Positions 1 through 32,000 of a DNA stretch of 32,000 nt are shown one piece after another; within the stretch, counting starts at the first letter, position 1; each line of letters starts with the position of its first letter. The position numbers were made by a program, and so were the translations under genes. The DNA is taken from the NCBI RefSeq assembly GCF_001598795.1, contig NZ_BCZP01000005.1, forward strand, positions 150,001 to 182,000. Reading direction: 5' to 3'. The notes under the pieces were generated by a model, which was given only the letters and a program-made list of their open reading frames with translations, did not search any database and was not told the origin of the DNA. Source of the stretch: Delftia acidovorans NBRC 14950. Its GTDB lineage: Bacteria > Pseudomonadota > Gammaproteobacteria > Burkholderiales > Burkholderiaceae_C.

Positions 1-746
1 AAGCGGCGCATCCACGGCGTGCCCTGCGCCGAAGGCGGTGCCAGCACCAGGGCGGTTTTGAGCAGTTGTGCATCCACGCCGGGGTCGGTCACGCGCAGCG
101 TGGGCGGCAGGTCCACGCCTGCGGCACGGTACACGGCATTGAGCGGCTCCACCGCGCCATGCACGACGATGGGGCCGATGCGGCGGTCCACCCCGTGCAG
201 GATGCGCTGGGCCTTGCCGAAGGCATAGCACAGCAGCACCGAGGGCCGGCCCTGGGCGGCGTTGGCCTGCCACCAGGCGTTGATGTCGGCCATGAGCTCG
301 GGCTGGCGGGGCCAGCGGTAGATGGGCAGGCCGAAGGTGGATTCGGTGATGAAGGTGTCGCAGCGCACGGGCTCGAAGGGGGTGCAGGTGCCATCGGCCT
401 CGGTCTTGTAGTCGCCCGAGGCCACCCAGACCTGGCCGCCATGCTCCAGCCGCACCTGGGCCGATCCGAGCACATGGCCGGCCGGGTGCAGGGAGATGCG
501 CACGCCGTGGTGTTCCACGGCTTCGCCATACGGCAGGGTCTGCAGCGTGATGTCCGCGCCCAGCCGTGCGCGCAGCACGCCCTCGCTGTCGTCATGGGCC
601 AGGTAATGGGCGTGGCCGGCGCGCGCGTGGTCGGAGTGGCCATGCGTGATCACGGCCCGGTCCACGGGCCGCCAGGGGTCGATGTAGAAGTCGCCGGCCG
701 CGCAGTACAGGCCTTCGGGGCGGGCCACGATCAGGTCGGCGGGCAT
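1..746 (-). CDS. ligase-associated DNA damage response exonuclease (metallo-beta-lactamase/beta-CASP fold); C-terminus lies beyond the left window edge
   Basis: Absent from the supplied ORF track because it runs off the edge. My own reverse-strand translation from the ATG (complement of 744-746) reads MPADLIVARPEGLYCAAGDFYIDPWRPVDRAVITHGHSDHARAGHAHYLAH...FITESTFGLPIYRWP...LLCYAFGKAQRILHG and stays open to position 1. It has the HxHxDH motif (THGHSDHAR) and the family-typical DFYIDPW start. G/C third-position bias is strong. Confidence 0.75.
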   Translation of the reverse strand, partial: MPADLIVARPEGLYCAAGDFYIDPWRPVDRAVITHGHSDHARAGHAHYLAHDDSEGVLRARLGADITLQTLPYGEAVEHHGVRISLHPAGHVLGSAQVRLEHGGQVWVASGDYKTEADGTCTPFEPVRCDTFITESTFGLPIYRWPRQPELMADINAWWQANAAQGRPSVLLCYAFGKAQRILHGVDRRIGPIVVHGAVEPLNAVYRAAGVDLPPTLRVTDPGVDAQLLKTALVLAPPSAQGTPWMRR

Positions 747-822
747 GCGGGATCAGGGGCGGGAATGCTCATGGCCCCATGCTAGTGGGGCGGTCGCCGC
801 GCGCACGCTGGCCCGGAGCGCG

Positions 823-839
823 GCAGGCTGTCAGCCTGC
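823..839. promoter_or_regulatory. perfect 17 bp palindrome GCAGGCTG-T-CAGCCTGC in a divergent promoter region
   Basis: Read directly. It lies between the exonuclease start (746, -) and the DUF2789 start (958, +). An operator role is inference only. Confidence 0.25.
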
Positions 840-957
840 ACCTACCCGCGCAACGAACGACCGCAACCGGGCCGCAACCTCCGCACAACCGGGCCGCAGG
901 GCCGGTCAAATCGGGGAAGATAGCGCCCTCTCATCCCACACACATCCACACGCCTTC

Positions 958-1215
958 ATGAACAACTCCGTCGTACGCATGTCCAATCTCTTCCTGCAAC
1001 TGGGCCTGGATGCCAGTGACCAGGCCATTGCCGATTTCATCCGCGCGCACCAGCTGGCCGCCGATGTGGATGTGGTGGATGCGCCCTACTGGAGCGATGC
1101 GCAGCGCCAGTTCCTGGCCGAGCAGCTCAAGGCCGATGCGTCGTGGTCCATCGTCGTGGACCAGCTCAGCGAGTCGCTGCACGAAGACGCGGTCAGGCAG
1201 CGCGCTGCCCGATAG
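958..1215 (+). CDS. DUF2789 family small protein
   Basis: This is the last 85 aa of ORF 745..1215: MNNSVVRMSNLFLQLGLDASDQAIADFIRAHQL...APYWSDAQRQFLAEQL. It fits the short DUF2789 pattern as I remember it. The upstream part of the ORF is Arg/Ala/Pro noise. An alternative ATG lies at 979. No clear RBS. Confidence 0.6.
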   Translation: MNNSVVRMSNLFLQLGLDASDQAIADFIRAHQLAADVDVVDAPYWSDAQRQFLAEQLKADASWSIVVDQLSESLHEDAVRQRAAR

Positions 1216-1224
1216 CACGGGCAG

Positions 1225-2187
1225 TCAGGCCGCCAGCGGCTCGGGCACCGTGATGTCCACGCTGTGGCGGCCGTCCACGCTGGTGGCCACGGTGCCGGTC
1301 ACGGTGACGCGGCGCACCACGCGGTGGGCATCGCCGTAGTCGTTGATGGCGTAGTGCTGCGTGGCGCGGTTGTCCCAGATGGCCACGTCGCCCTGCGCCC
1401 ATTGCCAGCGCACGGTGTTCTCCAGCCGGATGATGCGTTCGTTGAACAGCTGCAGCAGCGCCGTCGATTCATTGGCGCGCAGGCCCTTGATGCGCTTGGC
1501 GAAGTGGCCCAGCAGCAGCGCCTTCTCTCCGGTCTCGGGGTGCACATGCACCAGCGGCTGCTCCGACTCGATGGTCTTGCGCGTGAACACCTTGCGGTAG
1601 CTGGCGCGGCCTGCGGTCTCGGTCTGGCTGGCCGCGTTCTGGCGGAAGTTCTCGGCGTAGTCGTAGTCGTTGCCATGCACGGCCCACAGCTGCTCGGCCA
1701 GTTGCCTGAGCGGCTCGGGCAGGCCCTCATAGGCGGCCACGGTATTGGCCCAGACGGTGTCGCCGCCATGGCCGGGCAGCGTGACGGCGCGCAGCACGCA
1801 GACCTTGGGAAAGGCCGCCTTGAAGGTGACATCGGTATGCCAGGAATCGGCGCGGCCGCCATGCTGGGAATTGAGCTCCAGAAAGGCCGTGCCGTCCGGG
1901 GCAGGCACGGTGGGGTGCGATTCGATCTCGCCGAACAGCCGCCCGAAGGCCTGGTGCGATGCATCCGTCAGATGGTGCTGGCCCCGGAAGAACAGCACGC
2001 GGTGGCGCAGCAGGGCCGAATGGATCTGCGTGAACTGTTCGGCCGCCAGCTCGCCCGACAGCCTGGCGCCGTGGACCACGGCGCCTATGCGGCCGGACAG
2101 GGGCTGGATCTGCAGCGGCTGTTGCCGGTCCTGCTCCAGGTCTTGGGCCACGGTGCTCAGGTGGCTGGCTTCGGTGACAGCGTTCAC
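1225..2187 (-). CDS. TauD/TfdA family Fe(II)/2-oxoglutarate dioxygenase
   Basis: This is the C-terminal 320 aa of the artefactual 1017 aa ORF 1225..4278. It contains WHTDVTF (the HxD iron ligands) and a DNRATQHYA distal His/Arg region typical of taurine-dioxygenase-like enzymes. On the reverse strand a GTG at 2187 is preceded by GAGGAGA with a 6 nt spacer. An alternative ATG lies at 2211. Confidence 0.8.
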   Translation of the reverse strand: MNAVTEASHLSTVAQDLEQDRQQPLQIQPLSGRIGAVVHGARLSGELAAEQFTQIHSALLRHRVLFFRGQHHLTDASHQAFGRLFGEIESHPTVPAPDGTAFLELNSQHGGRADSWHTDVTFKAAFPKVCVLRAVTLPGHGGDTVWANTVAAYEGLPEPLRQLAEQLWAVHGNDYDYAENFRQNAASQTETAGRASYRKVFTRKTIESEQPLVHVHPETGEKALLLGHFAKRIKGLRANESTALLQLFNERIIRLENTVRWQWAQGDVAIWDNRATQHYAINDYGDAHRVVRRVTVTGTVATSVDGRHSVDITVPEPLAA

Positions 2188-2364
2188 GGTGTCTCTCCTC
2201 AGTGCTTGCATGGGTGGAAGTCCCCATGCTAGGAACCGCCCTGCCACGCCACAACGAAGCTTTTGGCGCATGGTTATGCGCAAGACAAGTGCATGCCAAC
2301 CGGGGCTGTGCGCGTCACAAAACTGCAACAAGGAAAACGTAACATTCCTTAACAATTTTGCGAT

Positions 2365-3606
2365 GTGCCTTCCATGGATGAGTCCCGCGCCTACCTGAGC
2401 GATTCCAGGCCACGTTTCCGCCCACCCAGCGCAGCGGACCTGTGTACCCCCGTTCCCTGCATGACCGCCGACGAGACCAACGAGAAGGTGCTCGAGGTCT
2501 TCACGCGCCACCGGGACCTGATCAGCCTGCCCGTGGTGGAGGGCAACCGCCCCATCGGCCTGATCAACCGCAGCATCTTCCTGTCCCAGTTCAGCAAGCC
2601 GTTTCGCATGGAGCTGTACGGCAAGAAGAGCTGCATCGCCTTCATGGACAAGGAGCCGCTGGTGGTCGATGCCTCCACCGACATAGACACCCTGACCGTG
2701 AAGACCGTGGAGTACGGCGAAAAGGCGCTGACCGATGGCTTCATCATCACGCGCGACGGCCTGTTCGCGGGCGTGGGCAACGGTCTGCAGCTGATGCGCG
2801 CGGTGGCGGACATGCAGGTGGCGCGCAACCGCCAGATCATGCACAGCATCGAATACGCCAGCGTGATCCAGCAGTCGCTGCTGCGCAGCTCGCGCGACTC
2901 CCTGGCCCGCGCCTGCCCCGGGGCCGACCTGGTCTGGGAGCCGCGCGATGTGGTCGGCGGCGACTTCTACCAGTTCAGCCAGGACGGTGATGGCTGGTTT
3001 GCCACCGTGGCCGATTGCACGGGCCACGGCGTGCCCGGCGCCTTCATGACGCTGATCGCCACCAGCAGCCTGAGCCAGGCCATCAAGGAGCACGGCCCGC
3101 GCGACCCGGCCGCGCTGCTGGGCCATGTGAACCGCAGCGTCAAGCAGATGCTGGGCCAGCTCGACGGCAAGGATGGCACGCCGGGCTCCGACGACGGGCT
3201 GGACGCGGCCTGCTTCTGGTTCGAGCACGCGCACCGGCGCCTGCGCTTTGCAGGCGCGCGCCTTGCGCTGTTCGTGCTGCGCCCCGGCGCCGAGGCGGTG
3301 GAGGTGCTCGATGGCCAGCGCAAGGGCGTGGGCTATGTGGACAGCGAGTTCGACTTCGCCTGGAACAACATCGACCTGGAACTGCCCGCAGGCACCCTGG
3401 TCTTCATCACCACCGACGGCCTGATCGACCAGGTCGGCGGCCCGCGCGGCATCACCTTCGGCAAGAAGCGCGTGCGCGAGCTGCTGCTGGAGCAGGCCGG
3501 CCACACGCCCGCCGAGATCAACCGCGCCCTGCTGGCCGCCCTGCAGGCCTGGCAGGGCGAGCACCACCGCCGCGACGACCTGACCTTTTTCTGCTTCAGA
3601 ACCTGA
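2365..3606 (+). CDS. CBS-pair / PP2C (SpoIIE-type) serine-threonine phosphatase, SiaA-like position
   Basis: ORF 2365..3606 (GTG start; alternative ATG at 2374). The N-terminal ~130 aa look like a CBS pair (DLCTPVPCMTADETNEKVLEVF...LPVVEGNRPIGLINRSIF...EPLVVDASTDIDTL...GFIITRDGLFAGV). PP2C motifs are present: VVGGDFYQF, VADCTGHGVPGAFM and FITTDGLIDQ. I see no hydrophobic transmembrane segment. Confidence 0.85.
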   Translation: MPSMDESRAYLSDSRPRFRPPSAADLCTPVPCMTADETNEKVLEVFTRHRDLISLPVVEGNRPIGLINRSIFLSQFSKPFRMELYGKKSCIAFMDKEPLVVDASTDIDTLTVKTVEYGEKALTDGFIITRDGLFAGVGNGLQLMRAVADMQVARNRQIMHSIEYASVIQQSLLRSSRDSLARACPGADLVWEPRDVVGGDFYQFSQDGDGWFATVADCTGHGVPGAFMTLIATSSLSQAIKEHGPRDPAALLGHVNRSVKQMLGQLDGKDGTPGSDDGLDAACFWFEHAHRRLRFAGARLALFVLRPGAEAVEVLDGQRKGVGYVDSEFDFAWNNIDLELPAGTLVFITTDGLIDQVGGPRGITFGKKRVRELLLEQAGHTPAEINRALLAALQAWQGEHHRRDDLTFFCFRT

Positions 3607-4188
3607 ATGCCTCCCATGCCCTCCGCACAGATCGCCGACAAGTACGGCAGCTTCTTCCACCTGGCGCGCCAGCACCAGGTGATCTTCTACTACGTGGGCT
3701 ACTTCTCGCAGAACATCGTCGCGGCCATGGCCGAGGCCGTGCGGCTGCAGCTGGAAGTGGCCGGCGTGCCGGGCCCCACGCGGCGCAAGCTGTTCTCGTC
3801 CTTTGTCGAGATGGCGCAGAACATCATCCATTACTCGGCCGATGCCCTGACCCCGCCCCACCAGGACGATGGCGAGCTGCGCCACGGCGCGGTCTGCATC
3901 CGCCGCGAGGACGACGGCAGCTTCGTGCTGCTGTGCGCCAACCCCATCGAGCCGGGCATGGGCGAGGCACTGCGCGCCAAGCTCGACGCCCTGCGCAGCA
4001 TGACGCTGGACGAAATCAAGAAGGCCTGCCGCCAGTCGCTGCGCGATGACGCGCCCGAAGGCAGCAAGGGCGCGGGCATGGGTTTCCTGACCCTGGCCCG
4101 CGATGCGCGCGAGCCGCTGCAGTTCGACTTCGATCCCGCCCAGACCGTGGACGGCCGGCCCGTCTTCTACCTGAAAGCCACGCTCTGA
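3607..4188 (+). CDS. siaB: SiaB-like protein kinase (partner-switch kinase)
   Basis: 193 aa ORF whose ATG immediately follows the phosphatase stop (TGAATG). The C-terminal KGAGMGFLTLARDA segment resembles the glycine-rich ATP-lid of anti-sigma-type kinases. The gene sits between a PP2C and a DUF1987 gene, as siaB does in the P. aeruginosa siaABCD operon. Context weighs as heavily as sequence in this call. Confidence 0.65.
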   Translation: MPPMPSAQIADKYGSFFHLARQHQVIFYYVGYFSQNIVAAMAEAVRLQLEVAGVPGPTRRKLFSSFVEMAQNIIHYSADALTPPHQDDGELRHGAVCIRREDDGSFVLLCANPIEPGMGEALRAKLDALRSMTLDEIKKACRQSLRDDAPEGSKGAGMGFLTLARDAREPLQFDFDPAQTVDGRPVFYLKATL

Positions 4189-4256
4189 GCCGTCGCTCCG
4201 GCACCAGGCCTGGACAGGCCCGGCCCGCAGGCACGGACAACGCACCGAGATCACGC

Positions 4257-4658
4257 ATGGACAACCTCTACATCGCACCGACTCCCAGTTCCCCGGAAGT
4301 GGACTTCCAGTTCGACACGCACACGCTGCACCTGCGTGGCGAGTCCTATCCCGAGAACGCCGCCGCCTTCTATGGCGGCATCCTGGCCCGCCTCAAGGAC
4401 TACCTGGCCCAGCCGCAGCCGGCGCAGCAGCAGGCGCGCATCGAGGTGCACATCGCGCTGGCCTACTTCAACAGCTCCAGCACCAAGATGCTGTTCAACC
4501 TGATCGAGGCACTGAGCGGCGCCGCCGAGGCCGGCCGCCCCGTGGCCCTGCACTGGTACCACGACGAGGAAGACGACACCATCTGCGAGTTTGGCGAGGA
4601 GCTGCGCGACGACTTTCCCGCCATCGCCTTCACCGGCCACCCCGTGAAGGCGGCGTGA
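4257..4658 (+). CDS. siaC: DUF1987 / SiaC-like regulatory phosphoprotein
   Basis: 133 aa. MDNLYIAPTPSSPEVDFQFDTHTLHLRGESYPENAAAFYGGIL...AYFNSSSTKMLFNLIEAL is the characteristic DUF1987 layout, including the Ser/Thr-rich YFN(S/T)SS(S/T)K segment that holds the phospho-acceptor in SiaC. Confidence 0.8.
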   Translation: MDNLYIAPTPSSPEVDFQFDTHTLHLRGESYPENAAAFYGGILARLKDYLAQPQPAQQQARIEVHIALAYFNSSSTKMLFNLIEALSGAAEAGRPVALHWYHDEEDDTICEFGEELRDDFPAIAFTGHPVKAA

Positions 4659-5398
4659 TGGACACCGTGGCCGCTCCCGCGGACCTCTTCGATGCCGAGC
4701 ACCAGGCCCTTTTGGCGGCCCGCGCCGCCCACGACCGGGGCGAAGAAGCCGGCGCCCAGGCCTGCCACCAGGCCCTGGGCGTGCTGCTGACCGCCTATGA
4801 GCGCCTGCTGCGCGAAACGCGCCGGCTGGTGCGCCGCAGCGACCGGGCCGAGCTGGAGATGACCCAGCTCAACCAGCGCCTGCAGGACCTGGCCGGCGAG
4901 CTGGAATACCGCGCCACGCACGACCCGCTGACCGGCGTGCTCAACCGCGCGGCCATCATCGAGCGCGTGAACCGCCACTTCACCCAGCAGGGGCTGGCCC
5001 TGATCGTGCTGGACATAGACCACTTCAAGCGCGTGAACGACAGCTTCGGCCACCCCGTGGGCGACAGCGTGATCCTGGGCGTGGTGCGCTGCCTCAAGGC
5101 CGCCGTGCCGGCCACCGCCCACATCGGCCGCGTGGGCGGCGAGGAATTCACCGTGCTGCTGCCCCAGCACGACAGCGACGGCGCCGTGTGCGTGGCCGAG
5201 CAGGTGCGCGCCGCCATCGAGGCCCATCCCTTTGGCCTGCCCGACGCCAGCTGCATCACGGCCAGCTTCGGCGTGAGCTGGCGCCCGAGCGGCGGCCGCT
5301 TCGACGACGCCTACAGCCTGGCCGACGAGGCGCTGTACGCCGCCAAGCGCAGCGGGCGCAACCAGGTCGTGCGCGCGGCAGACCATGCCACGGCCTGA
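4658..5398 (+). CDS. siaD: GGDEF diguanylate cyclase with N-terminal coiled-coil stalk (SiaD-like)
   Basis: The ATG at 4658 shares one base with the upstream TGA (TGATG). Motifs: HDPLTGVLNR, DIDHFKRVNDSFGHPVGD and an intact GGEEF. There is no RxxD five residues upstream of GGEEF (the sequence is ATAHIGRVGGEEF), so no canonical I-site. Confidence 0.9.
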   Translation: MDTVAAPADLFDAEHQALLAARAAHDRGEEAGAQACHQALGVLLTAYERLLRETRRLVRRSDRAELEMTQLNQRLQDLAGELEYRATHDPLTGVLNRAAIIERVNRHFTQQGLALIVLDIDHFKRVNDSFGHPVGDSVILGVVRCLKAAVPATAHIGRVGGEEFTVLLPQHDSDGAVCVAEQVRAAIEAHPFGLPDASCITASFGVSWRPSGGRFDDAYSLADEALYAAKRSGRNQVVRAADHATA

Positions 5399-5426
5399 GC
5401 GGCGCGGACACAGACAGGGCTGAGGC

Positions 5427-7685
5427 ATGAGTTTCGTGATGCGCGCACGGGCGCCCAGGGCGCCCGCCCCTGCTTCCGCCCTCCTGCAGCCGGCTCTGCA
5501 GCCGCCCCCGCCATCGCCCGTGCCCGGGCCTGAATGGCGGGTGCTGATCGTGGACAGCGACCCCGACGTACACGCCGCCTTCCGCCTGGCGCTGGAAGGC
5601 CACAGCCTGTTCGGCCGGCCGCTGGTGTTCCTCTACGCCCGCTCCGGCACACAGGCGCGCAATCTGCTGCGCAGCGAGCAGGACCTGGCCGTGGTGGTGC
5701 TCGACGCCGTGACCGACGGCACGGGCGCCGGCCTGGACCTGGTGGACTTCATCCGCTACACGGCCGGCCTGCGCAACAGCCGCATCGTGCTGCGCACCGG
5801 CCGCCCGGGCCAGGCGCCCGATCTGGAAACCCTGCTGCGCTACGACATCAACGACTGCCGCACCAAGACCGAACTCACGCCCGACCGGCTGCTGGCCATC
5901 GTGGTGACCGCCGTGCGCTCCTACGAGCAGCTGTGCGCCATCGAGGCCAACCGCCGCAGCCTGGAGCTGATGGTGCGCTCCAGCGCCTCGCTGCTGGAGG
6001 AAACCAATCTGCACGCCTTCGCGCGGGGCGTGATCACCCAGCTGGCCACCTTGCTGGGCGTGGCCAGCGAAGGCCTGGTCTGCTCGGAGGGAACGCACCC
6101 GGCCGAGCCCTACCGCGTGCTCGCAGCCACGGGACCATTCGCCCGGCTCATCGACCAGCCCATCGCCACCGTGCTGGCCTCGCGCGGGCTGCGCCTGCTG
6201 CGCCAGGCGCTGCAGGCGCGGCGCAACATCTACGGCGTGCAGCGCGGCGTGGCGCTGTACATCGGCCGGGGCGACGAGCAGGACATGGCCGTCTTCATCG
6301 ACGCACCGGCCTCGCACAGCGCACTGGACCGCCAGCTGCTCGAAGTCTTCTGCGCCAACCTGCGCACGCTGCTGCACAACCGCGGCCTGCTGGAGCGCCT
6401 GCACCAGTCCGCCTACTTCGACCCGCTGGTCTGCCTGCCCAATCGCGCCCACTTCGTGGAAAAAGTGGACGAATGCGTGTGGCGCGGCACGCGTGACCAT
6501 GTGCTGGCCCTGGTGGACATCGACGACTTCAGCGCCACCAACGACGTGATGGGCCACCGCTTTGGCGACCGCCTGCTCGAAGCCATGGCCCGCCGCCTGG
6601 CCAGCGCGCTGCCCGCAGGCGTGCTGCTGGCGCGCGTGGGATCGGACACCTTCGGCATCCTGGGCCCCACCGACGAGGTGGCCCTGGCCCAGTTGCTGGA
6701 CTGCGCCCGCCAGCCGCTGGCCGTGGACGGCGTGCCGCACAAGGTCTCGCTGACCTGCGGCTACGTGTACCTGCCCCATGAGCGCCAGGCCGGCACCGAC
6801 CTGGTCAAGGACGCCACCATCGCCCTCAAGCGCGCCAAGCGCGATCACCGCGGCCAGCTGCTGGAGTACTCCGAGCAGATGGGCATGGAGGCGCGCGACC
6901 GCGCCCTGCTGCTGTCCGACCTGCGCGCTGCCATCGACGGCGCCCAGCTTTTCCTGGTCTACCAGCCCCAGGTGGACCTGGAAACCCATGCCCTGGTCGG
7001 CCTGGAGGCCCTGCTGCGCTGGCGCCGGCAGGACGGCAGCTTCGTGCCGCCCGACCGCTTCATTCCGGTGGCCGAACATTCGGGCCTCATCGTGCCGCTG
7101 GGCCAATGGGTGCTGGCCACGGCCTGCCGCACCATGCGCGAACTGCTGGACGCCGGCCGCGCCCCCAGGCGCATGGCCGTCAATGTCTCCACCGTGCAGC
7201 TGCAGGACCCGGGCTTTCTGCAGACCGTGAGCAACGCCCTGGCAGAGCACGGCCTGCAGGGCGCGCAGCTGGAGCTGGAGATCACCGAATCCGTCGCGGT
7301 CCTGCCCACCCAGCTGCTGCAGGCCACGCTCAGCGCCCTGCGCTCCCTGGGCGTGACCATTGCCATCGACGACTTCGGCACCGGCTATTCCTCGCTGAGC
7401 TACCTGGAGCGCCTGCCGCTGGACCGCATCAAGATCGACCGCAGCTTCGTGCGCCAGCTTGGCGAATCACAGGAAGCGCGCATCGCCGAAATGATCGCCC
7501 AGCTGGGCCGCAAGCTCGGCCTGCAGGTCCTGGCCGAAGGCATAGAGGACGCCAGCGCCTGGCAGGCCCTGCGCGCCATGGGCTGCCAGGAGGGACAGGG
7601 CTATCACGTTGCCCGGCCCATGGACAAGGAGCAGTTGCTGGGCTGGCTGCACCGGCGCACCGGAGTGAATGGCGCGCCGGAGTGA
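5427..7685 (+). CDS. REC-like / DUF3369 / degenerate GGDEF / EAL c-di-GMP phosphodiesterase
   Basis: 752 aa. The receiver-like N-terminus reads RVLIVDSDPDV...VVVLDAVTDG...IVLRTGRPG...DINDCRTKTEL. The GGDEF-fold domain has GSDTF in place of GG(D/E)EF. The EAL set is complete: EALLRW, MAVNVS, ELEITES, IAIDDFGTGYSSLSYL, KIDRSFV, LAEGIED and QGYHVARP. Confidence 0.9.
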   Translation: MSFVMRARAPRAPAPASALLQPALQPPPPSPVPGPEWRVLIVDSDPDVHAAFRLALEGHSLFGRPLVFLYARSGTQARNLLRSEQDLAVVVLDAVTDGTGAGLDLVDFIRYTAGLRNSRIVLRTGRPGQAPDLETLLRYDINDCRTKTELTPDRLLAIVVTAVRSYEQLCAIEANRRSLELMVRSSASLLEETNLHAFARGVITQLATLLGVASEGLVCSEGTHPAEPYRVLAATGPFARLIDQPIATVLASRGLRLLRQALQARRNIYGVQRGVALYIGRGDEQDMAVFIDAPASHSALDRQLLEVFCANLRTLLHNRGLLERLHQSAYFDPLVCLPNRAHFVEKVDECVWRGTRDHVLALVDIDDFSATNDVMGHRFGDRLLEAMARRLASALPAGVLLARVGSDTFGILGPTDEVALAQLLDCARQPLAVDGVPHKVSLTCGYVYLPHERQAGTDLVKDATIALKRAKRDHRGQLLEYSEQMGMEARDRALLLSDLRAAIDGAQLFLVYQPQVDLETHALVGLEALLRWRRQDGSFVPPDRFIPVAEHSGLIVPLGQWVLATACRTMRELLDAGRAPRRMAVNVSTVQLQDPGFLQTVSNALAEHGLQGAQLELEITESVAVLPTQLLQATLSALRSLGVTIAIDDFGTGYSSLSYLERLPLDRIKIDRSFVRQLGESQEARIAEMIAQLGRKLGLQVLAEGIEDASAWQALRAMGCQEGQGYHVARPMDKEQLLGWLHRRTGVNGAPE

Positions 7686-7703
7686 AGGCGCCCTGTCGCC
7701 CGT

Positions 7704-9227
7704 TCACGGCAGATGGGGCGCTATCACCTCGGCCAGCAGGCCGAAGCTGTGGCGGATCTCCTGCTCCGTCACGGCTCCGTAGCCCAGCACCAGGCCCCGG
7801 GCCGGATCGGGCCTGAGCGAGTACAGGGACAGCGGCCGCGTGAGAACGCCCAGCTTGCGTGCCTGCCGCGCAATGGCGTCATCGTCCGAGCCGGGCGGCA
7901 GGCCCAGCACCAGGTGCAGCCCCGCGTCTCCGCCCTGCACGGTCACCGCCGTGCCCAGGCGCTGGCCTATCTCGTCGATGAGCACGCGCCGGCGCTCGCC
8001 ATAGACCTGGCGCATGCGGCGGATGTGGTTGACGTAGTGGCCCTGCCGCATGAACTGCGCCAGCACGATCTGCTGCATGATCTGCCCCTCCCGGAACAGC
8101 TCGCTCAGCGCGCGCGCAAAGCTGTCGGCCAGGTCGCTGGGCAGCACGAGGTAGGCCAGCCGCAGCGATGGAAACATGGTCTTGGAGAAGGTGCCCAGGT
8201 AGATCACGCGGCCATGCTCGTCCAGGCCCTGCAGCGCCGGCAGCGGGCGCGAGGTGAAGCGGAACTCGCTGTCGTAGTCGTCCTCGACGATCCAGACCCG
8301 CTGGGCCACCGCGTAGTCCAGCAGCTGGCGCCTTCGGCCATGGCCCATGAGCACGCCGCTGGGGTACTGGTGCGAGGGCGAGATGAACATCAGCCGCGGC
8401 GGTGTCTTCAGTTGCTGCGGCGTGGGCGCCAGGCCCTCGCCGTCCAGCGCGATGGGCTGCAGTTGCAGGCCGGCCATGCGGAACACGCTGCGTGCGCCCC
8501 AGTAGCCGGGGTCCTCCAGCCAGACGGTGTCGCCAGGATCGGCCAGCAGCTGGGAAATCAGGTGCAGCGCCTGCTGGGCGCCGCTGGTCACCAGGATCTG
8601 GTCCGCGCTGCAGGCCACGCCGCGCGTGCCCTGCAAGTGCTCGGCAATGGCTTCGCGCAGCGCGGGATGGCCTGCGCCCGTGGCATAGCTCAGTTGCAGC
8701 GGGTTGTGATCGCGCCAGGCCTGGGCGTGCAGGCGGCTCCATAGCGCGGCCGGAAACTGGCGCAGCTCGGGCACGCCCGGCGCGAAGGCGCCCCACTGCA
8801 GGTGGCTGGCCCGCGCCCCGCTCACGATGGCGCTGCCGCGCCGCGACAGCGGCGTGCCACGGCGGCGCGGCAACGGCGGCTGGCTCACGAAGGCCGGCGC
8901 CACCTCGGCCACATAGGTGCCCCGCCCCACGCCGGCCTGCACCAGGCCCTCCAGCGCCAGTTGCTCATAGACCTGGACGATGGTGTTGCGCGCAATGCCC
9001 AGCGTCTGCGCCAGCTCGCGGCTGGTGGGCAGCCGCGAGCCCGCCGGCAGGGCCTTGCGCAGGATGCCTTCCTTGACGATGCGGTAGAGCTGGCGGTGGT
9101 TATACTCGGCATCGCTACGTTGGAAATGCCGATTGACAAAGTCCGGCAGCGTGGCACTTCCAACGCGGGAAATTGGTTCTCTTTTGTTCACGGTATTTGG
9201 TTCTTTTGTTGGGATCAATGTGAACAT
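7704..9227 (-). CDS. MocR/GabR-family PLP-dependent aminotransferase-like transcriptional regulator
   Basis: GntR-type winged helix-turn-helix (SRLPTSRELAQTLGIARNTIVQVYEQLALEGLV) followed by a fold-type-I aminotransferase domain with the PLP-lysine context LGTFSKTMFPSLRLAYLV. The start is uncertain. I chose ATG 9227; GTG 9299 and the in-frame GTG at 9191 (VNKREP...) are alternatives. The first ~45 codons are unusually AT-rich and contain a direct repeat. Confidence 0.85.
   Translation of the reverse strand: MFTLIPTKEPNTVNKREPISRVGSATLPDFVNRHFQRSDAEYNHRQLYRIVKEGILRKALPAGSRLPTSRELAQTLGIARNTIVQVYEQLALEGLVQAGVGRGTYVAEVAPAFVSQPPLPRRRGTPLSRRGSAIVSGARASHLQWGAFAPGVPELRQFPAALWSRLHAQAWRDHNPLQLSYATGAGHPALREAIAEHLQGTRGVACSADQILVTSGAQQALHLISQLLADPGDTVWLEDPGYWGARSVFRMAGLQLQPIALDGEGLAPTPQQLKTPPRLMFISPSHQYPSGVLMGHGRRRQLLDYAVAQRVWIVEDDYDSEFRFTSRPLPALQGLDEHGRVIYLGTFSKTMFPSLRLAYLVLPSDLADSFARALSELFREGQIMQQIVLAQFMRQGHYVNHIRRMRQVYGERRRVLIDEIGQRLGTAVTVQGGDAGLHLVLGLPPGSDDDAIARQARKLGVLTRPLSLYSLRPDPARGLVLGYGAVTEQEIRHSFGLLAEVIAPHLP
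9173..9210. promoter_or_regulatory. direct repeat TTGGTTCT(CT)TTTGTT x2, candidate MocR operator / promoter element
   Basis: TTGGTTCTCTTTTGTT at 9173-9188 and TTGGTTCTTTTGTT at 9197-9210 are identical apart from a 2 nt indel and are offset by 22-24 bp. They lie in the most AT-rich patch of the window, at the 5' end of the MocR ORF. MocR/GabR-type regulators are known to bind direct repeats. A functional role here is inference only. Confidence 0.3.
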
Positions 9228-9423
9228 AGACTCGCCCCCATGTATAGCTATCGAAGGCGTGAAAGCCGAATATTTTTTCAATGATCCGCCTCCAGACACT
9301 TCAAAGACCTGTGCCTTCCGCCCGGTTCCATTCGCCCCTCAGTCAGCCTATGTCCTTGAAGTTGAAAGCTTTTCGTTGCGGCACCCTGCCGGCCCGGCAA
9401 GCCGCCTGCCAGGAGGTGCAGCC

Positions 9424-10296
9424 ATGAGCACAGCCACCACCTTCGGCATCGCCGGCGTCCAGATGGAGGTTTGCGCCTTCGACAGCAACCTGGAGCGCAT
9501 GGCCGGCTACCTGCGCCACATCCGCTCGCGTTTTCCCTGGGTCCGCATGGTGCTGTTCTCCGAGCTGGCGGCGCTGGGCCCCAAGCACGACAGGGCCGAG
9601 CCGCTGCCCGGCCCCACCGAGGACCGGCTGTGCGGGCTGGCCCGGGAAACCGGCCTGTGGCTGATTCCCGGCTCGCTGTTCGAGAGCGTGGCCGGCCCCG
9701 AGGGCACCGTGGTCTACAACACCACGCCCGTCATCAACCCGCAGGGCGAGGTCGTCACGCGTTTTCGCAAGCTCTTCCCCTTCAGGCCCTATGAGCGCGA
9801 TGTGGCCGGCGGCACCGGCTTTTGCGTGTTCGACGTGCCTGGCGCGGGCCGTTTCGGCGTGTCCATCTGCTACGACATGTGGTTTCCAGAAACCACGCGC
9901 ACGCTGGTGGCCATGGGCGCCGAGGTGATCCTGCACCCCACCATGACGGACACCATCGACCGCGATGTGGAGCTGTGCATCGCACGCGCCTCGGCCGTCA
10001 CCAACCAGGTCTATTTCTTCGATGTGAACGGCGTGGGCGACGGCGGCGTGGGCCGCTCCATCATCGTGGACCCCTCGGGCTACGTGCTCCACCAGGCCGA
10101 CAGCGGCGCCCAGATCATGCCCATCGAGGTCGACTTCGCCCGGCTGCGGCACGAGCGCGAACACGGCCTGCGCAGCAACCTGGGCCAGCCGCTCAAGAGC
10201 TTCCGCGACCGCGACTGCGATTTCACCGTCTACCGCAAGGACGGCACCGACTTCCCCTACCTGCACAGCCTGGGAGCACTGGACAAGCCCCAATGA
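9424..10296 (+). CDS. carbon-nitrogen hydrolase (nitrilase-superfamily amidase)
   Basis: The ATG at 9424 is preceded by AGGAGG. The 290 aa product carries the Glu-Lys-Cys triad contexts LFSELA, RFRKLFPF and VSICYDMWFPE. The longer ORF 9133..10296 is an artefactual 5' extension. Confidence 0.85.
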   Translation: MSTATTFGIAGVQMEVCAFDSNLERMAGYLRHIRSRFPWVRMVLFSELAALGPKHDRAEPLPGPTEDRLCGLARETGLWLIPGSLFESVAGPEGTVVYNTTPVINPQGEVVTRFRKLFPFRPYERDVAGGTGFCVFDVPGAGRFGVSICYDMWFPETTRTLVAMGAEVILHPTMTDTIDRDVELCIARASAVTNQVYFFDVNGVGDGGVGRSIIVDPSGYVLHQADSGAQIMPIEVDFARLRHEREHGLRSNLGQPLKSFRDRDCDFTVYRKDGTDFPYLHSLGALDKPQ

Positions 10297-10387
10297 CCTG
10301 ACACGCCCCTTTTCCCAGCGATCGACATCACGAGCACCACAAAGCCGCAAGCCACCGGGCGATGCGGCAAAAAACCAGGAGACAACG

Positions 10388-13291
10388 ATGACATCCCGCC
10401 CCCCGACCGAAACGCGCGCCCGTGCCTCCCTCAGCCGCCACCGCAGCGTCTGGGAAATGCGTGCCGATGGCTGGATCAGCCTGGTGGACGATCTCAGCCG
10501 GCTGGCCATCCTGGCGCCCGAGCACCTCGAGCGTGCCAGCCGCCTGGCCCATGTGCAGACCATCATCGACGCGCTGGCCCCGGTCGAAAGCTACTGGGCC
10601 TTTCCCGGGGGCCGGGTCTTCGGTGAGCTGTGCCAGTGGATAGAGCGCGAGGAGCTGGCGCGCGCGCACCAGGCGGCGCGGCGCATCCACCGCGTGCTGG
10701 CTGCGCGCACCTACCGCCATGACGCCAACACGCTGGACAACGACAACGAACTGCCCTCGCAGATAGAGACCGACAGCGAGCGCCAGGCGCAGCTGACGCG
10801 GCCTTACTTCGAGGTGCTGATCGTCGACGAGATGTCGGCCAGCGAGGAAGACGCGCTGCGCCGCCGCGTGCAGCGCAAGCGCAGCGCCGACGATGATTTC
10901 GTGTTCGACATCGTGGTGGTGCCCAGCTTCGAGGACGCGCTGATCGCCACCCTGGTCAACTTCAACCTGCAGGCCGTGGTGATACGCCACGGCTTTCCAT
11001 TCCGCTCGGTCAACAGGAACGGCATGCTGCGCCGCTTCCTGGAAGGCATGGACGACAACAGCGAGGCCATGCCCGAGTTCGAGCGCGGCCCGCTGCTGGG
11101 CCGCCAGATCGCGCAGCTGCGCCCCGAGCTGGATCTGTACCTGGTCACCGATGTCAGCGTCGAGGAGATCGCCGCGCGCGTGGGCGAGGTCTTCAAGCGC
11201 ATCTTCTTCGGCGAGGAAGACCACATCGAGCTGTACAGCGCCATCATGAAAGGCGTGGGCGAGCGCCACAGGACGCCCTTCTTCCACGCGCTGCGCGACT
11301 ACGCCAAGCAGCCCACGGGCGTGTTCCACGCGCTGCCGCTGGCGCGCGGCAAGTCCATCATGAACAGCAACTGGATCGGGGACCTGGCCCAGTTCTACGG
11401 CATGAACCTGTTCATGGCCGAGACCTCGGCCACCTCGGGCGGGCTGGACTCGCTGCTGGACCCCGTGGGCCCGCTCAAGCTGGCCCAGGAGTACGCGGCC
11501 CGCGCCTTCGGTGCCAGGCGCACCTACTTCGCCACCAACGGCACCTCCACCTGCAACAAGATCGTGGTGCAGGCCCTGGTGCGGCCCGACGACATCGTGC
11601 TGGTGGACCGCAACTGCCACAAGTCCCACCACTACGGCCTGGTGCTGGCCGGCGCCCAGGTGGCCTACCTGGACTCCTATCCGCTGGACCAGTACTCCAT
11701 GTACGGCGCCGTGCCGCTGCGCCACATCAAGGAGACCCTGCTGGGCTTTCGGCGCGCGGGCACGCTGGAGCGCGTGCGCATGGTGCTGCTGACCAACTGC
11801 ACCTTCGACGGCATCGTCTACGACGTGGAGCGCGTGATGACGGAATACCTGGCCATCAAGCCCGACCTGGTCTTCCTCTGGGACGAGGCCTGGTTCGCCT
11901 TCGCGCGCTGCCATCCCATCTACCGCCCGCGCACGGCCATGGCCAGCGCCGCCAAGCTGTGCGAGACCTTCAAGGACCCGGCCTACGCCAGGCGCCACGC
12001 CGAGTTCGCCGCCAGCATCGACTGGGAGGACGACCAGCAGTTGCTGGAGACCCGGCTGATCCCCGACCCCGCCAAGGCCCGGATCCGGGTCTACGCCACG
12101 CATTCCACGCACAAGACGCTGACGGCGCTGCGCCAGGGCTCGATGATCCATATCTGGGACCAGGACTTCAAGGACAAGGCCGAGGAGTCCTTCCACGAGG
12201 CGTACATGACGCACACCTCGACCTCGCCCAACTACCAGATCCTCGCCTCGCTGGACGTGGGCCGCCGCCAGGTGGAGCTGGAGGGCTACGAGCTGATCCA
12301 GCGTCAGCTGGAGCTGGCCATGAGCCTGCGCGAGCAGGTGCTGCACCACCCACTGCTCAAACGCTACTTCCGCTTCCTGCGCATCGGCGACCTGGTGCCG
12401 CTGGCCTACCGCGAGTCGGGCGTGGACAACTACTACAACGACGAGACGGGCTGGGACAACCTGGAGGTGGCATGGCGCAGCGACGAGTTCGTGCTCGACC
12501 CCAGCCGCGCCACCCTGGTCATCGGCACCACGGGCATGGACGGCGACACCTTCAAGAACAAGGAGTTGATGGACAGGTACGGCATCCAGATCAACAAGAC
12601 CTCGCGCAACACCGTGCTCTTCATGACCAACATCGGCAGCACGCGCTCGGCCATCGCCTACCTGATCGAGGTGCTGATCAAGATTGCCCGCGACGTGGAC
12701 GCCCGCGTGGCCGACCTGAGCGCCATCGAGCGGCGCATCCATGAAAGGCGCGTGCGCTCGCTCACGCTGGAGCAGCCGCCGCTGCCCAATTTCTCCAGCT
12801 TCCACTTCGCCTTCCGGGGCCGCAGCGTCGAAGGCCGCGCAGGCACGCGCGACGGCGACATCCGCAGCGCCTTCTTCCTCTCGTACGACGACACCAACTG
12901 CGAATACATCGACATGGCCGAGGCCGCGTGCGCCATCGCCGAGGGGCGCGAGCTGGTGTCCGCGCTCTTCGTCATCCCCTACCCGCCGGGCTTTCCCATC
13001 CTCGTGCCCGGGCAGGTGATCAGCGCCGAGATCCTGCAGTTCATGGCTGCGCTCGATGTGCGCGAGATCCACGGCTTCCGGCCCGAGCTGGGCTTTCGCA
13101 TCTTCAGCCGGGCCGCGCTGGACCGCGCCGCCCAGGCCACGGCCGCGCGCGCCGCGCTGGCGCTGTCGGGCCGCGCGGCGCAGCCGCAGGCGGGCGACGA
13201 AGGCCTGGGCCTGGTCCGACCCGAGCCCGAACCTGAACTGATCACGCTTTCCCCCACCCCGAAGAAGACCACGACGAGGAGCAAGAAGTGA
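10388..13291 (+). CDS. oversized Orn/Lys/Arg-type (fold type I) PLP-dependent decarboxylase with wing domain, N-terminal extension and low-complexity tail
   Basis: 967 aa, with AGGAGA upstream of the ATG. It has a CheY-like wing (YFEVLIVDEMSASEED...VVIRHGFPF), TPFFHALRDYAKQP, NGTSTCNKIVVQAL and the PLP-lysine motif THSTHKTLTALRQGSMIH. The C-terminus AAQPQAGDEGLGLVRPEPEPELITLSPTPKKTTTRSKK is low complexity. Substrate cannot be called from sequence. Confidence 0.85.
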   Translation: MTSRPPTETRARASLSRHRSVWEMRADGWISLVDDLSRLAILAPEHLERASRLAHVQTIIDALAPVESYWAFPGGRVFGELCQWIEREELARAHQAARRIHRVLAARTYRHDANTLDNDNELPSQIETDSERQAQLTRPYFEVLIVDEMSASEEDALRRRVQRKRSADDDFVFDIVVVPSFEDALIATLVNFNLQAVVIRHGFPFRSVNRNGMLRRFLEGMDDNSEAMPEFERGPLLGRQIAQLRPELDLYLVTDVSVEEIAARVGEVFKRIFFGEEDHIELYSAIMKGVGERHRTPFFHALRDYAKQPTGVFHALPLARGKSIMNSNWIGDLAQFYGMNLFMAETSATSGGLDSLLDPVGPLKLAQEYAARAFGARRTYFATNGTSTCNKIVVQALVRPDDIVLVDRNCHKSHHYGLVLAGAQVAYLDSYPLDQYSMYGAVPLRHIKETLLGFRRAGTLERVRMVLLTNCTFDGIVYDVERVMTEYLAIKPDLVFLWDEAWFAFARCHPIYRPRTAMASAAKLCETFKDPAYARRHAEFAASIDWEDDQQLLETRLIPDPAKARIRVYATHSTHKTLTALRQGSMIHIWDQDFKDKAEESFHEAYMTHTSTSPNYQILASLDVGRRQVELEGYELIQRQLELAMSLREQVLHHPLLKRYFRFLRIGDLVPLAYRESGVDNYYNDETGWDNLEVAWRSDEFVLDPSRATLVIGTTGMDGDTFKNKELMDRYGIQINKTSRNTVLFMTNIGSTRSAIAYLIEVLIKIARDVDARVADLSAIERRIHERRVRSLTLEQPPLPNFSSFHFAFRGRSVEGRAGTRDGDIRSAFFLSYDDTNCEYIDMAEAACAIAEGRELVSALFVIPYPPGFPILVPGQVISAEILQFMAALDVREIHGFRPELGFRIFSRAALDRAAQATAARAALALSGRAAQPQAGDEGLGLVRPEPEPELITLSPTPKKTTTRSKK

Positions 13292-14745
13292 ACAACAAAG
13301 TCAAAAGCGTTGCCGACCTGCTGCTGATGTTCCACCGCAACGAGCGGCCCATCTACTTCATCAGCGCCACCAACTTCAACCTGCTGGGCATGGACCGCTG
13401 GGTCAACCGCTTCCGCTACATCAACTACATCGACTGCTTCGACGGCCGCCACCCCAACGCTTTCGTGCCGCAGGAGCTGCCGCACGAGCCCTTCGAGTCC
13501 ATCGAGGACATCAACAACTATCTGCTGCAGCACAAGGACGTGGTGGACCTGATCGAGCGGCGCGGCGGCAAGCCGGTCGCCACCTTCCTGATGTTCGACG
13601 AGAAGACCGAGGCCCTGGCCCGGGAGCTGGGCATGGAGGTCTGGTTTCCGCCAGCCGCGCTGCGCCAGCGCTGCGACAACAAGATGGAGACCGTGCGCAT
13701 AGGCAACAAGGCCGGCGTCTACTCGGTGCCCAACGCGCTGGAGAAGGTGGACAGCTACGAGCACCTGATGCAGATCGCCGAACGCCACGGCCTGGGCAAG
13801 GACCTGGTGGTGCAGTCGGCCTTCGGCGACTCGGGCCACACCACCTTCTTCATCGCCTCGCGCGAGGACTTCGACAAGCACAAGGACGAGATCGTCAACG
13901 ACCCCGAGGTCAAGATCATGAAGCGCATCAACTGCCGCGGCGCCACGCTGGAGGCCTGCGCCACCCAGTCGGGCACCCTGGTCGGGCCGCTGCTGACCGA
14001 GGTGGTGGGCGCGCGCGAACTCACGCCCTACAAGGGCGGCTGGTGCGGCAACGAGGTGTTCCCGGGCGCCTTCTCCGAGGAGGTGCGCGCCAGGGCGCGC
14101 GACATGGCTGAGCGCTTCGGCAACCAGTTGCTGGCCGAGGGCTACCGCGGCTACTTCGACCTGGACTTCCTGATCGACACCGACACCGGCGAGGTCTACC
14201 TGGGCGAGCTGAACCCGCGCATCTGCGGCGCCAGCCCCATGACCAACCATGCCGCCTTCGCCTACGCCGATGCGCCGCTGTTCCTGTTCCACCTGCTCGA
14301 ATTCTCGGGCGTGCCGTTCGACCTGAACGTCAAGGAGATCAACGAGCGCTGGGCCCAGCCGCATTTCATCGACTCCTGGTCTCAGGTGGTGCTCAAGTTC
14401 AACGAGGACCGCATCGACCAGGTCACGCATGCTCCGGCCACCGGCATCTACCGCATGGGCGAGGACGGCAGCGTCGCCTACCAGCGCTTCGACTACAACC
14501 GCAAGGCCATAGACACCGAGCGCGAGGCCTTCTTCCTGCGCATCACCGGCCCCGGCGACTACCGCTACGAGGGCGCCGACCTGGGCATCCTGATCACGCG
14601 CGGCCGCTCGATGGACGACAACTTCAAGCTCAACATCCGGGCGCGCGACTGGATACGCGGCATCAAGAACTACTACGCAGGCAAGCCCGTCCTGGCCACC
14701 CAGCCCGGCGCAGCACCGGCGCCGGGCTCGTTCAAGATCCTCTGA
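13288..14745 (+). CDS. ATP-grasp domain ligase (uncharacterised subfamily)
   Basis: 485 aa. The GTG start overlaps the decarboxylase stop (GTGA at 13288-13291). ATP-grasp signatures: LVVQSAFGDSGHTTFFI and GYFDLDFLIDTDTGEVYLGELNPRICGAS (the E-x-N Mg/ATP motif). Codon bias is clean. Confidence 0.8.
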   Translation: MNNKVKSVADLLLMFHRNERPIYFISATNFNLLGMDRWVNRFRYINYIDCFDGRHPNAFVPQELPHEPFESIEDINNYLLQHKDVVDLIERRGGKPVATFLMFDEKTEALARELGMEVWFPPAALRQRCDNKMETVRIGNKAGVYSVPNALEKVDSYEHLMQIAERHGLGKDLVVQSAFGDSGHTTFFIASREDFDKHKDEIVNDPEVKIMKRINCRGATLEACATQSGTLVGPLLTEVVGARELTPYKGGWCGNEVFPGAFSEEVRARARDMAERFGNQLLAEGYRGYFDLDFLIDTDTGEVYLGELNPRICGASPMTNHAAFAYADAPLFLFHLLEFSGVPFDLNVKEINERWAQPHFIDSWSQVVLKFNEDRIDQVTHAPATGIYRMGEDGSVAYQRFDYNRKAIDTEREAFFLRITGPGDYRYEGADLGILITRGRSMDDNFKLNIRARDWIRGIKNYYAGKPVLATQPGAAPAPGSFKIL

Positions 14746-14755
14746 AGGCAATCCC

Positions 14756-15766
14756 ATGCCCTTGTCCATGCCTTCCCGCATCCGCTTCCAGGCCATCGCC
14801 GAAGACCTGCCCGGCCGGAAATGGCAGGCCCTGTGCGAGCAGGCCTGGCCCTACTACCGGGCCTGGTTCCTGCGCCAGGGCGCGGTGGCGCGCGCCGGCT
14901 TCCTGGAGTGCCGCCGCGCCCTGCGCCAGCACATGCCGGAACTGGTGCCTACCTGGGAGCGGCTGGTGGAGCTGGCCGGCGGCGGCGACATCGAGGCGCG
15001 CTTCCTGTCGCTGTGGTGCCCGCCGCCCTACATCACCGGCTGCTCCCAGGCCGTCTGGCTCGATGCGGTGGGCCAGCAGGAACCCATGCTGCTGCGCAAC
15101 TACGACTTCGCGCCCGCGCTGCTGGAGGGCCACTGGCTGGCCACGCGCTGGAGCGGGCAGCGCGTGGCCGCCATGGGCGACTGCCTGTGGGGCGCACTGG
15201 ACGGCATGAACGAGTCGGGCCTGGCCGCCTCGCTGTCCTTCGGCGGCCGCACGGCCCATGGCGACGGCTTCGGCATTCCGCTGGTGCTGCGCTATGTGCT
15301 GGAGATTGCGCAGGACACCGCATCGGCCGTGGCCATCCTGCAGCGCGTGCCCGTGCACATGTGCTACAGCGTCACGCTGCTGGACGCCCGGGGCGAATGG
15401 GCCACGGTGTTCCTGAACCCCGACCGCCCCGTGGAAGTGACCCGGCGCCGGGCCGTGACCAACTTCCAGCACACGGTGGAATGGCCCGAGCATGCACGCG
15501 CCACCAGCGCCTGCGAGCGGCTGGCCGCCCTGCAGCAGCAGATCGAAGCCGGCACGCCGGCCAGCGACACGCAGGCCGCGCTGCTGCGCGAGCCCCTGTA
15601 CCAGCCCGCCTGGCGGCGCGGATACGGAACGCTGTACACGGCCGCCTATGCGCCAGGAGCAGGCCGCATCGAGCTGTCGTGGCCGGGCCAGACCTGGCTC
15701 CAGAGCCTGCACGCCTTCGAGGAAGGCCAGCGCGAAATCGCCTACCCGGGCCAGCGCCCGCCGTGA
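14756..15766 (+). CDS. C45-family Ntn hydrolase / acyl-CoA:6-aminopenicillanic-acid acyltransferase-like protein
   Basis: 336 aa, starting 10 bp after the ATP-grasp stop. YITGCSQAVW offers the Gly-Cys autoprocessing and nucleophile site typical of peptidase family C45. The LLRNYDF and GMNESGLA segments fit the family as I remember it. Confidence 0.7.
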   Translation: MPLSMPSRIRFQAIAEDLPGRKWQALCEQAWPYYRAWFLRQGAVARAGFLECRRALRQHMPELVPTWERLVELAGGGDIEARFLSLWCPPPYITGCSQAVWLDAVGQQEPMLLRNYDFAPALLEGHWLATRWSGQRVAAMGDCLWGALDGMNESGLAASLSFGGRTAHGDGFGIPLVLRYVLEIAQDTASAVAILQRVPVHMCYSVTLLDARGEWATVFLNPDRPVEVTRRRAVTNFQHTVEWPEHARATSACERLAALQQQIEAGTPASDTQAALLREPLYQPAWRRGYGTLYTAAYAPGAGRIELSWPGQTWLQSLHAFEEGQREIAYPGQRPP

Positions 15767-15812
15767 GCGGACCCCGCGCGCCAGGCCCCTGCATGCGCCG
15801 GCGCAGGTCCAG

Positions 15813-15870
15813 CCTCTTGCCTCTTGCCTCTTGCCTCTTGCCTCTTGCCTCTTGCCTCTTGCCTCTTGCC
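15813..15870. repeat. perfect heptanucleotide tandem repeat (CCTCTTG) x8 plus CC
   Basis: Counted directly. The units are 15813-19, 20-26, 27-33, 34-40, 41-47, 48-54, 55-61 and 62-68, then CC. The repeat is intergenic, 47 bp after the C45 stop and 36 bp before the symporter ATG. Confidence 0.97.
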
Positions 15871-15905
15871 ACACATACACGACGACTACCAAAGGAGACA
15901 TGGAA

Positions 15906-17222
15906 ATGACAAGAAAACTTCCGCCCGCCATCTGGATTCTGGTTGCCATGGTGCTGGGCATCGTGATCGGCTACATGGTGTTCATCAACTTTCCCGACAA
16001 GAAGGCGGCCGCGCAGATCGCGGGCTACATCTCCATCATGTCGGACGTGTTCCTGCGGCTGATCAAGATGCTGATCGGCCCGCTGGTGTTCTCCACGCTG
16101 GTGGTGGGCATCGCGCACATGGGCGATGCGGCCTCGGTGGGCCGGGTGTTCCTCAAGGCCATGGGCTGGTTCGTCACCGCCTCGCTGGTGTCGCTGGTCA
16201 TGGGCCTGGTCCTGGCCAACGTGCTGCAGCCGGGCCACAACCTGGGGCTGCCGCTGCCGGACATCGGCGCTTCGGCCAACCTCGCCACCGCCAAGTTCAC
16301 GCTCAAGGACTTCGTCAGCCACCTGGTGCCCAAGTCCTTTGCCGAGGCCATGGCCAACAACGAGATCCTGCAGATCGTGGTGTTCTCCATGTTCTTCGGC
16401 GTGGCCCTGGCCGCGCTCGGTGAAAAGGGCAGGACGCTGGTGGCCGCCATCGACGAGCTGTCCCACGTCATGCTCAAGATCACCGGCTATGTGATGAAGC
16501 TCGCGCCGCTGGCCGTGCTGGCGGCCATGGCGGCCACCGTGTCGGTCAACGGCCTGGAGATCCTGCTGAAGTTCGCCGTCTTCATGGGGGACTTCTACCT
16601 GGGCCTGTTTCTGCTGTGGGGCGTGCTGGTGATCGCCGGTTTCCTGTTCCTGGGCCCGCGCATCTTCAGGCTGCTGGTGCTGATCAAGGAGGCCTTCATG
16701 CTGTCGTTCGCCACCGCCAGCTCCGAGGCCGCCTACCCCAAGATCCTGGACGCGCTGGACCGCTTCGGCGTCAAGCGCAAGATCTCCAGCTTCGTGATGC
16801 CCATGGGCTACTCGTTCAACCTCGACGGCTCCATGATGTACTGCACCTTCGCCGTGCTGCTCATCGCCCAGGCCTACGACATCCACCTGTCGCTGGGCAC
16901 GCAGATCACCATGCTGCTGATCCTGATGCTGACCTCCAAGGGCATGGCCGGCGTGCCGCGCGCCTCGCTGGTGGTGATCGCCGCCACGCTCAACCAGTTC
17001 AACATCCCCGAGGCCGGCCTGCTGCTCATCCTGGGCGTGGACACCTTCCTGGACATGGGCCGCTCGGCCACCAACGCCGTGGGCAACTCCATCGCCACCG
17101 CCGTCGTCGCCAAGTGGGAGGGCGACCTGCTGCCCGAGACCGAAGCCGCCGCCAACGCCGCACGGCTGGATTCGGAGGCCAGGGCCGCGCTGGCCCATCC
17201 CGCCTCCCCGGCCCATTCCTGA
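15906..17222 (+). CDS. dicarboxylate/amino acid:cation symporter (DctA/GltP, DAACS family)
   Basis: MTRKLPPAIWILVAMVLGIVIGY... with the family motifs SFATASSEAAYP, MPMGYSFNLDGS, LTSKGMAGVPRASL and GRSATNAVGNSIATAVVAKWEG. The AAGGAG RBS lies 8 nt upstream of ATG 15906. ATG 15900 is too close to that RBS. The rest of ORF 15492..17222 is a spurious extension through the repeat. Confidence 0.9.
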   Translation: MTRKLPPAIWILVAMVLGIVIGYMVFINFPDKKAAAQIAGYISIMSDVFLRLIKMLIGPLVFSTLVVGIAHMGDAASVGRVFLKAMGWFVTASLVSLVMGLVLANVLQPGHNLGLPLPDIGASANLATAKFTLKDFVSHLVPKSFAEAMANNEILQIVVFSMFFGVALAALGEKGRTLVAAIDELSHVMLKITGYVMKLAPLAVLAAMAATVSVNGLEILLKFAVFMGDFYLGLFLLWGVLVIAGFLFLGPRIFRLLVLIKEAFMLSFATASSEAAYPKILDALDRFGVKRKISSFVMPMGYSFNLDGSMMYCTFAVLLIAQAYDIHLSLGTQITMLLILMLTSKGMAGVPRASLVVIAATLNQFNIPEAGLLLILGVDTFLDMGRSATNAVGNSIATAVVAKWEGDLLPETEAAANAARLDSEARAALAHPASPAHS

Positions 17223-17243
17223 CAACCCGCACAAGGAAACGCC

Positions 17244-18275
17244 ATGAAACCCGAACCCAGATCACGGCCCGGGCAGCCATGGGCGCTGCGGGGACCGGCG
17301 CGGGTGGCAGCGGCAGCGGGCGTGGCGGCCCTTGCGCTGCTGGCCACCACGGCCGGCGCCCAGGAAGCCGACACGCCAGAGCGCACCGCCGCCAGCCTCG
17401 CGCCCGCCACGCTCAGCGGCACGCTGGCCAAGGTGCGCGCCAGCGGCTCCATTGCGCTGGGCTACCGCCAGGCCTCGGTGCCGTTTTCCTACCTGAACGC
17501 GCGCAACGAGCCTATCGGCTACTCCATCGAGCTGTGCAAGGCGCTGGTGACCAGCATCGAGGATGCGGTCAACAGGAGCCTGGCCATCCGCTGGGTGCCC
17601 GTCACGGCCGACAACCGCGTGGACGCCGTGGCCAACGGCCAGGTGGACCTGGAATGCGGCTCCACCACCAGCAACCTGGAGCGCCAAAAGCGCGTGGCCT
17701 TCTCGCCCATCATGTTCGTGGCCGGCACCAAGGTCATGGTCCGGCAGGACGCGCGGATCCGCTCCTTGCGCGACCTGGCCAGCAAGAAGGTGGCGGTGAC
17801 GGCCGGCACCACCAATGAAAAAGCCATGCGCGACCTGGACCGGAAATTTCACCTGGGCATGCAGCTGCAGGTGGTGCCCGACCACTCCCAGGGCTTTGCC
17901 CAGGTGGCCGGCGGCCAGTCCGACGCCTTCGCCACCGACGACGTTCTGCTGTACGGCCTGATCGCGGAGAACGCCGGCAAGGCGGATGGCAACGGCGGCA
18001 CGGGCGCGAGCACGGACGCGAGCCCGGGCGCCAGGTTCCAGGTGGTGGGCGACTACCTCTCCTACGACCCCTACGCCATCATGTTCCGCAAGGACGACCC
18101 CCAGCTGGCCCAGGTGGTGAGGAGCAGCTTCCAGGCGCTGGCCGAGGACGGCGAGATCGAGCGCCAGTACAGGCGCTGGTTCCTGCGCCGCCTGCCCTCG
18201 GGCACCAGCCTGGACCTGCCGATGAGCGCCCAGTTGCAGACCCTCATCGAGACCATGGCCGTCCAACCCCGTTGA
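17244..18275 (+). CDS. periplasmic amino-acid ABC-type substrate-binding protein (GltI-like), orphan
   Basis: 343 aa with a signal-like N-terminus (AAAGVAALALLATTAGAQE). Family 3 solute-binding-protein pattern: IALGYRQASVPFSY...GYSIELCKAL...VDLECGSTTSNLERQK...FATDDVLLYGL. There is a low-complexity insert, ENAGKADGNGGTGASTDASPGARF. No permease or ATPase genes are adjacent. Confidence 0.8.
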   Translation: MKPEPRSRPGQPWALRGPARVAAAAGVAALALLATTAGAQEADTPERTAASLAPATLSGTLAKVRASGSIALGYRQASVPFSYLNARNEPIGYSIELCKALVTSIEDAVNRSLAIRWVPVTADNRVDAVANGQVDLECGSTTSNLERQKRVAFSPIMFVAGTKVMVRQDARIRSLRDLASKKVAVTAGTTNEKAMRDLDRKFHLGMQLQVVPDHSQGFAQVAGGQSDAFATDDVLLYGLIAENAGKADGNGGTGASTDASPGARFQVVGDYLSYDPYAIMFRKDDPQLAQVVRSSFQALAEDGEIERQYRRWFLRRLPSGTSLDLPMSAQLQTLIETMAVQPR

Positions 18276-18395
18276 GGCGGTTACTGCCTGCACCCATTGC
18301 ACGCCGGATGGCGCCTCGCCTGGCCTCGCTCTGCGCACGGCATGCAGCACGCGGGTCGCGCCCACTTTGCAACAGCAAATACAAGGAGACAAGAA

Positions 18396-19826
18396 ATGAG
18401 TCAGCAACTCGAAGGTGGGCTGAAGCCGCGGCACCTCACCATGCTATCCATTGCGGGGGTGATCGGCGGTGCGCTGTTCGTCGGCTCCGGCAAGGTGATT
18501 GCCAGTGCCGGCCCCGCAGCCATCCTGGCGTACATGGGCGGGGGCATCCTGGTGGTGCTGGTCATGCGCATGCTGGGCGAGATGGCCGTGGCGCAGCCTG
18601 ACAGCGGCTCGTTCTCCACCTACGCAGACCGCGCCATCGGGCGCTGGGCCGGCTTCACGATCGGCTGGCTGTACTGGTGCTTCTGGACACTGCTGATGGG
18701 CTGGGAGGCCTATGTGGCCGGGGCCATCCTCAACGCCTGGATGCCGGCCGTTCCCATCTGGGGCTACATGCTGGTGGTGGTCTTCGGCCTGATGGCCGTC
18801 AACTTCTTGCCGGTGCACAACTATGGCGAGTTCGAGTTCTGGTTCGCTCTGATCAAGGTCGTGGCCATTGTGCTGTTCATCGCCATCGGAGCGCTGGCCA
18901 TCGCCAGGCTCTGGCCTGCGGGCGATGTCGCAGGCATGGCGCACCTGACCAGCAAGGGCTTCATGCCCAACGGCCCCGGCGCCGTGGTGGTGGCGCTGCT
19001 GGGCGCGATGTTCGCCTTCATCGGGGCCGAGATCGTCACCGTGGCGGCGGCCGAATCCCGGGACCCGGGCAAGGAAATCGTGCGGACCACCCGGTCCGTG
19101 GTCTGGCGCATTTCGCTGTTCTACGTGGGCTCCATCTTCATCGTGGTCTGCCTGATTCCGTACGACACCCCGGGCCTGATCCTCTCCACCGAAGGCACCT
19201 ATGCCGTCGCGCTCAAGCACCTGGGCATTCCCTTCGCCGGCCAGATCGTCAACTTCGTGGTGCTGACTTCCGTGTGCAGTTGCTTCAACTCGGCGCTCTA
19301 CACCTCCAGCCGCATGCTGTTCTCGCTGGCGCGCCGCGGCGACGCCCCCCGAATGTTCACGACCCTGGGCCGCAGCACCAGCGCGCCCTACATGGCCGTC
19401 ATCGCCTCCAGCGCCCTGGCCCTGCTGACGGTCGCCCTCACCGCCACCGGCCAGATGGACGTGTTCGATGTGCTCATGGCCGCGACCGGCTCCATCGCGC
19501 TGCTGGTGTACCTGTGCATCGCCGTGTCGCAGTTGCACATGCGCCGCAAGCTCGAAGCCAGCGGCACGCCCATCCGCCTGAAGATGTGGTGCTTCCCGGC
19601 GCTGACCTACGCCACCATCTTCTTCATCGTCGCCTCCATGGTGGTCATGGTGGCCGAGGGCACCTACCGCAAGGAAGTGCTCTACACCAGCGTGCTGGGC
19701 GGTGCATTGGTCGCCCTGGGCATGCTGGCGCAAAAGCTCCACTGGGGCCGCCCGAAACCCGGCCGCGTGGAACAGGAGCAGGCCGTTCAGGAAGGCCTGG
19801 GTCCGTTGATCGTCAAACCCGAATAA
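18396..19826 (+). CDS. gabP: APC-family amino acid permease, GabP-like (GABA/omega-amino acid permease type)
   Basis: The ATG at 18396 is preceded by AAGGAGA. GGLKPRHLTMLSIAGVIGGALFVGSG...SGSFSTYADRAIGRWAGFTIGWLYW...NYGEFEFWFALIKV...GAEIVTVAAAES closely tracks E. coli GabP as I remember it. Substrate is not proven. Confidence 0.8.
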   Translation: MSQQLEGGLKPRHLTMLSIAGVIGGALFVGSGKVIASAGPAAILAYMGGGILVVLVMRMLGEMAVAQPDSGSFSTYADRAIGRWAGFTIGWLYWCFWTLLMGWEAYVAGAILNAWMPAVPIWGYMLVVVFGLMAVNFLPVHNYGEFEFWFALIKVVAIVLFIAIGALAIARLWPAGDVAGMAHLTSKGFMPNGPGAVVVALLGAMFAFIGAEIVTVAAAESRDPGKEIVRTTRSVVWRISLFYVGSIFIVVCLIPYDTPGLILSTEGTYAVALKHLGIPFAGQIVNFVVLTSVCSCFNSALYTSSRMLFSLARRGDAPRMFTTLGRSTSAPYMAVIASSALALLTVALTATGQMDVFDVLMAATGSIALLVYLCIAVSQLHMRRKLEASGTPIRLKMWCFPALTYATIFFIVASMVVMVAEGTYRKEVLYTSVLGGALVALGMLAQKLHWGRPKPGRVEQEQAVQEGLGPLIVKPE

Positions 19827-19840
19827 ATGGAGACACAAGC

Positions 19841-21259
19841 ATGAGCACCGATCCATCCGTCCGCATCGAACACGACCTGCTGGGGGACCGCGAGGTTCCC
19901 GCCGACGCCTACTACGGCGTGCACACCCTGCGCGCCCGGGAGAACTTCGGCATCACCGGCACGCCCATCTCCATCTACCCCGAACTGATCCGCGCCCTGG
20001 CCAGCATCAAGCAGGCGGCGGCCCTGACCAACCATGAGCTGGGCCTGCTGGACCAGCGGCGCTGCGATGCCATCGTGAGCGCCTGCCAGGAGCTGCAGGG
20101 CGGGCGGCTGCACGAGCAGTTCGTGGTGGACGTGATCCAGGGCGGTGCAGGCACCTCGACCAACATGAACGCCAACGAGGTCATCGCCAACCGCGCGCTG
20201 GAGCTGCTGGGCCACCACAAGGGCGAGTACCGGTACCTGCATCCCAACGAGCAGGTGAACATCGGCCAGAGCACCAACGACGTCTACCCCACCGCGCTCA
20301 AGATCGCCACCTGGTTCGGCATCCACGGGCTGATCGACGCCATGGACACGCTGCGCCTGGCCTTCGCGCAAAAGGCCGAGGAGTTCCGGGATGTGCTGAA
20401 AATGGGCCGCACCCAGCTGCAGGATGCCGTGCCCATGACGCTGGGCCAGGAATTCAGCACCTATGCCGTGATGATCGAGGAGGACCAGGCGCGGCTGCGC
20501 GAGGCCGTGCTGCTGATCTGCGAGATCAACATGGGCGCCACCGCCATAGGCACGGGCATCACCGCCCATCCCGACTACGCGCCCCTGGTGCTCAAGCACC
20601 TGCAGGAGATCACCGGCATTGCGCTGCAGACCGCACCCAACCTGATCGAGGCCACCCAGGACTGCGGCTCCTTCGTGCAGCTGTCGGGCGTGCTCAAGCG
20701 CGTGGCCGTCAAGCTGTCCAAGACCTGCAACGACCTGCGGCTGCTGTCCAGCGGCCCGCGGGCGGGCCTGGGCGAGATCAACCTGCCGGCCATGCAGGCG
20801 GGATCGAGCATCATGCCGGGCAAGGTCAACCCCGTGATCCCCGAGGTGGTGAACCAGATCGCCTTCGAGGTCATCGGCAACGACATCACCGTCAGCTTCG
20901 CGGCCGAGGCCGGGCAGCTGCAGCTCAATGCCTTCGAGCCCATCATCGCCCACAGCATCTTCAAAAGCGTGAGCCACCTGCGCAACGGCTGCCTGACGCT
21001 GGCCGAGCGCTGCGTGCAGGGCATCACCGCCAACCGCGAACACCTGCGCGCGGCGGTGGAGAACTCCATCGGCATCGTGACCGCGCTCAACCCCTACATC
21101 GGCTACGCCAATGCCACTTCCGTGGCCCAGCAGGCCCATGCCAGCGGCGGCAGCGTCTACGACATCGTGCTGGCCCGGGGCCTGCTGAGCAAAACGCAGC
21201 TGGACACCATCCTGCGGCCCGAGATCCTCACGCGGCCCACGGCACTGAAACTCGGATGA
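19841..21259 (+). CDS. aspA: aspartate ammonia-lyase
   Basis: 472 aa: MSTDPSVRIEHDLLGDREVPADAYYGVHTLRARENF..., GGAGTSTNMNANEV, GQSTNDVYPT, MGRTQLQDAVPMTLGQEF and GSSIMPGKVNPVIPE. It is near-collinear with E. coli AspA from memory. The 860 aa ORF 18677..21259 is a spurious 5' extension. Confidence 0.92.
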   Translation: MSTDPSVRIEHDLLGDREVPADAYYGVHTLRARENFGITGTPISIYPELIRALASIKQAAALTNHELGLLDQRRCDAIVSACQELQGGRLHEQFVVDVIQGGAGTSTNMNANEVIANRALELLGHHKGEYRYLHPNEQVNIGQSTNDVYPTALKIATWFGIHGLIDAMDTLRLAFAQKAEEFRDVLKMGRTQLQDAVPMTLGQEFSTYAVMIEEDQARLREAVLLICEINMGATAIGTGITAHPDYAPLVLKHLQEITGIALQTAPNLIEATQDCGSFVQLSGVLKRVAVKLSKTCNDLRLLSSGPRAGLGEINLPAMQAGSSIMPGKVNPVIPEVVNQIAFEVIGNDITVSFAAEAGQLQLNAFEPIIAHSIFKSVSHLRNGCLTLAERCVQGITANREHLRAAVENSIGIVTALNPYIGYANATSVAQQAHASGGSVYDIVLARGLLSKTQLDTILRPEILTRPTALKLG

Positions 21260-21269
21260 CCGGTCTGCC

Positions 21270-22442
21270 CTACCTGCACACCGCAGGAAACCCATGCCGC
21301 CTGGCCGCCCACACCACGGCCAGCGATGCGCACAGCAGCGCCAGCAGCACGGGCGTGAAGGCGCCCACGCCCATGCGCGCCAGCAGCAGGCCGCCCACGA
21401 TGCCGCCGCCGGCAATCGCCATGTTCCAGGCCGTGACCAGCATGGACTGCGCCACGTCGGCGGCCTCGCCCGCCGTGTGGGCAATGGCGGTCTGCAGCAG
21501 CGTGGCGGCGCCGCCAAAGGCCAGGCCCCAGACGGCCACCGCCGCATACACCAGGGCCGGCGCATCTGCGGCCACGCCCAGCATCAGCGTGGACAGTGCA
21601 AACAGCGCAATGCTGGCCAGCGTGAGCGCACGCAGGTGGCGGTCGATCAGCACGCCGGTGATCCAGATGCCCAGCACGGAGGTGGCGCCGAACACCAGCA
21701 GCACCAGGTCCGTGCGCGCGGCCATGCCCGCCACCGCCAGGAAGGGCGCGATATAGGTGTAGAGAATGTTGTGCGCCAGCACGAAGGCCAGCACCACGAA
21801 CAGCACGGGGCGCACGCCCGCCAGGGTGAACACGTGCCGCAGCGGCAGGTGGCGGCCTGCCGCCTGCCCCGCGAAGTCGGGCAGGCGGGCGCGCACCCAG
21901 ACCATGAGCGCCAGCGCCAGCACGCTCATGAGGCCGAAGCACAGCCGCCAGCCCACCCACTGGCCCAGCACGGTGCCGGCCGGCACACCCAGCGACAGCG
22001 CCAGCGGCGTGCCCACCATGGCAATGGCGATGGCGCGGCCCTTGAGATGGCCGGGCACCATGCGTGCCGCGTAGCCGGCCAGCAGCGCCCAAAGCAGCCC
22101 GGCCGAGACCCCCGCCAGAAAGCGCGCCACCAGGGTCAGCGCAAAGTGCGTGGACAAGGCCGTGACCGTGTTGGCGACGACAAAGCCCGCGATCGCCGCC
22201 AGCAGCAGGGGGCGGCGGCGCATGCCCTGCGTGGCGGCCGTCAGCGGTATGGCGGCCACCAGGGAGCCTATGGCGTAGAGGGTGACGGTCTGGCCCACCC
22301 AGGCCTCGGACACGGCCAGGCCCTGGGCCATCTGCGGCAGCAGGCCAGCCGGCAGCGCCTCGGTCAATATGGTGATGAAGGCTGCCATGGCCAACGCCAG
22401 CAGGGAGGCAACGGGCAGGCGGTCCTGGCGTGTTCCGGTCAT
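21270..22442 (-). CDS. MFS transporter (sugar-efflux/drug-efflux-like, 12-TM type)
   Basis: Hydrophobic 390 aa product with MFS-like loop motifs (GMRRRPLLL, ARFLAGVSAGLLWAL). The ATG at 22442 overlaps the upstream gene's stop as ATGA. GGAGAG lies 6 nt upstream. Confidence 0.8.
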   Translation of the reverse strand: MTGTRQDRLPVASLLALAMAAFITILTEALPAGLLPQMAQGLAVSEAWVGQTVTLYAIGSLVAAIPLTAATQGMRRRPLLLAAIAGFVVANTVTALSTHFALTLVARFLAGVSAGLLWALLAGYAARMVPGHLKGRAIAIAMVGTPLALSLGVPAGTVLGQWVGWRLCFGLMSVLALALMVWVRARLPDFAGQAAGRHLPLRHVFTLAGVRPVLFVVLAFVLAHNILYTYIAPFLAVAGMAARTDLVLLVFGATSVLGIWITGVLIDRHLRALTLASIALFALSTLMLGVAADAPALVYAAVAVWGLAFGGAATLLQTAIAHTAGEAADVAQSMLVTAWNMAIAGGGIVGGLLLARMGVGAFTPVLLALLCASLAVVWAARRHGFPAVCR

Positions 22443-23689
22443 TGCGGCTCTCCCCAAGCCCCGTGGACCTCACAAACCCCGTAGACCGCGTCGCGCAAAT
22501 CGTTGACGAAGCGCCCCGACATGCCTTCGTACAAGGTATTGGTGAAGGCCACGACGCTGAGCTCCTGCGCCCGGTCCACGAACCAGGAATGCCCGTAGGC
22601 TCCGCCCCAGCGCCAGGTGCCCACCGACTCCGGCGATGCCGCCTGCGCCGCATCGCGCAGCACGGAAAAGCCCAGGCCAAAGCCGAAGCCCGGCGCATTG
22701 GGCAGGGCCAGCCCGCCGGTCTGGTCCCGCGCCATCTCGGCGACCAGGGCGTCGGGCAGCAGGGTGTTGCCGCCCTGGCGCAGGGCTTCCAGCAGCCGCA
22801 GGAAATCGCCTGCAGTCCCCGCCATGCCGGCGCCCCCGGAGGCAAAGGCCTGGGCGTCAAAGATGCGCGAAGGGCTGAAGGCAATGCCGATGCTCCCCTC
22901 GAAGGGCGACACGGTCTCGCCCTCGGCCAGCGGATGGGGCTGCGGCACATCGCTGACATAGGCCGTGGCCACGCGCTGCGCGGCCAGCGCATCGGTGACG
23001 GCAAAGCCGGTATCGGTCATGCCCAGCGGCCCGGTCACCAGCTCGCGCACGGCCTGGTCCAGCGGCCTGCCGTGCACCTGTTCAATGAGGGCGCCCAGCA
23101 CATCGGTGGCCAGCGAGTAGCCCCAGGCCGTACCCGGCGCGTACAGCAGCGGCACGCTGGCGATGCGCTCCAGGTTCTCTGCCAGGCCGATGGCCTGGCG
23201 GTCCATGCCGTCCGATACGCCAGCGCGCGCATAGGGGCCTTGTGCATCGGCCTCAAAGAAGCGGTAGCCCAGCCCCGCCGTGTGGCTGAGAAGCTGCCGC
23301 ACGGTGATGCGGGCGGGCCGGCCATCGGCCAGCCGGGGGAGGAACCGTGGCAGCCAGCGCTCCACTCCCTCGTCCAGCGCCAGCAGTCCCCGCGCCACCA
23401 GCACCAGCGCGGCAGCCGAGACGATGGGCTTGCTGGCCGAGGCCAGGCGAAACACCGCATCCACGGCCATGGGCAGCCCGCGCTCGCGGTCGGCCCAGCC
23501 CGCGGCCTGGCGGTGGACCAGGGCGCCGCCACGCGCCACCAGCACCACGGCGCCGACCAGGCGCTGCGCCTCAAGCGCCTGCCGGACCACGGCATGAATG
23601 CGGTCGGACAGGGGCGAGTTCAACGGGGCTGCAGGCAGCGCAGCGGGCGCCGCAGGTGCTGAAGGCGCTGCAGAAAGGGCAATCGTCAT
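22439..23689 (-). CDS. serine hydrolase, beta-lactamase class C / family VIII esterase-like
   Basis: SxxK nucleophile motif (FRLASASKPI), the YAPGTAWGYSLATD region and a C-terminal WRWGGAYGHSWFVD block. I chose ATG 23689. The TTG at 23707 is the track's start. Confidence 0.8.
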   Translation of the reverse strand: MTIALSAAPSAPAAPAALPAAPLNSPLSDRIHAVVRQALEAQRLVGAVVLVARGGALVHRQAAGWADRERGLPMAVDAVFRLASASKPIVSAAALVLVARGLLALDEGVERWLPRFLPRLADGRPARITVRQLLSHTAGLGYRFFEADAQGPYARAGVSDGMDRQAIGLAENLERIASVPLLYAPGTAWGYSLATDVLGALIEQVHGRPLDQAVRELVTGPLGMTDTGFAVTDALAAQRVATAYVSDVPQPHPLAEGETVSPFEGSIGIAFSPSRIFDAQAFASGGAGMAGTAGDFLRLLEALRQGGNTLLPDALVAEMARDQTGGLALPNAPGFGFGLGFSVLRDAAQAASPESVGTWRWGGAYGHSWFVDRAQELSVVAFTNTLYEGMSGRFVNDLRDAVYGVCEVHGAWGEPQ

Positions 23690-23762
23690 GGGAATTCCCG
23701 GGATCAAATGAACAGGGTTCCGACGATAGAAAGACCGCGATTAAAGAAAAAGTGGGGTAGAT

Positions 23763-23779
23763 TTCCGGTTTATGCGGAA
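23763..23779. promoter_or_regulatory. TTCCG-N7-CGGAA dyad, candidate LysR-type binding site
   Basis: An inverted repeat read directly (TTCCGGTTTATGCGGAA) in the 100 bp divergent region between the serine-hydrolase/MFS operon and the LysR gene. LysR boxes are dyads around a T-N11-A core. The assignment is inference only. Confidence 0.25.
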
Positions 23780-23792
23780 CTGGGCGTCCGCA

Positions 23793-24779
23793 ATGAAGGA
23801 GCGGCGTTTGGACAGCCTGAACGGGTTCGTGGTGTTCGTGCAGGTCGCCGAGACCCGCAGTTTCGTGGCGGCCGGCCGGCTGCTGGGAGTCTCGGCATCG
23901 GCCATCGGCAAGAGCGTGGCAAGGCTGGAGGACCGGCTGGGCGTGCGCCTGTTCCACCGCAGCACGCGCAGCATCACGCTGACGGCCGAGGGCGCGCTGT
24001 TCCTGGAGCGCAGCCGGCGCATCCTGGCCGAGATCGAGGCCGCGCAGCTGGAGCTGTCGCAGGCCAGCACCGTGCCGCGCGGCCGGCTGCGGGTCAGCCT
24101 GCCCCTGGTCAGTTCGCTGGTCCTGCCGGTGCTGGGAGAGTTCATGCGCGCCTATCCCGAGATCGAGCTGGACCTGGACTTCACCGACCAGCTGGTCGAT
24201 GTGATCGAGGAAGGCTTCGACGCCGTGGTGCGCACGGGCGCGCCCGCCGACTCACGCCTGTCCGCGCGCCGGCTGGGCGACTTCCGCTACCTGCTGGTGG
24301 CCTCGCCCGACTACCTGGCGCAGCGCGGCACGCCCCGGGTGCCCGAGGATCTGCTGGAGCACAGCTGCCTGCACTACCGCTACCCCCACAGCGGCAAGCT
24401 GGAGCCCTGGGTGCTGCGGCGCGCAGCGGGCGCGCCCGAGCTGCAGCTGCCCACCTCCATGATCTGCAACAACATCGAAACCCGGCTGTGCTTTGCGCTG
24501 CAGGGCCTGGGCATCGCCTACCTGCCGGAGTTCTCCATCCGCGAGCCGCTGGCCGACGGCCGGCTGCAGCCCGTGCTGGCGGACTGCATGGAGCACACCA
24601 ATGTCTTCCACGTGCTGTGGCCCGCCAGCAAGCACCCCTCGCCCAAGCTGCGGGCGCTGGTGGACTTCCTGTGCGCGCGGGTGTTTCCGCAGGCGCAACC
24701 CGGGCAGGCCCAGGACGCTGCCAGGACCGGCGCGCCCAAGACACCCAAGACACCCCAGACATCCGAGACGCGCAGATAG
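23793..24779 (+). CDS. LysR family transcriptional regulator
   Basis: MKERRLDSLNGFVVFVQVAETRSFVAAGRLLGVSASAIGKSVARLEDRLGVRLFHRSTRSITLT is a canonical LysR helix-turn-helix. An alternative ATG lies at 23772. The C-terminal tail PKTPKTPQTSETRR is encoded by a 9 bp tandem repeat. Confidence 0.9.
   Translation: MKERRLDSLNGFVVFVQVAETRSFVAAGRLLGVSASAIGKSVARLEDRLGVRLFHRSTRSITLTAEGALFLERSRRILAEIEAAQLELSQASTVPRGRLRVSLPLVSSLVLPVLGEFMRAYPEIELDLDFTDQLVDVIEEGFDAVVRTGAPADSRLSARRLGDFRYLLVASPDYLAQRGTPRVPEDLLEHSCLHYRYPHSGKLEPWVLRRAAGAPELQLPTSMICNNIETRLCFALQGLGIAYLPEFSIREPLADGRLQPVLADCMEHTNVFHVLWPASKHPSPKLRALVDFLCARVFPQAQPGQAQDAARTGAPKTPKTPQTSETRR
24735..24770 (+). repeat. imperfect in-frame 9 bp tandem repeat x4 (CCCAAGACA CCCAAGACA CCCCAGACA TCCGAGACG)
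   Basis: Read directly. It encodes PKT-PKT-PQT-SET at the extreme C-terminus of the LysR regulator. Confidence 0.85.
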
Positions 24780-25004
24780 GCTGCCCGCCGGCTGCTGCCC
24801 TGACTTGCTGGCTATCGCGCGGGCCCTTATCTGAGTTAGCATGCTTATAGAGCGACGTATTCACAGAGTCATATCGGTTGCTCTGGCCCACCGGCAGGCA
24901 GGACCTGCGTCTCGAGCGCTGTGGCGTGCAGGGGCGCTATATCGGTGGGCCATTGCGGTTGACAGCTGGCGTTGCAGATCTTTTTTCTTGTCTCGCTGCG
25001 TTGC

Positions 25005-28000
25005 ATGTCTTCTCGTTCCACCGCTATCCATCGTCCCGCCCTTTCCTCGCGCTCGCACGCAAGAACATCGTTGGCCGTCATTGCAGGCGTCTGCTTGATG
25101 GTGCTCGCAGCGGGGCTGTACTGGGCCGCGTTGCTGGCCAGCCACCAGTACATGCAGCGCTACACACGGGATCAGGCATGGCTGCGCGTCTCGCAGATGT
25201 CCCAGGCGGTTTCCGCGCAGGCCGGGACCATGCTGTCGGGCCTGAACTATTCCCTGCGGGACCTGGCGCAGGACTACGAGTCGGGTGACTCCGAGGCGTT
25301 CGGGCGGGCCGTCGCCAGCGTCCAGGAGGCCTATCCGCCCGGCACCATCGTCCAGGTGGCCGTGGCCGATGCGAACGGCCAGGTGGTGTATTCGAGCCTG
25401 GCAGCCTCGGAGCCGCCTGCGCAGGGCGTGTCCATTTTCGACCGCGAACATTTCCAGGCGCATCTGAAGGGCCTGACGCAGGGAACCTTCATCGGCCGTC
25501 CGGTGCAGGGACGGGTTTCCGGCCAATGGGGTATCCAGCTGAGCCGCGCCCTGCACCACCGAGGCGCGTTTGCTGGCGTGCTGGTGGTGTCGCTGTCGCC
25601 GCAGTACCTGTCGCGGCAGCTGCAGGCCATCTTCGACAGCCCGCGCGACGTGATCTTGCTGCTGCGCGAGGACGGCACCTATCTTGCACGCTCGCAGAAC
25701 CAGGATCGGGTACTCGGGCGCCAGCTGCCCGCGAAGCGGGTGGCGCTGTTTGCCCCCGACGTCACGCATGGCACCTACGAGGCGCTGGCGAGCACCGACG
25801 GCATACAGCGCATGTATGCCTGGAGCCGCGTGAGCGGCTTTCCGATCCTGGTGAGCACGGGGCTGGACCGAGAGGCCGTATTCGGCCCGCTCAACGAGAC
25901 CATACGGCAGAGCCTGTGGCGCAACGGGATAGGCACGCTGCTGATTTTTCTGGGCGGGATGCTGACGGCCTGGCTGGCGTTCCAGCGCTGGCGGGAGGAG
26001 GACCAGCGGGTCCAGTCCGAAGAGCGCTTTCATCTCCTGTCCGAGGAAGTCCCGGGCGGCCTGTTCCAGTACAGCTGGGACCCTGCCGGCCACTACGCCC
26101 TGTCGTTTGCCAACCCCGGCTTTTATGCAATGCACTGCATCGATGCGGATACGGCAGGCACTGCCTTGCAGGACCTGGCACAGCGGGTTCATCCGGAAGA
26201 TATCTCGGCGCTCAGGCAGTCCATCGACGAAGCGATGCGCAGCCAGGGGGACTGGGCCTGCAAGTACCGCGTGCAGTCCGCCGATGGCTCCGTGCGCTGG
26301 CTGCAGGGCCATGCACGCCCGCAACGCACTGAAGACGCAACCGTGCTCTGGCATGGCTACATCCTCGATGTCACCCAGGACGAAGGCCTGCGCAAGGCGC
26401 TTCACGAGAGCGAGGAGCGTCTGCGGCTGACCATAGGCGCCGTGCGTGACGGACTTTGGCAGTGGGACCGCGAACAGGACCAGGTGCTGTGGGATGCCCG
26501 CTGCTACCAGATGCTGGGCATGCCGGATCAGGCACTCGGTTCGTTCACCGTGGCCGGCTTCATGCATCTGCTGCACCCACTGGACCAGCCTCGCGTCCAG
26601 GAACGGCTCAGGCGCCACCTCGAACACGGCGACCCATTCCGTGTCGAGATGCGCATAAGGCAGGCCGATGGCTCCTGGCGATGGATCGAATCGCGCGGGG
26701 AAGTCACCCTGCGCGATGCCGACAACAAGGCATTGCGCATGCTGGGAATGCACACCGATATCCAGGAACGGGTGGAGCAGACCCACATGGTGAGCGCCCT
26801 GCTGGAGCGCGGAAGCGCCCTGGTGCTTGTCGCCAGCCATCGCCGCAGCATCGTCTACGCCAATGCCCGGGCAGCCGAGTGCTTTGGCCTTGCGGCGGGC
26901 GCACTGGAGCCGCAGTGTTCATTCCAACAGCTGCATCCGTCCAGCGACAGTTTCGACAGCTTCGCATCGCTGTATGAGCGCCTGAGCCTGAAGGGCACGG
27001 TGCGTACCGAGTGGGCACTGAAGGTCAAGGGCGGCCACATGCGCTGGTTCGACATGCAGGGCGCACTGCTGGACCCCGAAGATCCCCAAGGCAATGTGAT
27101 CTGGACCCTGTTCGACGTAGATGCCCGCCATCAGGCGGAGAGTGCATTGCACGAGGTCCAGCAGCGGCTGGAGGCCATCATCGAGAAATTTCCGTCGGGC
27201 ATCCTGGTGACCGACGATGCGGGGCAGTGCATCAGGGCAAGCAACGCAATGCTGGTGGACCTGTTCGAGCTGCCGCTGTCCGCCACGGACCTTGTGGGGA
27301 AAAGCCTGCAGACCTTGCTGTCCTATTTGCCCCCGGCCATGGCAACGGCCTTGCAGCCTGCGCCGCAACCGGGGGCAGGTGCCCTGTCGCAACGAACGAT
27401 CTTTGCCCTGTCCAACGGCCGCCATATAGAAACGGAGCTGCTGCCGCTTCGCAGGCAGGAGCGGCTGCTTGGCTACTGCTGGGTATTCCACGACGTGACG
27501 GACTACAAGAGGCGCGAAACGCAGCTCGAAGCCCTGGCATTGACCGATGCGCTCACGGGTGCCAGCAACCGGAGGGCCTTCATCACGCGCATGGAGTCGG
27601 AGCTGGAGCACCTGCGCCTGGGACTGAGCCATCCGTCGGCACTGATCATGCTGGATATCGACCATTTCAAGCGCGTCAACGACAGCTTCGGCCATGGCGT
27701 GGGCGACGAGGTGCTCAGGCATCTGGTGATCGCGGTGTCCAAGGAGCTGCGCCAGGGCGACATGCTGGGCCGCCTGGGCGGCGAGGAATTCGCCGTCTTG
27801 CTGACGGACGTGGACGCCCCGACCGCACTGCGGCGCGCGGAGAACCTGCGTGAGGCCGTGGCGGCGCTGGCCGTGTCCGTACAGGGCCAGGACAGCCCGA
27901 TCCGCTTCACCGTGAGCCTGGGCGTATGCCTCATGGACGAGGGCGAGGCATCGGTCGAGCGCTGCCTGGAGCGGGCCGACGCCGCCATGTATTTCTCCAA

Positions 28001-28067
28001 GCGCAATGGCCGCAATCGCACCACGTGCTGGACGCCCGATACCCCCGTGATTTCGGACGCCAAGTGA
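25005..28067 (+). CDS. membrane sensor diguanylate cyclase: TM / Cache-like periplasmic domain / TM / about four PAS domains / GGDEF
   Basis: I chose ATG 25005; the track uses TTG 24972. Two hydrophobic segments (LAVIAGVCLMVLAAGLYWAALLA and IGTLLIFLGGMLTAWLAF) flank a ~270 aa Cache-like region. PAS-like blocks repeat (e.g. DGSVRWLQGHARP, DGSWRWIESRGEV). The GGDEF domain has an intact GGEEF and an RQGD exactly 5 residues upstream (RxxD I-site). Confidence 0.9.
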   Translation: MSSRSTAIHRPALSSRSHARTSLAVIAGVCLMVLAAGLYWAALLASHQYMQRYTRDQAWLRVSQMSQAVSAQAGTMLSGLNYSLRDLAQDYESGDSEAFGRAVASVQEAYPPGTIVQVAVADANGQVVYSSLAASEPPAQGVSIFDREHFQAHLKGLTQGTFIGRPVQGRVSGQWGIQLSRALHHRGAFAGVLVVSLSPQYLSRQLQAIFDSPRDVILLLREDGTYLARSQNQDRVLGRQLPAKRVALFAPDVTHGTYEALASTDGIQRMYAWSRVSGFPILVSTGLDREAVFGPLNETIRQSLWRNGIGTLLIFLGGMLTAWLAFQRWREEDQRVQSEERFHLLSEEVPGGLFQYSWDPAGHYALSFANPGFYAMHCIDADTAGTALQDLAQRVHPEDISALRQSIDEAMRSQGDWACKYRVQSADGSVRWLQGHARPQRTEDATVLWHGYILDVTQDEGLRKALHESEERLRLTIGAVRDGLWQWDREQDQVLWDARCYQMLGMPDQALGSFTVAGFMHLLHPLDQPRVQERLRRHLEHGDPFRVEMRIRQADGSWRWIESRGEVTLRDADNKALRMLGMHTDIQERVEQTHMVSALLERGSALVLVASHRRSIVYANARAAECFGLAAGALEPQCSFQQLHPSSDSFDSFASLYERLSLKGTVRTEWALKVKGGHMRWFDMQGALLDPEDPQGNVIWTLFDVDARHQAESALHEVQQRLEAIIEKFPSGILVTDDAGQCIRASNAMLVDLFELPLSATDLVGKSLQTLLSYLPPAMATALQPAPQPGAGALSQRTIFALSNGRHIETELLPLRRQERLLGYCWVFHDVTDYKRRETQLEALALTDALTGASNRRAFITRMESELEHLRLGLSHPSALIMLDIDHFKRVNDSFGHGVGDEVLRHLVIAVSKELRQGDMLGRLGGEEFAVLLTDVDAPTALRRAENLREAVAALAVSVQGQDSPIRFTVSLGVCLMDEGEASVERCLERADAAMYFSKRNGRNRTTCWTPDTPVISDAK

Positions 28068-28134
28068 GCGCGATGCCAGTGCCGCGACACGCCCGCACGC
28101 CCGGGCAAGGCGATGTGTCAGCTACCCGGCCGCC

Positions 28135-28812
28135 TCACTCATCGCCGGGCACCCCGTAGCTGGGCGCGGCCGTGGGATCGATGGCGCGCGTCTGGTAGTC
28201 CTGCATCTGCGGCGCGTAGGCGGCCCAGAGGCTTTGCAGCGCGCCGATGGGATCGTGCTCGGACCAGTCCACGCGCAGGTCCGCCATGGGCCAGCTGTGC
28301 TCGCCCGCCACCTTGAGCGCGGCCGAATGCACGGACCCGGCCTCGCCGCCCGCGGCCATGGCGGCCTGCATGGCGGCCAGCAGGCGCTCGGCCAGCGGCA
28401 GCGCCGCGCTGCGCTCGAAGGCCGGCACCATGGCCTCGATGGTGCGTTCGCTGGCCAGCAGGTTGCCCGCCGCCACGCACTGCCGCCCCACGGCGCTGGT
28501 GAAGATGCCCAGCGCCTGGCTGCCGCTGAAGACGCCAGTGCGGCCCTGCGCGTCCACCACGGTGACCTGGCGGTACTGGGGCCAGCTGCCGTCGTCCAGC
28601 GCCTGGCGCAGCGCGGCCTGGGGGTCGGCGCCCTGCTCCAGCAGGTCCAGCACGCGCGGGCCCAGGGCGGGCAGCGTGATGTTCTGCGTGGACACCACGC
28701 CCACGCCCGCGCGCACCCAGGGGCAGCGCGCGCCCACCGCAATGCTGGACGAGCTGATGGCCACGCCCAGCTGCCCGGTGCGCTCGCAGCGCCCCACAAT
28801 CGAAAAAGTCAT
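28135..28812 (-). CDS. DUF1028 family protein (Ntn-hydrolase fold)
   Basis: 225 aa. It begins MTFSIVGRCERTGQLGVAISSSS, the family-typical N-terminal Thr context, and continues with GVVSTQN. Confidence 0.75.
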   Translation of the reverse strand: MTFSIVGRCERTGQLGVAISSSSIAVGARCPWVRAGVGVVSTQNITLPALGPRVLDLLEQGADPQAALRQALDDGSWPQYRQVTVVDAQGRTGVFSGSQALGIFTSAVGRQCVAAGNLLASERTIEAMVPAFERSAALPLAERLLAAMQAAMAAGGEAGSVHSAALKVAGEHSWPMADLRVDWSEHDPIGALQSLWAAYAPQMQDYQTRAIDPTAAPSYGVPGDE

Positions 28813-28865
28813 GGTTTCTTCCTCCTGCCGATGCGGCTGTACCAGGTGATTGCTGTGGTTGACGT

Positions 28866-29300
28866 TCAGGCGCTGGCCGGCGGCTGCCAGTCATCGGGGA
28901 TGACCGCGATCACGTCGATCTCCATCAGCCATTGCGGCTGCCCCAGGGCCGAGATGCACAGCCCCGTGGAGATGGGAAACACGCCCTTGAGCCACTTGCC
29001 CACTTCCCGGTAGACGGGCTCGCGGTAGCGCGGGTCGATGATGTAGGTGGTGGTCTTGACGATGTGCGACAGGTCGCTGCCCGCCTCCTCCAGCAGCTGC
29101 TTGACGTTCTTCATCGCCTGCTCGGCCTGCTTTTGCGGATCGCCCAGGCCGACCAGATTGCCCTCGAAATCGGTGCCGATCTGGCCGCGCACATAGACGG
29201 TGTTGCCAGCGCGCACGGCCTGGCACAGGTCGTTGTCCAGCGACTGGTTGGGATAGGTGTCCTTGGTGTTGAACATGCGGATGCGGGTATGGGTGGGCAT
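28866..29300 (-). CDS. RidA/YjgF family enamine-imine deaminase-like protein
   Basis: 144 aa: NTVYVRGQIGTDFEGNLVG...AEQAMKNVKQLLEEAGSDLSHIVKTTTYI...EIDVIAV fits the RidA/YjgF fold pattern. Confidence 0.8.
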   Translation of the reverse strand: MPTHTRIRMFNTKDTYPNQSLDNDLCQAVRAGNTVYVRGQIGTDFEGNLVGLGDPQKQAEQAMKNVKQLLEEAGSDLSHIVKTTTYIIDPRYREPVYREVGKWLKGVFPISTGLCISALGQPQWLMEIDVIAVIPDDWQPPASA

Positions 29301-29353
29301 GGTCTGGTTCCTGCAGGGGGTGGATGGGAAGGTGTCTCAGAGCGCGCTACCTG

Positions 29354-30628
29354 CTACCTGCTGCGGGCAGCGGCGTCGTAGTCGCTGTAGCGGCGCTGCT
29401 TGGCGATGTGGTCGGCCACGAACTTGGCGTCATGCCACACGCCCCAGATGAAGGACGAGCCACGGCGCGACAGCCAGGGCAGGCCCAGGAAGTAGATGCC
29501 GGGCTCATGGCCCACGCCGCGGTGGTGGCGCGGCTTGCCGCCGGGCTCGAAGCTGTCCACCTGCAGCCAGCTGAAATCCACCCTGTAGCCCGTGGCCCAG
29601 ATGATGGATGTGATGCCTGCGGCAGCCAGGTCGAGTTCGCGCAGCGGATGGGTCATGCACTCCGGATCGGGCAGGCGCCTGCGCGCCTCGGGCTCCTCGG
29701 GCAGGTCCAGGCCGTTGCGGCGGATGTAGTCGTCGGCCGCATCCAGCATGGCCAGGTAGTTGGCGTCGCCGTTGGCGATGTTCTCGGCCAGGTCGTCCCT
29801 GAAGCGCACCCGGCCATCGGCGAAGGACTCGGTCAGCCCCACCAGGGTGATGCCCTGGTGGCCCAGCGCGCGAAAGTCCACGGTGTGGCCGCCGCGCGCG
29901 CCGCTGACGGCAATGGTCACATGCTCGCGGCCGGGCTTGGCAATGGCCGCATCCCATTCGCCCAGCACGCCCAGCCACCAGCAGAAATCACGGCCGCGAT
30001 AGGCGCGCGGCGGCCGGTCATGGGCGCCTACCGAGAGAAACACCTTGCGGCCCGCGCGCTGCAGTTCATCGGCAATCTGCACGCCCGAGGAGCCTGCCCC
30101 CACCACCAGCACGGCGCCTTCGGGCAGCTGCGCGGGGCGGTGGTAGTGCGCGGAATGGATCTGCAGCAGGCGGCCATCGGCGGGCGCAGCCGGCGCTATC
30201 GGCGGGATCACCGGCACCTGGAACGGCCCCGTGGCCGCGATCACGTTGCGGGCCTCGATCACGCCCTCGGACGTTTCCACCGTGAAGCCCGGCCGGCCCT
30301 GGTTGCGCGTGACCCGCCTGACCTCCACGCCGGTGCGCACGGGCGCCTTGATCTGGCGGACATAGTCCTCGAAGTAGTCGGCCACCTCGTCCTTGCCGGG
30401 AAAGCCGTCGCGGTCGCCCTTGAACTGCAGGCCCGGAAAGCGGTCATGCCAGGCCGGCCCGTTGGCCACCAGCGAGTCCCAGCGCCCCGTGCGCCAGGCC
30501 TGGGCGATGCGCTGGCGCTCCAGCACCAGGTGCTCTACGCCGAGCTGGCTCAGGTGTTCGCTGGCCGCGATGCCGGCCTGCCCGGCGCCGACCACGAGCG
30601 TGTTGATGGTTTGGATTTCAGCTGTCAT
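29354..30628 (-). CDS. flavin-containing monooxygenase-like NAD(P)/FAD-dependent oxidoreductase
   Basis: 424 aa with two dinucleotide-binding motifs (VVGAGQAGIA and VVGAGSSGVQIA) and a C-terminal ATGY motif (IIWATGYRVDF), as in class B flavoprotein monooxygenases. Confidence 0.8.
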   Translation of the reverse strand: MTAEIQTINTLVVGAGQAGIAASEHLSQLGVEHLVLERQRIAQAWRTGRWDSLVANGPAWHDRFPGLQFKGDRDGFPGKDEVADYFEDYVRQIKAPVRTGVEVRRVTRNQGRPGFTVETSEGVIEARNVIAATGPFQVPVIPPIAPAAPADGRLLQIHSAHYHRPAQLPEGAVLVVGAGSSGVQIADELQRAGRKVFLSVGAHDRPPRAYRGRDFCWWLGVLGEWDAAIAKPGREHVTIAVSGARGGHTVDFRALGHQGITLVGLTESFADGRVRFRDDLAENIANGDANYLAMLDAADDYIRRNGLDLPEEPEARRRLPDPECMTHPLRELDLAAAGITSIIWATGYRVDFSWLQVDSFEPGGKPRHHRGVGHEPGIYFLGLPWLSRRGSSFIWGVWHDAKFVADHIAKQRRYSDYDAAARSR

Positions 30629-30743
30629 GGTGTGGGTCTCTCAGGAAAAAAAGGCGCAGGCCGTCCCGCATCGGCGCAGTGCCGACTGCCTTGGTGTGGT
30701 CCGCAATAAAAAAGGAAAGAAGGTGAAGGCCGCCCGTGCGGCG

Positions 30744-31442
30744 CTACAGGTACAGGTGCTTCACCACGTCGTTGGCCAGCAGCTCGCTGGCCGTGCCCGA
30801 GGCCACCAGCTGGCCCTTGAGCAGCAGATAGCCGGTGTGGGCGATGGACAGCGCCGCCTCGGCGTTCTGCTCGATGAGCAGCACGGTGATGCCTTGGCTG
30901 TGGATGCGCTGCACCGTCTCGAAGTACTCCTCGATGAGCTTGGGCGACAGCCCCAGCGTGGGCTCGTCCATCACCACCAGGCGCGGCTCGCCCATGAGCA
31001 CGCGGCCCAGCGCCACCATGGCCTGCTCGCCGCCGGACAGGGTTCCGGCCGCCTGCGACAGGCGCTCGCCCACCCGGGGGAACAGGGCCACCACGCGCTC
31101 CAGCGCCTGGGCAAAGCCCTGCTGCGGACGCAGCGCGTCGTGGCCGATCTTCAGGTTTTCCTGCACGGTCAGCTCGGCAAACAGGCGCCGCCCTTCGGGC
31201 ACGAAGCCCACGCCCAGGCCGGCCAGGTCCTCGGTGCGCATGCGCGCCAGCGGCTGGCCCATGACGCGGATGGCGCCGTGGTGCACGGGCAGCAGGCCCG
31301 CAATCGCCTTGAAGGTGGTGGTCTTGCCCGCGCCGTTGGGGCCCAGCAGGCAGACGATGCTGTGCTCGGGCACCTGCAGCGAGACCTGGTTGAGCATGTT
31401 CACCACGCCATAGCGTGTGCTGATGGAGTCCAGTTCAAGCAT
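30744..31442 (-). CDS. livF: branched-chain amino acid (HAAT family) ABC transporter ATP-binding protein, LivF type
   Basis: 232 aa. Walker A GPNGAGKTTT, signature LSGGEQAM and Walker B LVVMDEPTLGLSP. The start overlaps the LivG-type stop by 8 nt. Confidence 0.9.
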   Translation of the reverse strand: MLELDSISTRYGVVNMLNQVSLQVPEHSIVCLLGPNGAGKTTTFKAIAGLLPVHHGAIRVMGQPLARMRTEDLAGLGVGFVPEGRRLFAELTVQENLKIGHDALRPQQGFAQALERVVALFPRVGERLSQAAGTLSGGEQAMVALGRVLMGEPRLVVMDEPTLGLSPKLIEEYFETVQRIHSQGITVLLIEQNAEAALSIAHTGYLLLKGQLVASGTASELLANDVVKHLYL

Positions 31443-32000
31443 GGCTGGCCTTTCTGCCCAGATAGGCTTCCTGCACGCGCGGCAGCCGGCGCACCGCCTC
31501 GAAGCTGTCGTCGCCGATCTTGCGTCCGTAGTCCAGCACCATCACGCGGTGCGGCAAGGTGGCGATGAGCCGCATGTCGTGCTCGATGATGATGAAGCCC
31601 AGCGCCGGATTGCCTTCGCGCAGGCGCTGGATGTCGGCGATCAGCGCATCGGTGTCGCGGTCGTCCATGCCGCTGGAGGGCTCGTCCAGCAGCACGATGC
31701 GGGGCTCGGCGGCCAGGGCGCGCGCAATCTCCAAGCGGCGGCGGTCGGCCTGCGGCAGGCTGCTGGCCAGCACGTTGCGGCGCTGGTGCAGGTCGCTGGA
31801 CACGCTTTGCAGCAGCGCGCAGGCGCGCTCGGCGCAGCGCTTCATCTCGGCGCGCGAGACGGCCGGGCGCAGCAGCGCGGTGAGCACGCCGCAGCGGGTG
31901 CGCGCGTGCATGCCGATGATCACGTTGTCCAGCACGCTCAGCGAGCCGAACAGCCGGCTGGTCTGGAAGGTGCGCGCAATGCCGGCGCCCGCGATGTCGT
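31435..32000 (-). CDS. livG: branched-chain amino acid ABC transporter ATP-binding protein, LivG type; N-terminus lies beyond the right window edge
   Basis: The reading frame is open to position 32000. My translation upstream of the track's start gives ...IARTFQTSRLFGSLSVLDNVIIGMH. Later come RRRLEIARALAAEPRIVLLDEPSSGM and the LivG-type C-terminus VQEAYLG. Confidence 0.85.
   Translation of the reverse strand, partial: DIAGAGIARTFQTSRLFGSLSVLDNVIIGMHARTRCGVLTALLRPAVSRAEMKRCAERACALLQSVSSDLHQRRNVLASSLPQADRRRLEIARALAAEPRIVLLDEPSSGMDDRDTDALIADIQRLREGNPALGFIIIEHDMRLIATLPHRVMVLDYGRKIGDDSFEAVRRLPRVQEAYLGRKASHA

Follow-up and report, generated by a model that had tools for sequence, protein, structure and literature searches.

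How might a Sia-type partner switch, which in Pseudomonas aeruginosa starts from a membrane-anchored phosphatase, be governed where the corresponding phosphatase is soluble? The question is raised by four co-directional open reading frames (2374-5398, plus strand) in a 32,000-nucleotide stretch of DNA from Delftia acidovorans NBRC 14950, the whole of which was analysed and is called the window here. Their products are a phosphatase that combines a CBS pair with PP2C, a kinase of the SiaB family, a phosphoprotein of the SiaC/DUF1987 type and a cyclase with GGEEF. The A-B-C-D order on one strand, likened in the first-pass annotation to siaABCD of P. aeruginosa, is borne out, and the same order is found again in every related locus examined, which is more than chance. 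The features, counted from the first letter of the window, are as follows.

2312..2356, plus strand: conserved DNA block (CGTCACAAAAC...GTAACATT...ACAA), candidate promoter/operator (upstream-region alignment)
2374..3606, plus strand: siaA-like gene, soluble CBS pair, linker helix and PP2C, 410 aa (Pfam, NCBIfam, PDB, AlphaFold2, Foldseek)
2431-2781, plus strand: CBS pair, residues about 20-136 (AlphaFold2 and Foldseek)
2782-2913, plus strand: long linker helix, residues 137-180 (predicted)
2914-3603, plus strand: PP2C domain, residues 181-410 (Pfam SpoIIE, PDB, Foldseek)
3607..4188, plus strand: siaB-like gene, SiaB-family protein kinase, 193 aa (NF038262, DUF6272, PDB)
4257..4658, plus strand: siaC-like gene, DUF1987/SiaC phosphoprotein, 133 aa (PF09345, PDB)
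4464-4487, plus strand: YFNSSSTK, SiaC residues 70-77, with predicted acceptor Ser73 (codon 4473-4475) (motif)
4655..5398, plus strand: siaD-like gene, stalk and GGDEF diguanylate cyclase, 246-247 aa, start GTG 4655 or ATG 4658 (GGDEF, PDB)
4832-4846, plus strand: stalk motif RRSDR (multi-locus alignment)
within 5108-5134, plus strand: PATA at the RxxD I-site position (multi-locus alignment)
5135-5149, plus strand: GGEEF, residues 161-165 (motif)
5427..7685, plus strand: receiver-like domain, DUF3369, degenerate GGDEF (GSDTF) and intact EAL, 28 nt past the siaD-like stop (Pfam)

The junctions had been described as touching or overlapping. This holds for phosphatase/SiaB, where TGA 3604-3606 directly adjoins ATG 3607, and for SiaC/cyclase, where TGA 4656-4658 is overlapped by both ATG 4658 and GTG 4655, but not for SiaB-SiaC, which are separated by a 68-nt gap (4189-4256). 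The phosphatase start, previously placed at GTG 2365, is more likely ATG 2374, because database orthologues are 410 aa long and this ATG is in register with the Acidovorax and Comamonas starts; the N-terminus cannot extend further, since 2365 is the first start downstream of an in-frame stop. The block at 2312..2356 is the sole well-conserved non-coding stretch when the upstream regions of Delftia, Acidovorax and Comamonas are aligned. It matches neither a sigma-70 consensus nor an Rfam family, and may serve the operon as promoter or operator.

Is the phosphatase really a soluble counterpart of SiaA? A hydrophobic segment had been reported as lacking, and the highest 19-residue Kyte-Doolittle mean is indeed 1.18, against a transmembrane threshold of 1.6; a SiaA-type membrane sensor (two transmembrane helices plus HAMP) was sought in the 410-aa protein, which has no transmembrane segment and no Pfam HAMP match. 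The domains recognised by Pfam and NCBIfam are CBS and SpoIIE. For the PP2C part, SiaA-PP2C is the only PDB sequence match (6k4e, 4e-53) as well as the top Foldseek match (1.8e-22, TM 0.84, 38% identity), and the metal-binding motifs are there as VVGGDFY, DCTGHG, TDGLIDQ and RRDD, in register with SiaA. The SiaA equivalog NF038263 (215.6 bits, cut-off 700) pairs residues 143-412 of the protein with model positions 397-656 only. Homology to SiaA thus sets in at about residue 143, where the predicted helix (137-180) begins, which indicates that the input has been swapped exactly at the linker.

The assignment of the N-terminus to a CBS pair is upheld by its fold. Pfam CBS detects the first motif only (residues 24-70, 29-33 bits, cut-off 24); the second gives no Pfam match and is seen in the predicted structure. 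The secondary-structure pattern of the AlphaFold2 model (mean pLDDT 83 for the full-length phosphatase, 85 for the N-domain) and the Foldseek alignments span both CBS motifs. All of the best 50 Foldseek PDB matches to the N-domain are CBS-pair proteins (about 135 aligned columns, TM up to 0.82), and a profile search of PDB sequences with this domain returned CBS proteins only. Across orthologues, the CBS pair and the phosphatase domain are conserved to the same degree, and the pair's near-invariant family motifs, PIGLI(N/S)R, KSCIAFMDK and G-x-K-A-L-x-DGFI, are kept from Comamonadaceae to methanotrophs.

The remaining proteins support the identification as a Sia-type c-di-GMP module as well, in that each protein of the operon finds its best or only solved-structure match in the matching P. 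aeruginosa Sia protein. The 193-aa protein belongs to the SiaB family, as had been anticipated: it scores 196 bits with NF038262 SiaB_fam_kinase (cut-off 85), matches DUF6272 at 1.8e-36 and has P. aeruginosa SiaB as its sole PDB match (6kko_A, 1.1e-14). Its FVEMAQNIIHY corresponds to the part of SiaB that contains Glu61, the predicted catalytic residue (PMC7647112), and the glycine-rich SKGAGMGF segment is conserved. The siaC-like protein reaches 132 bits with PF09345 (cut-off 24.5), and its PDB matches are the SiaC entries 6kko_C and 6k4f (6e-19). The YFNSSSTK segment, earlier pointed out as phospho-acceptor, is present at residues 70-77, but the counterpart of P. aeruginosa Thr68 is Ser73, not a threonine: N72-S73-S74 aligns with SiaC N67-T68-S69, which is required for SiaD binding (PMC8457831). 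Serine occupies this position in 30 of 30 CBS-type SiaC sequences, and Ser73 is the predicted phospho-acceptor. The cyclase matches GGDEF (117 bits) and is closest in the PDB to SiaD (7e6g_A, 2e-27), the alignment beginning in the stalk at residue 44; its GGEEF is intact and its RxxD I-site is missing, both as first described, the RxxD position reading PATA. Scores with the strict equivalog models stay below the cut-off for kinase_SiaB (69 bits, cut-off 225), phos_prot_SiaC (79, cut-off 150) and diguan_SiaD (153, cut-off 290) just as for SiaA, so that the Delftia proteins are family members rather than orthologues. The key motifs are retained, namely the PP2C metal ligands, the Glu/Asn and glycine-rich segments of SiaB, SiaC N-S-S, SiaD S-D-R and GGEEF.

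We envision the Delftia operon as a partner switch of the Sia type that works in the cytoplasm, takes its input through the CBS pair and governs diguanylate cyclase activity, and we give this reading a probability of roughly 75%. The mechanism of P. aeruginosa SiaABCD (PA0172-PA0169) is experimentally established (PMC7278518, PMC7647112, PMC8457831). By homology, the SiaB-like kinase would phosphorylate the SiaC-like protein on Ser73, and the CBS-PP2C protein would take the phosphate off again. Without its phosphate, SiaC would then dock at the conserved RRSDR in the GGEEF cyclase's helical stalk and stabilise the active cyclase dimer, whereupon c-di-GMP would be made. What the homologous proteins predict for the CBS-type module is thus phosphotransfer, binding of SiaC to the cyclase and the sense in which regulation runs. 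The N-terminal CBS pair is joined to the linker helix and phosphatase domain found also in SiaA, so phosphatase activity should track an intracellular cue that the pair binds or senses. The working principle of the partner switch is unchanged by the CBS-type finding.

What might the CBS pair respond to? The ribose/phosphate-binding cleft of CBS domains carries the motif G-h-h-(T/S)-x-x-(D/N). At this position, CBS1 reads GLINRSI (HMMER-aligned to G-I-V-T-R-R-D of 4esy) and CBS2 reads GVGNGLQ, and hence the usual ribose-binding Thr/Ser and Asp are replaced in Delftia; with these canonical residues absent, ligand sensing by the pair is not assured. Foldseek neighbours of the N-domain include CBS pairs for AMP, ADP or ATP (AcuB, CBSX2, CorB, ClC-5) and for SAM/MTA (MJ0100), and further c-di-AMP binders (DarB, OpuCA) and Mg2+-linked pairs (MgtE, CorB). 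As some of the neighbours bind c-di-AMP or Mg2+, the ligand cannot be read off from a shared fold; the adenosyl compound suggested at first is only a prior, and, speculatively, a metabolite, nucleotide or ionic signal is a possible cue. A sub-case of the main reading holds that the pair is an energy-charge sensor which binds AMP, ADP, ATP or SAM and makes c-di-GMP synthesis depend on the adenylate or methylation state of the cell. It would suit the closest structural neighbours, solved with AMP, ADP, ATP or SAM/MTA, and in P. aeruginosa Sia-dependent aggregation reportedly depends on carbon and energy supply (PMC7647112; PMC10413115 citing Klebensberger 2006); we regard it as doubtful in view of the missing ribose/phosphate-binding residues and of the c-di-AMP- and Mg2+-binding neighbours.

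Alternatively, the CBS pair of a Sia-type switch might be a constitutive dimerisation device or scaffold, or might sense something physical, for instance ionic strength or Mg2+, rather than a small molecule, with regulation exerted mainly via the kinase, gene expression or protein partners. This is a shade less probable still, although the replaced residues in both repeats, the variability of the CBS2 position across orthologues (Q, D, E, R, S) and the presence of the MgtE and CorB pairs beside nucleotide binders all speak for it, and the conserved upstream DNA block suggests that there is transcriptional control too. Against it, the near-invariant N-domain motifs exceed the usual need of simple dimerisation, some orthologues retain G-h-h-S-x-x-D in CBS2 (G-L-G-S-G-L-D), and recognised sensor domains fill the same position in every other Sia-type phosphatase architecture found.

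How general is this arrangement? Downstream sequence is readable for 30 CBS-PP2C genes (18 genome species, 11 metagenome contigs and the window), and a SiaB gene directly follows in all 30; in a divergent 31st case, SiaB-SiaC lie upstream. SiaC is present in 29 of 29 CBS-type loci whose contig extends to its position, and a cyclase directly follows it in 23. Such modules occur in Burkholderiales, Neisseriales, methanotrophs and some enterobacteria. Identity to SiaB, SiaC and SiaD of the window is 50-57% in CBS-type loci versus 23-31% in dCache/HAMP-type loci, which implies that the module diverged as a unit, and the clustering of the cyclase with the CBS-type family indicates co-evolution with its partners. 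Phosphatases linked to SiaB/SiaC elsewhere have dCache-HAMP, PAS, GAF, CHASE5, binding-protein-like or kinase inputs, and input-domain swapping is the rule in this family. The soluble CBS input in place of a membrane/HAMP sensor, the central proposal of the first-pass annotation, is therefore confirmed but less exceptional than it had seemed: it is the standard form in Burkholderiales, and soluble PAS inputs also exist. In related fusions, a degenerate EAL domain precedes the CBS-PP2C unit.

Five CBS-type loci (L013, L014, L016, L019 and L111) have SiaA, SiaB and SiaC, unrelated flanking genes and no adjacent cyclase, so SiaC may have other or additional targets. Conceivably, then, the trio is a switch of general use and the cyclase beside it (itself constitutive or otherwise controlled) is not its main target; SiaC would act on a partner encoded elsewhere, or on the EAL protein downstream as well. 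Such a role might be argued from these five loci, from SiaB-SiaC pairs beside class III nucleotidyl cyclases (L024, L027), from the many pairs of other input types that have no adjacent GGDEF gene and from the proposal that DUF1987 proteins are general modulators of adjacent proteins (PMC8457831), but this is very improbable given the overlap of the siaC stop with the cyclase start in the window, the 23 loci with a cyclase directly after SiaC, the clustering of this cyclase with the CBS-type family, a sign of co-evolution with its partners, and its stalk S-D-R core, which in the SiaD crystal structure contacts SiaC Thr68, Asn67 and Ser69 (PMC8457831).

Of 23 cyclases from CBS-type loci, 22 lack the RxxD I-site, which mediates product inhibition in P. 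aeruginosa SiaD (PMC8457831); among 11 cyclases from loci with other inputs, 10 have it. In the stalk, the proximal R-x-S-D-R core is kept and the distal second 'ARISD' motif is not recognisable; with a single recognisable docking motif against two in P. aeruginosa-type SiaD, stoichiometry and activation mechanism may differ. The I-site and one docking motif are consistently lost, which suggests that feedback and stoichiometry are different in CBS-type systems. The gene at 5427..7685 (EAL 1.4e-71, DUF3369 1.1e-45, GGDEF 2.7e-24, Response_reg weak) probably encodes a c-di-GMP phosphodiesterase and may be co-transcribed with the operon. In Acidovorax (L001), Comamonas (L002) and a metagenome locus (L096), too, the cyclase is followed by the same gene, which was not seen in the remaining CBS-type loci examined; in Comamonadaceae, this adjacent phosphodiesterase would probably supply c-di-GMP turnover. 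A more ambitious reading, which we put forward tentatively, is that CBS-type Sia is a distinct, widespread lineage turning an intracellular metabolic or nucleotide signal directly into c-di-GMP, with a Ser acceptor, one SiaC docking site per stalk (a predicted 2:2 rather than 2:4 complex), no product feedback and a dedicated phosphodiesterase in Comamonadaceae. If it is true, the degenerate EAL-CBS-PP2C fusions would imply that feedback from c-di-GMP itself to the phosphatase is possible.

In the literature searched, we found no description and no biochemical or genetic study of any CBS-type member, nor a paper on a CBS pair fused to a SiaA-type PP2C. A fully soluble system with a small, separable sensor should be much easier to study than membrane-bound SiaA, and could reveal by what route, through the shared linker helix, an input domain acts on a phosphatase of the SiaA type. 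If a CBS ligand exists, it would be an intracellular cue by which Delftia, Acidovorax, Variovorax, Paraburkholderia, Janthinobacterium and related soil, plant and opportunistic bacteria are driven to make c-di-GMP and probably to aggregate.

How does the module compare with known systems? With P. aeruginosa SiaABCD it shares the order of phosphatase, kinase, phosphoprotein and cyclase, the four protein families, a homologous linker helix plus PP2C unit, the SiaC N-(S/T)-S triad, the SiaD S-D-R stalk core and GGEEF. The first-pass statement that SiaA is membrane-anchored with a HAMP domain proved right, SiaA being a two-transmembrane HAMP protein (PMC7647112, PMC12834913) whose signal, long listed as unknown, has lately been ascribed to membrane perturbation (PMC7278518, PMC12834913). 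Unlike its two transmembrane helices, dCache-like domain and HAMP (PMC7647112), the Delftia input is a soluble CBS pair; moreover, the acceptor is Ser rather than Thr68, the cyclase is without the RxxD I-site of SiaD and has one docking motif rather than two 'ARISD' motifs, and an EAL phosphodiesterase gene follows in Comamonadaceae. In HptB-HsbR-HsbA-HsbD of P. aeruginosa and BgrSTUWV-BgrR of Sinorhizobium meliloti, too, a PP2C and a kinase set the phosphorylation of a small GGDEF-regulating protein, but these systems, as described, are set apart by STAS antagonists and RsbW-type kinases (PMC8457831), whereas Delftia has DUF1987/SiaC and SiaB/DUF6272. The both-repeat fold is that of the CBS pairs of AcuB, CBSX1/2, MJ0100, DarB and cytosolic CorB/MgtE (Foldseek TM 0.6-0.8, about 135 columns), with identity of 13-22% only, replaced ribose-binding Thr/Ser and Asp, and invariant motifs of its own. 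As in Bateman modules, an N-terminal regulatory module precedes a catalytic domain, and the listed partners of the signalling helix include both CBS sensors and PP2C outputs (PMC1592074).

The four consecutive plus-strand ORFs within 2374-5398 (410, 193, 133 and 246-247 aa) form a Sia-type module whose phosphatase carries a CBS input. The first-pass annotation had proposed this, and Pfam, NCBIfam, PDB, AlphaFold2 and Foldseek analyses bear it out with small corrections. In gene order, the proteins match the Pfam families CBS plus SpoIIE, DUF6272, SiaC and GGDEF, and the second passes the NCBIfam model for SiaB-family kinases (196 bits against a cut-off of 85). Their best or sole matches among PDB sequences are, respectively, P. 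aeruginosa SiaA-PP2C (4e-53), SiaB (1e-14), SiaC (6e-19) and SiaD (2e-27). The equivalog models for P. aeruginosa SiaA, SiaB, SiaC and SiaD rank at or near the top in each case, but none reaches its cut-off, and the SiaA match is confined to the C-terminal 260 model positions. Judged by sequence, the four are members of the Sia families and not orthologues of the Pseudomonas set, because their structural matches are Sia proteins while their equivalog scores stay below the cut-offs. The genes and their surroundings, in DNA of about 69% G+C, are as follows.

Features of the module and its neighbourhood
2312-2356: conserved non-coding block (CGTCACAAAAC...GTAACATT...ACAA), ending about 18 nt 5' of the ATG at 2374; common to Delftia, Acidovorax and Comamonas
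ATG at 2374 (first possible start GTG at 2365), plus strand: siaA-like phosphatase gene, 410 aa
5427-7685, plus strand: fifth ORF, 28 nt past the cyclase stop; receiver-like domain, DUF3369, degenerate GGDEF (GSDTF) and intact EAL
Upstream of the operon, opposite strand: TauD-family dioxygenase gene
Downstream of the operon: GntR/aminotransferase regulator gene
10388-13291, plus strand: Orn/Lys/Arg decarboxylase (Pfam)
15492-17222, plus strand: sodium:dicarboxylate symporter (Pfam)
17244-18275, plus strand: family-3 solute-binding protein (Pfam)
18297-19826, plus strand: amino-acid permease (Pfam)

The gene junctions had been read as touching or overlapping, which holds for the first (TGAATG, 3604-3609) and the third (GTGATG, 4655-4660) but not for the second, where a 68-nt spacer separates the siaB-like and siaC-like genes. 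The conserved block at 2312-2356 matches neither a promoter consensus nor an Rfam family. Scans of 2000-8000 returned no promoter-like site and two terminator-like sites, both intragenic and equal in number to chance expectation. No riboswitch or leader was found in 1500-8000, since an Rfam scan at E <= 1 yielded no RNA family. Further downstream, 10388-19826 resembles an amino-acid/polyamine gene cluster; several other long plus-strand ORFs nearby have no Pfam match and are probably not coding frames in this GC-rich DNA.

What does the phosphatase carry in place of a membrane sensor? As the first reading had it, the protein lacks a hydrophobic segment, with no 19-residue window near transmembrane hydrophobicity. 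That it might be a truncated membrane protein produced by misannotation is ruled out by an in-frame stop before the start and by hundreds of orthologues of 410 aa. Pfam recognizes one CBS motif (residues 24-70) and returns no match for the isolated second half of the N-terminal domain, so that the second motif required structural demonstration. AlphaFold2 predicts the phosphatase with a mean pLDDT of 83 (85 for residues 1-153) and is confident over residues 20-140, where block means mostly exceed 90. In the predicted fold, two beta-alpha-beta-beta-alpha units precede a long helix (137-180). All 50 best Foldseek matches of the N-domain model are CBS-pair proteins, with AcuB, CBSX1/2, ST2348, MJ0100, DarB and CorB among its neighbours (about 135 columns, TM 0.6-0.8), and a profile built from 18 family members retrieves only CBS proteins from the PDB sequences. 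The protein thus opens with a CBS pair, the first motif being seen by Pfam and both by structure prediction. Homology to SiaA begins at about residue 143, at the start of the linker helix; the two proteins therefore share a helix-PP2C unit, and the sensor upstream of it has been swapped. The swap point fits the general 'signalling helix' pattern, which has been reported both for CBS sensors and for PP2C outputs (PMC1592074).

A Sia-type switch with a cytoplasmic input is accordingly supported, except for the earlier guess of an adenosyl ligand. Structural neighbours of the N-domain bind AMP/ADP/ATP, SAM, c-di-AMP or Mg2+. Ribose is usually held in CBS domains by Thr/Ser and Asp. By alignment, these residues are replaced in the window phosphatase, because its first CBS motif reads GLINRSI where typical domains have GIVTRRD (HMMER) and its second reads GVGNGLQ; some orthologues keep G-L-G-S-G-L-D in the second. 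The domain has near-invariant motifs of its own, PIGLI(N/S)R, KSCIAFMDK and G-x-K-A-L-x-DGFI, and their retention from Comamonadaceae to methanotrophs argues for a specific function.

The CBS-type phosphatase is widely distributed. The window protein shares 99-100% identity with Delftia proteins, including that of D. acidovorans, and its best 120 database matches are all orthologues (74-100% identity) from Delftia, Acidovorax, Variovorax, Comamonas, Xylophilus and relatives. Searching 50%-identity representatives added 17 full-length CBS plus PP2C clusters at 34-49% identity. Scanning species-representative genomes yielded 19 loci with a full-length match, in Comamonadaceae, Cupriavidus, Janthinobacterium, Duganella, Herbaspirillum, Oxalicibacterium, Paraburkholderia and Pararobbsia, and in Vogesella/Neisseriaceae, Phytobacter, Methylomonas, Methylobacter, Methylovulum and Ectothiorhodospira. 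ORF and HMM analysis placed a SiaB gene directly 3' of the phosphatase in every one of the 19, SiaC next in 18 (the contig ends in the other) and a stand-alone GGDEF gene after SiaC in 14; 12 further loci from metagenomes follow the same pattern. The window SiaB, SiaC and SiaD share 50-57% mean identity with their counterparts in CBS-type loci but only 23-31% with those in dCache/HAMP-type loci, and the module has thus co-diverged as a whole. A recent domain swap in Delftia is ruled out, as each of the four proteins groups with its counterparts in CBS-type loci of distant taxa.

Five CBS-type SiaA-SiaB-SiaC trios (L013, L014, L016, L019 and L111) have no cyclase nearby and lie among genes without a link to the module (amine oxidase, nitrilase/GNAT, MmeI-type restriction enzyme, cytochrome oxidase). 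An EAL gene like 5427-7685 follows the cyclase in Acidovorax (L001), Comamonas (L002) and one metagenome locus (L096) and in no other CBS-type locus; this receiver-like, DUF3369, GSDTF and EAL arrangement is specific to Comamonadaceae, and its product may be the phosphodiesterase partner of the I-site-less cyclase. At L024:8850-10871 and L027:2014-6156, the gene after the SiaB-SiaC pair encodes a class III adenylate/guanylate cyclase and not a GGDEF protein, which suggests that Sia-type switches also govern cAMP or cGMP synthesis; the next genes in L027 encode a divergent CBS-PP2C protein and a class I cyclic-nucleotide phosphodiesterase.

How unusual is such an input? SiaB/SiaC-linked PP2C proteins from the same scans bear dCache-HAMP (the Pseudomonas and Achromobacter type), a periplasmic phosphonate-binding-like domain, CHASE5-PAS and HAMP-PAS, four cytoplasmic PAS domains, MASE1 with multiple PAS domains, a solute-binding domain with PAS, Ser/Thr kinase-AAA-GAF-PAS, or a complete histidine kinase plus receiver. 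Given this variety, input swapping is the norm in this phosphatase family, CBS is one further, well-populated class, and a non-membrane input is not very unusual. Five representative proteins of 835-887 aa (P0168, P0169, P0175, P0182 and P0206) carry an EAL domain ahead of the CBS-PP2C unit. Its signature is degenerate (EAF, QSI, EAK, DVY and ESY), as is DDFG, and the domain may sense c-di-GMP and not hydrolyse it. A metagenome scan seeded with these fusions recovered none, just standard CBS-type and other loci. Putative fusions were also seen within the switch itself: a kinase-substrate ORF, SiaB (DUF6272)-SiaC, in Cupriavidus sp. D384 (L003:9243-10235), and PP2C and SiaB matches in one ORF in two metagenome loci (L093:3-1349 and L130:3618-6395).

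The P. aeruginosa Sia mechanism has been defined experimentally (PMC7278518, PMC7647112, PMC8457831). By homology, we envision that the SiaB-like kinase would phosphorylate Ser73 of the SiaC-like protein, that the CBS-PP2C phosphatase, responding to an intracellular input, would remove this phosphate, and that unphosphorylated SiaC would dock on the cyclase stalk and favour the active dimer. Each step is supported because the matching motifs are retained: the PP2C aspartates, FVEMAQN and SKGAGMG in SiaB, N72-S73-S74 in SiaC, and S62-D63-R64 and GGEEF in SiaD. Our literature search found no paper describing a CBS-type Sia system; a match in a Bordetella review concerns a GGDEF-CBS-EAL protein unrelated to the module. 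The system is common in genomes and mechanistically predictable.

Several features travel with the CBS input. The SiaC position of Thr68 is Ser in 30/30 CBS-type proteins; with other inputs, Ser (19) outnumbers Thr (14). P. aeruginosa SiaD is inhibited by its product through an RxxD I-site (PMC8457831). Multi-locus alignment confirmed that the window cyclase lacks this site; it is missing in 22/23 CBS-type cyclases and present in 10/11 with other inputs. The same alignment shows two 'ARISD' motifs in the Pseudomonas-type stalk, in agreement with the 2:4 SiaD:SiaC complex seen in the crystal (PMC8457831), whereas the CBS-type stalk shows one recognizable docking motif, R-R-S-D-R, and differs between subgroups by a 7-residue (one-heptad) indel. 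In place of the distal 'ARISD' motif, CBS-type cyclases have a conserved N-terminal D-L-F-x-x-E-x-x-x-L segment (4682-4699 in the window), which also occurs in the cyclases of loci L020 and L023. CBS-type Sia systems thus differ from the P. aeruginosa set in a few testable elements of design.

Follow-up and report, generated by a model that had tools for sequence, protein, structure and literature searches.

The locus examined here raises the question of why a PLP-dependent decarboxylase, an ATP-grasp enzyme and two hydrolases should be encoded side by side, and of which substrate might unite them. It lies in a window of 32,000 nucleotides of Delftia acidovorans, the whole of the stretch of DNA that was analysed, and its features are listed in Table 1. 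A first-pass annotation had described four co-directional genes, separated by gaps of 91, -4 and 10 bp and diverging from a MocR-type regulator, all of which was confirmed from the open reading frames; the motifs it had cited (THSTHKTL, FHALPLARGKS and ELNPR) are each present as well. At the -4 junction, the arrangement GAGGAG-N6-GTGA places a Shine-Dalgarno element ahead of a start codon that overlaps the preceding stop codon, and the ATP-grasp gene is, by this sequence context, translationally coupled to the decarboxylase gene. The true start of the MocR gene is probably the ATG at 9227. The co-directional run extends beyond the end of the C45 gene, and a scan for terminators (a G+C-rich hairpin followed by a run of T) found none that was convincing in the intergenic spaces up to the end of aspA. 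The interpretation that we favour, with moderate confidence, is that the locus represents a GABA-centred operon, the core of which would make, conjugate and release GABA.

Table 1. Features of the locus, numbered from the first nucleotide of the window.
Feature	Position	Strand	Details
MocR-family regulator, divergent	7704-9299	-	Pfam GntR (helix-turn-helix) + Aminotran_1_2 (aminotransferase fold)
CN-hydrolase (nitrilase superfamily, putative amidase)	9424-10296	+	290 aa; Pfam CN_hydrolase
Long-form PLP decarboxylase, Rv2531c family, predicted L-glutamate decarboxylase	10388-13291	+	967 aa; OKR_DC_1
ATP-grasp ligase, Rv1722 (GABA-trehalose synthetase) family, probable	13288-14745	+	485 aa; GTG start; NF005096
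Peptidase-C45 (IAT/Tan-type) Ntn Cys hydrolase or acyltransferase, predicted	14756-15766	+	336 aa; Pfam AAT, NF040521
Perfect tandem repeat GCCTCTT x 8.4, C45-transporter intergenic region	15812-15870	+	Tandem Repeats Finder, 100% matches
DctA/GltP-type dicarboxylate or acidic-amino-acid:cation symporter	15900-17222	+	Pfam SDF 369 bits
Periplasmic family-3 solute-binding protein, Glu/Asp-binding-like	17244-18275	+	Pfam SBP_bac_3
GabP-like amino-acid permease	18297-19826	+	Pfam AA_permease 366 bits
Aspartate ammonia-lyase (AspA), last co-directional gene	19841-21259	+	Lyase_1 + FumaraseC_C

Residues 24-930 of the decarboxylase align, in a single alignment, with residues 25-917 of Rv2531c (PDB 9n0n_A; E 1.7e-258), and a second structure of that protein, 9n0o, aligns likewise over residues 24-930 (E of about 1e-258). 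Rv2531c was reported in 2026 as a long-form L-glutamate decarboxylase that feeds the GABA shunt of M. tuberculosis; it converts L-glutamate to GABA in a Mg2+-dependent reaction and is inactive on Lys, Orn and Arg, and its SSN cluster takes in Burkholderia, Acinetobacter and Rhizobium (PMC13506015). Across 48 decarboxylase sequences, H411, K412, the PLP lysine K576, R582, T612 and N736 are invariant, and these residues match H405/K406, R576, T606 and N731 of Rv2531c, to which roles in binding PLP, the alpha-carboxylate or the substrate have been ascribed (PMC13506015). Besides the lysine that binds PLP and the residues that recognise Glu, the Delftia protein shares with Rv2531c (PDB 9N0N/9N0O/9N0P) the helical N-terminal domain, the receiver-like wing, the fold-I PLP core and the C-terminal domain. 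The unusual size of the enzyme and its FHALPLARGKS segment, both singled out in the first-pass annotation, are real, yet they are family traits and not peculiar to the 967-aa protein: the additional residues at the N-terminus are the counterpart of a four-helix-bundle domain seen in the cryoEM structure of Rv2531c (PMC12329521), in which the counterpart of the segment reads FHALPVARGAS. Conversely, the Delftia protein differs from Rv2531c in carrying Lys at the position of R718 (K723, invariant in the 48 sequences) and an extra low-complexity tail of 35-60 aa, and its gene is coupled to that of the ATP-grasp enzyme within an operon, whereas the M. tuberculosis gene stands alone.

It is thus probable, as judged from homology, that the decarboxylase belongs to the Rv2531c family and makes GABA from L-glutamate, and the earlier proposal that the feedstock is an acidic amino acid or the omega-amino compound derived from it is borne out by this family assignment. 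Because the K0.5 of Rv2531c for glutamate is approximately 0.5 M (PMC13506015), some family members may prefer a substrate other than free glutamate. A polyamine-type pathway had also been considered, in which Orn, Lys or Arg would be decarboxylated and the resulting diamine acylated by the ATP-grasp enzyme in the style of glutathionylspermidine or gamma-glutamyl-polyamine synthesis. While the Pfam OKR_DC_1 match (241 bits) and matches to the LdcC, AdiA and SpeF models point in that direction, the NCBIfam cutoffs for Orn/Lys/Arg decarboxylases are all missed, and widely (LdcC 205 versus 968; AdiA 181 versus 1167); an enterobacterial enzyme of the LdcI/LdcC, AdiA or SpeC/SpeF type was rejected on account of these scores. 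Furthermore, gabT and gabD, rather than genes for polyamines, are the neighbours in related loci, and the inactivity of Rv2531c on all three amino acids speaks against both this chemistry and the polyamine analogies, so that such a pathway seems scarcely credible.

The ATP-grasp enzyme is a full-length equivalog match to the NCBIfam model NF005096, named 'biotin carboxylase' (789.5 bits versus a cutoff of 684; residues 3-477), a cutoff that is also passed by the relatives P0373, P0121 and P0124. P0373 is MCV7300379.1, which is 48% identical to the Delftia enzyme over its full length (E 1e-164) and which is listed in Table S1 of the work on Rv1722 as a BLASTP homologue of that protein (E 2.8e-168; bioRxiv 10.64898/2026.04.15.718621). 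Through this one intermediate, the Delftia enzyme can probably be tied transitively to Rv1722 (GabtS), a GABA-trehalose synthetase that uses ATP to join the carboxylate of GABA to the 6'-OH of trehalose, needs only ATP, GABA and trehalose for the reaction, and forms an ester that was termed non-canonical for an ATP-grasp enzyme (bioRxiv 10.64898/2026.04.15.718621). The AF2 model of the Delftia protein (pLDDT 92.7) has the ATP-grasp fold. By this homology, the enzyme probably attaches GABA to another molecule using ATP, in common with Rv1722, as a probable member of the same NF005096-type family. It is, however, only about 48% identical to the mycobacterial clade, at which distance its acceptor specificity may well differ; its partner hydrolase is a C45 enzyme and not one of the beta-lactamase fold, and its gene is predicted to be co-transcribed with that of a GABA-forming enzyme. 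The logic originally read from the operon, namely the making of an amine, ATP-dependent ligation and hydrolysis, is therefore right in part, with a difference in the chemistry of ligation: instead of a carboxylate being ligated to the amine, the homologue activates the carboxylate of GABA itself and esterifies a sugar hydroxyl.

The database name would fit a different reaction, in which the ATP-grasp enzyme is a true bicarbonate-dependent carboxylase of an amine or a ureido compound, with the hydrolases acting on carbamoyl or carboxy intermediates. Among solved structures, biotin carboxylase domains and PurK are indeed the nearest in both sequence-profile and Foldseek comparisons, weak matches to Pfam CPSase_L_D2 occur in 33 of 37 family members, and N-carbamoyl amidases belong to the CN-hydrolase superfamily. 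Yet the structural similarity is remote (12-15% identity, TM ~0.6), CPSase_L_D2 is the sole biotin carboxylase domain matched by the Delftia enzyme and scores 17 bits, below its cutoff of 19.8, and no biotin-carrier or carboxyltransferase gene was found among the conserved neighbour clusters of 80 loci. Since the assayed homologue is, in addition, a ligase with no further requirements, we regard a carboxylase role as very improbable. A true biotin carboxylase was rejected on the domain scores and the missing partners, and the name given to the NF005096 family is probably wrong. The family has no Pfam model of its own; related sequence clusters number more than 7,000, and the name 'biotin carboxylase' is widely spread.

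Gene order around the ATP-grasp gene was compared in 50 fully flanked proteobacterial loci and in wider sets of 74 and 80 loci. The C45 gene lies directly downstream of the ATP-grasp gene in all 50 fully flanked loci (and in 71 of 74 loci), the CN-hydrolase is present in 43 of the 50, the decarboxylase in 36, and a MocR homologue is divergent in 23. The 4-nt overlap between the decarboxylase and ATP-grasp genes recurs in 13 loci and in locus L089. This co-occurrence upholds the view of the four genes as one functional unit that has been conserved. Nevertheless, the ligase/C45 pair can do without the decarboxylase, which is missing in 14 of the 50 loci; loci without it often have other GABA-forming routes instead.

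Three different GABA-forming routes adjoin the ATP-grasp/hydrolase pair. The first is the Rv2531c-type decarboxylase, which gabT and gabD may or may not accompany; in most relatives both of these genes, which pass TIGR00700 and TIGR01780 respectively, are in the same operon. The second, found in Alphaproteobacteria, leads from Arg through 2-ketoarginine to 4-guanidinobutyrate and is represented by genes for 5-guanidino-2-oxopentanoate decarboxylase (772 versus a cutoff of 500), D-amino-acid dehydrogenase (438 versus 383), an aldehyde dehydrogenase and a racemase-arginase fusion. The third, in Arthrobacter, comprises an amine oxidase and a fold-III Orn/Arg decarboxylase. Gene context thus backs GABA as the common substrate, and implicates it for the Delftia ligase independently of the homology to Rv1722.

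The partner hydrolase, by comparison, is not always the same. The C45 enzyme partners the ATP-grasp enzyme in two further loci, one of them low in G+C, but in M. barrassiae, Arthrobacter and a Dermatophilaceae strain it is replaced by a beta-lactamase-fold serine hydrolase, which is 70% identical between M. barrassiae and Arthrobacter, the two compared. This actinobacterial partner parallels Rv1723, an uncharacterised SXXK hydrolase whose locus tag adjoins that of Rv1722. Beside the outermost ATP-grasp relatives (~30% identity), neither partner is found.

The two hydrolases of the Delftia operon had been described as mechanistically different, a Glu-Lys-Cys nitrilase-type enzyme and a Gly-Cys C45 enzyme, and both the family models and the catalytic residues confirm this. 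The C45 protein matches Pfam AAT with 95 bits (cutoff 23) and NF040521 with 171 (cutoff 85); Cys96 is kept in at least 97% of 56 aligned sequences, and Gly95 and Cys96 are both invariant in a nine-sequence alignment. Its best PDB profile match is choloylglycine hydrolase (E 0.03), with no close solved structure, and it is predicted to be a self-processing Ntn Cys hydrolase or acyltransferase. C45 enzymes are known as amide hydrolases or acyltransferases, not as esterases. The CN-hydrolase matches PF00795 with 110 bits (cutoff 23), and its E47/K116/C149 triad is kept in at least 97% of 42 sequences. Of the NCBIfam equivalog cutoffs for formamidase, N-carbamoylputrescine amidase, omega-amidase/Nit and aliphatic amidase, it passes none and falls far short of all, with 70 versus 406 for formamidase, the best, and 68 versus 410 for AguB.

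These assignments bear on the nature of the bond. Under the same overall logic, the ATP-grasp enzyme could join the carboxylate of GABA to an amine or amino acid, yielding a homocarnosine-like pseudodipeptide or a 4-aminobutanoyl-amine, for which the C45 enzyme, and possibly the CN-hydrolase, would be the matching amidases. Both hydrolases come from amide-cleaving families, and Tan, a self-processing C45 enzyme of insects with a Gly-Cys site, acts on conjugates of an omega-amino acid, hydrolysing N-beta-alanyl amines (PMC10194958). Amides are, moreover, the canonical output of ATP-grasp ligases, from which the Rv1722 ester departs; no trehalose-metabolism gene is conserved in the neighbour clusters, and the use of a C45 enzyme in Proteobacteria and a serine hydrolase in Actinobacteria could reflect a different bond. 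However, the sole assayed family member makes a trehalose ester, and the loci share no conserved gene that is a candidate for supplying an amine. An amide product is hence a possible outcome, albeit one that we consider unlikely.

The regulator and the downstream genes were also compared with curated models. In NCBIfam, the best score of the regulator is for rhizopine MocR, below cutoff (480 versus 650), while PdxR is passed (418 versus 320) and GabR is not (314 versus 600). The symporter scores below cutoff for both DctA and GltP, and a homologue follows the C45 gene in 11 of the 50 fully flanked loci. The closest NCBIfam match of the solute-binding protein, a Glu/Asp ABC binding protein, is likewise below cutoff; no ABC partner genes lie near its gene, and the protein is present in 18 of the 50 loci. 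The permease falls just under the cutoff of the GABA permease model TIGR01773 (587 versus 678 bits), and AspA passes TIGR00839 (703 versus 681) and NF008909 (740 versus 510).

That the SDF carrier, the periplasmic binding protein and the GabP-like permease are co-directional with the enzymes, and are followed by AspA, is consistent with the salvage of imported amides. In such a scheme, units of glutamate, derived from glutamine or containing GABA would be liberated by the C45 enzyme and the CN-hydrolase and burned by the decarboxylase together with GabTD, while the ATP-grasp enzyme would be ancillary, serving for example in re-activation or transport-linked trapping. MocR-family regulators commonly control catabolic operons, and relatives carry gabT and gabD. 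Salvage, however, leaves unaccounted for an invariant, ATP-consuming ligase that is more highly conserved than its partner (72-95% identity to the Delftia protein among relatives, versus 51-78% for C45), and the ligase/hydrolase pair is also found without any transporter gene. We therefore consider salvage improbable.

From the observed gene identities, homologies, conserved catalytic residues and synteny, a GABA conjugation cycle can be proposed, on the premise that the Delftia enzymes act as their homologues Rv2531c and Rv1722 do. Glutamate would be imported, probably by the downstream DctA/GltP-type carrier, and decarboxylated to GABA by the long-form PLP enzyme. The ATP-grasp enzyme would then activate the carboxylate of GABA as an acyl phosphate and join it to an acceptor, and the C45 enzyme would hydrolyse the conjugate or transfer its 4-aminobutanoyl group, so that GABA could be recovered. 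The CN-hydrolase would be an accessory amidase, the MocR-type regulator would control the gene set by sensing PLP, and in most relatives GabT and GabD, encoded in the same operon, would drain GABA to succinate. The acceptor and the substrates of both hydrolases are putative here, as is the purpose of the cycle, which may be to buffer or store GABA under stress. Counted against it were the loci without a decarboxylase, the absence of gabT and gabD from the Delftia window, unlike the closest relatives, the match of the regulator to PdxR and not GabR, the lack of conserved trehalose genes, a C45 family chemistry that fits an amide better than a sugar ester, a CN-hydrolase to which nothing gives a role, and the partnerless ATP-grasp relatives at ~30% identity.

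The first-pass annotation knew of no characterised pathway with this composition. For two of the four families this is outdated, since characterised members have been available since 2026, but no description of the four-gene composition, or of a role for the C45 enzyme or the CN-hydrolase within it, was found in the searchable literature. Rv2531c, described as a 'cloaked' glutamate decarboxylase, and Rv1722 were each reported separately, with gene neighbourhoods discussed in neither report (PMC13506015; bioRxiv 10.64898/2026.04.15.718621). Their genes are far apart in M. tuberculosis. Both Rv1722 and Rv2531 appear in the short 'List A' of genes gained horizontally by the ancestor of the slow-growing mycobacteria (PMC3087520), and the authors of the GABA-trehalose work have sought the enzyme of its breakdown (bioRxiv 10.64898/2026.04.15.718621). 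We suggest tentatively, and with some doubt, that many Proteobacteria and at least two metagenome-only lineages may carry a complete GABA-conjugate cycle in one operon, consisting of a long-form glutamate decarboxylase, a ligase for GABA, a C45 enzyme serving as 'de-GABAylase' or 4-aminobutanoyl transferase and, in some cases, the CN-hydrolase. Such a cycle would yield new intracellular GABA esters or amides for stress buffering or C-N storage, the C45 or Rv1723-type hydrolase would be the missing breakdown enzyme, and Rv2531c and Rv1722 would be remnants of such an operon, gained jointly by horizontal transfer.

The translational coupling of the Rv2531c and Rv1722 families in a widespread operon provides independent genomic evidence for one pathway, and synteny supplies candidates for the degradation step, which in Proteobacteria would be the C45 enzyme and in Actinobacteria the hydrolase of Rv1723 type. 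Among the genetically tractable carriers in which the conjugate and its role could be sought are Acinetobacter baylyi, Cupriavidus and Variovorax, and the presence of its natural partner may bear on the very high K0.5 of Rv2531c.

Among known systems, the classical gab operon (GabR-gabT-gabD, with GabP) resembles the locus in its divergent MocR-family regulator, in the GabP-like permease of the window, and in the gabT and gabD genes of most relatives' operons. In contrast to the classical GABA shunt, the Delftia window is without gabT and gabD, its decarboxylase is an OKR fold-I long form and not of the GadB type, and that shunt has no place for a CN-hydrolase, an ATP-grasp enzyme or a C45 enzyme. 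The Puu pathway, in which the ATP-dependent ligase PuuA and the Cys amidohydrolase PuuD act around gamma-glutamyl-GABA, offers the same pairing of ligase and hydrolase around a GABA-containing conjugate. However, PuuA is glutamine-synthetase-like and PuuD class-I amidotransferase-like, the amino group is the one protected, by glutamylation, and no decarboxylase is involved. In Ebony/Tan and in vertebrate carnosine synthase (CARNS1), which is an ATP-grasp enzyme, an omega-amino acid (beta-alanine or GABA) is ligated through its carboxylate in an ATP-dependent manner, as in the proposed cycle; the analogy to carnosine synthase drawn at first pass is apt, since it is this carboxylate that is activated there. 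Ebony is NRPS-like and not an ATP-grasp enzyme, and the products of Ebony and CARNS1 are amides of biogenic amines or histidine, so that the comparison is an analogy of logic and not one of membership. Tan, the self-processing Gly-Cys enzyme whose likeness to the Delftia C45 protein is at the family level, reverses the ligation by Ebony, as the C45 enzyme would do for the GABA conjugate here.

The gene cluster of the window is organised as the first-pass annotation described it: the ORF coordinates confirm four co-directional genes, their spacing and a divergent MocR-type regulator, and Pfam and NCBIfam profile searches confirm every family assignment, with all of the quoted motifs present. 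The four core ORFs are marked as coding by third-codon-position G+C content. From the CN-hydrolase to the C45 gene, the intergenic gaps are 91, -4 and 10 bp, and the -4 junction between the decarboxylase and ATP-grasp genes reads GAGGAG-N6-GTGA, which makes translational coupling of this pair plausible. A promoter and terminator scan was uninformative, with no convincing terminator between the core genes and the four genes downstream, and an Rfam search of the whole window returned nothing.

Genes of the cluster and of its downstream extension in the window
Feature	Position	Strand or direction	Remarks
CN-hydrolase	9424-10296	+	290 aa
PLP decarboxylase	10388-13291	+	967 aa
ATP-grasp	13288-14745	+	485 aa, GTG start
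Peptidase-C45	14756-15766	+	336 aa
MocR-type regulator	7704-9299	divergent	likely start 9227
DctA/GltP-type carrier	15900-17222	co-directional with core genes	
Family-3 binding protein	17244-18275	co-directional with core genes	
GabP-like permease	18297-19826	co-directional with core genes	
AspA	19841-21259	co-directional with core genes	

A heptanucleotide, GCCTCTT, is repeated perfectly in tandem 8.4 times at 15812-15870, in the 133 bp that separate the C45 stop from the start of the DctA/GltP-type carrier; a slipped-strand or regulatory function is possible. The family-3 binding protein follows an SDF secondary carrier and is an orphan in that no genes for an ABC permease or ATPase lie close by; this pairing recurs in related loci (binding protein in 18/50). 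The flanks of the window are rich in signalling genes (2365-4188, 5427-7685 and 24972-28067), among them a CBS-SpoIIE phosphatase with a DUF6272 partner, a dCache-PAS-GGDEF protein and, immediately upstream of the MocR gene, a DUF3369-GGDEF-EAL protein.

The locus is real and conserved. In a synteny scan of one genome per species, the window proteins and representatives of the neighbour clusters were mapped onto the best 80 of 189 loci, 50 of which had full flanks. Co-occurrence of the set, which had been put forward as a check on the operon, is borne out: C45 is present in all 50 full-flank loci, the CN-hydrolase in 43, the long decarboxylase in 36, a gabD-like gene in 29, gabT in 27 and the divergent MocR in 23. 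C45 lies directly 3' of the ATP-grasp gene in 71 of the 74 loci with enough sequence, and the decarboxylase directly 5' of it in 47 of 66, with an identical 4-nt overlap in 13. In Beta- and Gammaproteobacteria, the genes most often run MocR< gabT> gabD> CN-hydrolase> decarboxylase> ATP-grasp> C45> (carrier> binding protein>), where the gabT and gabD of the relatives score above TIGRFAM cutoffs; the closest relatives of the window keep this order, but neither gabT nor gabD is present in the window. Variibacter has the full set in a reshuffled order (decarboxylase, ATP-grasp, C45, CN-hydrolase), Accumulibacter likewise keeps the genes and shuffles them, and metagenomic lineages retain the decarboxylase/ATP-grasp/C45 triad at 60% and 40% ATP-grasp identity. 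At about 3300-6200 of the loci of these closest relatives (L001-L007), gabT and gabD sit between MocR and the CN-hydrolase; both are cleanly missing at 9228-9423 of the window, which in their place has the GabP-like permease and AspA added downstream.

Residues 24-930 of the decarboxylase align to Rv2531c, the long-form L-glutamate decarboxylase of M. tuberculosis (9N0N/9N0O; E 1e-258 in a PDB sequence search), and by this homology the window protein is no oddity, but a member of a family characterised in 2025-2026. The 135 extra residues that the first-pass annotation had singled out are present, yet they equal the four-helix N-terminal domain of the Rv2531c cryoEM structure (PMC12329521) and are not peculiar; similarly, its FHALPLARGKS segment is there, but is matched by FHALPVARGAS in Rv2531c and is thus a family trait. 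Rv2531c residues H405/K406, T606, R576 and N731, implicated by PMC13506015, are invariant in an alignment of the window protein with 47 orthologues, in all of which the R718 position is Lys. The earlier polyamine reading, with Orn, Lys or Arg as substrate, is not upheld, since the window decarboxylase misses all NCBIfam Orn/Lys/Arg decarboxylase cutoffs widely and, according to a 2026 PNAS paper, Rv2531c is inactive on Lys, Orn and Arg (PMC13506015). That work describes Rv2531c as a cooperative enzyme that needs Mg2+, decarboxylates L-glutamate and is the source of most M. tuberculosis GABA, and places Burkholderia, Acinetobacter and Rhizobium within its isofunctional sequence cluster. The K0.5 of Rv2531c for glutamate, about 0.5 M (PMC13506015), allows for a different favoured substrate or an activating partner.

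Loci without the decarboxylase usually carry another source of GABA. Shinella, Labrys and other Alphaproteobacteria have the ATP-grasp/C45 pair inside a different gene set, with a 5-guanidino-2-oxopentanoate decarboxylase (NF005712, 772 against a cutoff of 500), a D-amino-acid dehydrogenase (438 against 383), an aldehyde dehydrogenase and a racemase-arginase-family fusion. By what is established for the Pseudomonas arginine transaminase/dehydrogenase pathway, this set makes up the route from Arg through 2-ketoarginine and 4-guanidinobutyrate to GABA and urea. At L066 (6923-15699; also L072-L076 and L079), the fusion is a 613-aa protein with an ornithine-racemase-like and an arginase-family domain, which looks uncharacterised. 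The Arthrobacter ATP-grasp gene is preceded by a flavin amine oxidase and a CN-hydrolase, with a fold-III Orn/Arg decarboxylase nearby, a context that suggests a route from putrescine via 4-aminobutanal to GABA. Altogether, at least one GABA-route gene is found in 44 of the 50 full-flank loci, the exceptions being one Acinetobacter locus and five Aquitalea species. At the Aquitalea locus L053 (550-12488), the CN-hydrolase/ATP-grasp/C45 trio lies directly 3' of kdpA, kdpB, kdpC and kdpD, which encode an osmosensitive potassium-uptake system; this may hint at a link to potassium-glutamate and osmotic adaptation, or be mere adjacency within one genus. Loci L054-L056 and L058 have neighbouring gene clusters in common with L053, and decarboxylase and gab genes are absent from this arrangement. 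The recurrence of GABA sources suggests GABA as the substrate of the ligase without recourse to the biochemistry of Rv1722, the GABA-trehalose synthetase of M. tuberculosis.

The ATP-grasp protein scores 789.5 with the NCBIfam equivalog NF005096 ('biotin carboxylase'), above the cutoff of 684, and contains no Pfam domain above threshold. AlphaFold reached a pLDDT of 47 with 11 close homologues and of 92.7 with a 37-sequence alignment, and the latter model is only remotely similar to biotin carboxylase and PurK (TM about 0.6, 12-15% identity). As there is also no conserved biotin-carrier or carboxyltransferase gene among the neighbours of the best 80 of 189 loci, a true carboxylase is rejected. 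Rv1722, too, is an ATP-grasp annotated as a 'possible (biotin) carboxylase', and a 2026 preprint shows that it joins GABA, through its carboxylate, to the 6'-OH of trehalose at the expense of ATP (10.64898/2026.04.15.718621). Table S1 of that preprint lists M. barrassiae MCV7300379.1 as a BLASTP homologue of Rv1722 (E 2.8e-168); this protein, our relative P0373, passes NF005096 and shares 48% identity with the window ATP-grasp across the entire length (E 1e-164). By this transitive link, the window enzyme would belong to the Rv1722 family. The '% id' column of Table S1 stands at 95-100 for nearly all species despite differing E-values and looks more like query coverage, so that for MCV7300379.1 the only identity to Rv1722 that can be relied on is the preprint's cutoff of at least 50%. 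No M. tuberculosis complex sequence was among the best 120 matches of each protein search seeded with actinobacterial homologues.

Relatives of the ATP-grasp protein are numerous, with more than 7,000 sequence clusters matched at E <=1e-5 in one search and 343 representatives (50% clustering) at E <1e-30; Pfam scans of N-terminally extended members for informative fusions found nothing. Among the best 80 of 189 loci, identity to the window protein is 72-95% for the ATP-grasp, as against 51-78% for C45 and 45-87% for the CN-hydrolase, and 199 of 485 ATP-grasp positions are invariant in 70 sequences; this far stronger conservation may stem from protein-protein contacts or from recent horizontal spread. 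The most distant relatives (L084, 8001-9449; L085, 4858-6273) are about 30% identical, fall under the NF005096 cutoff and have no decarboxylase, C45 or beta-lactamase partner, so the functional inference should not be stretched over the whole superfamily. One of them, P0270, the most distant ATP-grasp, lies downstream of a repeat-rich protein of 970 aa, which was tested as a decarboxylase and is unrelated to it.

In three actinobacterial genera, the gene after the ATP-grasp encodes a beta-lactamase-fold serine hydrolase instead of C45 (L087, 9678-10877; L091, 9620-10783; L092, 9814-11016), the two compared, from Arthrobacter and M. barrassiae, being 70% identical. In M. tuberculosis, the locus tag adjoining Rv1722 is Rv1723, an uncharacterised SXXK hydrolase and poor beta-lactamase; the actinobacterial enzyme is probably its counterpart and a candidate GABA-trehalose esterase. 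That a non-orthologous hydrolase can take the place of C45 speaks for a partner that cleaves the ligase product or transfers a group from it. Upstream of the ATP-grasp in M. barrassiae, a 333-aa protein was tested and is not C45, and the beta-lactamase-family gene at 22439-23707 of the window was rejected as a member of the system, with only 31% identity over 179 aa to the actinobacterial partner hydrolase. C45 Cys96 and the E47/K116/C149 triad of the CN-hydrolase are conserved in nearly all aligned sequences, and both enzymes are therefore likely to be active.

Taken together, homology suggests that the long-form decarboxylase would convert glutamate to GABA, which the ATP-grasp enzyme, judged by homology and context, would join to an acceptor at the expense of ATP. 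From its obligatory pairing and family chemistry, C45 would then release GABA and acceptor from the conjugate, or transfer the acyl group, leaving the CN-hydrolase as a putative amidase with no assigned step. Links to central metabolism would be provided by gabT and gabD in the relatives, and by AspA and the carriers in the window. That the ligase product is an amide instead of a trehalose ester is a serious alternative, favoured by the amide type of both hydrolases. A precedent for the role proposed for C45 is insect Tan, a Gly-Cys self-processing enzyme of the same C45 family that hydrolyses N-beta-alanyl amines (PMC10194958).

Rv1722 and Rv2531 both appear in 'List A' of Veyrier et al. 2009, a short, high-confidence set of genes that the ancestor of slow-growing mycobacteria gained by horizontal transfer (PMC3087520), which would fit a joint origin from an operon like that of the window. 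Neither Rv2531c paper (PMC13506015, PMC12329521) mentions gene neighbourhoods or an ATP-grasp, and the Rv1722 preprint does not mention Rv2531c, sought homologues in Mycobacterium genomes only and left the breakdown pathway open (10.64898/2026.04.15.718621). Literature searches for the four-gene combination and for PRK06524 found nothing. The first-pass claim that no characterised pathway has this composition needs qualifying: the families of the decarboxylase and the ATP-grasp were characterised very recently in Rv2531c and Rv1722, and what is new here is the operon architecture, together with its two hydrolases, C45 and the CN-hydrolase.
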